64,000 bases of DNA from an uncultured Gemmatimonadales bacterium (GCA_963809895.1 CAWELD010000003.1:3040001-3104000); one strand, 5' to 3'. Shown: positions 1 through 64,000, counted from the first letter of the stretch. Numbers and translations are program-made. The notes: generated by a model not told the origin, from the letters alone.

Positions 1-273
1 GTGCCGACACCCGTGATGGGGGGCATTCTCATCCTGCTCTTCGGCGCCATCACCGTGGTGGGCATCCAGATCCTGGTCCGCGCCGGCGCGGAGCTCACCG
101 CGCCGCGCAATCTGACGGTGGTGGCCGTGATCCTGGTCACGGGCGTCGGGGGGATGTCCCTGGACGCCGGGGGCGCCGCGCTGTCCGGCATCGGTCTGGC
201 CGGTGTGGTCGGCGTCCTCGCCAACCTCGTGCTGCCGCGGGAGCGGACCCCGGCCGACGCCGGAGCGCGCTGA
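1..273 (+). CDS. Uracil/xanthine permease (NCS2/UraA family), C-terminal part, truncated by window edge
   Basis: PVMGGILILLFGAI...RNLTVVAVIL...GIGLAGVVGVLANLVLP resembles the last TM helices of UraA-type permeases. Confidence 0.8.
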   Translation: MPTPVMGGILILLFGAITVVGIQILVRAGAELTAPRNLTVVAVILVTGVGGMSLDAGGAALSGIGLAGVVGVLANLVLPRERTPADAGAR

Positions 274-279
274 GGGCCG

Positions 280-1593
280 CTACGCCACCTCCTCCAGCAC
301 CTCCCGGAGCACGGACAGGGTCCGGCGGGCCTCGTCTTCGGTGAAGACCAGCGGCGGCCGGAAGCGGATGGACCTGGGACCGCACACGAGCACCGCCAGA
401 CCCCGGTCCCAACAGCCCTGCTTGACCTTTCCACGCAGCTCACCGTCGGGCAGATCCATGGCGATCAGGAGTCCCTCGCCACGCACGTTGGTTACGACGG
501 GGAAATCCTTCGCCAGCGCATGCAATCCCTCCTTGAGCAGCGCGCCCACCCGGGCCGCGTTCTCCACCAAACCGTCCTCGTCGATGATCTGCAGGTAGCG
601 CGCGCAGCGGACCATGTCCACGAGATTGCCGCCCCAGGTGGAGTTGATGCGGCTGGAGACGTGGAAGACGTTCTTCTCCACCTCGTCGATGCGCCGCGTG
701 CTCATGACGCCGCACACCTGCGTCTTCTTGCCGAAAGCGATGAGGTCGGGCGTGATCCCGGTGTGCTCGTAGGCCCACATGGCGCCGGTGCCTCCGAGCC
801 CCGTCTGGACCTCGTCGAAGATGAGCAGCGCCTCGTAGCGGTCGGCGTACTCCCGCAGCCGGCGGAAGAACTCGGGCCGGAAGTGATGATCGCCACCCTC
901 ACACTGGATGGGCTCGATGAGGATGCCGGCGATGCCGTGGGGATCCGCGGCGAAGGCCGCCTCGATCTCCTCGAAGGTGCGCGCCTCCCTGGCCGCCGCC
1001 TCGTCCTCGTCGACGGGGAAGGTCAGGTAGGGACTCGAGACCCGAGGCCAGTCGAACTTCGGAAAATCCCGGGTCTTGGTGGGATCGGTGTTCGTCACGG
1101 AGAGCGTGTATCCGCTTCGTCCGTGGAAGGCGTCGGTGAAATGGAGGATCTTGTCGGCTCCACCCTCGATGCCCGCGGCCCGATTCTTCTGCGCCTTCCA
1201 GTCGAAGGCCGCCTTCATGGCGTTCTCCACGGCCAGGGCGCCGCCGGCCACGAAGAACAGGTACCGGAACTCGGCCGGCACGGCGAGCTCGCGGAAGGTC
1301 TTCACGAAGGCCGCGTACTGGCGCGAGTAGATGTCGCTGTTGGCCGGGTTGGACAGCGCCGCCGTCATGAGCGACTTCCGGAAGCCCTCGTCGTTCATCT
1401 TGGGGTGGTTGTGGCCCACCGGTAGCGTGGCGAAGTACCCGTAACAGTCCAGGTACTCCTTTCCTTCCAGCGCGTCCACGATGGTGGACCCGTGCGAGGC
1501 TTCGAGGTCGATGACGACGTGGAAGCCGTCGACCAGAATGTTGTCCTTGAGGATCGGAAAGACCTGATCGGCGGCGACTTTGATCTCGGGCAT
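280..1593 (-). CDS. lat: L-lysine 6-transaminase (class III PLP aminotransferase)
   Basis: AFHGRSGYTLS, IEPIQCEGGD, LIFDEVQTG, FGKKTQVCG (PLP lysine) and SSRINSTWGGNLVDMVR motifs typical of Lat. Confidence 0.92.
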   Translation of the reverse strand: MPEIKVAADQVFPILKDNILVDGFHVVIDLEASHGSTIVDALEGKEYLDCYGYFATLPVGHNHPKMNDEGFRKSLMTAALSNPANSDIYSRQYAAFVKTFRELAVPAEFRYLFFVAGGALAVENAMKAAFDWKAQKNRAAGIEGGADKILHFTDAFHGRSGYTLSVTNTDPTKTRDFPKFDWPRVSSPYLTFPVDEDEAAAREARTFEEIEAAFAADPHGIAGILIEPIQCEGGDHHFRPEFFRRLREYADRYEALLIFDEVQTGLGGTGAMWAYEHTGITPDLIAFGKKTQVCGVMSTRRIDEVEKNVFHVSSRINSTWGGNLVDMVRCARYLQIIDEDGLVENAARVGALLKEGLHALAKDFPVVTNVRGEGLLIAMDLPDGELRGKVKQGCWDRGLAVLVCGPRSIRFRPPLVFTEDEARRTLSVLREVLEEVA

Positions 1594-2011
1594 GATGAAC
1601 TCCGGGCCACAGAAGGTGCTGCTATCGAAGCGAAGGGTGATTACCGCGCGCTGCCCGGCTGCGGAAGTCGTGTTGGCACCGGGCGTGACGCCCGTTCCCG
1701 CCGGGTCAGTCCAGGCGCGGATTGGGTGGCGCGAAGATGCCCGGGCGGGCTTCGATGGGTCGCTGGAGTCGCATCATGACCGGAATCTAGCGAGGTCCCG
1801 GCGGAGGCCCAACCGAGAAGGTTGACCGCGTGACTCGACGGCGCGCATATACCCGAGACTTCACCGTGGTGGGTCCGCGCGCCGACCGGGTTGCGGACCG
1901 GCGCGTTGGAATCCTGGACCTGCCGAGCCTCGTAAGGGTGCGTGTCGTCATGGTGCCGGGTGGCCCTGCCACCTGCCACGTGCCCCCCGGAGAGCGCCGT
2001 TCGTGAATCCC

Positions 2012-2977
2012 ATGCACCCATCGAGAACGGCTCCGCTCCTCCTCGTCCTGACCACGGCGTTGGTGACCGCGTGCAACCCCGGCGCCCGCGAGGCTCGCGA
2101 GCTCGACGCGGCCTGCGAGAGCGGCGATGCCGCTGCCTGCAGCCAACTGGGACACGTGGTGGCTCAGGGTGAGCACGTTCTGCGGGATTGGCGTCGCGCG
2201 TCGCAGCTGTACCAGCGCGCCTGTGACGGCGGTCAGGGCGAGGGGTGCGTGCGCCTGGCGCGCATGCACGTACACGACGATGCCGACAACCGAGGCGTGA
2301 CGCTGGATTCGGCGGTCGCCGCGACCCTGCTCCTCAGGGGCTGCGACAGTGGCGCCCCCGCGGGCTGCACCGAGTTGGGCGACATGTACGCCGAGCCCGA
2401 CACGGTGCCGCCCGACTCCACCACCACCGGGCCCCTCCAGGATCTCGAACACGCCGCGCTGCTCTACCGTCGGGCCTGCGAGGCGGGCGGCGCGGACGGC
2501 TGCGCGCGCCTGGGCGTGTCGTACCGGGACGGGGCCGGCGTTCCGCGGGACTCCAGCAGGGCGGCGGCGCTCTTCCAGCAGGCGTGTGACGGGGGCTCGG
2601 CCCGTGGATGCACCCGCCTCGGCGAGGCCTTCGCCGCCGGAGCCGGCGTGGAGATGGATCCCGCGCATGCCGCGACACTCTTCGAGCAGGCCTGCGCGGA
2701 CGACATGCTCGGGTGCTTCGATCTGGCCGAGCAACTGGCCGCCGGCACGGGTCTCGCCCAGGACTGGGACCGCGCCGTGGAGCTTTACCGGAAGGCCTGC
2801 GACGGCGCCGTGGTGCGCGACGAAGGCCCACCTCCGGTTGCCGTGAGCTGTGATCGCCTCGGCACCCTCTACGCCAGCGGTACCGGCGTCGAGCGGAGCC
2901 CCTACCGCGCCGCCAGCCTGTTCCGGCGGGCTTGCCGCCTCGGCTACGACGAGGCCTGCTCCCGACCCGGAGCGTAG
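2012..2977 (+). CDS. Sel1-like repeat lipoprotein with cysteine pairs
   Basis: Lipobox-like LVTAC after a hydrophobic stretch; repeated A..LY.RAC.GG...GC..LG..Y..G.GV units; start could be 2003 or 2012. Confidence 0.85.
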   Translation: MHPSRTAPLLLVLTTALVTACNPGAREARELDAACESGDAAACSQLGHVVAQGEHVLRDWRRASQLYQRACDGGQGEGCVRLARMHVHDDADNRGVTLDSAVAATLLLRGCDSGAPAGCTELGDMYAEPDTVPPDSTTTGPLQDLEHAALLYRRACEAGGADGCARLGVSYRDGAGVPRDSSRAAALFQQACDGGSARGCTRLGEAFAAGAGVEMDPAHAATLFEQACADDMLGCFDLAEQLAAGTGLAQDWDRAVELYRKACDGAVVRDEGPPPVAVSCDRLGTLYASGTGVERSPYRAASLFRRACRLGYDEACSRPGA

Positions 2978-2981
2978 TCCC

Positions 2982-3905
2982 GTGGAACCACTGGTCGTCG
3001 CCGAGAATCTCACCAAGCACTACGGCAATGTCGTGGCGCTGGACGGGGTCAGCTTCGGGATCTTCGACGGCATCACCGGCATCCTGGGCGAGAACGGCGC
3101 CGGCAAGAGCACGGCCATCAAGATCTTCCTGGGCCTGCTGCCCCCGACCTCCGGCTCCGCCCACGTTCTCGGAGAGGACGCCACCCGGAGCGTGGCGGTG
3201 CGCTCGAGGCTGGGCTACATGCCGGAGCACGACTGTCTGCCCAGCAGCGTGAGCGCGGCCGAATTCCTGACCCACATGGCCGAGGTGAGCGGTCTGCCGC
3301 CGTCTCAGGCTCGCACCCGCGCCGCGGACACCCTGCGCCACGCCGGCCTCTTCGAAGAACGGTACCGACCCATGCGGGGCTATTCCACGGGCATGAAGCA
3401 ACGGGTGAAGCTCGCCCAGGCGCTGGTCCACGACCCCCGCATGATCTTCCTGGACGAGCCCACGGCGGGCCTGGATCCGGCGGGCCGGGAGGAGATGCTG
3501 GAACTGGTTCGGAAGACCCACCGCGAGTTCGGCATCAGCATCCTCCTCTCCTCGCACCTCATGGCCGACGTGGAGCGCACGTGTGACCGCATCCTCGTGC
3601 TCCAGGCCGGCCGCCTGGTGCAGTCGGGTGAGGTGAGCCATTTCACCACCGAGACCGAGAGCGTCTTCATCGAAGTGGACGCCCATCGCGAGGCGGTGGT
3701 GGCCGCGCTCGAGGAGCGTGGCGTGGCGGTGCGGGTCGACGGTAGCGGACTCCAGGTGGACGGCACCGACGCCTCGGTCTACGACCTGGTACGCGACGCG
3801 GTGGTGGCCGTCGGCGCTCCGCTCCGCAGGATGGCGCCGCGCCGCCGGGCTCTGGCCGAGCTGTTCGCGCGACCGGAAGACGACGCCCCGGAGGACGCCC
3901 CGTGA
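2982..3905 (+). CDS. ABC transporter ATP-binding protein
   Basis: GENGAGKST, YSTGMKQR, IFLDEPT; GTG at 2982 just after the upstream stop. Confidence 0.92.
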   Translation: MEPLVVAENLTKHYGNVVALDGVSFGIFDGITGILGENGAGKSTAIKIFLGLLPPTSGSAHVLGEDATRSVAVRSRLGYMPEHDCLPSSVSAAEFLTHMAEVSGLPPSQARTRAADTLRHAGLFEERYRPMRGYSTGMKQRVKLAQALVHDPRMIFLDEPTAGLDPAGREEMLELVRKTHREFGISILLSSHLMADVERTCDRILVLQAGRLVQSGEVSHFTTETESVFIEVDAHREAVVAALEERGVAVRVDGSGLQVDGTDASVYDLVRDAVVAVGAPLRRMAPRRRALAELFARPEDDAPEDAP

Positions 3906-4852
3906 GCGCGCGGCCGCAGGAAAGTGCGTCCACCGCCGAGCCGGTGGGCGGCGCGGCCGGAACCGTCTTCGACATCGGCTACCAGAGCTACAGGGGGCCC
4001 CGCGAAGGACGTGGCCGGGCCCGCCTCGCCATCTTCAAGGACGGGGTGCGCACATCACTGGGCCTGGGACGCGGCATCCGGGCCAAGGTCCTGCCGTGGA
4101 CCTTCATTCTCCTGCTCATGGCCATCGGCTTCATCATGGCGCTGGTGGCCGGCGCCGTGTTGCGGTTGGCCGGACCCGACGCGGTGGATCAGCTCCCGTC
4201 GCACTCCGACTTCTACGGCGCGGCGTCCATCTTCTTCTTCGTGTTCGCAGCGGTGGTGGCTCCGGAGTTGCTCTGTCCCGATCGGCGGCGGGGCGTCATC
4301 AACCTGTATCTGGTGCGCCCCCTGACGGGGTCGGACTACATCGTGGCCCGGTGGCTCGCGTTTCTGGCGGTCTCGTGCGGCGTCGCCTGGGCTCCCCAGT
4401 TCGTGCTCCTGGTGGGCAGGATCATGGGAAATCCGGATCCGGTGGCCTACGTGCAGGCGAACTGGCTGGACGTGCCGCGGATCCTTCTGGCAGGCGCCGC
4501 GCTGGCGGCGTACACCACGACCCTGGCCATGCTGGTGGCGGGATTCACGACCCGGAGAGCGTACGCCTCGGTCTTCATGGTCGGGCTGTTCGTGATCACC
4601 ACCCCGTTCACGGCGGGGATGGCCGCCGAGCTCGCCGACACGGCCCCCACCGCCGCCCGCTGGCTCTCGCTCTTCAACCTCAGCAACATCCCCGTCTACG
4701 TGAACGACCTGGTCTTCGACGACGTGAGCGCCATCACCAGCGTGGCTCCGGCGCGGGAGCTGTCGGCCTGGATCCTGGTGGGCTGGTACCTGCTCTGGGT
4801 GGTGGTCCCGGGAGGCGTGCTGTGGGCGCGCTATCGGCGGTTGAACCCGTGA
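3902..4852 (+). CDS. ABC-2 type transporter permease
   Basis: About six hydrophobic helices, DRRRGVINLYLVRPL loop; GTGA overlap with the ATPase gene. Confidence 0.85.
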   Translation: MSARPQESASTAEPVGGAAGTVFDIGYQSYRGPREGRGRARLAIFKDGVRTSLGLGRGIRAKVLPWTFILLLMAIGFIMALVAGAVLRLAGPDAVDQLPSHSDFYGAASIFFFVFAAVVAPELLCPDRRRGVINLYLVRPLTGSDYIVARWLAFLAVSCGVAWAPQFVLLVGRIMGNPDPVAYVQANWLDVPRILLAGAALAAYTTTLAMLVAGFTTRRAYASVFMVGLFVITTPFTAGMAAELADTAPTAARWLSLFNLSNIPVYVNDLVFDDVSAITSVAPARELSAWILVGWYLLWVVVPGGVLWARYRRLNP

Positions 4853-5772
4853 GCGGATCCGCGGTGATCCGGGTGGAGGCCGTGTCCCGCTGGTTCGGGA
4901 GCGTGGTGGCGGTGAGCGACGTCTCCTTCGCCGTCGAGCCGGGGATCACGGGCCTCCTGGGCCCCAACGGCGCGGGCAAGACGACGCTGCTCCGCATGAT
5001 GACCGGCCTCGCGGAGGTATCCGACGGCTCCATCACCATGTTCGGACAGCCGGTGCGCGACAATCCGCCGCTCTACCGCCGCATCGGCGTCATGTCCGAG
5101 CACGAAACCGTCTACCCCTTCATGAAGGGCCGCGACTTCGTGCGCATGATGGCGAACCTGCGCCAGGTGGACGATCCGGGCGCGGCCGCGGAGCGAGCCA
5201 TCGGTCTGGTGGATCTGGCAGCCGCCGCGGAGCTGCCCATGGGCACCTATTCCCGGGGGATGAAGCAACGCATCCGCCTCGCGGCCACCATCGTCCACGA
5301 CCCCGAGGTGCTCATCCTCGACGAGCCGCTGAACGGCGCCGATCCCCGCCAACGGGTCCACTTCCAGAGCCTCCTGCGCCGCTTCGCCGCCGAGGGTCGC
5401 ACCATCGTACTGTCCTCGCACATCCTCGAAGAGGTGGAGCAGATCGCCGACACCGTGCTCCTGATCATCAACGGCAAGCTCGCCGCTTCGGGGGGATTCC
5501 GTGCCATCCGTGCCGCACTGGACAAGCGACCCTACCACGTGCGGGTGGTCGCGGACGCGCCCAGGGAGCTGGCGGCGGCCGTGGTCCGCCTCGAGTCCGT
5601 GGACGCGGTCAACGTCGACCCCGATGGCGCCATCATCGTGCTGAGCCGCAAGGTGCGGGAGCTACAGATGGAGCTCCCGAAGCTCGCCCGCGACGCCGGC
5701 ATCGGCCTGCGCCGGGTGGAGCCCCTGGACGACTCGCTGGAAAGCGTCTTCGGATATCTGGTGGAGCGCTGA
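4849..5772 (+). CDS. ABC transporter ATP-binding protein
   Basis: GPNGAGKTT, YSRGMKQR, LILDEPL; GTGA overlap at 4849-4852. Confidence 0.92.
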   Translation: MSGSAVIRVEAVSRWFGSVVAVSDVSFAVEPGITGLLGPNGAGKTTLLRMMTGLAEVSDGSITMFGQPVRDNPPLYRRIGVMSEHETVYPFMKGRDFVRMMANLRQVDDPGAAAERAIGLVDLAAAAELPMGTYSRGMKQRIRLAATIVHDPEVLILDEPLNGADPRQRVHFQSLLRRFAAEGRTIVLSSHILEEVEQIADTVLLIINGKLAASGGFRAIRAALDKRPYHVRVVADAPRELAAAVVRLESVDAVNVDPDGAIIVLSRKVRELQMELPKLARDAGIGLRRVEPLDDSLESVFGYLVER

Positions 5773-5773
5773 C

Positions 5774-6487
5774 ATGGGTCCCGTCTTCCGACTCACGCTG
5801 CGCCAGCTCACGGGCCGCTGGCGGCTCGCCATCATGACCGTGCTCGCCGCGCTCCCGGTGATCTTCACGGCGCTGGTGGTGCGGTCGGCGGCCACCCCCT
5901 TCGTGGGCGAGTTCGAGGTCATCGTCCTGAGCACCATGCTCGCCGGCTCCATCGCGCCGCTCATCGTCGTCGCCATCGGCACCGTGGCCTTCGGCAACGA
6001 ACTCGAGGACCGCACGCTGGCCAACCTGACGCTGGCCCCGATCCCCCGCTGGCAGATCGTCGTGCCCAAGTTCGCGGCCACCGCGGCGGTGGCCGCGCCC
6101 TTCATCGTGGGCAGCGCATTCCTCACCAGCTACCTGGCCTTCAACCACGACATGACGGCTGTGAGGGCTGTGACCATCGCGGCGCTGGCCGGACTCCTCA
6201 TGTACGCCTCGGCCTTCGTCTGGCTGGGCCTGGCGACTCGTCAGGCCATCGGCATCGGGCTCTCCTACATCGTGCTGTGGGAGGGATTCTTCTCGGGCTA
6301 CGTGTCCGGGATCCGCCTGTTGAGCATCCGCCACTACTCCATCGCCCTCATGCACGGGCTGGATCCCCGGCGCTTCGTCACCGATCCCCACGTGAGCCTC
6401 GGCGTGGCGGCCGCCGCACCCGTGGTGATCTGCGCCCTGTTCGTCTGGCTGTCCGTCCGCCGGCTCCGGCGCATGGACGTGCCCTGA
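5774..6487 (+). CDS. ABC-2 type transporter permease
   Basis: Multi-TM protein with ELEDRTLANLTLAPIPRW loop; last gene of the ABC operon. Confidence 0.85.
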   Translation: MGPVFRLTLRQLTGRWRLAIMTVLAALPVIFTALVVRSAATPFVGEFEVIVLSTMLAGSIAPLIVVAIGTVAFGNELEDRTLANLTLAPIPRWQIVVPKFAATAAVAAPFIVGSAFLTSYLAFNHDMTAVRAVTIAALAGLLMYASAFVWLGLATRQAIGIGLSYIVLWEGFFSGYVSGIRLLSIRHYSIALMHGLDPRRFVTDPHVSLGVAAAAPVVICALFVWLSVRRLRRMDVP

Positions 6488-6624
6488 GGCCAGGCGGCCG
6501 CCGCCGACAGCTTCGTGCCCCCGGGTGCCGTGCGACCCGCGGACCGGCTTTCACCGCTGCGGCACCAATGAGGGAGTCGCGGATACTGTTGCGTACGACC
6601 CTTCCATTCCGTCAGGAGCCTGCC

Positions 6625-7140
6625 ATGTCCGATCCGGGTTATTCCACCATTCTCGAAGAGGCCCTGGAGGGCTGGGAAGGCGTCCGGCGCGGTGTCATCG
6701 CCGAGGTGGAGAACCTGCCGGCGGACCGCTTCGACTGGCGCTGGGCCGAAGGCTCGCGCTCCGTGGCGGAGCTCGTCGAGCACATCCTGGAGTCGGGGCT
6801 CCTCATGAAGGAGCTGCTCCGCGCGGACGGAGACTTCACGCGCGCGCCCCATCCGGAGCTCATCGCCGAACACGCCGGCGACCTGCCCCGGGGCGGCAAC
6901 AAGGAGCGGTTGGTGCGCCTCCTCGAGGACACGCACGCCGAGCTGGACGCCGCCTTCCGCGAGGCCGGCGAGCTACACATGCTCCAGCACGTCAACCGCT
7001 TCGACGGCAAGCCCGGCACCCGCCTGGCCTGGTTCGAGCACGGCGTGGCCCACGAGTACTACCACGGCGGGCAGTTGGCCATGATCGGCCGGCTCCTGGG
7101 CGAGGTCCCGGCGCTCACCAAGCGCATCCTGGGGGTGTGA
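6625..7140 (+). CDS. DinB family protein
   Basis: RSVAELVEHI and HEYYHGGQL histidine motifs; CAGGAG RBS before ATG 6625. Confidence 0.85.
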   Translation: MSDPGYSTILEEALEGWEGVRRGVIAEVENLPADRFDWRWAEGSRSVAELVEHILESGLLMKELLRADGDFTRAPHPELIAEHAGDLPRGGNKERLVRLLEDTHAELDAAFREAGELHMLQHVNRFDGKPGTRLAWFEHGVAHEYYHGGQLAMIGRLLGEVPALTKRILGV

Positions 7141-7142
7141 CG

Positions 7143-8114
7143 ATGCGTCGGGTCCCCCTGGGCACCACCGGCATCCAGGTATCCGAGCTCTGCTTCGGCA
7201 CCATGACCTTCGGCCGCGAGTCCGACGAAGCGACCAGCGCCGAGGTATACGCCCGCTGCCGCGAGGCCGGCATCGACTTCTTCGACTGCGCCAACGTGTA
7301 CGCCGGTGGCGACTCGGAGCGCATCCTGGGCAAGCTCCTGGCACACGAGCGCGACCAGGTGGTCCTGACGTCCAAGGTGTATTTCACCATGGGCGAGGGA
7401 CCCCGGGCCCGGGGCTACTCACGGGCCGCCATCATGCATCAGGTGGAGGGGAGCCTGAAGCGCCTGGGCACCGACTACCTGGACCTCTACTTCCTTCATC
7501 GCTTCGACGAGAACACCCCCGTCGAGGACGCGCTGCGCGCCCTGGACGACCTGGTGCGCGACGGCAAGGTCCGCTATCCGGCGGTGAGCAACTTCGCGGC
7601 GTGGCAGATCGCCCGCGCGCTGGGCACGTCGGCGCGGCTGGGGCTGGCCGCGTTCCGCTGCGTGCAGCCCATGTACAACCTGCTCAAGCGCCAGGCCGAG
7701 GTGGAGATCCTGCCGCTGGCGCAGGAAGAAGGTCTCGCGGTGACACCCTACAGCCCCATGGCCGGCGGCGTGCTCACCGGCAAGTACGGAGACAAGGACC
7801 TCTCGGTGGACGGGCGGCTGCACACCAGCGAGATGTACCAGAAGCGCTATGGTGAAGACGCCAACTTCCAGGTGGCACGCTCCTTCGCCGCGCTGGCCCG
7901 GGAGCACGGCTGGCACCCGGCGGCACTGGCCGTGGCCTGGGTGGCCAAGCACCCGGCGGTCACCGCGCCCATCATCGGGGCACGCAATCTCGACCAGCTC
8001 GAATCGACGCTCACCGCGCTGGACATCGACCTCGACGACGACACCTACGCCCAGGTGTCGGCGTTGACCCCGACGCCACCCCCCGCGACGGACCGGTCGG
8101 AAGAGCGCATGTAG
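7143..8114 (+). CDS. Aldo/keto reductase
   Basis: LGTTGIQVSELCFGTMTFG, FFDCANVY, SKV, DLYFLHRFD, PYSPMAGGVLTGKY. Confidence 0.93.
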   Translation: MRRVPLGTTGIQVSELCFGTMTFGRESDEATSAEVYARCREAGIDFFDCANVYAGGDSERILGKLLAHERDQVVLTSKVYFTMGEGPRARGYSRAAIMHQVEGSLKRLGTDYLDLYFLHRFDENTPVEDALRALDDLVRDGKVRYPAVSNFAAWQIARALGTSARLGLAAFRCVQPMYNLLKRQAEVEILPLAQEEGLAVTPYSPMAGGVLTGKYGDKDLSVDGRLHTSEMYQKRYGEDANFQVARSFAALAREHGWHPAALAVAWVAKHPAVTAPIIGARNLDQLESTLTALDIDLDDDTYAQVSALTPTPPPATDRSEERM

Positions 8115-8125
8115 GGGGTGGGGCC

Positions 8126-8938
8126 TTGAAGACGCTGGGTTGGGTACGCATAGCCGTCCTGGTAGTCGTTTATCTCACGGTGGCGCTGCTGGCGTCGGCG
8201 GCCATCCGCAGGCGAGGCTCGGACCTCCGGGACATGGAGGCACGGAGCTCCTCCTTTCCCCTGATCGTCGGTGCGGCCGGCAACGTGCTCGTTCTCGCGG
8301 CAACGCTGGCGTTTCTCGCGCTGGTGGACGGGCGCCCCCTCTCGTCGCTCGGGCTGGGCTTCGGGCATCGCGACCTCCTCTTCAGCATGGCGGCCGCGGT
8401 ACTTACGCCGGCGAGCGCGGGCCTGTTCCTCATGGTGCTGCGACGCCTCCGCCTGGTGCAGGTCCAGCCTCGCGCCCTGTCGCGCCACCACGCCCGGGGA
8501 CTCCTCGCCGTCGCCGGTGTCCTGCTCGCGGTGGCGCTGCAAGAAGAGGTGCTCTACCGGGGCTACGTCACCCTCAACCTGCTGACGTACGGCGCCCCAA
8601 CCGTGATCGTGGCCAGCACGCTGATCTTCACCTTGATCCACTTCCCCACCAATCGCGTCACTCGCCCACAGGTCGTGAGTTGGCTGCTCGGCGGCCTCGT
8701 GTTGGGGTGGAGCTATCTCGCCAGCGGCTCGATCTGGGTGCCGGTCATCCTCCACTTCGGCATCGACATGACCAACGTGGTCGCTCTGGGGGTGGTGGGA
8801 GATCTGGCCCTGGTCGACCTGTCCCGACCGATCTCGGCCCGGGACCGCGCGATGTACCGGCTGGGCTACGCCGCACTGATCGGGAGTGCGCTCTTCGTGG
8901 TCTACGGCAACCACCTGGCAGGACGCTTCTCGCCATGA
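8126..8938 (+). CDS. CPBP (CAAX/Abi) family intramembrane glutamic endopeptidase
   Basis: QEEVLYRGY, FTLIH and ILH motifs in a multi-TM protein. Confidence 0.85.
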   Translation: MKTLGWVRIAVLVVVYLTVALLASAAIRRRGSDLRDMEARSSSFPLIVGAAGNVLVLAATLAFLALVDGRPLSSLGLGFGHRDLLFSMAAAVLTPASAGLFLMVLRRLRLVQVQPRALSRHHARGLLAVAGVLLAVALQEEVLYRGYVTLNLLTYGAPTVIVASTLIFTLIHFPTNRVTRPQVVSWLLGGLVLGWSYLASGSIWVPVILHFGIDMTNVVALGVVGDLALVDLSRPISARDRAMYRLGYAALIGSALFVVYGNHLAGRFSP

Positions 8939-9285
8939 CGACCCTCCAGCGCATCAACCTCGGCCTCCGGGCCCTCATGGAGACCGGTATCGTGTGCGCC
9001 CTGGGGTACTGGGGATACCAGAGCGCCGGCGCACCCTGGAGTCGCATCCTGCTGGCCGTGGCCGCGCCCGTGTTGGGATTCGGCTTCTGGGGCGCCGTGG
9101 ATTTCCGACAGGCTGGACGTTGGGCGGAGCCTCTTCGCCTCGCCCAGGAGCTCGTCGTTTCCGGGCTCGCGGCGGTGGCGTTCTACGCCAGCGGCCAGCA
9201 CCTCCTGGCATGGGTGCTGGCCGCGGTCTCGGTGGTGCATCACGTCCTGATCTACGTCTCGGGGGGGCGGCTGCTGAAGCCGTGA
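8935..9285 (+). CDS. YrdB (DUF2568)-like membrane protein
   Basis: NLGLRALMETGIVCALGYWG N-terminus, four TM helices; ATGA overlap with upstream stop. Confidence 0.75.
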   Translation: MTTLQRINLGLRALMETGIVCALGYWGYQSAGAPWSRILLAVAAPVLGFGFWGAVDFRQAGRWAEPLRLAQELVVSGLAAVAFYASGQHLLAWVLAAVSVVHHVLIYVSGGRLLKP

Positions 9286-9339
9286 TGGAGGGAGGAGCAA
9301 CATGGAAGGGCGCCCCCCGGCGCCCCGCCCAACCCCATG

Positions 9340-12200
9340 CTACCCCTCCGCTCCCGCCTCCACGGCGCCGACATCGGGGGATTCGTCACGGGCGAATCCG
9401 CGCTGGTCGGTATCCAAGCCCGCGTCCACACCGGCATCGATGGCCGCACTCCCTTCGAGCAGCGCGTGCGTCGGCGTGGGGCCGCCGTTGTCCTTGAGCT
9501 CGGGATCGACACCGGCCTCGGTGTCGTTCTGATCGCTCTCTTCGGTGAGCGCCTCGCAGGTGGCGTCGTCGGACAGATTGCCGCCGCCGGAAGCGATGGT
9601 GCCGCCGTCGGTCTCGTCGATGGCGCAGTTCTCGGCGGCCGCCGGGCCCGTGTTGGAGGCGAGCAGCGTATTGACGAGCGTGATGGTGCGGTCGGGCGTG
9701 ATCTGCCGCAGGTGGATGCCACCTCCGGCGTCGCTCGCCTGGTTGCCGACGATGGTCACGTGCGTGAGCTCGGCGCTTCCATACGAACCCAGTGCACCCC
9801 CCAGAGCGCCCGAGTTGCCCGACAGCGTCGAGTTGCTCATGCGGAGGGGTTCACCCGTCGTCTCCACGAAGAAGATGGCGCCACCCCGCATGCCGGCGGT
9901 GTTCGCCGCCATGGTGGACGCCGTGATGGTGGTGGTCCCGCCCGCCGAGAGCGCGCCGCCGTTGGTCCCGGTCTGGTTGCCCATGACCAGGGTGCCGTCC
10001 AGGGTGGTGGTGCCCCGGACCCAGAGTCCTCCGCCGGCGACGCCGGCCATGTTGTCGAGAATCCGGCTTTCGGATACGTCGAGCATCACGGTGCCGTTGG
10101 CGAACACGCCGCCACCGGAGCCGTTGGGCGCGCTGTTGTTCGATACCGTCGTGTTGGTGAGCGCCAGGGCGCCCGCTCCGTCGGCGAAGAGCCCGCCGCC
10201 GGAGTAGTCCGTGCCCTGATTGCCGTCCACGGTGGAGTTGGTGAGCGACACCCGGCTCGCCGCGGTGCCGTTGAAGTAGCCGGCCCCGGCCGCGGGCGCG
10301 ACGTTGTCGCGAATCTCCACGCCGGTGCCCTCGAGCACGGCGTCGTTGCCGATCCAGAAGCCTCCGCCCGCCGCGTCGGCCGTCACCAGATTGGCAGCGA
10401 TGACCGTGCCGTCCAGTTGCAGATTGGCGCTGTTCTGGAGCCAGATCCCCGCCCCGCCCAGCGTCCCCGCCGTATTCTCGCGGATGGAGCCGCCGGTGAC
10501 CGTGGCCGTCGCGGCTCCGTAGAAGAACAGGCCGCCGCCGCGCTCACCCGCGTCGTTGCCGCTCACCTCCGTGTCCTCGAAGGACAGGGCCACGTCTCCC
10601 GCCAGCACCCCCCCGCCCTGGAAGGCGCTGTTCCCGGTGAGTGCGGAGCCGGTCACCATGAGCGTGACGTCGTTGCTCAGCCTCAGGGCGCCGCCCCCGG
10701 TGGACCCCGCCGTCAGATTGTCGGCGAAGGTGGAGCCCGAGATGGTGACCTGGACATGGTCCCGGAAGAGGGCTCCACCCCCACCCAGGCTCCCGTTGGA
10801 GGTGTTGTTCGAGAGCGTGACGTCGGTGAGCGTGACGCCACCACCCGTACCGCCGGGATTTTCGACGAAGAGTGCGCCGCCTCCAGCGCCTCCGGCCAGT
10901 ACCTGATTCCCGCTGACCTCGGTGCCGTTCAGCTCGATCATTCCGATGTCGATGCCGCGGATCGCCCCACCCCAGGCTCCGGTCGTGTTGCCGCGGATCG
11001 CTCCGCCCGTCATCTGCAGCGAGCCTCCTCCTACCACGCTGATCCCCCCGCCCGGCCAGCCGTTGTCCACCGACTGGTTGTCCTCGACCCAGGTGTCCTC
11101 GAAGATCGCCGACGAACCCTCGCCCACGATGACCACCGCACCCCCCTCACCGCCGATGGACGCGTTGTCCAGGAGCGCCACGTCCTGCGTGTGGACTTCG
11201 GCGCCGTCGCGCACGAAGATCGCCGGGCCTCCCTGTGCCACCGCGTTGCGCACGGTCATTCCGCTCAGGGTCACCACCGTGCTCCCCTCCGAGCCCGAGA
11301 CGTCGAACGCCCGCCTGAGATCCCCGCCGACGCACCCATGTCGAGCTCGGTGACCTCCGACCCCTCACCGATGATGGCCACGCTCGACGTGATGGTCGGG
11401 AGCGAGCTCTCGGGCTGGATGACCGCGGCGGGTCCGGCGACGCGCGCGGCCCCACCCGGCGCGGCGGCCACGGCCCCGGCACCGAGGTAGAGCGTGTCCG
11501 CATCCGGATCGGCGTTGGCGGCGGCGATCGCCTCGCGGATCGAGCAGTGGTCCCACGTACACGCGCCGTCGTCCGAATCGTCGTTGGTGGTCACGAGCGA
11601 CGCCGACCGCACGGCGACCGCGACGGTGGCCGACGCGGTCTGGTCCAGCGTGCTGGTGGCGGTCACGTCGCAGGTGCCGGCCTCGAGCGGCGCCTGGTAG
11701 TCGGCCTCGGATCCATCGGAGGTCAGGTCGCCGCAGGAGGCGCTCCAGGAAACCTCGCTGGACACGGTCGTGCCGCTCACCGATGCGGTGAAGCGGGTCG
11801 GCTCACTACGGAGCAGCGTGGCCGAGGTCGGCGACAGCGTGACCTGCACCGGCGTGACGGTGATGGTGGCCGACCCGCTCTTGGTGGGATCCGCCGTGCT
11901 GGTGGCCGTGACCGTGTAGGATCCCCCCTCGGCCGGCGCCGTCCAGGTCACCGAGCTCCCGGAGCCGGACACGCTTCCGCCCGAAGCCTGCCAGGTGACG
12001 CCCGTGTCGGAGCTGTTGGAGACGCTGGCCGTGAGGGTCTGGCTCTCGGCGGCGCCGACCGTGGCGCTGGCGGGTGAGACGCTGACGCTCACCGGCGGTT
12101 CGGGCTCGGTCCCGCTGTCGCTGCCGCACGCGGTGAGAACCGAGACGGTCAGGAGCGCGCACAGGACCCACCCGTAGCGGGCGGCTGGCGACTGGAACAT
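9340..12200 (-). CDS. Surface lipoprotein: Ig-like repeats, CSLREA domain, beta-helix (GGA-rich) repeats and choice-of-anchor-Q-like C-terminus; apparent frameshift near 11322-11325
   Basis: LTAC lipobox; DGACTWDHCSIREAIAAAN; many N.A..GGA/GGG repeats; LKDNGGPTPTHALLEGSAAIDAG...DQRG...DVGAVE. One extra G in a GGGG run joins ORFs 11271-12200 and 9340-11277 through ...GDLRRAFDVSGSEGSTVVTLSG (~950 aa). Confidence 0.85.
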
Positions 12201-12271
12201 GAAAACTCCGGGTGGGAGGGGAATGGCGTCATGAGAACACGCGCAATTCCGTCCCCCGAGGGATCATCCCC

Positions 12272-12841
12272 TCAGTCGCGTCGTACGTCCAGGCGCCGGT
12301 AGAGCCAGGCTCGGGCCATGCGCCAGTCGCGCTTCACCGTAGGGGTGGAAACGTCCAGAACCTCGGCCGTCTCCTCCACGCTGAGTCCCCCGAAGAAGCG
12401 CAGCTCGACGATGCGGGCGGCACGCTCGTCCACGTCGGCGAGCTCGTCGAGGGCCTCGTCGAGGGCGACGAAGTCCAGGGGATCCCGGAAGGTCCTGGTG
12501 CTGTCTTCCAGGAGCGTCACCGCGCGTCCGGAGCCACGGCGAGCAGCCGCGCGGCGGCGGTGATGGTCCACCAGGATCCGGCGCATGGCCTGGGCCGCGA
12601 TGCCGAAGAAGTGCGCCCGCCCCTTCCATTCCACCCGGCTCTGGTCGGCGAGCTTGATCCAGGCTTCGTTCACCAGGGCCGTGGGCTGCAGCGTGTGACC
12701 ACCACGCTCCCGGCGCATGTAGCCCTCGGCGAGGCCGTGCAGCTCGCCGTAGATGAGGGGAGCCAGGCGCTCACGCGCCTCACGGTCGCCGTGGTTGATG
12801 GCTTCGAGGATGAGCGTGACTTCGCGGGAGGCGGCAGGCAT
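12272..12841 (-). CDS. ECF RNA polymerase sigma factor, kinase-associated (ECF43/TIGR02999-like)
   Basis: HTLQPTALVNEAWIKL, AMRRILVDH, ELRFFGGLSVEETAEVL, TVKRDWRMARAWL. Confidence 0.9.
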   Translation of the reverse strand: MPAASREVTLILEAINHGDREARERLAPLIYGELHGLAEGYMRRERGGHTLQPTALVNEAWIKLADQSRVEWKGRAHFFGIAAQAMRRILVDHHRRRAAARRGSGRAVTLLEDSTRTFRDPLDFVALDEALDELADVDERAARIVELRFFGGLSVEETAEVLDVSTPTVKRDWRMARAWLYRRLDVRRD

Positions 12842-12853
12842 GGCGAGCGATCC

Positions 12854-15589
12854 TCAATCCGTCGAGCAGGCGCCGACAGGCATCATGGACTCGAAATCGG
12901 ACCAGATGGTCTCCTCGCCGGGGAACACCTGTCCGTGCTCGCGGAGCCATCCCCACTGCTCCGTGCCCAGTGCCTCCGCCTCGTTCGCCGGGCCGCACAC
13001 CGACTGGTCACCGGTGGCCTCGGCCCGCAGTCGGTAGCTGAGGGCGTGACTGAAGTAGCTGAGCGCCAGAACCTTGCGGGTGAAGGCGTTGGTGGTGTCC
13101 GCGCGAAAGAGGGATTCCGCCATGTCGAGGGACTCGTCGTACTCACGCTCCGCCTCGTCGTAGCGTCCGAGCCGGGTGAGGGATTCGCCCAGCTCGCGGT
13201 GGGTCTGCACGAGGTAGAAGTACGCCACCGGCAACCCGGCGCGGAGCGGCTCGAGCAACGCCACCGCTTCCCGGTGATCGGCGATGGCGGCACTCCAGTG
13301 CTCTCCTCGGATGCGGGCCTGGCCGCGACCCTCCAGATAGCTGGCATGCGACGTGACGGCGGCGCGGTTCCTGGGATCCTCGCGACGGATCGCGGCACTG
13401 ATCGCCAGCGCGCCGGTGAACGCAGCCTCCGCCTCGTCGGGCCGGTCGGCATCGTTGAAGCGCCAGCCGAGCTGCGCCAACGTCTCGGCGTGGATGCCCC
13501 GGGTCCGTTGCGTGGCCTCCGGCAGCGCGGCCAGGGAGTCGGCCAGTCGCACCGCCCGCTGCTGGATCTCGATGGCTTCGTCGAAGTGGGCGGCCTTGTC
13601 GCGCAGATACGATTGATGCTGGAGCGAGAGCACTTCGCTCTGAAGGGCGTTCAGGCGCCCCGCTCCCTCGGGAGTGAGCGCCACCATCCCCGCCGTCGCT
13701 TCCGTGAGCTCGGCCACGTCCCTCGCCGCCTGCCCGAAATCGCCGTCGGCGTCCGCCTGCCAGGAGAGGCGCTCGTAGACCATGGCCCGTCGTTGCAGCA
13801 GCGACAGGCTCGGCTCGAGCTCCGCCGACAGCGAATCCACGGTACCGCGCGCGGTGCGGAGCAGCTCGGAGCTTCTGGAGCGGTCGGCGGCATTACGGAA
13901 GATGTCCGCCAGCAGGACACGGACACCCACGGTGGCCATGCGAGCTTCGGAGGGATCGGGAGCCTGGGCCACCACCGTGGTCCAGAGATCCAGCGACCGC
14001 TGCAGGCTCGCCTTGGCGGCCTCCACGTCGCCGATGTTGGGCGACAGCGGATGGCCCTGCAGGGTACCCACCTCCTGGTACGCTCTCGCCAGGGCGCTGA
14101 GGAGCTCCGGCGTGGGATGCCCCGGCACGCGCTCCGTGAGGTCCTGCAATGACGCTACGGCCGCCTCCACCGCGGCCACACGACGTGCCGTGGGCCCCTG
14201 GTCCTGGCCGGAGGCGTCGGTGTTCAGCGTCGTGAGCACGGAGCTCACCAGTCCGGTGAGCTCGGCGCTGCTGGCTTCGGCCGCTCGCCGCTGGATGCGG
14301 GCCTCGCGGGCCTGCCATCCCAGTGCCGAGGCCACGGCGAGTCCCACGGCCACGATCACCGAGGCTACGCGGTGGCGCGCGACGAAGCGAACGGTCCGCT
14401 GCGCCGGGCCCGGACTTCTCGCCTGGACCGGACGTCCCTCGAGGAAGCGACCCACATCCGCCTCGAACTCGTGCACGCTCTGATAGCGGTGGGCCGGGTC
14501 CTTCGCGAGAGCCTGGAGAACGATGGCATCCAGATCGCCGCGCAGGGCTCGGCTCAGCCGTCCCGGCGTGGTGCATCGCTGACTCGCCGTGAGCGTCGGG
14601 CTCGTCGGGCCGGTGTCGGCCTCGGTTTCCGTGGATGATTCCGTGGTCACCGCCGCACTGGGCCGAGTCGGCGGTTGCTCGCAGATCACGCGCTCGGCGG
14701 CCCGGGGCTCCGTGGGATCGAGGGCGTAGGGCGCCCTGCCCGTGAGAAGTCGGTAGAGGACGACGCCGAGAGAGTAGATGTCGGAGCGCGCATCCACGGC
14801 CGCACCCTTCGCCTGCTCTGGACTGGCGTACTCCGGAGTCATCATGCGCATGGACAGATGGGTCAGGCCGCCGCCGTCCCCCCCTCCGAGGAGCTTGGCG
14901 ATCCCGAAGTCCACGAGCTTGGGCACACCCTTCGAGGTGACCAGGATGTTGGAGGGCTTGAAGTCCCGGTGGATCACACCATGCGCGTGTGCGTACCGGA
15001 CGCCATCCAGGACCGACTGGAACAGCTCGAGACGCGCCCGCAGATCCAGGAATCGCTGGTCCGCGAAGACGTCGATCCTGGGACCGTCCACCAGCTCCAT
15101 GACCAGGTAGGCCAGGCCCTCCGGCGTCTCGCCGGCATCCAGCAGCCGCGCGATGTGCGGATGGTCCAACTCCGCCAGGATGCGGATCTCGGCGCGGAAG
15201 CGCTCACGAAGCTGACCCTGGACCAGGGCCGCCGGCACGACCTTGAGCGCCACCCGGCTGTCGTAGCGTCCATCCGCTCGCGCGGCCAGGAGAACGACGC
15301 CGGTGCCGCCCCGGCCCAACTCCCCGATCACCTCGTAGGCGCCGAAGCGCCTCCCGACCCATCCGCCCCCAGCCACCGGATCCGGATTCAACCCGCCGGA
15401 TGCGCCCTCTTCCAGGAAGGGGCCAGCCGCCTCGTCGGCCGCCAGCAGATCCTCGACGCGCCGGCGCAGATCCGGCGCACCTTCGGTCTCACGATCGAGG
15501 AACGCGCGCCTGGCGTCCGGATCCAGCTCGACCGCTCGTCCGAAAAGCTGCTTGACCTGCGGCCAGGGATCGGGATCGGAGGGGTGCAT
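12854..15589 (-). CDS. Membrane-anchored Ser/Thr protein kinase with TPR region
   Basis: GRGGTGVV, VALKV, HRDFKPSNIL, DFG, TPEYASPEQ, GDLDAIVLQAL; TM helix then helical repeats; start placed at MHPSDPDPWPQVKQLF. Confidence 0.9.
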   Translation of the reverse strand: MHPSDPDPWPQVKQLFGRAVELDPDARRAFLDRETEGAPDLRRRVEDLLAADEAAGPFLEEGASGGLNPDPVAGGGWVGRRFGAYEVIGELGRGGTGVVLLAARADGRYDSRVALKVVPAALVQGQLRERFRAEIRILAELDHPHIARLLDAGETPEGLAYLVMELVDGPRIDVFADQRFLDLRARLELFQSVLDGVRYAHAHGVIHRDFKPSNILVTSKGVPKLVDFGIAKLLGGGDGGGLTHLSMRMMTPEYASPEQAKGAAVDARSDIYSLGVVLYRLLTGRAPYALDPTEPRAAERVICEQPPTRPSAAVTTESSTETEADTGPTSPTLTASQRCTTPGRLSRALRGDLDAIVLQALAKDPAHRYQSVHEFEADVGRFLEGRPVQARSPGPAQRTVRFVARHRVASVIVAVGLAVASALGWQAREARIQRRAAEASSAELTGLVSSVLTTLNTDASGQDQGPTARRVAAVEAAVASLQDLTERVPGHPTPELLSALARAYQEVGTLQGHPLSPNIGDVEAAKASLQRSLDLWTTVVAQAPDPSEARMATVGVRVLLADIFRNAADRSRSSELLRTARGTVDSLSAELEPSLSLLQRRAMVYERLSWQADADGDFGQAARDVAELTEATAGMVALTPEGAGRLNALQSEVLSLQHQSYLRDKAAHFDEAIEIQQRAVRLADSLAALPEATQRTRGIHAETLAQLGWRFNDADRPDEAEAAFTGALAISAAIRREDPRNRAAVTSHASYLEGRGQARIRGEHWSAAIADHREAVALLEPLRAGLPVAYFYLVQTHRELGESLTRLGRYDEAEREYDESLDMAESLFRADTTNAFTRKVLALSYFSHALSYRLRAEATGDQSVCGPANEAEALGTEQWGWLREHGQVFPGEETIWSDFESMMPVGACSTD

Positions 15590-15898
15590 GGAGGGGGCGG
15601 GGGGCGACGGAGGGGTTGGTTCGTCCAGTGTAGGCGCGGGATTCCCGCCGGGCCAGGGCGATGGTACCGCTACGCCGCCGCAACGGGGCAAGACGCGTGC
15701 CCCCCAGGGGAACGTCTGACGCGGGACCAGATCGCGCCGCACGTGCCGAATCGCGCGCGTACGTGGCAGACGAGCCGCGAACCGATGGACGTGCGCGACA
15801 ATGGACCGGGGGGATCAGGCGACCTTCCGGGCCCGTAGCGCCATGGTGGTGCCCGGCCGCGCGCATGAGGCTGAAAGGGATCCCACTCCGCATGCACC

Positions 15899-16846
15899 AT
15901 GAACCTCGGCACCACCGCAGTGGCTGATACCGATGCCATCATTCGAAGGTGCGCTCAGCCGCAACAGGGGCTGGTGACCAGGTGCCAACTCCTTCGTGCC
16001 GGGGTCCCGGCACACGCCATCGCGTATCGCCTCAAGCGCGGACGTCTGCGTGCCATCCACCGGGGTGTATACCAGGTCGGCCCCGTCGCGGGTCGGTACC
16101 AACGGGAGATGGCCGCGGTGCTCTCCTGTGGCGAGGGCACCGTGCTGAGCCATGCGACCGCAGCAGGCCTGTGGGACCTGCGGCGACCACCTCCCCGCGG
16201 CGCAGCCGTGCACGTGATCGCCCCCCGTACGCGCCGGGGCGATCGAGAGGGCGTCCGAATCCACCGGGTCCGCAGTCTGGATGCCGAGGAGATCACGCGC
16301 CATCGTGGTCTTCCCGTCACCACGCCAACCCGCACGCTCCTGGACGTTGCCGCGGTCTGGGAGCCGCACCACCTCGAACGAGCTCTCGCCAGGGCGGAGC
16401 AGCACCGGCTGGTGACGCTCGACGATGTCCGCGCCGTCATCGAGCGTCATCCGACGCGTCGGGGGACACCCAAGCTGAGATCCCTGCTCGAGATGACCGA
16501 TGCACCGGCGTTCACGCGGTCCGAAGCGGAGGCACGACTGTTGGACATGCTGCGTCGGGGGGGATTGCCCGCTCCGAGGGTCAACGCGGTGATCCGGGGC
16601 CTCGAGGTCGACTTCTTGTGGCGCGATTACCGCCTGGTGGTGGAAGTGGACGGTTTCGTCTATCACCGCGGTCGCCCGGCATTCGAGAACGATCGACGTC
16701 GGGACGCCAGGCTAATCGCCTCCGGTTACCGTGTCATACGCTTCACATGGAAACGGCTCGTGAAGACGCCCGAGATGGTGTTGGTCGAGCTGGCCCAGGC
16801 GCTGGCCGTGCACGCCGGGGCGACCGGTCGCGTCGAAGGCAGGTGA
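15899..16846 (+). CDS. AbiEi antitoxin-like N-terminal domain fused to DUF559 (Vsr-like PD-(D/E)XK) endonuclease domain
   Basis: QQGLVTRCQL..AG, HRGVY, VLSHATAAGLW, VTTPTRTLLD, RSEAEARL, EVDFLW, VVEVDGFVYH, DRRRD, GYRVIRFTW. Confidence 0.88.
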   Translation: MNLGTTAVADTDAIIRRCAQPQQGLVTRCQLLRAGVPAHAIAYRLKRGRLRAIHRGVYQVGPVAGRYQREMAAVLSCGEGTVLSHATAAGLWDLRRPPPRGAAVHVIAPRTRRGDREGVRIHRVRSLDAEEITRHRGLPVTTPTRTLLDVAAVWEPHHLERALARAEQHRLVTLDDVRAVIERHPTRRGTPKLRSLLEMTDAPAFTRSEAEARLLDMLRRGGLPAPRVNAVIRGLEVDFLWRDYRLVVEVDGFVYHRGRPAFENDRRRDARLIASGYRVIRFTWKRLVKTPEMVLVELAQALAVHAGATGRVEGR

Positions 16847-16895
16847 AACGGTACGCGCGCTTCGCGGCCAGGTCGGCGAGTTGCGCGTCATGAGG

Positions 16896-17074
16896 CACCC
16901 ACGATGTAGCCCACCTGCGCCGGTCCTCATTCGATTTCCCCGAATGAGTGGATAATTGCCCACAATGCACCCCACCTTGCGCCTGGGTACCGCCTGGGCC
17001 GCACAGGGAGCGATAGTTGCCCAATCGGGCGTGAAGAGCCGCCTTGACACCTGGCGTGGGCTACATAGTGGGCA
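16896..17074. repeat. Degenerate ~62 bp-period repeat element, copy 1
   Basis: CCCACGATGTAGCCCAC (16898), CCCACAATGCACCCCAC (16959), TTGCCCAATC (17017), inverted GTGGGCTACATAGTGGG (17056-17072). Confidence 0.7.
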
Positions 17075-17208
17075 GGTGCGGGCCGGCGATCATCGTCCGC
17101 TCGCCATCCGTGGTCTCCCGGGCCGTCGTCACTACCCAGGGCGGGGGCCCGCTCATGGCCGAAGCGCCCTCCACCCAGGGCGGCACCAGCCCGGGCTCCC
17201 TCGTCGCC

Positions 17209-17751
17209 TCAGTTCATGGACGGATCGAAGGGCATGCGGGACAACGCGCGGTACTCGGGACCCTTCCGCTCCAGGATTCGGTGCCAGAGGAGCTCGGGCG
17301 CATCGCTGAAGATGTCCTCCTCCCGCGCCTGTTCCAGGATCCAGGATCCCTCTTCCATCTCGGCCTCCAGCTGGCCGGGGCCCCAGCCGGCGTGTCCCAG
17401 GAACACGCGGGCGCGCCGGATGGCCGATTCCACGTCATCCGGGACCTCGCCCGTGAGGAATCCCACGGAACCGAACACGGGCACGTCGAGCAGCTCGGTG
17501 CGGGAGGTCTCGGCGAGCAGCACGACCTGCTGCGGCATCACCGGCCCTCCTTCGAAGAGAGGCTCTCCGGGGCCGACGAGCCCGCCGAGGCTCGGAACCA
17601 CGTCGTCCACGGTGGCGTCCAGCGGCCGGTTCAACACCACACCCACGGCGCCCTCCAGGCCGTGCTCCCCCACGAGCACCACGGTGTGGCGGAAGTTGGG
17701 ATCATACAGCCCACCGCTGGAGATGAGCAGCTGGCCCTGCAGGTTGTCCAC
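17209..17751 (-). CDS. YqgE/AlgH (DUF179) family protein
   Basis: GQLLIS...DPNFRHTVVL, GAVGVVLNRP, GGPV, FLGHAGWGPGQLEAEM...W, ends PFDPSMN; GTG start 17751 with GGAGGG RBS. Confidence 0.9.
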   Translation of the reverse strand: MDNLQGQLLISSGGLYDPNFRHTVVLVGEHGLEGAVGVVLNRPLDATVDDVVPSLGGLVGPGEPLFEGGPVMPQQVVLLAETSRTELLDVPVFGSVGFLTGEVPDDVESAIRRARVFLGHAGWGPGQLEAEMEEGSWILEQAREEDIFSDAPELLWHRILERKGPEYRALSRMPFDPSMN

Positions 17752-17986
17752 GATCCGTCCCCTCCGGTGACCCGGACAAGAGTGGCTCCCGTCTTCGAAT
17801 CGTAGGACATCGACGCTCCACGCAGCAAGGACGTGGAGCGGCGCGCCTCGGCGGTGGGACGCTCGGCCAGCCCGTGAGGAGCGCACGTCGCCATGGCCGT
17901 GGCCGCCACGCCTTGCATGCCCTCTGGTATCCCCCGCAGAATGGGGCCCACCTCTTCCCTGCCCTCCGCCACACCCGGAGGTGTGC

Positions 17987-19136
17987 ATGAAACCGTCTCC
18001 CAGCTCGCCTGGCGCTCTCTGTTTCGTGCGCCCTCGTCGCGCTGTGGCTCGGGACCTCGGGAGGCCTGCAAGGCCAGATCCCCGACGATCTCGATACCCT
18101 CTCCGACGCGGCGCTCTTCCAGGCCGCGTGCGCCAACTGCCACGGTCCCGACGGCCGGGGGCTCGACCGCGCGCTGCTCGGATTCGAGGAGCCCCTCCCG
18201 GATTTCACCGACTGCGACTTCGCATCGCGCGAGCCCAGCGCCGATTGGATCGCCATCGTGCACAACGGTGGCCCCACGCGCGCGTTCAGCCGCATGATGC
18301 CCGCGTTCGGCGACGCCCTCAGCGACGAGCAGATCGAGCGCGTGGTCGGCTACGTGCGCACGCTGTGCACCGACTCGGCCTGGCCGCGAGGCGAGCTCAA
18401 CCTCCCGCGTGCGCTCCTCACCGAGAAGGCGTTCCCGGAAGACGAGTGGGTGGTCGAGGGCGACGCGGCCCTGGAGGGAGACGGGTCGGTGGCCGGCGCC
18501 TTCGTGTACGAGCAGCGCTTCGGCCCGAGGAGCATGTTCGAGGTCGTGATCCCCTACGGCTGGGCCGAGCTGCCCGTGGAGGGGGCGCCGGCCGACGCGA
18601 CCGATTGGGTGAGTGGCTTCGGCGACCTGGTGCTGGGCCTCAAGCACACGCTCCATCACAGCTTCGAGGCCGGACGCATTCTCTCCGTCGGCGGAGAGGT
18701 GGCCCTGCCCACGGGCGACGAGACCAAGGGGCTGGGCGCCGAGGGATCCAAGGTCGAGGGCTTCCTGTCCTTCGGGCAGATCCTGCCGGGAGACGCCTTC
18801 ATCCAGGCCCAGGCCGGCGCCGAGATGCCGCTCTATGACGGCGGGGAGGACGAAGGCTTCGGCCGCATCGCGCTGGGCCGCACCTTCACCCAGGGAGCCG
18901 GCGCCGGACGCGCATGGACCCCCATGGTGGAGCTGCAGGGGAAAGGCGAGTTCGAGGGAGGAACGGTGGCCCTCGACGTGGTTCCCCAGCTCCAGATCTC
19001 GCTCAGCCGGCGGCAGCACGTGCTGTTCAACGTGGGCGCGCTGGTGCCCGCCACCGAGACCGAAGGCCGCTCCGTGCGGCTGATGGCGTATCTGCTGCTC
19101 GACTGGTTCGACGGCGGCTTCTTCGAGGGATGGTGA
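17987..19136 (+). CDS. Class I cytochrome c domain fused to a predicted outer-membrane beta-barrel; apparent frameshift just after the start codon
   Basis: The frame of ORF 18258-19136 stays open back to 17991 and encodes a signal peptide, ACANCHG, MMPAFG, LSDEQIERVVGYVRTL, then amphipathic strands ending in W; GGAGGT RBS and ATG 17987 are one base out of frame (AAA run). Confidence 0.75.
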
Positions 19137-19139
19137 CCC

Positions 19140-20835
19140 ATGTACCATCGCATTGCCCTGGCCTCGGTGCTCCTGGGTGCGACCCTGGTCGCCACGGGAT
19201 CCCCCCGAACGCGCGTCGACGCGCCTCCGGCCCACCTGCACCTCGCGGCGCCTCTGTCGGCGTCGACGCAGGCGCGGGCCGCGACCCTCTCCGGCCCCGG
19301 CCGACGCGTTCCTCACTTCCGACCGGTGTCTCGCCTGCCACAAGGGGGTGCGCACCTCGACCGGTGAGGACGTCTCCATCGGCTACGCGTGGCGCGCCAC
19401 CATGATGGCCAACAGCGCCCGGGACCCCTACTGGCAGGCCGCGGTGCGTCGCGAGATCACCGACCATCCCGATCAGTCGGAGGACATCCAGAACGAGTGC
19501 AGCCGCTGCCACATGCCCATGGCCAGCGTGGTCGCCCGGGCCGAGCGTGGCAGGGGCGCGGTGTTCGCCAATCTCCCCGTGGGAGCCGGCAACTCGCCCG
19601 AGGCGTTGCTGGCGGCCGACGGGGTGTCCTGCGCCGCGTGCCATCAGATCCGACCCACGGGGCTCGGCACCGAAGAGAGCTTCGTGGGCGGATTCGACAT
19701 CCCCCTGGACATGCCCGCCGAGGGGCGGCCGCTGTTCGGACCCTTCGTGCCGGACACCGGCGGGGTGGGCATCATGCACTCGGCCACCGGCTTCCGCCCG
19801 ACCCAGGGCCCCCACATCCAGTCGGCCGAGCTGTGCGCCACCTGCCACACGCTGCTCACGCACTCCATCCTGGCGGACGGAAGCTCGGGTCCGCAGTTCC
19901 CGGAACAGGTGCCGTTTCTCGAGTGGCAGGCCAGCTCGTACTACGACGACGAGACGACCTGCCAGGACTGCCACATGCCCGAGGTCGAGGAGGACGTGCC
20001 GGTGACGGCGGTGCTGGGCCGCGCGCGCCCCAACGTCTCCCGGCACACCTTCCGGGGCGGGAACTTCTTCATCCTGCGCATGCTCAACCGCTACCGACGC
20101 GAGCTCGGCGTGGTGGCCTTGCCGCAGGAGCTGGCCCTCGCCGCCGAGGAGACCGAGAGCCATCTCCGCGAGGCCGTGGCCACGGTGACCGTGGAGCAGG
20201 CCCGCGTCGACACGGACCGTCTGGTCGCCGAGGTGAACGTGCTCAACCGCACCGGCCACAAGTTCCCGACGGCCTACCCGTCACGCAGGGCGTGGCTGCA
20301 CGTGACCGTAACCGACGCCCGGGGCCGCCAGCTGTTCGAGTCCGGCGCCTTCGCCACCGACGGACGCGTGGTGGGCAACGACAACGACACCGATCCGGGC
20401 AGGTTCGAGCCCCACCACACCGAGATCACCAGCCCCGATCAGGTCCAGATCTACGAGAGCATCATGGTGGACCGCGACGGCGCGCCCACGACCGGGCTCC
20501 TGACGGCCGACCACTTCGTGAAGGACAACCGCCTGCTGCCGCGGGGGTTCGACGCCGCCCGCGCCGACGAGCGCGTCCTCGTGCACGGAGGGGCCCGAGG
20601 GGACCCGGACTTCTCGCCCGAGGGTGATCGCGTGCGCTACTCGGTGGCCGTGAATCCCGGTGACGGTCCGTTCACCGTCGACGCGGAGCTGTGGTTCCAG
20701 CCCATCGGCTATCGCTGGGCCACGAACCTGGCGGACTACGACACCTTCGAGACCCGACGCTTCGTGCGCTACTTCCGCGAGATGGCCGGCGCATCGGCGA
20801 TCCTGGTGACCTCGGGCTCCGCCGTGGTGCGGTAG
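19140..20835 (+). CDS. Secreted pentaheme c-type cytochrome; apparent frameshift between 19200 and 19300
   Basis: Five CxxCH motifs (CLACH, CSRCH, CAACH, CATCH, CQDCH), ARDPYW and GHKFPT motifs; the signal peptide lies in the frame of ATG 19140. Confidence 0.85.
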
Positions 20836-20902
20836 GGCGTCACAGCGACCCCACGATCTTCACTGTTGCCCGGGCCGTCTCCAGGCCCAAGTTGGTCGCA
20901 GG

Positions 20903-23227
20903 ATGGGGATCATCGACCGCCTCGGAAGCGCGCTGTCGGACCGCTACCGCCTCGACCGGATGCTGGGCGAGGGCGGGATGGCGCTCGTGTACCTGGCCCA
21001 CGACCTCAAGCACGGTCGTCCGGTGGCCATCAAGGTACTGCGCCCGGAGGTCTCCACCACCGTCGGAGCAGAGCGCTTTCTCCGTGAGATCGAGGTGGTG
21101 GCGGGCCTGAACCACCCCAACATCCTCCCGCTGCACGACTCCGGAGACGCGGATGGCCTCCTCTATTTCGTCATGCCCTTCGTGGAAGGAGAGTCGCTAC
21201 GCGACCGGCTGAACAGGGAGGGGTCCATCGCGGTGGACGATGCGCTCCGCATCGCGAGCGAGGTCGGCGACGCCCTCCAGTACGCGCACGACCGAGGGCT
21301 GGTCCATCGCGACATCAAGCCCGAGAACATCCTCTTCCAGGCGGAGCACGCCCTGGTGTGCGACTTCGGGATCGCCCAGGCGACCCACCAGGCGGGCCAG
21401 ACCTTGACGCGGGCCGGTACGTCCGTGGGCACGCTGGCATACATGGCGCCGGAACAGTACACCGACGCCGGCGCTGCGGTGGACGGACGCTGCGACGTCT
21501 ACGCGCTCGGGTGCACGCTGTACGAGATGCTCACCGGGACGCAAGCGTTCCTCGGAAAGACGCCCCGGGCCGTGCTGGCCAGGAAGCTCACAGAAGCCGC
21601 CCCGGAGCTACCCCCGGCCCGGAAGGACATCCCGTCGACCCTGCAACGCGTCCTGGAGCGGTCCCTGTCGGTGGATCCCGAGGATCGGTTCTCCACGGCG
21701 CAAGCCTTCATCGAAGCCCTTCGGAGCGCCACGACCCGGGTCGCGATGGAGGCAGAGACGCGGCGGCGGTGGCGCCGTCGCATCCTGCGCCGGGTGGGCG
21801 CGACCGCCGCAATCGTGCTGCTGGTGCTCGCCGGCTGGCGACTCGGCGACATGCTCCGTGCGCCGGCCATGCAGCGCATCGCCGTCATGCCGCTGGTGAA
21901 TGCGGATCCGGCAAGCACGGCGGACTACTTCGTCGAGGGCGCCTACAACGACCTGGTCCTGGAGATGTCCAAGGCGATCCGGGTCATCAGCACGGGCTCC
22001 GCCGAGCGTGTCGCCGCCGAAGGCCTCCGACCCCGTGACGTAGCCGCCGCGCTGAATGTCGACGGTGTCATCACCGGGCGCGCCAGCCAGGGTCCGGGCC
22101 AGGTGGCCATCACCCTCCAACTGGCCGACGCACGGTCTGAAGAGATCGTGTGGAGCGAGCGCTTCGAGGCAGATCCCCGGGAGATCCTGAACCTCTACCG
22201 ACGCGCCACCCGCCTGGTGGCGGAGACGATGGGCGTGGAGCTCAGCCGCGACGAAATGGAGCGGCTCGGTGATTCCCAGGAGGTGGACCCTCGGGTCTAC
22301 GAGGCTCTCCTGCAGGCCCGCTTCCACTGGCAGAAGCTCACAGCCGAAGGGATCGACAACGCCGAAGACTACTTCCAACAAGCCCTCGCGCTCTCGGACT
22401 CGACGTCCGCCGCGGCCTGGACGGGCCTCTCCCGGATGTGGGGGATCCGGGCGCAGATGGGCCTCGTCGCCGGAGACGTCGCGCGCGAACGCGGTGCGGA
22501 GGCGTTGGCGCGCGCGCAGAAGATCGACCCAGGGATCCACACCGAAGAGGCGGCCGTCCAGGCCTGGCTCGCCTGGGACTGGGAGGCATCGGCCGAAGCC
22601 TACCGCGCTGCTGCCGAGTCCGATCCCAGCAACTCCGCGACGCGCGCCTACCTCGCCCACATCCTCCTCTACCTCGGACATGGAGACGAGGCCCGGACGG
22701 AGATGGAGCGAGCCGTCGCCGAAGACCCCTACAACCCGCTGGTCCTCGGACTCTATGGCCAGTTTCTGAACTTCGTGCGACGCTACGACGAGGCGGAGGA
22801 GGCGTTCCAACGCGCCCTCGAGCGAGCCCCGGACAACCCTCTCGCCCTCTCGAACTTCCGCGCCACGTATCACAACCAGGGACGCTTCGATGAAGCCATG
22901 CCGATCTGGCGCCAGTACTACGCGACGCGGGGGGATAGCGCCGCGGTGAGCGCGTTGGACGCGGGCTACGCTCGGGGCGGGTACACCAGCGCTTTGCGCG
23001 CGGTGGCGGAGACCTTCGCCGAGCGAGACGATCCGGCGCTCCGCTGGCAGATTGCCACGCTCTACACGCGCGCCGGAGACAGAGGGCCCGCCCTCCACTA
23101 TCTGGAGGAGGCGCTCCGCGTACACGACCCCAACCTCCCCTACATCACCATCGACCCCATCTTCGACTTCCTCCGGGACGAACCCCGATTCACGGTCCTG
23201 GTGGACAGCCTGCACCTGCCGGGCTGA
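20903..23227 (+). CDS. Ser/Thr protein kinase with TolB-N-like and TPR domains
   Basis: LGEGGMALVY, VAIKV, HRDIKPENIL, DFG, YMAPEQ; TM helix; IAVMPLVN domain; TPRs; DPIFDFLRDEPRF tail. Confidence 0.92.
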   Translation: MGIIDRLGSALSDRYRLDRMLGEGGMALVYLAHDLKHGRPVAIKVLRPEVSTTVGAERFLREIEVVAGLNHPNILPLHDSGDADGLLYFVMPFVEGESLRDRLNREGSIAVDDALRIASEVGDALQYAHDRGLVHRDIKPENILFQAEHALVCDFGIAQATHQAGQTLTRAGTSVGTLAYMAPEQYTDAGAAVDGRCDVYALGCTLYEMLTGTQAFLGKTPRAVLARKLTEAAPELPPARKDIPSTLQRVLERSLSVDPEDRFSTAQAFIEALRSATTRVAMEAETRRRWRRRILRRVGATAAIVLLVLAGWRLGDMLRAPAMQRIAVMPLVNADPASTADYFVEGAYNDLVLEMSKAIRVISTGSAERVAAEGLRPRDVAAALNVDGVITGRASQGPGQVAITLQLADARSEEIVWSERFEADPREILNLYRRATRLVAETMGVELSRDEMERLGDSQEVDPRVYEALLQARFHWQKLTAEGIDNAEDYFQQALALSDSTSAAAWTGLSRMWGIRAQMGLVAGDVARERGAEALARAQKIDPGIHTEEAAVQAWLAWDWEASAEAYRAAAESDPSNSATRAYLAHILLYLGHGDEARTEMERAVAEDPYNPLVLGLYGQFLNFVRRYDEAEEAFQRALERAPDNPLALSNFRATYHNQGRFDEAMPIWRQYYATRGDSAAVSALDAGYARGGYTSALRAVAETFAERDDPALRWQIATLYTRAGDRGPALHYLEEALRVHDPNLPYITIDPIFDFLRDEPRFTVLVDSLHLPG

Positions 23228-23276
23228 GCGTCGACCCAGCCCTGCGACGGCTTCGCACGGCATCTCTTGCCAAAAC

Positions 23277-23310
23277 TAGTGACATATGACATATATGTTC
23301 TTCGTCACTA
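23277..23310. promoter_or_regulatory. Putative PadR operator
   Basis: TAGTGAC...GTCACTA inverted repeat enclosing palindrome ACATATATGT (23289-23298); AT-rich patch just before the padR RBS. Confidence 0.65.
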
Positions 23311-23323
23311 CTGGAGGCACATC

Positions 23324-23680
23324 ATGTCACGCAGCCGCGACCCCGAGGCGGTTCTGCCCCTGAAGCCGAAGCCGTTCCTCATCCTGCTGGTGCTGGAAGA
23401 GGAAGGGCCGCTCCACGGCTACGCCATCAACAAGGGCATGGGCGAGCGCTCGGGCGGCGCCGTCACCATGGATCCCGGGGGATTGTACCGGCTGATCGCC
23501 CGCCTGGAACGGGACGACCTGCTCCGCCGGACCGACCCGCCGTCGGACGAGACCGACGAGCGTCGCCAGTACGTGGACATCACCGACTGGGGCCGGCGCG
23601 TGTTGGCCGCCGAGGCTCGTCGCATCGCGCACCTGGCGGAGCTCCCGTCGGTCCGGCAGCTGGCACGCGAGGACGCGTGA
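23324..23680 (+). CDS. PadR family transcriptional regulator
   Basis: ILLVL...LHGYAI, GGLYRLIARLE, RRQYVDITDWGRRVL; GGAGG RBS. Confidence 0.9.
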   Translation: MSRSRDPEAVLPLKPKPFLILLVLEEEGPLHGYAINKGMGERSGGAVTMDPGGLYRLIARLERDDLLRRTDPPSDETDERRQYVDITDWGRRVLAAEARRIAHLAELPSVRQLAREDA

Positions 23681-26337
23681 AGCGGCGGGGCCACTGGCCG
23701 GAGCGCCTCTATGGCGCCGGTCTCCGCATCCTCCCTCGCCGCTTTCGTGAGGCCTACGGCGAGGGGATGCAGGCCATGTTCCGGGACGAATGGCTCTCCC
23801 GGGGGCGCCTGGGCCGGGCCCGGCTCGCGGTGCGCTCCGTGGTGGATCTGACCTGGACCGCGCTCCGGGTGCGCGTCGGCACCGGGCGTGAACACGGGAT
23901 TTCCGAGGAGGGGATGATGACGACGGGGTGGATCGGCCTGCGACTGGATGTGCGGACGTCGCTGCGGGCGCTGCGGCGCTCCCCTCTCTTCACGGTCACG
24001 GCGACGTTGTCGCTGGCCCTGGGATTCGGCGGTGTCGCCACGGTGTACTCGCTGGCGGATCACATGCTGCTGGACCCCATCGAGGGCGTGCGCGCGCCCG
24101 ACGAGCTCGTGGAGCTCACGCCCTCCGGGCTCCCCTACCCCGTGATCCAGGATTTCCAGCAGGGTGTCCGCGGCCTGACCGGCGTGGCAGCGCACCGCAT
24201 GCGAACTGTCGCCCTTGAGCTGGGCTCCGGCGCGGACGCGAGGCCGGTCCAGGCAGGGGTCGTGTCCGGCAACTACTTCGACCTGCTGGGAGTGGCTCCC
24301 GCTCGTGGTCGCCTGTTGACGCCGACCGACACGGTCCAGGGTGCGTCTCCCGTCGCGGTCCTCTCCCACGCGGTCTGGACCGAACTGGGCGAGCGCGACG
24401 ACATCGTCGGGTCGGACGTCCGCATCAACGGCGCGAGCTTCCGGGTCGTGGGCGTGGCTCCGGCACGGTTCGTGGGATTGCGGCTGTGGGCGCATCCCGC
24501 GGTCTGGATTCCTGTGGAGAGCTGGCCCCTGGCATCACTGGGACGCACGCCCGACGTGCATAGCCGGGGGTGGGGCTGGATCGCCGCGGTGGGCCGCCTC
24601 GCACCGGGTGCGTCGCTGGCTTCGGCCACGCAAGAGGCCCGGGTCACCGCCCAGCGGATCGCCACCGAGCACCCCGAGAATGCCGGCGACCTTGACGATC
24701 TGGGCGTCAGCCCCGCACGTCTGCGGGTGGCCGACCAGGCCGGTGGGGTGTTGCAGCCGCTGCTCCTGGCCCTGGCCGGCATGGCTCTGCTGGCCCTTCT
24801 CGCCGCGGCGGCGAACGTGGCGAACCTCCTCCTCGCACGTGCGACGAGGCGGACCCGGGAGCTGGCGGTGCGCGCCGCCCTGGGGGCCGGGCGAGCGCGC
24901 CTGGCCCGCCTCGCCTTCGTGGAATGTGCGCTGCTGGTGGTCGGGGGCGGCCTGCTGGGCGCCGGCCTCTCGTTCCTGGCGCTCCGGGGCCTGGGCGCGG
25001 TCACGCTCCCGGGCGGGATCCGCATCGGGGCCGGCTTGAGCCCGGATCCGCGGTTCATGGCGCTGGCCGGCACGCTCCTGCTCGCCGTGGTGGTGGTGGC
25101 CGGCCTGGCGCCGGTGCTGGCGGCCTCTCGTGCGTCCGCGCGGATGGCTGGCTCCGACCGATCCGGTGGGGCGGGCCCCCGAAGCGTACGGCTCCGGGCG
25201 GGCCTGGCCGCAATCCAGGTGTCCGCCGGCGTCGTGCTGTTGGCGGGCACCCTGCTCTTCGGCCAGAGCATCCTGAAAGCACTCCGCGTGGACCTGGGCT
25301 TCGACGCGCAGCGCATGGCGGTGGTCCGGATCGATGCCTCGCTGTTCCGCGACGATCTCGGCTCCGCGGGGTCCGCGTTGTCTCGTCTGCTGGACGACAT
25401 CCGCCGGCAGCCAGGCATCGACGCCGCGTCGTGGTCCACCGTGGCCCCGCTGACCCGCGACTGGGAGCAGGAGAGCTTCGACATCGTCGGCCGCGCGTGG
25501 CCCGACCGGAAACCCACGGTGGAGGTGAACGCCGTGGGAGGCGACTTCTTCGCCGCGTCGGGGATTCCGCTGGTCGCCGGAGATCCCGCGGCCGTGCGGT
25601 CCCCGGTGCGTACCCCGTCCGTGGTGGTGACCGAAGCGATGGCTCGACGCTACTGGCCCGGCGAGAGCCCGGTGGGATCCCACGTCGTCATCATGGGGAT
25701 GGAGCTTCAGGTGGTGGCGGTGGCGGCGGACACCCGCTTCCACGGATTCGATGCCGATCCCACGCCCACGGCCTTCGGCCTCCTCCCGGTCCTGCCCTCC
25801 TCGTCCATCAGCATCGTGGCGCGGGGCCCCGGGGCCGAATCGCTTCTCGGTTCGGTGCGCGGGCTGGCGCGGGCGGTGGATACACGGCTGGTCGTGGCGG
25901 ATCAGGCCACGGGCGACACCATGGTGGGACTCCTGCTGGCTCCTCAGCGCGTGGGCGGCGCGGTGGCGCTCCTGTTCGCGCTGCTGGCCATCGCCCTGTC
26001 GCTCACCGGCGTCTACGGGGTCGTGGCCTACGGTGTGACCGCGCGTCTGCGCGAGTTCGGCGTCCGGCTCACCTTGGGTGCCGGACCGGGGCGCGTGACC
26101 GGCGAGGTGCTGCGCCGCAACCTGGGCGTGATGGTGGGGGGCGTGCTCCTGGGCGTGGCCGTGTCGCTGATCCTCACCCGCCTCGGCGCGGCGTACCTCT
26201 TCGGCGTGGCCACTTCCGACGCGCTCCCGGCGCTGGTGGCCGGACTCGGCGTCCTCGTCATGGCGACGGTCGCCATGTGGATGCCCGCACGCCGTGCCGG
26301 CCAGGTCGATCCCGCCACGGTGCTGGCGGCGGAATAG
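23677..26337 (+). CDS. Duplicated orphan ABC permease (ADOP, MacB/FtsX-like)
   Basis: DVRTSLRALRRSP, VSGNYFDLLGV, ANVANLLLARA..R.RELAVRAALGA, second REFGVRLTLGA, PARRAGQVDP; overlaps padR stop. Confidence 0.9.
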   Translation: MKRRGHWPERLYGAGLRILPRRFREAYGEGMQAMFRDEWLSRGRLGRARLAVRSVVDLTWTALRVRVGTGREHGISEEGMMTTGWIGLRLDVRTSLRALRRSPLFTVTATLSLALGFGGVATVYSLADHMLLDPIEGVRAPDELVELTPSGLPYPVIQDFQQGVRGLTGVAAHRMRTVALELGSGADARPVQAGVVSGNYFDLLGVAPARGRLLTPTDTVQGASPVAVLSHAVWTELGERDDIVGSDVRINGASFRVVGVAPARFVGLRLWAHPAVWIPVESWPLASLGRTPDVHSRGWGWIAAVGRLAPGASLASATQEARVTAQRIATEHPENAGDLDDLGVSPARLRVADQAGGVLQPLLLALAGMALLALLAAAANVANLLLARATRRTRELAVRAALGAGRARLARLAFVECALLVVGGGLLGAGLSFLALRGLGAVTLPGGIRIGAGLSPDPRFMALAGTLLLAVVVVAGLAPVLAASRASARMAGSDRSGGAGPRSVRLRAGLAAIQVSAGVVLLAGTLLFGQSILKALRVDLGFDAQRMAVVRIDASLFRDDLGSAGSALSRLLDDIRRQPGIDAASWSTVAPLTRDWEQESFDIVGRAWPDRKPTVEVNAVGGDFFAASGIPLVAGDPAAVRSPVRTPSVVVTEAMARRYWPGESPVGSHVVIMGMELQVVAVAADTRFHGFDADPTPTAFGLLPVLPSSSISIVARGPGAESLLGSVRGLARAVDTRLVVADQATGDTMVGLLLAPQRVGGAVALLFALLAIALSLTGVYGVVAYGVTARLREFGVRLTLGAGPGRVTGEVLRRNLGVMVGGVLLGVAVSLILTRLGAAYLFGVATSDALPALVAGLGVLVMATVAMWMPARRAGQVDPATVLAAE

Positions 26338-26406
26338 CGGCCTCCACCGCACGGTCGCCACGGCCGGGCACTGCCCGCCGCGGATCTGCCGGCCACGCCT
26401 CGCCGA

Positions 26407-29400
26407 TCAGCCTCCGCCGTTTCCTCCCCCACCCGAGGTCGTGGTGTCGCTTCTCGGATAATCGAAGGCCCGGTTCGGATAGGGCGGCGCATCGGGCACC
26501 GTCACCGGCTCCTCGGCCAGCTTGCCGAGCAGGTACTCGACCGCGGCGTCGAGCTGAGCGTCCTCGCCGTTGAAGGTCGCGTGCGGAAGGTTGTCGACCT
26601 CGATGTCGGGCACCACGCCGATCTGCTCCACCAGCCAGATGCCGTCGGGGCCGTACACACCCGTCATGGGCGCCCGTGCCAGGCCCCCGTCGCTGAGCGT
26701 GTTCACGCTGGACAGCCAGATCTCACCACCCCAGGTGCGCATGCCGATCACCGGCCCCAGTCCCAGGCGCCGGAAGCCCTCGGCGAAGGCCTCGCCGTCG
26801 GAGGCGGTCTCCTGGTCCACCAGCACCACCAGATGGCCCGCGGAAGGCGTACTGCATGTTCCAGGTGTTCTGGCCCACGCGGCCCTTCCAGTACATCCAC
26901 GCTTCACGGATCAGATCGCTCAGGACGAAGCTGTCGATGCTACCGCCGTTGTTGGAGCGTACGTCGACGATGAGCCCCCCGCGGTCGAAGACCGGATAGA
27001 ACTGGCGGTACCACTCGGTGATGTTGCCGCCGCTCATGGCGCGCAGGTGCACGTAGCCCAGCTTGCCGTCTCCGGCCTCCTCGACCCGCTCGCGGCGCGT
27101 GACCTCCCAGTCCGCGTAGCGCAGGCCGAAGTCGCTGCCCATGGCGGTGGCCACCGCCTCGAACGGCTCGCCACCTTCGGAGGGACGGACCGACAGCAAC
27201 ACCTGCTTGCCGGCCTGGCCGCGCAGCAGGGCGCCTACGTCGGGCACCTCCGCGGTAGGCTGTCCGTTGACGGCCACGATCACGTCGCCCTCGTCGATGC
27301 CCAGCGCCGGGTCGGCCAGCGGGCTGCGCTCGTCGGGGTAGTCGGGATCGTTCTTGTAGATGTGCTCGATGACGTGGCCGCCGGCCGCCGGGTCCAGCCG
27401 CGTGCGGGCGCCCAGCGACGCCACGTTGACGTCATCCGGCCCCTCGCGCAGGTCGCCGCCCCGCACGGCGGTGTGCAGCGCGCTCAGCTCTCCCACCACC
27501 TGGCCGATGACGTCGCTCAGCTCGTCGCGGGTCGTCACCCGGTCCACCAGGGGCAGGTAGCGGTCCCGCACCGCCCCCCAGTCGTTGCCGTGCATGCCCG
27601 GGTCGTAGAAGTAGTCCCGCTCCAGGCGCCAGGCATCGATGTAGATCTGCCGCCAATCCTCGCGGGGATCGATGGCGAAGGACCATCCGCCCAGGTCGAT
27701 GCCGGCGTCCGACAGGTCCGCGCGGGCGGGCCGGGCGTCGATCACGAAGAGGCCGCTCCCCCGTCGGACCAGCATCTTCTTGCCATCGGCCGACAGCTCG
27801 AAGGAGCCGATGCCCGCCGCCACCTCCACCGGCTCGGGGTCGTCGTTGCCGATGGTCATCGCCATGAGCTTGCGGCCGGGCCCGTCGGGGTTGGCGTCGG
27901 TCCAGAAGAGCGCCTTGTCGTTGGCCTGGAGTGCCGCATGGGTACCGGCCTCGACGGGCACCCGCCACACGCGTGCCATGAGCCCGTCGGCATCGACCGT
28001 GACCGCGGGCGGAGCGCCGTTTCCGGCACGCGAAGCGGCGCCCCCCGCTCCCGGGGCTCCGGTGCTCGACGAGTCCTCCTCGGCCATGAGCTCGTTGTCG
28101 GGCCGGAACGGGTTGTCGCCGTCGGCCCTGAGCGCCACGACGTAGAGCTCCATGGGATTTTCGAAGTACGGCTGCGGCGCGCGGGGCCCCCAGGGGGATC
28201 CCACGGCGGAGCGCAGGTTGCGGTCGCTCAGGAAGAAGAGGTGCTCGCCGTCACGGGACCAGGCGGGGTTGGCGCTGTTCACCCTGTCGCTGGTGACGTC
28301 CACCGACGTTCCCGTCTGCGAATCCCACAGGCGGATGCGCTGGAAGGAGTTCATGCTGGCCATCCGGAAGGCCAGCCAGCGGCCGTCGGGCGACCAGGTC
28401 AGGTCGCCCACCCCCTCACGGTTCTCCGAGATCACCCGAGGCTCGGAGCCGTCGGCGTGGCGCACCCACAGGTCGTTGTTGTTGTCCGTGTAGGCGATCC
28501 AGGCGCCGTCGGGCGAGGGCGTGGCGCCGAAGCGCAGGATGGTCCCGTCGTCGGTCAACGCCTCACCCTCCCCCACGCCGTCGGTGGGCAGGGCCATGAA
28601 CTCGAGCTCCCCGGACTCATCCGAGAGCACCAGCACGTGCTCGCCGTCGGGGGTGAAGGCGGCGTCGCGGTAGCGGACGCCGTCGTCGTGGCTCACGCGC
28701 ACCAGCCGGCCCGACTTCACCGGCGCCACGAAGACCCGTCCCCGGGACACCATGGCCACGTGCTCGCCCTTGGGATCCAGACTCACCGACTGGAGCGACT
28801 GCACCGGGTTCGTCACCCACTTCTCCCGCACCTGATCGAAGTCGCTGGCCAGGGTGATGGGGATCCGGCGCGGCGTGTCGGTGCCCACGTCCCAGCGCCA
28901 CAGATCGGCGCCGACGTTGTAGACGATGGTACCGTCGGACATGGTGGGCGCCCGGATGTCCATGCCGCTGTGGCGCGTGTGCTGAACCAGGTCACCGCCG
29001 TCGGGCGTCATGGACCACAGGTTCATGGTGCCGTCACGGTCGCTCACGAAGTAGACGCGCCCGTCCCACCACATGGGGCTGTGGCTCTCGCCGTCGTAGC
29101 TGCCCGTGAGCTCCACCGCTTCGGCGGTGCCGGACATGTCGTAGCGCCAGATGTCCCGGGCGGTCCCACCCGTGTAGCGCTTGGTGACGTTGTTGTGAAA
29201 GGCCGGCCGTGCGAAGAACAGCGCCGAGCCGTCGTCGTTGAAGACGCCCTCGGTGGCCTCGGACAGGGGGATCACGTCGCGGGTCTCGGTGGCCAGGTCC
29301 ATGGCCACGAGCTGCGGCCGGGGAAGCGTGGAGTACTGGACCGTGGTGAACACGAGACGCCCGTCGGGCATCCAGGTCGTGGCCAGCGCGCCGTTGGAGG

Positions 29401-29803
29401 TGTAGGTCCGGCGCGTCGTGGGCCCCCCGGAGAGGGGCATCGTGTACACGTCGGTGCTTCCCTCGTAATTGCCCGAGAACGCCAGCGTCGAGCCGTCCGG
29501 TGAGATCTTGGGCGCGCTCTCGCGCCCCGGGTGGGTGGTCAGGCGCTGCGCCATCCCCCCTTCGAGGGGCACCCTCCACAGATCCCCCTCGGCCTCGAAC
29601 ACCAGCGTCGAGCCGTGGAGCGAGGGGAAGCGGTAGAAGCCGAGCCCGTCGTCGACCGAGCCCACGTCGGCCGGAGCGACGTGATCGATGAGCGCGGGGG
29701 TCGGCGCTGCAGCGCGGGTCTGCGCGACCACGCCGCCGGCGGGCGCCAGGAGGAGGGCCAGGGCCGTGAAGACCGGACGGACGGAGCATCGGAGCGCGGA
29801 CAT
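26407..29803 (-). CDS. Tricorn protease homolog (S41 family: beta-propellers, PDZ); apparent frameshift at 26837-26839
   Basis: YRFPSLHG, KRYTGG, RDYFYDPGMHG, GELSALH, GYVHL, DVRSNNGG, TASDGE catalytic serine, GMRTWGG; removing one G gives AFRGHLVVLVD (~1130 aa). Confidence 0.9.
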
Positions 29804-29922
29804 GGTCGCCTCGGGGCCGGGGTGCGATCGGATCCTGCCGGGGACATCATACGTGCTCGGAGATCCCACGGCACTCGGGGCCGTCCCTCCCTCCCAAGCG
29901 GCACACCCGTTCCTCCTCGATA

Positions 29923-32022
29923 TCAGCCGAGAACCGCCCGGCCCACCTCCACGACGATGAGGAATCCCCCCGCGGTCAGCAGAGCCCGATTCAAGCCCAT
30001 GCCGAAGGACTTCTGGCGATGGTAAGCCGCCAACCACGTCATGAGGGCCAGCATGGCCCAGGGGACGGGGAAGAGGATGAAGACCACGGCGTTGAGCCCC
30101 CAGAGCGCCCAGCGCCCACCGGGGATCACGTCGAGAATGCCGGGCCGTCCCGCCGTCGTACGGCAATCGAGATGAAGCTGCGCGATCGGGCTCTCGGGCT
30201 CCGTCGAGCTCCGTGCCCCGCAGTCCGGGCAGCGATGAGTCACCCGCGCCCCATCCGATGCCCCGGCCTCCTCCACCAGGGACTCCAGGCGCACGCTGCC
30301 ACATCGAGGGCAGGCCCTGCGGAACAGGAGCTTCCGTACGATCCACGCCCCCGCGAGGAACAAGGGCACCAGCAGGACCAGGGCGGCGCGTTGCTCCCCC
30401 ACCGGGAATCCGAAGAACGCTCCGGGCTGCCAGACGCCCAGACTGGAGAGGAGCTCGGTGTTGTCCTGACGGATCGCCAGTGCCAGTAGCGCCGCGAGAG
30501 GGAGGATCGGAAAGAGCAGAGCAGGGGTGGCGTTCGACGAGCTGGCCCCCACCCTGGAGCCGCCCGTCGAGTAGACCGCTGGGTAGTTGCTCCGGAGCCA
30601 CTCGGCCTCTCCCAGCAGCGCCTCTCCACACCGCCGGATGTGCTGCTTGTCCCGAGCCTCCAGGCGGTCGCCCATGGTCGCCGCGAAGTACATGCAGTCG
30701 ATCAGCTTCCGGACAACGCCCTCGTCGAATCTCTGGAAGAAGTCCAGTGACAGCGACTTGCCCAACTCCGGATAACGCGAAGGAATGTCCTGGAAGTCCG
30801 GGTCATCGAGAAGACGCTCGTGGATGTCCAGGCTGAAGAGCTCTCCTTCCAACGCCTCCATGAGGTGGTGGTAGTGCTCCTGAGCCCGCTCCTGGTCGTC
30901 GTATTCCCGCTTGTGCGAGAGGATGGGGTGCAACAGCAGGATGACGGACGCGGTGTATTGCTCATGAGGCGTGAGCCCTTCCAAACGACCCAGGATCTCG
31001 TCCCAGGCTTCTTCCGGCACCTCGGGAAAGTTCTCCCGGTGCACCGAATAGCGGTGATTGACGGCGAACTCGAAGCGCTCTTCCGCCCGGTCCGGATCGG
31101 TGAGGACGACCGTCTGACCCGCGACCTTCGTGAACGGTACCGGTGCGAGGGCGAAGTAGCCGATCCCGAAATCGTCCGGCACGCGAACGCGGAATCGGGT
31201 CTCGAACTCCACCTGGGAGCGGCCCTCGACATCCTGGGCGTCGTTGTGGAGGACGTCACCCTCGAAGGTCACCGAGTCGGGCTCTACCACGACCGCCATC
31301 TCGAACGGCGCCGGCATGGGGATAGCGTGCTCGTTTTCGAGCAGCACGCGCGTGATGGTGAACTCGCTGCCCTCGGTGAAGAGGCCGTTCCGCCGACTCC
31401 CGTCGTCCTCGACGGTGATGGTCTGGGGATTCAGGCCACAGCCGCGATCCATGTACGGGACGCCGTCGATTTCCGCCAGAACGGTGGTGGAGCCCGCCTG
31501 GCCAGAAGCTCCACTGGAACCGTAGGGGCTCCCCGATCCTCCGTGACCGCCTCTGCCACCGGCCGCGGACAGACGCACCATCGGTAACAGGTGGGGGTTC
31601 TGCGATCGCACCAGAACGGTCCCGCCGTCGCCTCCACGACCACCTCGTCCACCGGCCCCGTCCTTCCCGCTCCGGCCAGGAGGGTCGCCCTGACCGCCGG
31701 CACCGCCTCGGCCTCCATCTCCGCCGTGGCCCCCGTTTCCGCCCGAGACGTCGATGTGGACCGAGCCCGTCACCTGGTAGCGGTGCTCGCCGCTGGTCAG
31801 GAAGAGGCCGTCGTCCTCCTCGAGCAGGTCGAAGCCCACGTCGACCCCATCGGCGGCATCGGTCCCGTTCCCGGCGTCCCCACCGGGAGTGCCGTCACCG
31901 CCCCTCTCCTGCTCGTCCCGGCCCGTGTGCGGGTTGTGACGTCTGCGCCCGGCCGATCCTGTTTGCCCGCCCCTTCCGTCACCGCCTCGGCGACCGTCTC
32001 GGCCTCGAAAGTCCAGATCCAT
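29923..32022 (-). CDS. Hypothetical protein: glycine-rich N-terminus, globular middle, TM helices and CxxC...CxxC zinc ribbon
   Basis: 699 aa ORF with GGAGGGG RBS; GGxGGx repeats; CPRCGS and CPDCGA between hydrophobic segments. Confidence 0.75.
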   Translation of the reverse strand: MDLDFRGRDGRRGGDGRGGQTGSAGRRRHNPHTGRDEQERGGDGTPGGDAGNGTDAADGVDVGFDLLEEDDGLFLTSGEHRYQVTGSVHIDVSGGNGGHGGDGGRGGAGGQGDPPGRSGKDGAGGRGGRGGDGGTVLVRSQNPHLLPMVRLSAAGGRGGHGGSGSPYGSSGASGQAGSTTVLAEIDGVPYMDRGCGLNPQTITVEDDGSRRNGLFTEGSEFTITRVLLENEHAIPMPAPFEMAVVVEPDSVTFEGDVLHNDAQDVEGRSQVEFETRFRVRVPDDFGIGYFALAPVPFTKVAGQTVVLTDPDRAEERFEFAVNHRYSVHRENFPEVPEEAWDEILGRLEGLTPHEQYTASVILLLHPILSHKREYDDQERAQEHYHHLMEALEGELFSLDIHERLLDDPDFQDIPSRYPELGKSLSLDFFQRFDEGVVRKLIDCMYFAATMGDRLEARDKQHIRRCGEALLGEAEWLRSNYPAVYSTGGSRVGASSSNATPALLFPILPLAALLALAIRQDNTELLSSLGVWQPGAFFGFPVGEQRAALVLLVPLFLAGAWIVRKLLFRRACPRCGSVRLESLVEEAGASDGARVTHRCPDCGARSSTEPESPIAQLHLDCRTTAGRPGILDVIPGGRWALWGLNAVVFILFPVPWAMLALMTWLAAYHRQKSFGMGLNRALLTAGGFLIVVEVGRAVLG

Positions 32023-32189
32023 CGAACCCCTCCAAACGCGTGTTGAGCTTCTGGACCGGAGTGCGGTCCACGCGGGAGGGGTTTTGCCGTTCGTGGCGGA
32101 TCATAGGATCACTCGCGGCGGCAGACAACTCGACGCTTCGCGGCGGCGGGCAGCCGAGGTGCGCCCCCCTGGCACGGGCTGCTAGACCG

Positions 32190-32516
32190 TCAGGCTTCGT
32201 CCAGCGCCGGGTCCAGACCGTCGAAGTAGCCGAGGAGGATGTCCCGGGCCTCGCGCACGGCGACGCGCCCCTCTTCGGTGACCATGAGGCGGCGCATCGG
32301 GTGGCCTCCTCGATCGGGCGTCGCGCTTGGCTCGAGCTCCCAGGCCAGATAGCCCTTGCCGGTGAGGCGGTCGATGGTGCGGTAGAGCGCACCCCGGGTC
32401 ACCGAGCGACCTGCGTTTTGCTCCAGATCCTCGCGGACCTGGTTCGCATACGGCGCGTCGGCCTGCCTGAGGATCGACAGGAGTACCAGGAGCTCGAACT
32501 CTCCGAGCTTCGACAT
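32190..32516 (-). CDS. PadR family transcriptional regulator
   Basis: LGEFELLVLL, GALYRTIDRL..KGY, RGGHPMRRLMVTEEG. Confidence 0.85.
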   Translation of the reverse strand: MSKLGEFELLVLLSILRQADAPYANQVREDLEQNAGRSVTRGALYRTIDRLTGKGYLAWELEPSATPDRGGHPMRRLMVTEEGRVAVREARDILLGYFDGLDPALDEA

Positions 32517-32673
32517 GGGCGCGTGGGTGGCGAGGGGACGTGTGACCGGCGCGAGCCCCAATAGTCTACTTTTTATGCTACGAAACGACAACAGCGCGTA
32601 TGTCGAGGCGTTGCCGGATGCGCCGGGACCGGACCTTGCCTCTCGCCAGAATCGTCGCAAGCTTGAAGTTCTG

Positions 32674-33099
32674 ATGACCCTCCACGGCAAGACGCGACGC
32701 TTCGCCACCCTGCCAGTCGTGGCATTCCTGTGCCTCGGCCAGCCTGGGCTGCCGTGCGCGGTTCATTGCCTGATCTTCGGCCGCATGGCCTCCGCCATGA
32801 CCTCGGCCGTATCGCCCCAGCCAGCCGCCCGGCCCGGCGCCCGTGGGATGCCCCGGATGGCGCAGGCCGAAGGACGGGATCCGACGTCCGGCCACGGCGG
32901 CGCGCACTCCTTCTGTCACCCCGACGATGCATCGCAGCCCGGAGCGCCCGCGCATCTGCGGCATCGGAACCCGATGACCGTCGCTCCGCACGCGGGGGTC
33001 GACTTCCTCGCCGGCATCTTCGATGCCTCCGCACCCGCCTTCCGAGAGCCATCCGAGGACCTGCCGTCTCCACCTCGGGGTCCCCCACCCCGCGCCTGA
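32674..33099 (+). CDS. Putative leader/arrest peptide (DUF2946-like) with Cys/His residues and C-terminal RGPP
   Basis: Hydrophobic N-terminus, CAVHC, HSFCH, ends PSPPRGPPPRA; 101 nt before a porin gene; start uncertain. Confidence 0.6.
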   Translation: MTLHGKTRRFATLPVVAFLCLGQPGLPCAVHCLIFGRMASAMTSAVSPQPAARPGARGMPRMAQAEGRDPTSGHGGAHSFCHPDDASQPGAPAHLRHRNPMTVAPHAGVDFLAGIFDASAPAFREPSEDLPSPPRGPPPRA

Positions 33100-33200
33100 G
33101 AGCCCTGACGCCGGCGGCCCTTCGCGGCGCCGGTGCATTCCAATTCGATCGATCACACACGATCGGTCGCACGCAACGGAACTGCTCTCACAGGAGTGGT

Positions 33201-34385
33201 ATGTCCATGTCCCAATTCTCGTACGCCCGCCGAGCACACGGGGCGGTAGCGCTCGCGGCTTTACTGGCGCTCGCTTGGCCGCTCCCGACCGCCGCGCAGC
33301 AGGATACGACTCGCACGAGCGAGACCTCCATCGACCTGGGCGAGCTCGGTGGGCAGGAGTTGGAGTCGCTCACCGGAGAGGATGCGTTCCCGCTGCAGAT
33401 CACCGGATTCGGCATCGGCACCTACGACCTCGACGCGCGCACCTCCGAGAACACCTTCGCCGGCAGTAAGCTGGCGGTGGCCCTGTTCCGGGAGATGAGT
33501 GACCAGATCTGGTTCTTCGGCCAACTGACGACGGCATTGCAGGAGCCCGAGTCCCCCGACGAAGAAGTCGCCACCGAGATCGAGATCGACAACCTGATCG
33601 TCAACTTCACGCCGGCCAGCGCGACCAACCTCAGCCTCAGCTTCGGCAAGTTCGACTCGCCCATGGGCTTCGAGCGGGACGACGAGCCGCTCAATCTGCA
33701 GCCGACCGAGAGCTACAACTTCGAATTGGCGCGACCGCCCAAGATGGTGGGGATGATCGGCCGCTGGTCCCCGACGCCTGAAGCCGATGTCGCCGCCTGG
33801 TTCGCCAACGGCTGGGGAGACGCCGTCGACTCGAACCACGGCAAGACCGTCGGGCTGCGGTTGGGCGTGAGGCCGAGCGACATCGCGAGTTTCGGTATGG
33901 CCGGTCTGTGGGGCCCCGAGGGCGAGACGGGCGAAACAAACAACCGATACCTCCTCACCTTCGACTACGCGATCCAACCGACACCCGACTTTCTCGTGGC
34001 CGGCGAAGCGAACTACGGCGGTGACCGGGGCGTGATGGACGACGGCGGCGATGCCCGCTGGTACGGGGGCCTCCTGACGCTGTTCGGGCGACTCGACCGC
34101 AACTTCGGCGTCACGCTGCGTGGGGAGACGTTCCGGGACGAGGACGGGGCGCGCACCGGGGATCCCCAGACGCTCCAGTCAGTCACCTTCACGCCGGTCT
34201 ACTTCGTGGGCACCGGGCGCGAGGGGATCTTCGCGAACGTGGAGCATACGACGCTCCGGATCCCGCGCTTCCAGCTACGGGGCGGCATCCGTTACGACCA
34301 CTCGAGCATCGACGCCTTCGAGAGCGATGCCGGGGAGTCCAACTGGAGCCTTCGGTGGGTCGCCGAGCTGGTGGCGACGTTCTGA
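33201..34385 (+). CDS. Outer-membrane beta-barrel protein (putative porin)
   Basis: Signal peptide ending AAQ, GKFDSPMGFE, NGWGDAVDSNHGKT, alternating strands, C-terminal F; CAGGAG RBS. Confidence 0.8.
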   Translation: MSMSQFSYARRAHGAVALAALLALAWPLPTAAQQDTTRTSETSIDLGELGGQELESLTGEDAFPLQITGFGIGTYDLDARTSENTFAGSKLAVALFREMSDQIWFFGQLTTALQEPESPDEEVATEIEIDNLIVNFTPASATNLSLSFGKFDSPMGFERDDEPLNLQPTESYNFELARPPKMVGMIGRWSPTPEADVAAWFANGWGDAVDSNHGKTVGLRLGVRPSDIASFGMAGLWGPEGETGETNNRYLLTFDYAIQPTPDFLVAGEANYGGDRGVMDDGGDARWYGGLLTLFGRLDRNFGVTLRGETFRDEDGARTGDPQTLQSVTFTPVYFVGTGREGIFANVEHTTLRIPRFQLRGGIRYDHSSIDAFESDAGESNWSLRWVAELVATF

Positions 34386-34402
34386 GGCCCGGAGGAAACG
34401 AT

Positions 34403-34963
34403 ATGAAGGGCCTCTATGACCTGGCCGACATGAACCGCACGGTCAAGCTGTCGGCGATCCTCTTCCTGATGGTAGTCGGATACGCCTACATCTTCGCCTT
34501 CTTCATGGTGAAGCAGTATTCCGGCCTCACGCCCGACGACGTCGCGGCGACCTACGTGCCCGTCACCGTCGATACGACGGAGCTGCCGGAGCAGTCCACC
34601 AGCCAGGAGCAACCGCTCGACCTGGGTGAGATGCACGAGATGAAACACACGATCGACACCCAGCTTCTGATCCAGGACAGCCACATCCACATCATGATGT
34701 TCGCGATGATGGCGGCCCTGGAGACGCTCATCATTCTGGGGCTCGGCTGGCCGGCGTGGATTCGCGACCTGGTGGTCCTCGGAGCGTTCGGCTCGGGCGC
34801 GCTCGACTTCAGCGGGCAGTGGCTGATGAAGGCCGGGATCGGGGGCTTCGCGTGGCTGACCATCGCGTCGGGCTGGACCATGGCGATCGTCTACGTGCTC
34901 GTCCTCGGACGAACGCTCCAGGTCGTATTCCGCCGGGGGCCGGCCCCTGACCCGGAACCCTGA
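34403..34963 (+). CDS. Hypothetical four-TM membrane protein with HxH and Met-rich motif
   Basis: SGLTPDDVAATY, EMHEMKH, DSHIHIMMFAMM; GGAGG RBS. Confidence 0.75.
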   Translation: MKGLYDLADMNRTVKLSAILFLMVVGYAYIFAFFMVKQYSGLTPDDVAATYVPVTVDTTELPEQSTSQEQPLDLGEMHEMKHTIDTQLLIQDSHIHIMMFAMMAALETLIILGLGWPAWIRDLVVLGAFGSGALDFSGQWLMKAGIGGFAWLTIASGWTMAIVYVLVLGRTLQVVFRRGPAPDPEP

Positions 34964-35016
34964 TTCGCGAACCGCATAGGAGACCCCCCGAGAGGGGAAG
35001 GACCACGGAGGATACC

Positions 35017-35631
35017 ATGAGAGACGCAAAGCGCTGGACGTTGAAGAAGCTCTGCCTGCCGGTGATCCTGACTTCGGCTGCCACGGCCATCGCCATTCTG
35101 GGCGGGGCCACCCACATCACGCCCACGGTCGTGCTCCAGAAGCAGGCCGACGTGATCCGGGCGAGCCTACCCGCCGATCGGTACTCCCTCAAGACCGTGG
35201 AGGTCGGCAAGGAGGACGTGAAGCGTATCGAGGATGTCGGCGGCTTCAAGCTGAAGGAGCCGAAGGTGAAGTTCTACGTGGGCAGAGACGCCGGCGGTCA
35301 GGTGCTCGGCGTGGTGCTGTTCCCCCAGGTGAACACGCGCCACGGTCCCTTGGAGGTCGGACTGACCCTGGCCCCCGACGGCGAACTGACGAAGGTCGCC
35401 GTGACCAAGGCTACCGTAGAGACGAAGCCGTGGATCCAGAAGGCGATCGAGACCGGCTTCCTGAGCGAGTTCGAGGGCGCGCCGGCCGCCGATGGGTCCT
35501 CCCGCGCCCTGGCCAGGCTCCAGGGTGCCCACCTGGGCCGGCTGCCCGAGTGGATGGGGAAGATCGCGGTCCAGGCCGTAGATCAGGGCAACGTGCTGTA
35601 TCGCACGCTGTACGCGGCCGTGGCCCAGTAG
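35017..35631 (+). CDS. Exported protein resembling FMN-binding domain proteins
   Basis: N-terminal hydrophobic segment; LGVVLF...HGPLEVGLTLAPDGELTKVAV...FLSEFEG pattern; no SGAT motif. Confidence 0.6.
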   Translation: MRDAKRWTLKKLCLPVILTSAATAIAILGGATHITPTVVLQKQADVIRASLPADRYSLKTVEVGKEDVKRIEDVGGFKLKEPKVKFYVGRDAGGQVLGVVLFPQVNTRHGPLEVGLTLAPDGELTKVAVTKATVETKPWIQKAIETGFLSEFEGAPAADGSSRALARLQGAHLGRLPEWMGKIAVQAVDQGNVLYRTLYAAVAQ

Positions 35632-35676
35632 GTAGTGCGGCCCCCCGACGGGGCAGAAGAGCGCCTTGTGGTGGCC

Positions 35677-38382
35677 TCAGCCCTCGGCCCTCAACGCCTC
35701 GTTGGGGTCTACACGTAGCGCACGCAGCGTGGGGCCGGTGCAGGCGGTGAGCCCGACCATCACCAGCAGGCCGACGCACGCTGCCAGCACGCGTGCAGCC
35801 CAGGCGTATCGTGCCGCGTCGCCGGTGGAAAAGAACTCCACGGTCAGTGGGAGGCAGCCCAGCAGCACGCCCAGCATCAGCTGGCCCACCGCCCTCCTGA
35901 CCACCGCGCCGACGATCTCGGGCCGCCCGGCGCCCAGGGCCACTCGGATCCCGATCTCGGTGGTCCGCTGCGCCACTGCCGACGACATGATGGCGTAGAT
36001 GCCCGAAGCAGCCAGGGCCAGGAGCACGCCTACGAGTAGCCCGGCGCCCACGCCCGCAGCCAGGATGAGATACCAGTCGCCTTCGTACACCCCATCCAGC
36101 GGACCCACCACCGACACGATCATCGCCGGATCCACCTGCCCCGCGAGCTCCCTCAACCGGGGAGAGAACGAGGCTGGATCGCCACCCACATGAATCCCCA
36201 GGTCGAGGGTCGCCAGGTCGCCGGCTGCCACGGGCACGTACACGCCCTGATCGTTCCGCGGTGACGCGATGCGCATCCCCAGGTGTCCGACCACCCCGAC
36301 GATCTCCTGCCAGGGCCCCGGCTCACCTTCGCCCCAGGGCACGAAGCGAATCCTGCGACCGATGGGGTTCTCGCCGCCCAGAACGTGCTCCACGAAGGTG
36401 GTGTTCACGATCACGACGTCATGGCCCGCTTCGACGTCCGCGACCTCGAAGTCGCGCCCGGCCACCACCGGCCGGTCCAGCGCCTGGAAGTAGTCCACGG
36501 CGACGCGGGCGACCCGGCTCGACACCCCTCGCCGGTCGTCGGGCGACGCCACGTCCTCGGCCTCCACGCGGGAGGTGTGGTGGTCCATCCTCGGCAGCGC
36601 ATCGGCCACCGCGACGCCCCGCACCTCCGGCGCTTCGCGAAGTCGCCGGAGCAGCTCCTCCTGCGCGCCGGCCATGCGCTCTCGCCGGTCGCGGGCGCTC
36701 CCCACACTCGGGGCCTCGCCGATGCCCGACGAGAGGCGGACCGTCGCCGCCAGATACTCGCCCGCGGGGATGCCCACGGAGTCCTCTGCGGTGCCGGCAC
36801 GGCGGAGTTGGTCCACGGCGGTCATGGCCAAGGCCACGGCTATCACCGACACGGCCACGTCCGCCACGATGAGAATCCCCGACAGCCCTCCGAATCGGAC
36901 GCCGGTCCGGCGCGTCCGGGCCCGTCGGATGTTGGACTGTACCGAGCGACCGGTGAAGCGCAGCGCCGGCACGACCCCGGCCACCGCCGCGCTCACCCCG
37001 GCCAGCGCCAGCGCATGCAGCGCGGTCGCCGGGCGTACGTCCAGGTCGATCCAATAGGGTGCGGCCGCGGCCCATGTGGCCGGCATCAGGCGCCACATCG
37101 CCTCGACGATCCCCTGCATCAACAGGAGCCCTGCAGCCGCGGCCACGAGGGCCAGTACCAGACACTCGACGAACACCTGCGCCACGATACGCGTGCGGCT
37201 CGCGCCCAGAGCGGTGCGCACGGCGAGCTCGTCGGCGCGGGCGGAGGTGCGCGCGAACACCAGCATGCCGACGTTGGCGCACGCCACCAGGAGCACCAGC
37301 CATGCGAGCCCCTGGAATCCCAGGAACTCGGGGGTCGTGCGCAGGCTCCCGTTCAGACCACCCGCCACCATGAGGGCGAAGGGCTCCACCTGGTACCTCA
37401 GTCTGAAGTCGGGCCCTGGAGCGGCGGAGCGCGATGCCACCAGCGTGAACTCAGCGTCGGCCTGCGCCTGGGCCACATCAGGGCGGAGTTTCCCGAAGAT
37501 CCGCACCGGCGCCACGGATTCCGGTCCACCCCCGGTGACGGCGCGCAGCGGCGTCCACAGGTTCTCGTGCTTCGGAAACAGGAAGCCCTGGGGCATCACC
37601 CCGACCACCGTATGCGGCTCTCCTCCCAGGCGGACGACCCGCCCGACGATGTCCCGGTCGCCCCCGAAACGGCTCTGCCACACGTCGTAGCCCAGCACGG
37701 CGACCTGCTCCGCTCCAGGCGCCTGGTCGGCGGATTGGAAGGTCCGCCCCAGCAGCGGGCTCACGCCCAGGATAGCGAAGCTCGAGGCCGTGACCTCGGC
37801 GCCGCGCACGACCTCCACGCCTTCGCCGGACCCCAGGTTGTAGCGGGTCTCGCGGAAGGCACCGAGCTCCTCGAACGACGTGAGGGAGCCCTTCCACGCC
37901 TCGAAATCCCGAGTCGTAGTGTGCATCACCTGGCCCAGCCCCCGGCTCCACACCTTGAGCCAACGGATCTGCGCCCCCTCCGGAACGGGGAGCGGCGCGG
38001 TGAGCCCATCCACGAAGTGGCCCGGAGCCAGCCCCACCGGGATCCCCACGGCCAGCGCGAAGGTCGACACCAGGGTGAGTCCCGGGTGCTTCACGAGCAT
38101 GCGGGCGCCCAGCTTCACATCGAGCCAGGAAAAGAGGCGGGCCGGGCCAATCGACCTGTCGGCCGCTGCGCCCGGCTTCCGGGAAAAGCGCTCGCGGACG
38201 CCGGCGGCCGTCAGGTTGACGGTCGTCCGCACGAGGAACGCCGCCAGCGCCAGCCAACCCCGGCCACGCCGTTCGGTCCACGCTCGCGCAAACGTCTCGC
38301 GCATGCCGTCGCCGTGTCGCTCGCGGAATGGGGCCGGAAACAGCCGCAGCAACAGGTCGAACCAGCGCTCGGCCAGCCTCAC
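35677..38382 (-). CDS. Duplicated orphan ABC permease (ADOP, MacB/FtsX-like)
   Basis: LDVKLGARMLVKHPG, ACANVGMLVFAR, ELAVRTALGASR, QRTTEIGIRVALGA, PTLRALRVDP. Confidence 0.9.
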   Translation of the reverse strand: MRLAERWFDLLLRLFPAPFRERHGDGMRETFARAWTERRGRGWLALAAFLVRTTVNLTAAGVRERFSRKPGAAADRSIGPARLFSWLDVKLGARMLVKHPGLTLVSTFALAVGIPVGLAPGHFVDGLTAPLPVPEGAQIRWLKVWSRGLGQVMHTTTRDFEAWKGSLTSFEELGAFRETRYNLGSGEGVEVVRGAEVTASSFAILGVSPLLGRTFQSADQAPGAEQVAVLGYDVWQSRFGGDRDIVGRVVRLGGEPHTVVGVMPQGFLFPKHENLWTPLRAVTGGGPESVAPVRIFGKLRPDVAQAQADAEFTLVASRSAAPGPDFRLRYQVEPFALMVAGGLNGSLRTTPEFLGFQGLAWLVLLVACANVGMLVFARTSARADELAVRTALGASRTRIVAQVFVECLVLALVAAAAGLLLMQGIVEAMWRLMPATWAAAAPYWIDLDVRPATALHALALAGVSAAVAGVVPALRFTGRSVQSNIRRARTRRTGVRFGGLSGILIVADVAVSVIAVALAMTAVDQLRRAGTAEDSVGIPAGEYLAATVRLSSGIGEAPSVGSARDRRERMAGAQEELLRRLREAPEVRGVAVADALPRMDHHTSRVEAEDVASPDDRRGVSSRVARVAVDYFQALDRPVVAGRDFEVADVEAGHDVVIVNTTFVEHVLGGENPIGRRIRFVPWGEGEPGPWQEIVGVVGHLGMRIASPRNDQGVYVPVAAGDLATLDLGIHVGGDPASFSPRLRELAGQVDPAMIVSVVGPLDGVYEGDWYLILAAGVGAGLLVGVLLALAASGIYAIMSSAVAQRTTEIGIRVALGAGRPEIVGAVVRRAVGQLMLGVLLGCLPLTVEFFSTGDAARYAWAARVLAACVGLLVMVGLTACTGPTLRALRVDPNEALRAEG

Positions 38383-38735
38383 CGGGACTGCTCCGGCAGC
38401 AAGCGCCGCTCCCGGGCGAGGGCGAGGGCGTCCTGGAGACGAGCGGCTTCCGCTCGTAACGCCTCGCGTCCCTCGGCGGTCAGGCCGTAGTAACGCCGCG
38501 GGCGTCCTCGCGTGTCGGCGGGCGCGTCGCCCGGCGCCTCGACCTCTTCGACGAGGCCTTCGTCCAGCAGGCGGTCCAGGACGCGGTAGAGAGAGCCGAT
38601 CTCGGCCGACACCTTACCGGCGGAGTCGCGCTCTACGGCCTTCATGATGCCGTACCCGTGCAGGGGATCTTGCGACAGCGCCATGAGGACGTGCCAGTCG
38701 CGCGCGCTCAGGGGAAGGACGTCGGGGTCGGCCAT
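38379..38735 (-). CDS. PadR family transcriptional regulator
   Basis: LHGYGIMK, GSLYRVLDRL, RRYYGLTAEG; overlaps permease start. Confidence 0.92.
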   Translation of the reverse strand: MADPDVLPLSARDWHVLMALSQDPLHGYGIMKAVERDSAGKVSAEIGSLYRVLDRLLDEGLVEEVEAPGDAPADTRGRPRRYYGLTAEGREALRAEAARLQDALALARERRLLPEQSR

Positions 38736-38749
38736 GGTCTCGCTCCGTT

Positions 38750-38787
38750 CATATCAGCGTTGTACATATATGTATCGTGCTGATATG
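38750..38787. promoter_or_regulatory. Putative PadR operator
   Basis: CATATCAGC...GCTGATATG inverted repeat around palindrome TACATATATGTA (38763-38774). Confidence 0.7.
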
Positions 38788-38986
38788 TCCGTCAAGGCCG
38801 GGCCACCGCACGGGCGTCCATTCGAGTTGGCGAGTCCGACCACGCTGACGGTCCAGCGCGACACCGGTCGCGTGCGGAAGGGGCGGCGGGATTCTGCCGG
38901 AATTTGTCGTTGCGCGTATACTGAGGGGGGGGGGTAACCTATGGATGTCGTCCCACCAGAGATGATTCAAGCCCCGACGGATTCTC

Positions 38987-39781
38987 ATGACCCTCTCCCA
39001 GGGCCCCTCCGCTTCCCCCGCCCCCAACCTGGTGTGGATCGAGCCCCAGACGTGGCGAGTCGTGGCTCGCCAAGCGACGGACGCCGCACAGGTGCGGTTG
39101 GGCACCCTCTGCGTCGTGAGAGTTCACTACCGATCGACCGGCCGAGATCTCGCGACCCTCGTTCGCAAGCTACGATGCCTCCACTCCGGTTCGCCCATCG
39201 TGGTGCAGACGGGGACTTGGGCAAGCTCGCATGACACCCTCGAAATCGCCCGATGCGTCGAGCACTACGGATGCTCGGGCGCGCTCGCTGCTGGACAGGA
39301 TCTCGAAAACCTCATCCCGCAGCTCACCGACGCAAGCGCCCTCTTGCCGAGGATCGCGCGGTGGCTGTTCCTGACGGGCCGAACGTCGCTGGACGAGGCG
39401 GCTTTCGTCGAGTCCGCGTTCGCATCTTGGGAGACCCGTACCACCGTAAAGGGCGCCGTGCGCGGAGTGGCGCCACCTCGCACGGTGCGGGATCGCTTTC
39501 GTAGAGCTGGGCTCCCGACGCCGTACGAGTGGTTGAACGCCCTCCACTTACTGCAGGGTCTCCTGAGGCTTCAAGCCGCGTACCGTGGTTCCCGGCCCAC
39601 TCCGTACGTAGGCCCCGGGCCATCCGCCGCCGACCGTCCGCTGGAGGAGAACCGTTCGGAACTGATCGGCCTTTCAGCGGACGACGCGGTACGCGTGCTG
39701 GGATGGGAGCCTCTGATGGCATCGTGGTTGGGTAGCCCGGGCGGGCGGAGGGCGGGAGGTAATGCTCGTGGCGCTGCGTAG
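38987..39781 (+). CDS. Hypothetical regulator, possibly with a degenerate AraC-like HTH
   Basis: RTVRDRFRRAGLPTPYEWL segment resembles the first AraC HTH; start uncertain. Confidence 0.5.
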   Translation: MTLSQGPSASPAPNLVWIEPQTWRVVARQATDAAQVRLGTLCVVRVHYRSTGRDLATLVRKLRCLHSGSPIVVQTGTWASSHDTLEIARCVEHYGCSGALAAGQDLENLIPQLTDASALLPRIARWLFLTGRTSLDEAAFVESAFASWETRTTVKGAVRGVAPPRTVRDRFRRAGLPTPYEWLNALHLLQGLLRLQAAYRGSRPTPYVGPGPSAADRPLEENRSELIGLSADDAVRVLGWEPLMASWLGSPGGRRAGGNARGAA

Positions 39782-40757
39782 ACATCGCCTTGGCGTGCGG
39801 AACCTCATGCTCGCGGCGGGGATCATCGGCCTTTCGACTGCTGCATTGGCCCGGACCCACTTCGCTCGGTCGAGTGCCGCGGAAGCATGCGCTCCAGACG
39901 CAAGACTGCGACTCGAGTTGAGCCGGGTGGTGTCGGGCCCTTTCGTTGCACCGCCGGTCGCGCTGATCCCGAACGGCGACAGCTCCTTCATCGCCCTCGA
40001 CCAGTCGGGTACCATCCGCTCGGTGGGCGACGGTCCGGAATTGGCGGGTTTGGATCCGTCGCTGGCCTACGCCGGGGCGACGCGTGGAGGGGACGAGAGC
40101 ATCGTCTACACCGACCGAACACTGTTCAGACTCGCGTCAGGCCGCGACGTATGGGCGCCGCTCGCACTCGACAGTGTGGCTGGAATACGGAGTGTGGCAG
40201 TGGACGGAGCGGACGGAAGTCTGTGGATCGCCACCGGGGACGACGATCATTTCACAGTCCGCCGATTCAACTCTCGCCAGCGCTCAGGGCCGGCGGACCG
40301 CGAAGCCTTCCGAAATTCGGGGGCATGGGAACTCACCGGTAATTGGCGGCTCGCGCCCGTGGGCGCGGGTGCCGCCCTCGCCATTTCCACCCGACTTCCG
40401 TTCGAAGTCTCCCGCCTCCACGGCGATGGGCGATCCACCGCATTGACGCCCCTGCGCATGTCCGACCGCTACCCCATCTGGCCCGACAGCGCGGCGCCCT
40501 ACGTCTCCGGCCTGGCCCCGCTGGACTGCGGCGGCGTGTTGGTGACGCTTGCGGACCTACGCTCCCGAACGCGGTGGCTGTTCCTCATCGACGAGCGGAG
40601 TGCCGAGGTCCGCAAGACCACGAAGATCGAGGCCACAATGGGGTTCTTCTACGCCGATCCTGAAGACCACGCACTCTACGGATTTCGAGCGACGCGAGAC
40701 GGGGGAGAGATGCTCGTGTATCGCTGGACCTGGCTCGCCCCCACAGGTGGCGAGTAG
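39762..40757 (+). CDS. Hypothetical exported protein, probable beta-propeller
   Basis: Hydrophobic N-terminus; short beta-strand repeats such as SVAVDGADGSLWIA. Confidence 0.6.
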   Translation: MLVALRRHRLGVRNLMLAAGIIGLSTAALARTHFARSSAAEACAPDARLRLELSRVVSGPFVAPPVALIPNGDSSFIALDQSGTIRSVGDGPELAGLDPSLAYAGATRGGDESIVYTDRTLFRLASGRDVWAPLALDSVAGIRSVAVDGADGSLWIATGDDDHFTVRRFNSRQRSGPADREAFRNSGAWELTGNWRLAPVGAGAALAISTRLPFEVSRLHGDGRSTALTPLRMSDRYPIWPDSAAPYVSGLAPLDCGGVLVTLADLRSRTRWLFLIDERSAEVRKTTKIEATMGFFYADPEDHALYGFRATRDGGEMLVYRWTWLAPTGGE

Positions 40758-40779
40758 ACTATCAACGAAGGAGGTATCC

Positions 40780-41189
40780 ATGAAGACGCTGTTTCTGACC
40801 ACCGCGCTGCTCGTCGCGGCGCTGTTCAGCATCCCCGAGCACGCCGCCGCGCAGTCGGGCTGCATCACGCCCGAGCACTGCGTGAACCCCACCGGTGGCG
40901 GGGACCAAGACGTGCGAGGACGGAATCGGTCGGGTTCGACTTCGAGGAGTGCGAGGTGATCGTGGGCTTCTGCCAGCTTAGTGATCGCTGCGGCTTCGCA
41001 TACTTGGATCTCCCGGCCGATGAGGACGTGACTCCGGCTGGAACCCTGCGGTCGGTCGCCACTGTGAAGAACGCCGCCGTGGTTGCGAGCGTGCTGACTC
41101 GCGAGAAGGTGGTTCGCTCCTGCAGAGGCCTGATCGTGGCCGTCGCCGAGTCGTCGGAGGTGCGCCCCGCCGTCATCGTGATGGACTGA
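40780..41189 (+). CDS. Small secreted cysteine-rich protein; apparent frameshift near 40900-40935
   Basis: AAGGAGGT RBS, signal peptide ending AAA-Q, GCITPEHC; continues in another frame as GFDFEECEVIVGFCQLSDRC...RSCRGLIV. Confidence 0.6.
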
Positions 41190-41208
41190 AGGAAGGAACC
41201 AGACACCC

Positions 41209-42387
41209 ATGAGCATCTCTCCCCCGAACGTATGCAGGCACGAAGGTCTTCAAGGCATGGCGCGTTGGTTTCTGCTCGTGTGCCTGCTCGGCGCGCCCGG
41301 CCGGTCTGCAGCCCAGGACCTCCAGGTCCGGAAACTCTGGGAGAAGGGCGAGGTCGACGGCCCGCCGGAGACCATCTGGGTGCGGATCGAAGACGCCACG
41401 ATCCTCCACGGACGTGTCTACGCCGTGGACATCGCGGCCCCCACCGTGCGGGCGTTCTCGGTGGCGGGAGACTATCTCGGGGAACTTGGCGGCAAGGGGC
41501 AGGGGCCCGGCGAGTTCGCTCTTCCCAACTTCGCCTCGGTGTTCCGCGACTCTCTTCGCGTATATGACCTGGGCATAAGACGGGTCGTAGTCTACGACGA
41601 CGCCGGCAACCACGCGCGGACCAGCAGCCTGTTGGCGTCGCGCTTTCAGGGTGGTGCTGTCTACTGGACAGAGAAGCTCTGGCCCGCGCGTTTCGGATGG
41701 TCTATCGGCGTCACGGCGCTCATCGACAGGAGTCATCCGAGCCAGTCCCTGAGTTGGCACCATCTCCTGGCCTGGAACAGCATCGACCAGGTCGATACGG
41801 TCGCCACCTATGATGGAAATCCCCTTCGATTCCGGAGGAAGTTGAGCGACTCCCTTCACATCAGCACGAGCGGCTTCAGCAACCTCGGCCCCGACGGCGG
41901 AGTTTGGGTGATGGGGGACTCCCTGGTGGTGCGCGTAGACGGTTCAGCCTCCAGCGGCACCATCTACCAGATTGGTCCAGACGGCCTGACCCTCCTTCGC
42001 ACCAAGAAGCTGCCCGGTACGGCTCACCCCCTCACAAATAGGGATCGTGAAGCCGCCATCGCCTGGTTGTACCGCCGCTGGAACACGGAGCCCGGCGCCG
42101 AAGACGCGCCCATCGAGGTCGTCCCCCCCGACCACTGGTCCGCCTGGACCAAGGTCGTCGGTGACGAGAAGGGCAACATCTGGATGCGCCAGGGCGGACC
42201 CAGGATCCTGGACCCCGACAAGGGCGAGCGATGGGCCCGCTGGTCGCTGGCGGACGACTCCCTGCGCTGGGTCGAACTCCCGCCGGGCGTCGAGGGACTT
42301 CGCTTCCGGGAGGGCTACGTCGTGGGCCTGGAGCGCGGCCAGTTCGGTGTGCAGTCGCTGGTGCTGCTCGAATTGGTGGGGGGTTAG
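41209..42387 (+). CDS. 6-bladed beta-propeller (NHL/TolB-like) protein
   Basis: GRVYAVD, LGGKGQGPGEF, DSLRVYD, GDEKGNIW; signal peptide from about 41257. Confidence 0.8.
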   Translation: MSISPPNVCRHEGLQGMARWFLLVCLLGAPGRSAAQDLQVRKLWEKGEVDGPPETIWVRIEDATILHGRVYAVDIAAPTVRAFSVAGDYLGELGGKGQGPGEFALPNFASVFRDSLRVYDLGIRRVVVYDDAGNHARTSSLLASRFQGGAVYWTEKLWPARFGWSIGVTALIDRSHPSQSLSWHHLLAWNSIDQVDTVATYDGNPLRFRRKLSDSLHISTSGFSNLGPDGGVWVMGDSLVVRVDGSASSGTIYQIGPDGLTLLRTKKLPGTAHPLTNRDREAAIAWLYRRWNTEPGAEDAPIEVVPPDHWSAWTKVVGDEKGNIWMRQGGPRILDPDKGERWARWSLADDSLRWVELPPGVEGLRFREGYVVGLERGQFGVQSLVLLELVGG

Positions 42388-42460
42388 GCCGGCGGGCGCA
42401 CCTACGACGCGGCTTTCGAGGTCTTGACGGGCGGCCCCGGTGCACGCGGGACAGGGCTCG

Positions 42461-42642
42461 AAGTCACAATGCAGCCCACAACGCCCCTGCAACCGACGCT
42501 CGGCCGCGGAGTGGCGAATAATCGCCTACACTGCAACCCACGGGGCCCGAAGCGCGCCGTCCGGGCGACATCGTGGCGAATTATTGCCCAATCCGGGGCG
42601 GATTGGGCTCACGGCAGGTCATGTGGGCGACATTCTGGCCAA
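42461..42642. repeat. Degenerate ~62 bp-period repeat element, copy 2 (orphan)
   Basis: GTCACAATGCAGCCCAC (42463), CCTACACTGCAACCCAC (42525), TTGCCCAATC (42584), inverted GTGGGCGACATTCTGGC (42623-42639). Confidence 0.7.
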
Positions 42643-42668
42643 TCGCCGGCCACCCTCCTCCGGCGAGC

Positions 42669-44471
42669 CTACCCCCGCTCGACCACGTGCCTCATGACCT
42701 CGCGGGCGCGCTCCGTGGCCAACGCCTCCGGTCCGATGAGGGCGGGAAAGATGGGCGGATACAGCGCGGAGGCCTGCGGCCCGCGCGCCATGGCCTCCAG
42801 GAGGTCCAGGGCAGCGTCCATGCCCTGCAGCTCCAGCGTGGCCAGGAAGCGCAGCTCCGGGCGTGCCATGAGCCGGGTCGCCACCGCGCCTTCCGAGCCC
42901 GGCAGGCCCCAGCGCGAGGGGCTCGCAGCACCCTCGGAAGTGTCGCCGCCCCCCTGGGCCAACGCCTCGAGGAGCTCCCGACGGCGTCCCCGATCAGCCA
43001 GGGCCTGCTCGACGCTGGCGCCGGCCGCCGCGTCGCCCCCGATCTCGGCCACGCGCCGGAACGCCTGGCCGACACGGTTCCAGAGGCCGAGTCTCATGAA
43101 GAAATAGGCGGCGAAGGTATGGACCAGCTCCGCGTCGGGGAGCAGCTCCATGGACTTGTCGAGTTGCGCGAGCGCGTCGTCGTATCGCCCGAGCATCATC
43201 AACGCCTCGGCCTTCTCCACGAGGATGGCGGGAGCGACCGGGTCCAGGGACTCCGCCACGTCGATGGAGGCCAGGGCCCCCTCGCCGTCCAGCTTCATCA
43301 TGAGCAGGTCGGCCAGCCAATGATGGGCGGTGGCGTATCCGGGACTGTAGCGAATCGCCTCCCGAAACCAGTGCTCACTCTGGACCAGGTCACCTCGTTG
43401 CATCGCGCCGTCACCCAGGGCCGTGTAGGCGGACGGAAGCTCGGGATCGAGGTCGATGGCACGCCGAGCCGCAGCTCCGGCCCGTGCCAGGGCTTCTCCA
43501 CGGGTGATCCCCGGAACCGCGTACTCCTGCGGCGTGCTGAGAGTGTAGGCCAGCGCCAGACCACCCCAGGCTTCTGCGTAGGACGAATCGGCGGCGATGG
43601 CCTCCTGGAAGAGCGCGGTGGCCTTCTCCATGTCCTCGGTCGTCCGAAGCGTCCAGTGGTGCACACCCAGGTAGAACGCGCGTTGGGCGTCGGGGCTCAA
43701 CGTGCCACCGCGTACGATGCGCTCATCCTCTCCACCCGCGAGACGCCCGCGCAGGGCTGCCACGATGTCGCGGGCGACGGCGTCCTGCAGATCGAACAGG
43801 TCGGCCTCGTCCACCTCGTCGTCGAACTGCTCGGCCCACTGGTTCTCGCCGGTGCGGGTGTCGACCAGGCTGGCCGTGATGCGGACGCGGCCCCCGACCT
43901 GAGCCACCGTCCCTTCCACGATGGATCCCGCACCCAGCCGCCGCCCGATCTCCCGCACGTCTCCCGAATCGCGAAAGGCGAAGGCCGATGTGCGCGCGAC
44001 CACACGGAGGTCGTCGATGCGCGCCAGCGCGCTGATGAGCGTCTCGGCGATGCCGTCGCCCAGGTAGTCCCTCCCGCCGTCGGGGCTCAGGTCCCGGAAT
44101 GGAAGGACCGCCAGCGTCGATGCCGGTGCCAGCGATGCGGCCGCAGCGTCGGGCACCTGGTCACGTGCGGGGCGCGAGCGCCACGCGGCGGTGGCACCGG
44201 CCAGGCCGAGAACGACCAACATCGAGAGAAGGACGGTCTCGGCGGCCGAGACCCTTTGCCGGCCCCGCTCCCCGTGGAACCACGCAAGCACCACGGTAAC
44301 CCCCAGCCCAGCCACCAGGAGCGCGAAGGCCACCCGGCCCACCCCCGGCGACCAGTCCCACATGCCTCCGAGCACGTCGATCCCCTGGAGGATCAGCCAG
44401 GCCGCCGCGGCGTAGGCGAGGACCCACTGGATCAGCTTGCGATCGGAGAGGCGCGAGAGGCGGTCGGGCAT
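42669..44471 (-). CDS. Membrane protein with TolB-N-like domain and TPR repeats
   Basis: RKLIQWVLAYAAAAW TM region, LAVLPFRDLS...DGIAETLISAL...LRVVARTSAF, TPRs. Confidence 0.85.
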   Translation of the reverse strand: MPDRLSRLSDRKLIQWVLAYAAAAWLILQGIDVLGGMWDWSPGVGRVAFALLVAGLGVTVVLAWFHGERGRQRVSAAETVLLSMLVVLGLAGATAAWRSRPARDQVPDAAAASLAPASTLAVLPFRDLSPDGGRDYLGDGIAETLISALARIDDLRVVARTSAFAFRDSGDVREIGRRLGAGSIVEGTVAQVGGRVRITASLVDTRTGENQWAEQFDDEVDEADLFDLQDAVARDIVAALRGRLAGGEDERIVRGGTLSPDAQRAFYLGVHHWTLRTTEDMEKATALFQEAIAADSSYAEAWGGLALAYTLSTPQEYAVPGITRGEALARAGAAARRAIDLDPELPSAYTALGDGAMQRGDLVQSEHWFREAIRYSPGYATAHHWLADLLMMKLDGEGALASIDVAESLDPVAPAILVEKAEALMMLGRYDDALAQLDKSMELLPDAELVHTFAAYFFMRLGLWNRVGQAFRRVAEIGGDAAAGASVEQALADRGRRRELLEALAQGGGDTSEGAASPSRWGLPGSEGAVATRLMARPELRFLATLELQGMDAALDLLEAMARGPQASALYPPIFPALIGPEALATERAREVMRHVVERG

Positions 44472-44552
44472 GTCGCAAAGTGACTGGAACGCGCGCCGTG
44501 GCGCCAGCCTGCGCACTGGACCATGCGCCGCTCTTTCCGCTAGCATCCATCC

Positions 44553-44879
44553 ATGGCTCGCCTGCTTCTCACCTGGATCGGCTTCACCGTCCTGCAACTC
44601 GGGGCGCCCAGCGGCCCGAGCGTGGCGGCGTTCCGTCCGGGTGGCGAGTCCACCCACGCGGTGCCACAGGTCGAGCTGCGCTCGTCGGCTGCGTTCGCCC
44701 TCAGCGACGCCCGGGGGCACGACCTCCGGGGGGAGCACGCCGCGCCACCCCTGCCGTCCAGACCTGGACGGCTCACCCTCGCTCCTCCCTGCGGCGCGCT
44801 GACGCCGCAGATCCCCGGACCGTCCGGTCCGGCGTCGAGCGGGCTCGCCCTCCCGGAAGCCCGAGCCCCTCCCGCGTAG
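44553..44879 (+). CDS. Putative secDF-monitoring translation arrest leader peptide (RAPP motif)
   Basis: 108 aa; hydrophobic N-terminus, low-complexity linker, ends ARAPPA-stop; 104 nt upstream of secDF. Confidence 0.7.
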   Translation: MARLLLTWIGFTVLQLGAPSGPSVAAFRPGGESTHAVPQVELRSSAAFALSDARGHDLRGEHAAPPLPSRPGRLTLAPPCGALTPQIPGPSGPASSGLALPEARAPPA

Positions 44880-44970
44880 TCCCTGCTCCGACAACACGAC
44901 GAACGATCTCGCGCCGGCCGACACTGCGGCGGGGCGCGTACGCTCGTCCATCGTTCACGACAGGACTACG
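44875..44970 (+). promoter_or_regulatory. Predicted long stem-loop linking the leader stop codon to the region before the secDF start
   Basis: CGTAGTCC(C)TG 44875-44885 pairs with CAGGACTACG 44961-44970; GAACGAT 44901-44907 with ATCGTTC 44950-44956; CGCGCC 44910-44915 with GGCGCG 44933-44938. Confidence 0.6.
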
Positions 44971-44983
44971 ACGGTGAAGACCC

Positions 44984-47418
44984 ATGAAGACCATCCGATC
45001 ACGCATGCTGCTGATCGCCCTGCTCGCGCTGGGCAGTGTGGTATCCCTCCTTCCTCGCACGGTCACGGAACGCGCCTACGATCCGGACACCGGCCATGTG
45101 GTCGAGACCACGGCGCGCAGGGTCCCCATCGAGCTCGGTCTCGATCTGCGCGGGGGAACGCACCTGGAACTCGAGGTGGACCGATCCAGGGCACCGAAGG
45201 CCGACTGCGCCGATGCCATCAGCGGTGCGGCGCAGATCATACGGAATCGCGTGGACGAGTTCGGCACCCTGAGCCCGGTCATCCAGGTCGCGGGGGATTG
45301 CCGGTTGATCGTCGAGCTGCCGGGCGAGCGCGACCCGGTGCGCGCCCGCGCAATCGTCCAACGGACCGCGTTTCTCGAATTTCGGCTGGTGGACGCCGAG
45401 GACCGGTTCGACAGGCTCGCCGCGTCGGTTGCCGAGGCGACGGGTGAGACCGGCGCACTCGTACGCGGGGCGATGCCGGGCGAGTATCTCGTGCCCGAGC
45501 GCCTGGCGGAGCCGGTCGAGAGCGCGCTCACATCGACTGGCTCCCGCAGGCTGCTGCCGTCCACCCTGGAGGTCCGGTGGGGGACGGAGGTACGCCAGCT
45601 TCGGGGCACGGCATACCGCGCCTTCTACGTCGTCGGGTCCGACGCCGTAGTCACGGGCGAGAAGCTGGTCGGGGCCATCTCCGCACACGACCCTCTCACG
45701 TCCACACCGCAGGTGCAGTTCGAGCTGACCCGCGCTGCCGGTGAGGCCTTCGCCGACGCCACCGGCCGCCATGTGGGCGAGTACCTCGCCATCCTCCTCG
45801 ACGGTCGCGTGCAGGGAGCGCCGGCGGTGATCCGCGAACGCATCGGCTCCACCGGACGCATCGAGTTGCCGGGCCGGTCGATGCAGGAAGCGGGAGACCT
45901 GGCGCTCACCCTTCGCGCCGGCGCGCTGCCGGCGCCACTGCGTGTGGTGGACCAACGCTCCGTCGGCCCGTCGCTGGGCAGCGATTCCATCGCCGCGGGC
46001 GTGCGCACGTCCGTGCTGGCGGTGGCCGTGGTGGTGCTGGCCATGACCCTCTACTACCGCTTCTCGGGCGTGCTCGCCGTGGGAGCGCTCGCCCTCTACC
46101 TCCTCTACTCCCTGGGCGGGCTGGCCGTGTTGGGCTCCACGCTGACGCTGCCCGGCATCGCGGGCTTCGCGCTGGCCATCGGCATGGCCGTGGATGCGAA
46201 CGTGCTCATCTTCGAGCGGATTCGCGAGGAGCTGTCGCCTTCGGGCTCGGCGCGTGTGGCGGTGGACCGGGGGTTCCGCCACGCCATGAGCGCCATCGTC
46301 GACTCGAACGTGACCACCGCCCTCACCGCCTTGATCCTCTATCGCGTGGGGACCGATCCGGTGAAGGGATTCGCGGTCACGCTGCTCATCGGCCTGTGTG
46401 CTTCGATGTTCGCCGCGGTCTTCGTCACCCGCACCCTCTTCCTGATCTGGCTGCGGCGGAAGGGGCGAAGCGCCAGACTCGCGTACCGGACCGTGAGGCC
46501 CCTCGCGCGGGCGCGCTACCGCTTCATGCGCGCACGGCGATGGGTCCTCGCTCTCTCGGGCACCTTCATCGTCGCCGGCCTGCTGATGCTCGCCGTGCGG
46601 GGCATGAGCTACGGCATCGACTTCACCGGAGGCACGCTGCTCCAGGTCCGCACCGAGAGGCCGGTTCCCATCACCACGATCCGCTCCGCTCTGGCGGACG
46701 GTCCCTCGGCGCGGCGGAGATCCAGCGCTACGGCTCCGACCGGGATTTCCTCGTCCGCACGGGCCCCGAGGACATCGGCACCGCGGCTCCCGCCGGGGCC
46801 GGCGGCTCCATGGCGCAGGGAGTTCGCTCGCAGGTGAGTGATGCCCTGGACGCGGCCCTCGGCCCCGACAGCCACGAGATGCTGCGCGCCGACGAGGTCA
46901 CGCCGCAGGTCGGCCACGAGCTCCAGCAGAGGGCCGCCGCGGCGATCGGACTCAGCTTCGTGAGCACGCTCGCCTATCTCGCGATCCGCTTCGAGTGGCG
47001 CCTGGGATCCGCAGCCGTGCTGACCACGGCCCACGACATCCTCGCCACCCTGGCCTTCATGCGGATCTTCAACCTGGAGATGAGCCTGATCACGGTGGCC
47101 GGGGTCCTCACCGTGATCGGCTATTCGCTCAACGACACCATCGTGATCTTCGACAGGGTACGCGAGAACCGGCGGGCGGGGCCCCGGGAGGGACTCCGGG
47201 AGGTGCTGGACCGATCCATCAACGAGACGCTGCCCAGAACCGTTCTCACGGCGGGGACCACCCTGCTCGCGGCACTCCTTCTGGCGAGCTTCGGCGGCGA
47301 GACCATCCGACCGCTGGCACTCGTCATGAGCTTCGGCATCACGGTGGGCACGTTGTCTTCGATCTTCGTGGCATCACCGGTGCTTCTGTGGCTCACCCCC
47401 TCCGGGGATCGCTCCTGA
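44984..47418 (+). CDS. secDF: Fused protein translocase subunit SecDF; apparent frameshift near 46703-46705
   Basis: LGLDLRGG, LRAGALPAPL, VGPSLG, GMAVDANVLIFERIREE, DSNVTT, GIDFTGG, then HD, GYSLNDTIVIFDRVREN, INETLPRT in the next frame; one added base gives ~810 aa. Confidence 0.92.
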
Positions 47419-47439
47419 GGCGTTCCGCGCTCCCGACGC

Positions 47440-47476
47440 ACGAGCCCCCGCCGATGTCACCCCGGTGGGGGCTCGT
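47440..47476. terminator. Hairpin between convergent genes, probable terminator
   Basis: ACGAGCCCCCGCCG / CGGTGGGGGCTCGT 14 bp stem with one G-U pair. Confidence 0.6.
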
Positions 47477-47494
47477 TATGGGTGTGCGACCGGG

Positions 47495-49930
47495 CTATTC
47501 GATCCCCAGCGACCTCATGGGGTCCACCGAAGACGCACGCCGTGCGGGCAGGTAGCTCGCCAGGAGCGCCACGGCCAGCATGACGGCGGACATGGCCAGG
47601 AAGGTCGGCGCGTCGAGGACCTGGACCCCGAAGAGCATGCTCGCGAGAAAGCGTGTCACGCCCAGGGCGGCGAGCACGCCCACCGCCACTCCGACGAGTG
47701 CCACCCGGCCGCCCTGCCACACCACCATGCGACGCAGGGCCGGCGGCTCCGCGCCCAGCGCCATGCGCACCGCGATCTCGCGCGTGCGCTGCGTCACGAG
47801 ATAGGAAAGAACGGCGTAGAGCCCGACCGCACCCAGGATGGTCGCCAACGCCGCCGCGATGCCGAGCATGAGCATGGTGAACGACAGGCTGGCCATGGTG
47901 CTGGCCACCAGGCCCTTCATGGTGAAGACCCTGTACATGGGCGATTCGGGGATCATCTCGTTGATGATGGCGCGGACGTCCGGGGCGAGTCCCTCGGCCC
48001 GGGCCGACTTCACGACGTACGCGGGCGACAGGGACACCGCGGGCAGATACACCATGGGCTGCGGAGGCTCGCGGAAGTCGTGGATGCGGACGTCCTCGAC
48101 GACGCCGATGATGGTGAACCACTGCTGGCCGGTCTCGGGACGGATCTGCTGGTCCAGGGGATTCTCACCCGGGAAGAGCAGATCGGCCGCTGCCTGGCTG
48201 ATGATCACGTTGGGCGTGCCCTCCTGCTCCTCGACGCGCTCGAACAGGCGGCCACGCAGGAGCTGGATGCCCATGGTCTCAAAGTACGCGCCTCCCGCAC
48301 CGGCGTTGTTGATGGGCGGCGGCTCGGCGCCGCTGGCCGCCATGGCCCGGGTGGTGACGGTCGTCTGCCCTGCGCCTTCGTCCAGCGGCAGGGTGGTGAT
48401 GTAGCCCACCGACTCGACGCCGGGGAGCGCCGCCACCCGGTCCATGAACTCGTACTGGAAACGGGACACCGAGGCGCGGTCCCTCAGGTCGTCGCGGTCC
48501 GGTGCGATCTGGAAGGTGAAGATGCCCTCGGTGTCGAATCCGGGATCCACGTGGCTGAGCTGCCAGAAGCTGCGCACCAGCAGCGCCGATCCCACCAGGA
48601 GCACCAGGGCCGAGGCGGTCTGGACGACCACCAGCGCGTCCCGCGCCAGCCCGCGGCGACCGACCACGCCGCGCCCCGCGTGCCCGAGGCTGCCGAGGAG
48701 CCCGGTGCCCGAGTAGCGGATCGCGGGCAGAAGCCCAAAGGCGAGCGCCGCCACCACCGAGATCCCCACGGTGAAGAGGAGCGCCGTTCCATCGAGGCCC
48801 GCCGTGGCCAGCCCGGGGATGGGCGCGCTCCGGAAGCCTCCGGCCACGGCGTCCGGCGCGGCACGAATCAGCAGCGGAACGCCGGCCCAGGCGAGGAGCG
48901 CCCCGACCAGGCCCCCGGCGGCCGCCAGCAGCAACGCCTCCGCCATCTGCGCACGCACGAGTCCCGCGCGGCCAGCGCCCAGGGCCCGCCGCACGGAAAA
49001 GTCCCGGCGACGACCCTCCGCCCGGACCGTGAACAGATTCGCCACGTTCGTGCACGCGATCAGGAAGACGACGGCGACGGTGCCCAGCACGATCCACAGC
49101 GCGGTCGAGACACTGCCGACCAGGTGCTCGCGGAGGGGCACCACGATGGGGCGGAAACGCTCCATGATCCGGGCGTAGGGGGCGGGGCCACCCAACCGCT
49201 CCTGCACGCGCGCAGCCAGGGGTTGGAGCTGGGCTTCGAGCCCGTCGCGGTCCGCGTCCGCGGTCATGCGGGCCACCACGCCAGCCCCGAACCCACCCGG
49301 GGTCACCTGAGCGGCGCGGATCTGCCAGGGAACCCAGAAGGCGGTGCGCTCGTCGGGAAACCGGAACCCTGGCTCGAGAACGCCGATGACGGTGCGGGTC
49401 TCGCGAGCGAATTCGTAGCTCCGGCCCACCACCTCGGGATCGGCCCCGAACCAGTCCTGCCACAGCCAGTTGCTCAGCACGACCACGCTGTCGTCGTCGT
49501 CTTCGTTCGGAAGCCGACCCACCACGGCCCGCGCGCCGAGAGTCGTGAACAACGACGGCGTCGCCCGGGTCAGAAAGAGCTGCTCGGTGTGGCCCTCGGC
49601 CCGGGTCGTGGACGACCCCGTGCCGTACGTGCCGAGGTCTTCGATGGTCGGCACGCTCTCGTCGTACTCGAGGTAGAGCTCGTCGGGGACGCCGAGATCG
49701 GCGGGAAGGTCCGTCCCGGGCGCCGTGCCCCCGATGTAGACCAGCCGGTCGGCGTCCGGAAACGGCAAGGGCTCCAGGAGCACCGAGCGCACGACGCTGA
49801 AGATCGCGGTGTTCGCTCCGATGGCGAGCGCCAGCGTCATCACGATCACGACGGTGAACAGCGGCGCGCGCGCAAGGCTGCGCGCGGCGAGCTTGAAATC
49901 CCTTACCCACGCTTCCAGGCTCCTGCCCAC
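47495..49930 (-). CDS. Duplicated orphan ABC permease (ADOP) lacking the N-terminal helical prefix
   Basis: RDFKLAARSLARAP, LALAIGANTAIFSVV, IACTNVANL, QRTREIAVRMALGA, PARRASSVDP; GTG 49930 with AGGAGG RBS. Confidence 0.9.
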   Translation of the reverse strand: MGRSLEAWVRDFKLAARSLARAPLFTVVIVMTLALAIGANTAIFSVVRSVLLEPLPFPDADRLVYIGGTAPGTDLPADLGVPDELYLEYDESVPTIEDLGTYGTGSSTTRAEGHTEQLFLTRATPSLFTTLGARAVVGRLPNEDDDDSVVVLSNWLWQDWFGADPEVVGRSYEFARETRTVIGVLEPGFRFPDERTAFWVPWQIRAAQVTPGGFGAGVVARMTADADRDGLEAQLQPLAARVQERLGGPAPYARIMERFRPIVVPLREHLVGSVSTALWIVLGTVAVVFLIACTNVANLFTVRAEGRRRDFSVRRALGAGRAGLVRAQMAEALLLAAAGGLVGALLAWAGVPLLIRAAPDAVAGGFRSAPIPGLATAGLDGTALLFTVGISVVAALAFGLLPAIRYSGTGLLGSLGHAGRGVVGRRGLARDALVVVQTASALVLLVGSALLVRSFWQLSHVDPGFDTEGIFTFQIAPDRDDLRDRASVSRFQYEFMDRVAALPGVESVGYITTLPLDEGAGQTTVTTRAMAASGAEPPPINNAGAGGAYFETMGIQLLRGRLFERVEEQEGTPNVIISQAAADLLFPGENPLDQQIRPETGQQWFTIIGVVEDVRIHDFREPPQPMVYLPAVSLSPAYVVKSARAEGLAPDVRAIINEMIPESPMYRVFTMKGLVASTMASLSFTMLMLGIAAALATILGAVGLYAVLSYLVTQRTREIAVRMALGAEPPALRRMVVWQGGRVALVGVAVGVLAALGVTRFLASMLFGVQVLDAPTFLAMSAVMLAVALLASYLPARRASSVDPMRSLGIE

Positions 49931-50254
49931 GTCCCACCTCCTCGCTCGGGTCGTCGAGCCCACCACCGTCGGACCTGTCACGAATGCGCCGCGCCGGGGC
50001 GAGCCCGTTCACGGTAGTTCCGAGTCTTTTTCAGGGCAAGTACTTTGTGATGCAAAGACGAACGATGTTCGCGGTATGCCGCGTCGGCGCCGACGGTTCG
50101 GATGGGCGGTAGGCGGCGGGACTCCTCCCGCCCCGAGCGCGCGAAATCCACACCGATCCGCGTCGCGCATGCAAGCGCCCGAGACCACTTCGGCGCATCT
50201 TGCGACCGACGAGCCCCCTTGTACCGGGGCGACCACCCCTCCCATCTATCGACC

Positions 50255-53200
50255 ATGGTCCCGATCCCCAGCGTCAGCCGGTTCATCGCCCGTGCGGGGC
50301 GGCGACACGCCGTCGGGCACGGTCGGTGGACCGCTGTGCTGGTGACCCTCGTCGTGGCGGTCCCTCACGCGGGTGACCTCGCCGCCCAGGATGCGCGCTC
50401 ACCGCTGGAGATGAGGATCGCCCACTCCGGCGGGCCGACGACGTACGCCATCACCCAGGACAAAGCGGGGTTCGTCTGGCTCGGCACACACCGGGGCCTC
50501 GCGTGGACCGACGGGCACGAGTTCAGGGAGACGCCGCTGGGCCCGAACGGGACCGCCGTAACCGCGCTGACCACCGATCGGGACGGCAGGATCTGGGCAG
50601 GCACGGCCGCAGGCTTGTTCCGACTGGACCCGGCCACGGGAGAGGTCGAGGCCTTTCACCACGATCCGGCCGAGCCCGGCAGCCTCAGCAACGACTGGAT
50701 CACCACCATCTTCGCGGACGATCAGGGACGGATCTGGGTGGGCGCGCTGGACTGGGGCCCGTCTGAGGGCGGTGGTCTCAATCTGTTCGACCCCGCCACC
50801 GGGACCTTCCGTCGTTTCCTCCACGATCCCCGCGACCCGGAGAGCCTGAGCCACGATCGTGTTCGATCCATCACCCAGACTCCCGACGGGGACATCTGGA
50901 TCGGCACCTGGTACGGGCTCAATCGACTCGACCCGACCTCGGGGCGCGTCCGGCGCTGGCTGCACGATCCCGGCGACCCGGGGAGCCTCGCCTACGATGA
51001 CGTCAAGACGCTGCTCCCTACACGCGACGGCCGCCTGTGGGTGGGAACGCTGGGCGGCGGCCTCGATCTTCTGGATCCGAGAACCGGCGTCTTCGAGCAC
51101 AGAGTCCATGATTCCGGCGACGTCACTTCGTTGCCGAGCGATTACGTCATGGCGCTGCTGCAGGACCCGCTTCAGCGCCTCTGGATCGGTACCATGGACG
51201 GCGGCCTGGCGATCCTCGACACTGTCGACGGCTCACTGCGACGAGTGGTCTCGGGCGTGGATCTCGATGACCGAGGACGGCTCGGCCGCATCGAGGCGCT
51301 TTACCTCACCGACGACGACGTCCTGTGGGTCGCCGGATATCATCCGATGTTCTACACACCCCTCCTGGCGACCGTCGACGTGCGGACGCCCCGGATCGAT
51401 GTCCTGCCAACGGGCCGATTGGCCGTGGCTGTGGCGGAGGAGTCACCGGGTGTGGCGTGGGCTCTGCTCGCCGGCGGACGACTTCTCCGCTGGGACCGCA
51501 ACCGCGGCGAGGTCCGTGAAGCGCGTTGCATGAGGCCGGGAGCCGAGGAGCTCCCCATGATCGACGCGGGGGCCCTGCGTCGGGCGCCGGACGGCACGCT
51601 CTGGGTCTCCACCTGGGGCGCCGGCCTGTGCCGCATCGAGCCCGGGGCAGCGGTCCGACCGTTCCAGCCCGCCGACGGAGCGTCGATCCCGCCTTTCCTG
51701 TTGGGCCTGGCCATCGACGCATCGGGCGGACTCTGGCTCGCCGATGCCAACGGCGTGAGGCTGGTCGACCCGGCGACCGGAAGGATCAGGGGCACACCCG
51801 CTGGCAGAGCGTCGGAGGGCACCAGGCTGCTCGGAGGCCGCCCTGGGACCACCGAGTCGGACATCTGGATGGAGACGCCAGCCGGTCTCGCCCGAATCGA
51901 CACCTCCGAAGTGGGCCCCCGGCAGTACCGCCTCTCGGACCCGGCGCAGGGCCCGCGGGTCTTCGGCGTCCGCGGCATCGCCAGAGACACGTCCGGCACC
52001 ATGTGGGCCGCCGCCGAAGTGGGGGGGCTCTGCCGCCTCGATCCGATCGTCAGCGACTGCCGGCCGGTCGATCAATCCGTGGGAGGGGGACACGTGTCGG
52101 GGGTGTACGCCGACCGGCGCGGCCGTCTGTGGGTCACGACCCACTACGATCTCGTCGAAGTCGACCCGGCATCCGGCACAGAGCACGTCATCGCACTTCC
52201 GGACCCGGAGCATCGGTACTTCCAACCGGGTGCCGGCGTGGTGGGCTCCACGGGAGAGATCTATCTGGGCGGCAGCGACGACGTCATTGCCTTCGATCCC
52301 GCCCGAATGGAGGGAAACACCCACCCGCCCATCGTCTACGTCACGGGGGTCAACACCGGCGAAGCGAGCGACCACCCCCCCGACGGTCCCTGGGCGTTTC
52401 CATCGACGGCACCGGATGCACGGCTGAGGAGGGCCCACGACGACAATACCGTCGTGTTCCGCTTCACCGCCGTCCAGTACGCCCGGCCGGAGCGCATCCG
52501 GTACCAGTATCGCCTCGTCGGATTGGAGGACGCGTTTCACGAAGCTGGAGGCCTCGGAGAGGCTACCTACACACACCTCCCGCCGGGCGACTACCAGTTC
52601 CAGGTTCGCGCCGTGAGCGCAGCCGGGATTCAGAGTGCCACCGACGCGACCGTGAACCTCCACATCGTCGCGGCCTGGTGGGACACCGCCTGGGCCTACG
52701 CGGCCTACGCGCTTCTCCTCGGGGGATTGCTCCTCTGGTATCTGACGGTCGTGAAGAACCGTGCCCGATTGGCCGCGAGTCTGGAGGTGAAGAGCGCGGA
52801 GGCCGCGCGCCTCCAGGATCTGGACAACGCCAAGTCGCGCTTCTTCGCCAACATTTCTCACGAGTTCCGGACCCCCCTCACGCTCATCCTCGGACAGCTG
52901 CGGTCCGTCCTCGACAGTCCCGAGCGATCGGGGAACGAGGAGCGCCTCCGGATGGCCGAGCGGAGCGCCGAGCGCGTAGGGCACATGGTCGATCAGATCC
53001 TCGATCTGTCGAAGCTCGAGGCGGGGACCATGACCCTCGACGCCGAGGTGCGCGATGTCGTCCCGTTGGTCAGACTGCGTGTGGCATCCTTCCAGTCTCT
53101 GGCCGAATCCCGCGGGGTGGGACTGAGCCTCGCCGTCCAGCGCGCCGAGATCGCCGTCCGGCACGATCCGGAAAAGCTCGAGATGATCCTCGACAACCTG

Positions 53201-54454
53201 CTCTCGAACGCGCTCAAGTTCACGCATGCCGGCGATTCGGTGCGGGTCACGCTCCGCGTCGTGGACCGGGCGTTGGACCCGGAGCCGTTGATGGAGATGG
53301 AGGTGGCGGACACCGGCATCGGAATCCCCCCGGAACACCTGTCCAGGATCTTCGAGCGCTTCTACCGCGTGGAAGGCCCGGAACGGCCGGACGGCACCGG
53401 AGCCGGTATCGGGCTCGCCCTGACCCGGGAACTGGTGAACCTGCACGAAGGGGACATCGACGTGACGAGCGAGGAGGGGATCGGCACGCGCTTCCTCGTC
53501 CGGCTGCCCTTGGCGCGGGTCGGGCCGGTCGGTCCCGTGGCACCTCCGGCGGGGAACGAGCGAGAGGATGCCGCGGTGCCTTTCCAACCGCCTCCGGCCG
53601 GCACGGTCGCAGGTCCCGTAGCGGAACCGGGGCTGGGCGAGGATCAGGATGCGGTGACCGACGACCGCCCGCTGGTCCTCATCATCGAAGACAACGCCGA
53701 TCTGCGCACGTTTCTACGCGATCACCTCGAGCCCGAGTACCGGATCGTGGAGGCTTCGGACGGCGAAGCGGGGCTCGCCCTGGCCCTCGACACCGTCCCC
53801 GACCTCGTTCTCACCGACGTCATGATGCCGAAGCTCGATGGATACGAGGTGTCACGTCGCCTTCGGGAGGACACTCGCACCAGCCACGTTCCCATCGTCA
53901 TGCTCACCGCCAAGGCATCCGAGGCAAGCCGGGTCGAAGGGTTGGAAACAGGTGTCGACGACTATCTCCTGAAGCCGTTCAGCCAGCGCGTGCTGCTGAC
54001 GCGCCTGCGCTCCCTGATCGAGCTGCGCCGCATCCTGCGAGAGAAATACGCCGGCGAGACGTGGATCCGCCCCGAGGAGGTGGAGGCGGGTTCGGTGGAT
54101 CGTGCTTTCCTGGAGAGCCTGACCACCACCATCGAGGAGAACCTCGGAGACCGGGAGTTCGGGGTGGAGCGCCTGGCGGCGGCCATGCACATGAGTAGCT
54201 CCCAACTCACCCGCAAGCTCAGAGCCCTCATCGATCAGTCGCCCGGACGGCTGATCCGGGCCATGCGCCTGCACCGGGCGGCCGAGCTCATCCGCAAGGA
54301 CGGGGGCAACCTCTCGCGCATCGCGCTGCTCACGGGGTTCAGCGACCACGCTCACTTCTCCCGCTCCTTCAAGCAGCAGTTCGACTGCACGCCGTCGGAA
54401 TACCGCGACCGCCAGCCCGGTATCCAGCCCCCGGAGGCCGACCGCCCGGAGTGA
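50255..54454 (+). CDS. Hybrid two-component system: propeller sensor, Y_Y_Y, HisKA, HATPase, receiver, AraC HTH
   Basis: Repeated D..GRIW.GT..GL units; YQYRLVG; ISHEFRTPLT; NLLSNALKFT; DTGIGI; LTDVMMP; FSDHAHFSRSFKQQF; start uncertain. Confidence 0.93.
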   Translation: MVPIPSVSRFIARAGRRHAVGHGRWTAVLVTLVVAVPHAGDLAAQDARSPLEMRIAHSGGPTTYAITQDKAGFVWLGTHRGLAWTDGHEFRETPLGPNGTAVTALTTDRDGRIWAGTAAGLFRLDPATGEVEAFHHDPAEPGSLSNDWITTIFADDQGRIWVGALDWGPSEGGGLNLFDPATGTFRRFLHDPRDPESLSHDRVRSITQTPDGDIWIGTWYGLNRLDPTSGRVRRWLHDPGDPGSLAYDDVKTLLPTRDGRLWVGTLGGGLDLLDPRTGVFEHRVHDSGDVTSLPSDYVMALLQDPLQRLWIGTMDGGLAILDTVDGSLRRVVSGVDLDDRGRLGRIEALYLTDDDVLWVAGYHPMFYTPLLATVDVRTPRIDVLPTGRLAVAVAEESPGVAWALLAGGRLLRWDRNRGEVREARCMRPGAEELPMIDAGALRRAPDGTLWVSTWGAGLCRIEPGAAVRPFQPADGASIPPFLLGLAIDASGGLWLADANGVRLVDPATGRIRGTPAGRASEGTRLLGGRPGTTESDIWMETPAGLARIDTSEVGPRQYRLSDPAQGPRVFGVRGIARDTSGTMWAAAEVGGLCRLDPIVSDCRPVDQSVGGGHVSGVYADRRGRLWVTTHYDLVEVDPASGTEHVIALPDPEHRYFQPGAGVVGSTGEIYLGGSDDVIAFDPARMEGNTHPPIVYVTGVNTGEASDHPPDGPWAFPSTAPDARLRRAHDDNTVVFRFTAVQYARPERIRYQYRLVGLEDAFHEAGGLGEATYTHLPPGDYQFQVRAVSAAGIQSATDATVNLHIVAAWWDTAWAYAAYALLLGGLLLWYLTVVKNRARLAASLEVKSAEAARLQDLDNAKSRFFANISHEFRTPLTLILGQLRSVLDSPERSGNEERLRMAERSAERVGHMVDQILDLSKLEAGTMTLDAEVRDVVPLVRLRVASFQSLAESRGVGLSLAVQRAEIAVRHDPEKLEMILDNLLSNALKFTHAGDSVRVTLRVVDRALDPEPLMEMEVADTGIGIPPEHLSRIFERFYRVEGPERPDGTGAGIGLALTRELVNLHEGDIDVTSEEGIGTRFLVRLPLARVGPVGPVAPPAGNEREDAAVPFQPPPAGTVAGPVAEPGLGEDQDAVTDDRPLVLIIEDNADLRTFLRDHLEPEYRIVEASDGEAGLALALDTVPDLVLTDVMMPKLDGYEVSRRLREDTRTSHVPIVMLTAKASEASRVEGLETGVDDYLLKPFSQRVLLTRLRSLIELRRILREKYAGETWIRPEEVEAGSVDRAFLESLTTTIEENLGDREFGVERLAAAMHMSSSQLTRKLRALIDQSPGRLIRAMRLHRAAELIRKDGGNLSRIALLTGFSDHAHFSRSFKQQFDCTPSEYRDRQPGIQPPEADRPE

Positions 54455-54460
54455 GCGTCG

Positions 54461-54498
54461 CCGCCGAGCGCCGGTCCGTGGCCACCGGCGCTCGACGG
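54461..54498. terminator. Hairpin between convergent genes, probable terminator
   Basis: CGAGCGCCGGT / ACCGGCGCTCG perfect 11 bp stem. Confidence 0.55.
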
Positions 54499-54508
54499 TC
54501 CCCATCGC

Positions 54509-54946
54509 TCAGTCGCGCATGTGACAGGTGACGCTCGCCTGGCCGTTGGCGCCCGGGGTGACCACTACGTGGCAAGGCTCCATGTCGCCCGCGAAGAAAT
54601 CGAAGCTGAACACCACATCGCGCAGGTTCATGGTGCCGGAGATGCCTTCTCCGAAGAGCAGATTCCCGACGCAGCGGTAGTTCGTGTTGCCCGAGGGCGT
54701 GGTGACGGCGGTCGAGGCTCCCGAGTACCCGTTGGCGCCACCGTCCATCACGACGAAGAAGCAGAAGCCCTCGCTGAACTCAGCCCGCACCACCTCGGGG
54801 GGCGCGCCGAGGACGTCGGCATTGCGGTTGGCGCTCACGAGCGTCGGGCCCGGTGGCGCCGCCATGGGCTCGGGAGCCGTGGCGGACTCGCAAGCGCCGA
54901 AGGTCAGGGCTGCGAGCAGAGCGAAAGAAGAGACGATGGGGCGCAT
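54509..54946 (-). CDS. Hypothetical lipoprotein with four additional cysteines
   Basis: MRPIVSSFALLAALTFGAC lipobox; CAGGAG RBS. Confidence 0.7.
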   Translation of the reverse strand: MRPIVSSFALLAALTFGACESATAPEPMAAPPGPTLVSANRNADVLGAPPEVVRAEFSEGFCFFVVMDGGANGYSGASTAVTTPSGNTNYRCVGNLLFGEGISGTMNLRDVVFSFDFFAGDMEPCHVVVTPGANGQASVTCHMRD

Positions 54947-55071
54947 GGGACACTCCTGGTGCAGGGGGCCGCGTGGAGCCGGTCTCCACGCCGTCACCAG
55001 GAACATGGCCCGGAACCCCCGGGCTCCGATTGAAGATATCGCCCGGATGCTGGACGATTTCGCGCACGCGG

Positions 55072-57678
55072 CTAGTCCGCCCGCAACGCGCTCTGGGGAT
55101 CCAGCCGGGCAGCGGCTCGGGCCGGTAGCCAGCTGGCCAACAGCGCCACGGAGGCCAGCAGGATCGGCACCGCCACCAGCGTGAGCGGATCGGTGGGTGC
55201 CACGCCGAACAGCAGCCCGGAGACGAGTCGCCCCAGAAGGAGCGCGCCGAGCAACCCCAAGGCCACACCGGCGAGGGCGAGGCGCATCCCCTGGCCCACG
55301 ACCAGGCGCACGACCTCGCTCCGGCTGGCGCCCAGTGCGATACGCACGCCGAGCTCCGCGCGACGTTGCGTCACCGTGTGGGCCACCACCCCATAGAGCC
55401 CGATCACCGACAGCAGGAGCGCCAGGCCCGCGAATCCCCCGAACAGAAGAAGGTTCATGCGGGGACGGACCGCATACTCCGCCGCCACGGCCTCCAGCGT
55501 GCGGACCTCGGTGACGGCTTGCGCCGGGTCGATCTCGTGGACGACGGCCGTGGCCGCGTCCACCAGCGATGTCGGAGCTCCCGCGGTCTTGAGTGTCACC
55601 ACCAGGGCCGGGCGCGGGAACTGTGCGAAGGGGAGGTAGATCGCCGCCGAAGCCCGGGTCCACGGACCCTTTTCCCGCACGTCTCCCACGACCCCGATGA
55701 CCTCGCCCGCGCGGGCACCGTTACCGAGGCTGAACTCGATACGCTTGCCGACGGGGTCCTGGCCCGGATAGAGCTGGCTGGCCAACGTCTGGTTGATCAC
55801 GAAGACGGTGGGCGTGTCCTGGGATTCCGTGCCGTCGAAGACCCGACCTCGCACGACGGGGATGCCCAGCGAGCGGAAGTAGTGACCGGCCACGCTGCGC
55901 ACATCGGCATCGGGCCTGGCGCGCCCCACCGACCGCGGCCCGTCGGCGACCTGGACGGGAGATCGCATCTCGAGTGACGTCAGCGGAAGGCGTCCGGCGA
56001 CGCCCACGGCGTCCACGTCGGGGAGCGCCTCCAGCCGTCCCGGAAGCTCGGAGGCCAGCCGGAAGAGCCCGTCGATCCGGGCGGTGGTGAGCCGGAGCGT
56101 GAGAACGTCTCCGGGCCGGACGCCCATGTCCACCGACACCAGCCGGTCCAGACTCCGCACCAGCAACCCCGCCCCGGTGAGGAGGACGAGGGCGAGCGCG
56201 ATCTCGGCAACCACCAGCGTACGGCGGAGGCCCGACCGCGACGGTCCACTCCCGGCCCGAGTCGGGGCCGCCTGCTGCGGCCCGCCCCACGGACCGGCGA
56301 GGCCGGGGAGCGTTCCGAACGCGAGGCCCGTCAGCAGGCACACCCCCGCCGTCACGCCCACCACCCGCAGGTCCACGCTCACCTCGTCGAGGCGCGGCAG
56401 CGCCGCGGTGGAAGCGAGCATGCGAACCAGGACACGAGTGCCCGCGACCGCCAGGCCCAGCCCGAGGGCGCCGGCAGCGCCGACCAACACCAGACCCTCG
56501 GTGACCAGCTGTCGGACCACCCGGCCCCGCGCGGCACCCAACGACCGGCGAATGGCGATCTCGTGGCTGCGCGCCGCTCCCCGGCCCAGAAGCAGGTTCG
56601 CCACGTTGGCGCAGGCGATCAGGAGCAGCAGACCCACGGCCCCGAGCAGTGCCAGGAGCGCGGGACGCGCTTCCCGGGTCACGGTGTCCCGCAGTGAAGA
56701 GAGGCCGACCACGTCGGGGCGCCCGTCGGACCCTGGATCGGCGGGAAGGCCCTGCGAGATCGCCCCCAACTCCGCCCGTGCCTCCTCCACGCCGGCGCCG
56801 GGACGCAAGCGGGCGATGACCTGAAGCGACGCCGCCGCCGGCAAGCGGCTCACATCCGCCGGCATCCACACGTCGGCGCCACCGTCCATGTCGTGGAACT
56901 CCGGACCCATCACCCCGACGATGGTCGGCGCCGCTCCTGTCTCGAAGGTGAGCGCGGTTCCGATCACGCCGGGATCCCCCCCGTAGTGCCGCATCCAGAA
57001 GCGATGGCCGAGCACGACAGCGGCCTCGCCCTGGACGAAGCTCCGACCGAGCTGGGGACGCATGCCCAGGACATCGAAGTAGTTCGGCGTGGTGAGGCGC
57101 AGCACGACCTCGTCAGGAGGACCGTCTCCCGCGACGTTCTCGCGAGACTCCGACCCACCCCCGACGACCGCCGCCATGTCCTCCACCGTCCGGCTGCCGT
57201 CGCGGAGCGCCAGGAAGGTCGAGGCGCCGAGAAGCCTGCGCCCGTCGGGTGTGGGGCTCCCCTGCCAGATCGAGACGAGTCGATGGGGATCGCGAAACGG
57301 CAAGGGCCGGAGCAGCACCGACTCCACCAGGGTGAACATGGTGCTGCTCGCCCCGATACCCAGCGCCAGTGTGAGCACCACCAGGGCGGTGAACCCCGGT
57401 GTGCGCGCGAAGCTCCGAACCGCGAAGCGCGCATCCTGGAGCGCGGCCCCCGACCATTCCCGGAGCCGCATTCTGGTCTCGTGCCTCCTGGCTGCGCGCT
57501 CCAGGGCCCGCCGTTTTCGGGATCCCCCGAAACGCCGGAGCGCCTCCGTGCGCGCTTCCTCCAGCGAGAGCCCCTCCGCTCTCAAAGACTCGACCCGGAG
57601 CTCCAGATGGAGACGGATCTCCTCGTCCAGATCCTCCCAACGATCTCGCGGCAGGGAACCACGCCCGGGCTTCGCCAT
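55072..57678 (-). CDS. Duplicated orphan ABC permease (ADOP) with permease prefix domain
   Basis: DLDEEIRLHLE...EARTEALRRFG prefix; QDARFAVRSFARTPGF; IACANVANLLL; QRRAELGVRIALGA. Confidence 0.92.
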   Translation of the reverse strand: MAKPGRGSLPRDRWEDLDEEIRLHLELRVESLRAEGLSLEEARTEALRRFGGSRKRRALERAARRHETRMRLREWSGAALQDARFAVRSFARTPGFTALVVLTLALGIGASSTMFTLVESVLLRPLPFRDPHRLVSIWQGSPTPDGRRLLGASTFLALRDGSRTVEDMAAVVGGGSESRENVAGDGPPDEVVLRLTTPNYFDVLGMRPQLGRSFVQGEAAVVLGHRFWMRHYGGDPGVIGTALTFETGAAPTIVGVMGPEFHDMDGGADVWMPADVSRLPAAASLQVIARLRPGAGVEEARAELGAISQGLPADPGSDGRPDVVGLSSLRDTVTREARPALLALLGAVGLLLLIACANVANLLLGRGAARSHEIAIRRSLGAARGRVVRQLVTEGLVLVGAAGALGLGLAVAGTRVLVRMLASTAALPRLDEVSVDLRVVGVTAGVCLLTGLAFGTLPGLAGPWGGPQQAAPTRAGSGPSRSGLRRTLVVAEIALALVLLTGAGLLVRSLDRLVSVDMGVRPGDVLTLRLTTARIDGLFRLASELPGRLEALPDVDAVGVAGRLPLTSLEMRSPVQVADGPRSVGRARPDADVRSVAGHYFRSLGIPVVRGRVFDGTESQDTPTVFVINQTLASQLYPGQDPVGKRIEFSLGNGARAGEVIGVVGDVREKGPWTRASAAIYLPFAQFPRPALVVTLKTAGAPTSLVDAATAVVHEIDPAQAVTEVRTLEAVAAEYAVRPRMNLLLFGGFAGLALLLSVIGLYGVVAHTVTQRRAELGVRIALGASRSEVVRLVVGQGMRLALAGVALGLLGALLLGRLVSGLLFGVAPTDPLTLVAVPILLASVALLASWLPARAAARLDPQSALRAD

Positions 57679-57688
57679 GGCCCCCTCC

Positions 57689-58027
57689 TCAGGCGCCGCT
57701 CGGACGCGACGTGAGGATGGCGGCCATCACGTCCTGCAACCGCAGAAGCTGGTCCGTCTCTGCCCGCAGATGGTCTTCACCTCGACGGGTGATCTCGTAG
57801 TACCGCGCCCGTCGGTTGTTCTCCGTCACGCCCCAGTCGGCCCCGACCATGCCCTTCTTCTCGAGCCGGTAGACGGCCTGATACACGCCCGAGTCGTCGA
57901 ACTCCAGCGAGCCGCCAGAGCGCTCCTCGATCCACTGGGTGATCTCGAAGCCGTGCTTCGCTCCGTCGCTCACGGCTTTGAGAACCAACAGATCCAGCGT
58001 GCCTTTCAGCACAGGAAGCTCGCCCAT
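57689..58027 (-). CDS. PadR family regulator (acidobacterial type)
   Basis: LKGTLDLLVLK, HGFEI, VYQAVYRLE, WGVTENNRRARYY. Confidence 0.93.
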   Translation of the reverse strand: MGELPVLKGTLDLLVLKAVSDGAKHGFEITQWIEERSGGSLEFDDSGVYQAVYRLEKKGMVGADWGVTENNRRARYYEITRRGEDHLRAETDQLLRLQDVMAAILTSRPSGA

Positions 58028-58111
58028 GGTTGTGCCCTTAGAGTCTCATTTGAGAGTCTCCAAGAAACGAGAAGACCCGCCCCCCGTCAAGGCGTGGGCC
58101 TGCCCGCCGGC

Positions 58112-58762
58112 TCAGGGCAGTTTGATCGTCACATCCAGATACGTGCCTTGCTGGGTGACCGTGAGCGCACAGCTGCCAGGCACCCCCGAGCCGCCCGCTC
58201 CGTCGTTGAAGTAGCGGAAGCACATGCCCACGATGTCGCCGACCTCTGCGGCGAGGTCATCCGGGTCGCCGGTGTTCAGAGGATGCGAGAACTCGTAGAA
58301 GGCGGTGGCGCCGTCCTGGCCCACGGCGCCCTCTCCGTCCTGCGATACGTCGTCCAGCGTGTAGCTACCGCCCGAGTACTGCCCGTCGGTGATCGCGCCG
58401 GACCCCGACAAACCGAAGGCGTCGTCGCCGACCGTGAGCAGGTTGTCGTTGTCGTTGTCGAAGCGGACCTCGAACTGATCCGTCGGCGCGGCCTGGTCCG
58501 TGACCTCCAGAGCGACATAGAGGTTCGTCCCATCGGTGGTGATCAGGATCGTCGAAGGGCCGATGCCCGGCGCGATCTCCGTGGTGGGCTGAAACTCCGT
58601 GGCACCGTCCCACTCGCCGGGACTCCGGATGCCGTCGATGGTCGGTGGCTGAGGCAGTGGAGCGGTGCCGTCGTCGCCGCAGCCGACCGCCAGGGCGGCA
58701 ATCAGAAGCAGGCCGGGTCCGCGTGCGATCGCCCGGTTGAAGGAGGCTCGCGTCAGTTCCAT
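58112..58762 (-). CDS. Lipoprotein with CBM9/DOMON-like domain
   Basis: LAVGC lipobox; PTIDG...GEWDGA; DGTNLYVALEVTD; YEFSHPL. Confidence 0.65.
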   Translation of the reverse strand: MELTRASFNRAIARGPGLLLIAALAVGCGDDGTAPLPQPPTIDGIRSPGEWDGATEFQPTTEIAPGIGPSTILITTDGTNLYVALEVTDQAAPTDQFEVRFDNDNDNLLTVGDDAFGLSGSGAITDGQYSGGSYTLDDVSQDGEGAVGQDGATAFYEFSHPLNTGDPDDLAAEVGDIVGMCFRYFNDGAGGSGVPGSCALTVTQQGTYLDVTIKLP

Positions 58763-58938
58763 CGGAAGGGACCCGGTTGGGGGTGGGCGCGTTGTACGGA
58801 GGGTCGTAGTGTAGCGCCGTCCATGCCCCCGTGGCGAGCGACCGGGGGGCGATGAGGCCGAGGACTATGCCTCCGACGAGACCGCCGGGTGACGAACCCG
58901 ACGCCGGTCGCATGCCCGCGACGACGCACTTCCAGGGA

Positions 58939-58983
58939 TTTTACCCAGGGAATATTGACACCGTAATTTTACCCGGGTATAAT
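58939..58983 (+). promoter_or_regulatory. Consensus sigma70 promoter with two palindromic operator-like sites
   Basis: TTGACA 58955-58960, 17 bp spacer, TATAAT 58978-58983; TTTTACCCAGGGAATA 58939-58954 and TTTTACCCGGGTATAA 58967-58982. Confidence 0.85.
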
Positions 58984-59027
58984 CTCTCCTCGGCAGTCAT
59001 CCAGAGGCTTGTGGTACGTGGGAGATC

Positions 59028-59678
59028 ATGATGAAACACACACAGGTCGCGCGCGGGAGCCATACCGCCTTCGCGGGCCACGAGAGGATCGCCACGGGCC
59101 CGCTGGCGGAGGTGGCGCGGCGGACGAAGGAACGGCTGGAGGACGGCGAAGAGCGTCTCGTCCTCATCTTCGACGACGAGACGGGGCGGCCGGTGGACGT
59201 GGACTTCCGGGGCACGCCCGCCGAGGTCGCAGCGCGGGTCGAGAGGGCCGGGGGGATGGCGCCCGTGACGACGAAGGAAGGCGGGAAGCGAAGGACGGGG
59301 CCCGGCCGCCCACGCCTGGGCGTGGTCTCGCGCGAGGTGTCGTTGCTGCCGCGGCACTGGGAGTGGCTGGGACGTCAGCCGGGCAGCACCTCGGCGACGC
59401 TGCGCAAGCTGGTCGAGGCGGCACGGCGAGAGAGCGCGCGCGACGACCGTGCGCGCCAGGTACGAGACGCGGCGTACCGGTTCATGCACGCCCTGGGCGG
59501 CGACCTGCTGGGCTTCGAAGAAGCGTCCCGAGCGCTCTTCCGGGGTGACGTGGCGGGGGTGGAGGCGGAGGTGGCGGGTTGGCCGGCGGACGTGCGCGAT
59601 CATCTGCTCCGCATGCTTCGGCCGCTGGCGCACGATCTCCCCGCGGAAGCGGGTCCCGACGCCATCCCCCCGACGTAG
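59028..59678 (+). CDS. DUF2239 family protein
   Basis: LIFDDETGRPVDVDFRG, GRPRLGVVSREVSLLPRHWEWL, AAYRFM..LGGDL.GFEEASRALF, WPADVRDH. Confidence 0.88.
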   Translation: MMKHTQVARGSHTAFAGHERIATGPLAEVARRTKERLEDGEERLVLIFDDETGRPVDVDFRGTPAEVAARVERAGGMAPVTTKEGGKRRTGPGRPRLGVVSREVSLLPRHWEWLGRQPGSTSATLRKLVEAARRESARDDRARQVRDAAYRFMHALGGDLLGFEEASRALFRGDVAGVEAEVAGWPADVRDHLLRMLRPLAHDLPAEAGPDAIPPT

Positions 59679-59723
59679 CGACCCGGTTCAGTGCATTCGA
59701 GGCGACAGCCCCAGAGGATTCCC

Positions 59724-60179
59724 ATGCAAGAAGACAACAAGACACTCCTGAGGGCGTTCATCGATGAGGTGTGGAACGCCGGCAGGGCCGAAGCGGCTGC
59801 GCACTACGTCGCGCCTCGGTACACGATCCATCACGACCCCGGCGACCCCTGGGACGGCCAGGAGCTGGACCTGGTGGGATACCAGGAGCGCGTCCGCATC
59901 TCGCGCGCTCCCTTTCCCGATCAGCGCTTCGAGATCCAGGAGCTGGTGGCGGAAGGAGACCGGGTGGTGATGACCTGGCACTGGACCGCCACCCACCGCG
60001 GCGATCTCCCCGGGTTTCCGGCTACGGGCGACGCCATCCGCATGTCGGGTGCGACCGTGTATCACATCGAAGACGGACGCTTCACGGGCCACTGGCAGAT
60101 CACCGACCGCCTGGGGGTGTACGCGCAGCTCCAGCGGGGGGCCGGGCGGAAGAGCCCGAACGCGGAGGTGTCCGGGTAG
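59724..60179 (+). CDS. SnoaL-like ester cyclase family protein
   Basis: NKTLLRAFIDEVWN, FPD..FEIQELVAEGDRV, THRG...PATG, DRLGVYAQL. Confidence 0.88.
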   Translation: MQEDNKTLLRAFIDEVWNAGRAEAAAHYVAPRYTIHHDPGDPWDGQELDLVGYQERVRISRAPFPDQRFEIQELVAEGDRVVMTWHWTATHRGDLPGFPATGDAIRMSGATVYHIEDGRFTGHWQITDRLGVYAQLQRGAGRKSPNAEVSG

Positions 60180-61371
60180 CCTCCTCTCCGACGCCTCCGG
60201 GCGGATCCACCCGCAGAAAGAACCCTCCGCTCGCGTACACGCCGCCCACCACCCTGATCAGGACGTGGTTCTCCCCGGCTGTCAGGGGAATCGACGCGGT
60301 GGCGCCGGCGTGCTCCGGGTTCTCCCCGACGTCCCACCATGCCGCGTCCTCGCCGCCCACGAACCCCAGGAAGTCGCCGTTCACCCACAGCGCCAGGTCG
60401 TCCACGGTGCTGATGGCCAGGTGACCGGTGCCGTCGACAGGCGAGTCCACGACGCCGTGGAAATAGGCGACCCGACGAGAGTCCCGCTGCTCGGTGATCC
60501 GGGCCGTCACCACGGCACCCCGTGGATCGGTCGCGAAGGGCCGCCATCGCATGGTGCGCCCGTCGTCCTCCACCGTCAGCTCCGGATCGAAGGGCTCGGT
60601 CTCAGCCTCCCGCACCATGGTGGTGAGCGGGCCCAGAACCTCCCAGCGCGTCACCAGCCGCTCCGGCGCGTACGCCACCGATGGGAGGGGAGGACCGTCG
60701 TACCCGAACCCGTCGATGGCACGCACGACCACGTCATCGATCCATACCGCGCCCCCTGGGCTCCGAGGCTCGAAGCCGAACGCCCCAGGGCCCTGGGGAG
60801 CCCCGAAAGGAAGAGTGAACCGGGGCATGGTCAGGTCCCCCACGTAGAGATGAGCCTCGCCGCCCACCACCTCCAGGGCGAAGGGGATCCAGCGACCGAT
60901 CTCGATCTGTGCCGAGCCGTCGAGGGGCGTGCGCCGCTCCTCGTACAGGGTACGTCCCACGTTGGTGTCGTAATGGGGATTCGCCCGCACGTAGCTCCCG
61001 TTGCCCTTGATGTAGAGGCCGCCGAAGTCGGAACGCCGGCCATCATCCTGATAGCGGTAGATGAAGCACAGGTAGTTGTTGACGTCCTCAGGAAAGAAGA
61101 CGCGCCCCTCGACGCGCACGTCGCCCCATTGGTCCGACCCTTCCATGAGCGCGTATACGGGTAGCGTCTGCATCTGGAGGGCCAGGGCACGGCCGTGTGT
61201 GGGATCCCCCGTCTCCACGACCTCCTGGCCCTGCCCGAGCGGGAAGCGCCAGTGACCCAGACCACTCTCGAAGTCGTCGGCGAACAACACCTGCGCGGCT
61301 CCGACCGAGGGCCAGGCCGACAGGAGCCCGACCAGGGCTCCGATCAGTCCATGGCATCGCAACGTCCGCAC
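60100..61371 (-). CDS. Secreted protein with ConA-like (DUF1080-like) and jelly-roll domains
   Basis: Signal peptide, LFADDFESG, VWIDDVVV, W.VLGP, STVDDLALWVNG, LTAGENHVLIRV; start and 3' end uncertain (80 bp convergent overlap). Confidence 0.65.
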   Translation of the reverse strand: MRTLRCHGLIGALVGLLSAWPSVGAAQVLFADDFESGLGHWRFPLGQGQEVVETGDPTHGRALALQMQTLPVYALMEGSDQWGDVRVEGRVFFPEDVNNYLCFIYRYQDDGRRSDFGGLYIKGNGSYVRANPHYDTNVGRTLYEERRTPLDGSAQIEIGRWIPFALEVVGGEAHLYVGDLTMPRFTLPFGAPQGPGAFGFEPRSPGGAVWIDDVVVRAIDGFGYDGPPLPSVAYAPERLVTRWEVLGPLTTMVREAETEPFDPELTVEDDGRTMRWRPFATDPRGAVVTARITEQRDSRRVAYFHGVVDSPVDGTGHLAISTVDDLALWVNGDFLGFVGGEDAAWWDVGENPEHAGATASIPLTAGENHVLIRVVGGVYASGGFFLRVDPPGGVGEEATRTPPRSGSSARPPAGAARTPPGGR

Positions 61372-61547
61372 CGTTCCCCTCCCTGTCTCCCGTCACGTTC
61401 CTTCGGGGCCCGGCGGGCTCCCGACCGATGAAGACCCAGTGTGGGGCAGAGACGGTCACTCCGGAGGCGCGAGCTCGGCGGATCGTGGAGAAGGGCCGGT
61501 GGGCGGTGGAGCGGCAGCGGCGAAAGAGGTGCGCGGGCGGCGAGCGG

Positions 61548-64000
61548 CTAGAAGTACACGGTCACATCCACGACCATGCCGGAGAACCGGCTCTCCATGG
61601 CGCTCACCTGGCCGGCCGCGCCGCTGGCGGGTCCCGCTCCACCCGACAGGAAGAACTTGTAGCTGCTCCCGTCGCTGCCGATGCTCACCCCGCAGTTCTC
61701 GCTCGGGGGTGGGAAGGGCGTCGAGAAGTTCCTGGTGATGTCGGTCCCCCAGTAGGCCGTGTCGTTGAAGCTGTGAGCGTGCATGGCATAGGTGGTCGCC
61801 CCTTCCTGCAGCGGGAACTCGATGTAGGCCGCGATGCAGACCCGGGGATTGCCGAACTCGTCGGTGTAGAACTCCTGGTGGTAATCCCAGTTGCCCGAGA
61901 TCATCCGGGGCTGCGGGGGCTCGACGATCACGGTGGCCATGGCGGTGCCCAGTGAGGTCGTGCCGTCGTCGCCGAACACCTCGACGGTGATGTTGTCCGT
62001 GCCCTCGTCGGCGACGTTCGCCGTGTAGGTCACCGTGCTCAGGCCGCTGAGGCTCCCCGCCGCCGGGAAGATCGATCCGTGCTCGCCGCTGGTGCCGTAG
62101 GAATAGAAGGCTCCGTTCTCCGGGGTCGGGTCGATGGTCACCTGGAAGTCGACGGCTTCACCCCCACGCACGATCTGCTCAGTCGGGACGAAGCCGATCT
62201 CGTATTGCACCTCCTTCACATCGACGGTAGCCGCGTTGGACGTGCCGAGCACCGGCCGGTCGCCGGCCCCCAGGATCGCCGATACGGTGACCGTCACCTG
62301 ATCGGTACCCGTGGTCCCGTCGTTCGCGATGTACCACACCTGCGGCTGCGTGCTCATGACCTCTTTGCCCGTCTCGCCAGCCATGGTCCGAAGGACCCCG
62401 TGGGCCCCCGTCGTCACCCATTTGTACTCGAATCCGGTCACACCGGTGGGCGGATCCTGCAGCGCCACCGCGAGCTGCAGCGAGTCGTCGAGCTCCACGT
62501 CGCTGGACGCCGGGGTGAGGTTCACGGTCCACGGCGCCACGGTCACGTCGAACACCTCGACCTGGTTCGAGCTCAGGATGTCGATGGCCTGCCGCGCCCA
62601 ATCCTGGGCCTGCAGGAAGAGGTCGAACTTTCCCAGCACCTCGCCGACCACCTTGCTACCTTCCTCGAACGCCTGGTATCCCGACAGATCGTCGGGTCCG
62701 ACGAGGAATGCCACCGTGGCGAAGAACTCCATGACGGTGGACTGGAAGAGACCGTTACCGTCCTTGATGAGTGCTTCGTCGAGCTCGTAGAGCGCTCCGC
62801 GCATCTCTCCCTTGCTCGCCGCCTCCACGGCCTTGGGCGCAGCACTGGTGATGGCGTTGATGATCGAGGTCAACTGGCTCGCGCCATCGGTACGTTCCAG
62901 GAACGCGTTGATCTTCTCCTTGTTCATGGGAATGATCGCGCTGGTCATGAGCGGCACGAAGAAGTCCAGGACCATGGACTTCAGCACCAGCGACCGCAGC
63001 TCGGTCTGACGTGCTTCGCTCAGGTCGCCGCTCTCCGGGACGTAGATCCCGGGTCCGACGACCGTGACCTCGTATTTCGTCTCGGTAGCGTCGACCGGCA
63101 CCAGTGGCACTCCGATGGGCTTCGAATTGACCTGCGTGTACACGCCCGCGTCCTTGCCGAGCAGCCACGCGACACCGACATCGGTGATCGCGCCGAAGAC
63201 CGAGGTGACGCCACGGGTCGGAGAGATGTCGACCTTCGCGACCTGGCCGCCGTCCGGCTCGGTCCGGTCGACGTAGGCGGTCGCGCGCCGCCGGAACTGG
63301 TTGCGCACGACCACATCGCTGAGACCGTCGGGATCCACCCGCAGCCCGCTCCGGGGACCCGGGTCGTTCACCCCCACCACGCGGTCCGGAGACGCATCGG
63401 GGTCGGCCGATGCCAGGAGCGCTGCGGCGATCTGCGAGCGAACAGCATCCAATGCCGGGGCGTCCACGTCGAGATGATGCGGCGCGGCCTTCAGCGTCGC
63501 GGCGACCGCGTCCTCGAGCGGCCCCAACGAAGCGTCCTCCGTCAATGCCCGCGCCATGGGACCGATCAGCTCCTGCTGGAGGAGGAAGCCACCGACATCG
63601 AAGAAGGCCATGACCTCGGCGGTCGAGCGCGCCGACAGGGTGTTCATGTCCACGTCCGGGTCCACGAAGCCGAACAGAACCGGGTGGCCGTCCGGATCGA
63701 GTACGATGGCCAGTTGAGGGCCGCCCTCGAAGGCAGGGATCACGAAGGGCGTCGGAGCGACGGGCGTCTCGTGGCCGAGGGCTGACCACACCACGAGCTG
63801 CGACGCATCGATCCCCGCGCCGCCGGGCAACTCGACGCCCACGGTGATGTCGGTGGCCTCGAGTCCGAGCTCGGGGTCCGGATCCGGGGGCACCGCAGGA
63901 AACACGGTCAGAGTGACGGCACCCGACTGCCCCTCGCTGGTGGCGGTGATCGTGGCAGAGCCCCGCGCCACCGCGGTCACCAGGCCCGATGCGTCGACGG
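61548..64000 (-). CDS. Large exported protein with Ig-like repeats; 5' end outside window
   Basis: GLVTAVARGSATITATSEG (Big_2-type), later YKW.TTGAHG and YTA...GTD.ITV Ig-like modules. Confidence 0.75.
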   Translation of the reverse strand, partial: VDASGLVTAVARGSATITATSEGQSGAVTLTVFPAVPPDPDPELGLEATDITVGVELPGGAGIDASQLVVWSALGHETPVAPTPFVIPAFEGGPQLAIVLDPDGHPVLFGFVDPDVDMNTLSARSTAEVMAFFDVGGFLLQQELIGPMARALTEDASLGPLEDAVAATLKAAPHHLDVDAPALDAVRSQIAAALLASADPDASPDRVVGVNDPGPRSGLRVDPDGLSDVVVRNQFRRRATAYVDRTEPDGGQVAKVDISPTRGVTSVFGAITDVGVAWLLGKDAGVYTQVNSKPIGVPLVPVDATETKYEVTVVGPGIYVPESGDLSEARQTELRSLVLKSMVLDFFVPLMTSAIIPMNKEKINAFLERTDGASQLTSIINAITSAAPKAVEAASKGEMRGALYELDEALIKDGNGLFQSTVMEFFATVAFLVGPDDLSGYQAFEEGSKVVGEVLGKFDLFLQAQDWARQAIDILSSNQVEVFDVTVAPWTVNLTPASSDVELDDSLQLAVALQDPPTGVTGFEYKWVTTGAHGVLRTMAGETGKEVMSTQPQVWYIANDGTTGTDQVTVTVSAILGAGDRPVLGTSNAATVDVKEVQYEIGFVPTEQIVRGGEAVDFQVTIDPTPENGAFYSYGTSGEHGSIFPAAGSLSGLSTVTYTANVADEGTDNITVEVFGDDGTTSLGTAMATVIVEPPQPRMISGNWDYHQEFYTDEFGNPRVCIAAYIEFPLQEGATTYAMHAHSFNDTAYWGTDITRNFSTPFPPPSENCGVSIGSDGSSYKFFLSGGAGPASGAAGQVSAMESRFSGMVVDVTVYF

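Follow-up and report, generated by a model that had tools for sequence, protein, structure and literature searches.

A probable secretion-monitoring arrest-peptide leader upstream of an accessory secDF gene in Gemmatimonadota

In a 64,000-nt stretch of DNA from an uncultured Gemmatimonadales bacterium (GCA_963809895.1, CAWELD010000003.1:3040001-3104000; hereafter the window), a 108-codon ORF ending in a RAPP motif precedes an accessory fused secDF gene (secDF2), and its product is probably a secretion-monitoring arrest peptide that feedback-controls this backup SecDF. In the proposed mechanism, slowed export would lead to arrest on the leader, the ribosome stalling at RAP-P with Pro106 in the P site. 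The stalled ribosome would cover the 5′ strand of an outer stem, unmask the secDF initiation region, and switch secDF2 on; secretion of the leader would release the arrest, upon which the stem would re-form and repress secDF2. We infer both the stalling and the secretion dependence of the leader. Such a switch is supported because the uORF is conserved, a housekeeping secDF copy exists, and the stem lies under the footprint of the stalled ribosome. The features of the locus are as follows.

44517..44522, plus strand: putative -35-like hexamer TGGACC, 18 nt before the -10 box
44541..44546, plus strand: -10-like hexamer TAGCAT, 6 nt before the leader ATG
44553..44879, plus strand: candidate arrest-peptide leader ORF of the uDF_RQH type, 108 aa, ending LPEARAPPA-TAG
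44553..44630, plus strand: signal-peptide-like N-terminus, residues 1-26 (hydrophobicity; conserved M-x-R-x-x-L start; pN/pS 0.64)
44631..44849, plus strand: spacer of about 75-80 residues with fixed length and free sequence (pN/pS 0.77, then 1.00)
44862..44873, plus strand: R104-A105-P106-P107, the putative arrest motif (pN/pS 0.04 over RAPPA)
44868..44870 and 44871..44873, plus strand: predicted P-site Pro106 and predicted A-site Pro107 (register taken from the ApdA/ApdP and RQH papers)
44872..44885, plus strand: outer stem, 5′ strand, made up of the codons for Pro107 and Ala108, the TAG stop, and the next bases
44890..44955, plus strand: inner helices and GC-rich hairpin, holding 9 of the 11 pairs changed on both sides
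44961..44974, plus strand: outer stem, 3′ strand (CAGGACTACG plus CGG), the upstream half of the secDF initiation region
44973..44977, plus strand: SD-like GGTGA, 6 nt ahead of the secDF start codon; relatives do not conserve it as such
44984..47418, plus strand: accessory fused secDF (secDF2), with SecD and SecF Pfam domains in two frames

The earlier note had described a 108-aa ORF with a signal-like N-terminus and an ARAPPA-stop end, and ORF translation and hydropathy bore this out. The N-terminus reads MAR-LLLTWIGFTVLQLGA-PSGPSVAA and is the sole hydrophobic stretch of the ORF (Kyte-Doolittle 11-mer score of 2.18 at residue 4 and at most 1.14 further on); the signal may be cleaved after VAA. 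The ORF, which lies 104 nt from the secDF ATG, is annotated as an unnamed protein by NCBI/ENA, and searches of Pfam and NCBIfam gave no matching family. Positions 44767-45067 were matched by short-read contigs of two other runs with 0-1 differences. Read-through of the leader TAG into an ORF overlapping the secDF ATG was rejected, since that ORF is in frame here and not in most relatives.

By itself the motif is weak evidence, because R[AG]PP at most three residues from a stop occurs 276 times in a six-frame translation of this 69% GC genome; conservation alone lifts it above chance. A genome-wide filter for RAPP leaders returned 3 matches, a count that is uninformative because control motifs passed about equally often (0-4). 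The note's reading would fail if no RAPP-ending uORF were conserved before orthologous secDF genes. In our survey, a leader of 107-110 aa ending R[AG]PPA-TAG was found 95-109 nt before the ATG in all 17 other core loci with upstream DNA. These 17 loci come from 13 GTDB genomes, one with two copies, and three metagenome contigs; counted by locus, they are 12 genomes, L051 (the same sequence as L194, the second copy of genome G254), genome G019 (leader from a neighbouring contig), and the three contigs, with L047-L050 left out as repeats of earlier loci. R[AG]PPA ends every leader across 14 Longimicrobiales genomes, and the single natural motif variant among the core leaders is RGPP, a permissive substitution in ApdA/ApdP as reported (PMC7897499, PMC10951233). 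All core leaders have a hydrophobic 11-mer of 2.0-2.65 among their first residues, the signal being judged by hydropathy. Among 109 distinct other secD loci with at least 250 nt upstream, a set that excludes the core loci and eight distant leader-bearing loci, none had R[AG]PP near a stop; most of these 109 are presumably housekeeping copies behind a response-regulator or ribF-like gene. A leader profile matched 14 of 314 family genomes, identical to the 14 with a close secDF2, and gave one match in this genome; the profile was built from 13 of these same leaders, so that it is not independent evidence. A weak additional match in G254 (L195) shares the N-terminus only. A database search with the leader returned 16 proteins, every one ending RAPPA and named at most 'hypothetical protein'.

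Selection differed along the leader. In pooled, uncorrected comparisons of 13 leaders, pN/pS was 0.64 over the signal, 0.77 and then 1.00 over the spacer, 0.26 over the last nine codons, and 0.04 over RAPPA, while third positions of RAPPA differed in 42% of comparisons. The total length stayed near-constant (107-110 aa in all core members) while the spacer sequence drifted. A monitoring substrate should show this pattern and a folded exported protein should not, and the pattern indicates that selection acts on the leader peptide, at its ends only. That the ORF is an ordinary small exported protein or a chance frame in GC-rich DNA is hardly credible: the 276 chance frames and the passing control motifs speak for it, but it is already contradicted by this conservation pattern, with a neutral mature part and selection at the ends only, and by the strict linkage to one secDF clade set against 0/109 other secD loci.

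The earlier note had also proposed that 44875-44885 pairs with 44961-44970, 13 nt before the ATG. Folding confirmed this pairing, with one bulged C and core pair probabilities of 0.97-1.0, and it extends further than claimed: 44872-44874 pairs with 44972-44974, taking the first two G of the SD-like GGUGA. The fold of 44860-45000 alone was not significant (z -1.07; 28/200 shuffles as good); the fold from the P-site codon to the AUG gave z -2.80 (60 shuffles). Three elements recur in the individual folds: an outer stem that pairs the last codons and stop with GGACUAC, a set of two short middle helices, and a hairpin rich in GC. With default settings, RNAalifold found no consensus structure in a 14-sequence alignment; with 17 sequences, the structure emerged both from averaged pair probabilities and from RNAalifold run under other parameters. 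The resulting 36-pair structure has 79% of its cells paired in an unfitted 17-sequence alignment versus 33-40% when slid, and two-sided changes in 11 of 36 pairs versus 6.0 in shuffles (2/500 as high); these scores are favoured because the structure was taken from the same sequences on which it was scored, and the shuffle ignores kinship. For the outer stem alone, 2 of 9 pairs changed on both sides, and 124 of 500 shuffles scored as high. This stem thus counted alone shows conservation and little covariation, and coding constrains its 5′ side too. The alignment indicates that the multi-stem structure is conserved with moderate covariation. The leader stop is TAG in 17/17 aligned loci, compared with 753 of 3959 called genes (19%) of this genome, in line with its role in pairing. 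Rfam gave no match up to an E-value of 1.

We then placed a model ribosome on the leader. With Pro106 in the P site and toeprints at 15-17 nt from the P-site codon, its edge falls at about 44884, and in the modelled stall the outer stem has its 5′ strand covered. Opening -20..+13 cost about 16 kcal/mol in the model, 6-9 kcal/mol with the stalled footprint, and 18 kcal/mol with the ribosome 10 codons upstream. In 15 of the 17 core loci, the gain from the stalled footprint was larger than in every one of the 12 footprint shuffles. Opening SD..AUG alone gained just about 1-3 kcal/mol, and the GG of the SD pairs elsewhere in the stalled model. In the eight distant leaders, the unmasking effect never beat all shuffles and was negative in two. 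According to the model, a stalled ribosome would free the initiation region, with the SD itself released only partly. In the fold and the model, the conserved stem lies beneath the footprint of a ribosome stalled at RAP-P.

The partial release of the SD bears on an unlikely alternative, in which the peptide stalls but control is exerted on the transcript, through its protection against Rho-dependent termination or decay or through a standby site, and not by freeing the SD. It would fit an SD that is weak, variable, and largely still paired in the stalled model, and a stem that covers mainly -23..-10. It is countered by the failure of our scan to find an intrinsic terminator, by the position of the stem inside the 30S footprint, where opening is far cheaper with the stall, by the two distant loci L124 and L128, in which the leader end pairs directly with a GGGAG SD, and by the SD unmasking shown for an RQH member (PMC10987492). 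Less probable still is a second alternative, in which secretion is not sensed and leader translation opens the stem only transiently, through coupling or because the ribosome pauses as it terminates after RAPPA-TAG. The stop does stand one codon past the motif and is always TAG, and a translating, non-stalling ribosome gave basal expression in the RQH reporter as described (PMC10987492); this reading leaves unexplained the invariant R and P-P with free third positions, as well as the conserved signal-like start and the fixed spacer length. The secretion-monitoring switch is our preferred reading.

The upstream region suggests a leaderless leader transcript. In 12 of 18 core loci, and in 6 of 8 distant ones, TAnnnT precedes the leader ATG by 5-8 nt, against a background of 3.1% among 2793 called ATG genes in this genome; the core loci in this comparison are kin and not independent. 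Of the 12 core loci having the -10 box, 8 have TGGAC 18 nt before it, as here. A consensus promoter/terminator scan found neither a sigma-70 site nor an intrinsic terminator. The SDs of secDF are weak and variable across relatives. GTG at 44974 was rejected as an alternative start, as it is in a different frame and not conserved.

Near 46705, at a place where relatives have an additional base, the secDF2 frame is broken, which the earlier note had not remarked on; in the relatives, secDF2 is a single fused ORF of about 800-820 aa, to which the gene here aligns in two frames (1-574 and 575-799). A second frame break in the window, near 26800, falls in a gene that we take from its sequence to be tricorn-protease-like (26723-29803, minus strand). 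This makes an assembly error likely at 46705 as well, and the secDF2 frameshift is probably such an error; no bridging piece was found among the short-read contig pieces listed, and the gene here could still be a real pseudogene. This genome has two secDF loci. The earlier note had suggested looking for a second, housekeeping secD/secF locus, and we found one: a split secD-secF locus, located at C3:776.6-779.2 kb, whose upstream gap of 205 nt holds no RAPP-stop leader. Of 15 carrier genomes, a set that includes G409 of the wider clade described below, 13 gave a housekeeping secD: G000 (this genome), G003, G014, G015, and G019, and then 5/5 and 3/5 others. None turned up in G251 or G189, which are 62% and 75% complete, respectively.

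Searching with the secD part, we detected close secDF2 orthologues in 14 of 314 family genomes, including this one, and one distant copy in G237. Among 401 genomes sampled from across the phylum, we found no additional close secDF2 beyond family f1. Close relatives are titled Gemmatimonadota/Longimicrobiales. In a quick SecD tree (92 of 141 sequences after thinning, proteins shorter than 480 aa left out, midpoint root only), the leader-bearing fused secDF genes formed one clade of 19 rows with 99% SH-aLRT, nested among Gemmatimonadales-type SecD and apart from the Longimicrobiales housekeeping SecD. L054, L106, and L124 fall in a wider clade and have leaders that end RAPP-x-x-S and lie 127-183 nt upstream; L104 and L128 have leaders similar to these and are too short to place in the tree. 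The five secDF2 copies of genus g1 did not form a clade (p-AU 5e-10), and neither did the four g85 copies, both groupings having been named after the SecD tree had been seen. The secDF2 tree does not follow genus, and upstream neighbours vary between genomes. Sideways transfer of leader-secDF2 is the simplest reading of these trees and contexts; an old duplication with losses would also be compatible with them as long as they are read without a species tree.

G254 holds two leader-secDF2 cassettes, C10 (L194) and C11 (L034), and the C10 copy has several frameshifts. In the window, the surroundings of the cassette form a variable region, in which genes at 23324-26337, 35677-38735, 47495-49930, and 55072-58027 are presumably ABC-permease-like, most of them beside PadR-like regulators.

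A broader reading, which we offer as a doubtful possibility, is that a leaderless promoter, an arrest leader, a stem, and a fused secDF2 derived from a Gemmatimonadales-type secD make up a portable, self-regulating unit for backup export, less than 3 kb long, that moves sideways among Longimicrobiales, perhaps with another coupling ion as in Vibrio. Under it, arrest leaders would have been recruited to the accessory secD of this phylum more than once (the RAPP clade, and RGPP ahead of the split secD of G237). In two distant members, what the stall unmasks may be a 24-codon relay ORF coupled to secDF, and not secDF as such.

From its sequence, the leader can be assigned to the published RQH/ApdA/ApdP class as a probable new family. 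The RQH family comprises 19 groups in nine phyla, 11 of them before secDF, plus orphans (Fujiwara 2024, PMC10987492), and stem-unmasking of secDF2 was shown there for uDF_RQH_Enterobacterales (PMC10987492). The leader shares the features that define this family: it is a small uORF of no known family directly upstream of secDF, with an N-terminal signal or TM segment by hydropathy, a spacer of more than 30 residues (about 80), and a conserved C-terminal RAPP-like motif with at least three homologues in one order (14 Longimicrobiales genomes). Its host is outside Actinobacteriota and Alphaproteobacteria, and it is not homologous to SecM, ApcA, ApdA, or ApdP, an exclusion rule taken from the authors' script (Fujiwara 2024). 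As in RQH (PMC10987492), a downstream stem-loop would mask the initiation region; unlike there, the outer stem here is long-range (about 100 nt with nested helices) and the transcript looks leaderless. The genomes screened for RQH include Gemmatimonadota and Longimicrobiales (PMC10987492); the main text of that paper mentions neither Gemmatimonad nor Longimicrob, and its secDF list (Supplementary Data 3) or Supplementary Fig. 1 may hold such a group.

ApdA of actinobacteria and ApdP of alphaproteobacteria likewise combine RAPP near the C-terminus with a signal or signal-anchor and precede a presumably secondary SecDF2 (Sakiyama 2021, PMC7897499; Morici 2024, PMC10951233); they stall in a predicted register with RAP occupying the P site and Pro the A site (PMC7897499, PMC10951233). 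In contrast to these leaders of 128 and 140 aa, the one described here has 108 aa, its stop comes one codon after the motif, it belongs to another phylum (Gemmatimonadota), and no sequence match beyond the motif was found. Members of ApdA/ApdP have an actinobacterial or alphaproteobacterial host and a group-specific C-terminus; with its Gemmatimonadota host, the leader would work like them without being a member. For RAPP-type leaders the earlier note had cited only ApdA/ApdP; the wide RQH family, spanning nine phyla, is already published (PMC10987492). VemP controls the H+-type second SecDF in Vibrio (PMC11470409), and there too an arrest leader sits on the second SecDF (SecD2/F2) and the first copy has none; VemP, unlike the leader here, is without a RAPP motif, and ion specificity (Na+ versus H+) is known for Vibrio (PMC11470409). 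A PDB profile search gave no match to solved arrest peptides, only signal-like noise. Our literature searches found nothing joining Gemmatimonadota to arrest peptides or Longimicrobiales to secD, and nothing relevant joining leaderless transcripts, arrest peptides, and secDF; Gemmatimonad is not mentioned in ten supplements of PMC12992588 or in the text of the LudP preprint. The leader leaves the known mechanism unchanged. It would extend secretion-monitoring arrest peptides to a Gemmatimonadota family, adds a case for repeated recruitment of RAPP leaders to second secDF copies, and offers 18 loci as a clean natural series, where the selection pattern separates the signal, the neutral spacer of fixed length, the putative arrest motif, and the proposed repressor stem.

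RAPP/RGPP small secreted ORFs precede many gene classes (Fujiwara 2025, PMC12992588), and CruR/CutF-type leaders have, as here, a signal, a C-terminal RAPP, and a downstream stem (PMC12992588, PMC10987492). That the leader here responds to some other signal, for instance a periplasmic metal as suggested for that type, is very improbable in our view. Many RAPP leaders do stand before non-Sec genes (PMC12992588), and two His/Cys-rich RAPP/RGPP leaders occur in this genome; CruR/CutF-type leaders, however, carry metal-binding residues and have metal-gene targets (PMC12992588, PMC10987492), whereas the family alignment here shows no conserved Cys or His, the target is secDF, and the leader family was found solely before secDF2 wherever the context was read.

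One of these two leaders had been noted earlier as a mirror of the secDF layout at 32674-33203. The layout is indeed shared: the ORF at 32674-33099 (141 aa) bears a signal and Cys/His clusters, ends RGPPPRA, and precedes a BBP2 porin (33201-34385); GAGAG after the stop of this ORF pairs with CUCUC beside the AGGAG SD (fold z -2.09). Homology is not, as the family profile has one match in the genome and the target is a porin and not a Sec gene. This ORF looks like a CruR/CutF-type metal-sensing leader. A third RAPP leader in this genome (C3:2301806-2302141) has 111 aa with a hydrophobic N-terminus and a His/Cys cluster, ends RAPPFSL, and lies 111 nt before a 441-aa outer-membrane-like protein, with TTGACA and TAGCCT boxes upstream; in the MFE fold, its end pairs with the downstream SD region. 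Elsewhere in this genome, a second GGATCACCTCCTTT tail occurs at C10:1198749, with upstream sequence unlike the 16S end at C3.

In the distant loci L054 and L104, the last codons of the leader are complementary to the CAGGAG SD of a 24-codon ORF, the TGA of which overlaps the secDF ATG; from these two sequences, this ORF is possibly a relay by translational coupling. In G237, a signal-bearing ORF ending RGPPLPIG (L046, G237:C80) lies 120 nt before a split second secD of Longimicrobiales type, with a housekeeping secD copy elsewhere in the genome, and this leader is likely an independent recruitment. Two metagenome contigs (L103 and L132) have signal-bearing ORFs of 114-118 aa, which end TGPP-x-x-x and stand 130 nt upstream of a secDF of another type; a -10 box precedes the leader start. 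The RGPP leader of G237 and the TGPP leaders of L103 and L132 suggest repeated recruitment. Upstream of the housekeeping secD of genus g6 (L056-L071), a GC-rich 5′ region of ~130 nt with inverted repeats and no common ORF is strongly conserved, possibly as a structured leader.
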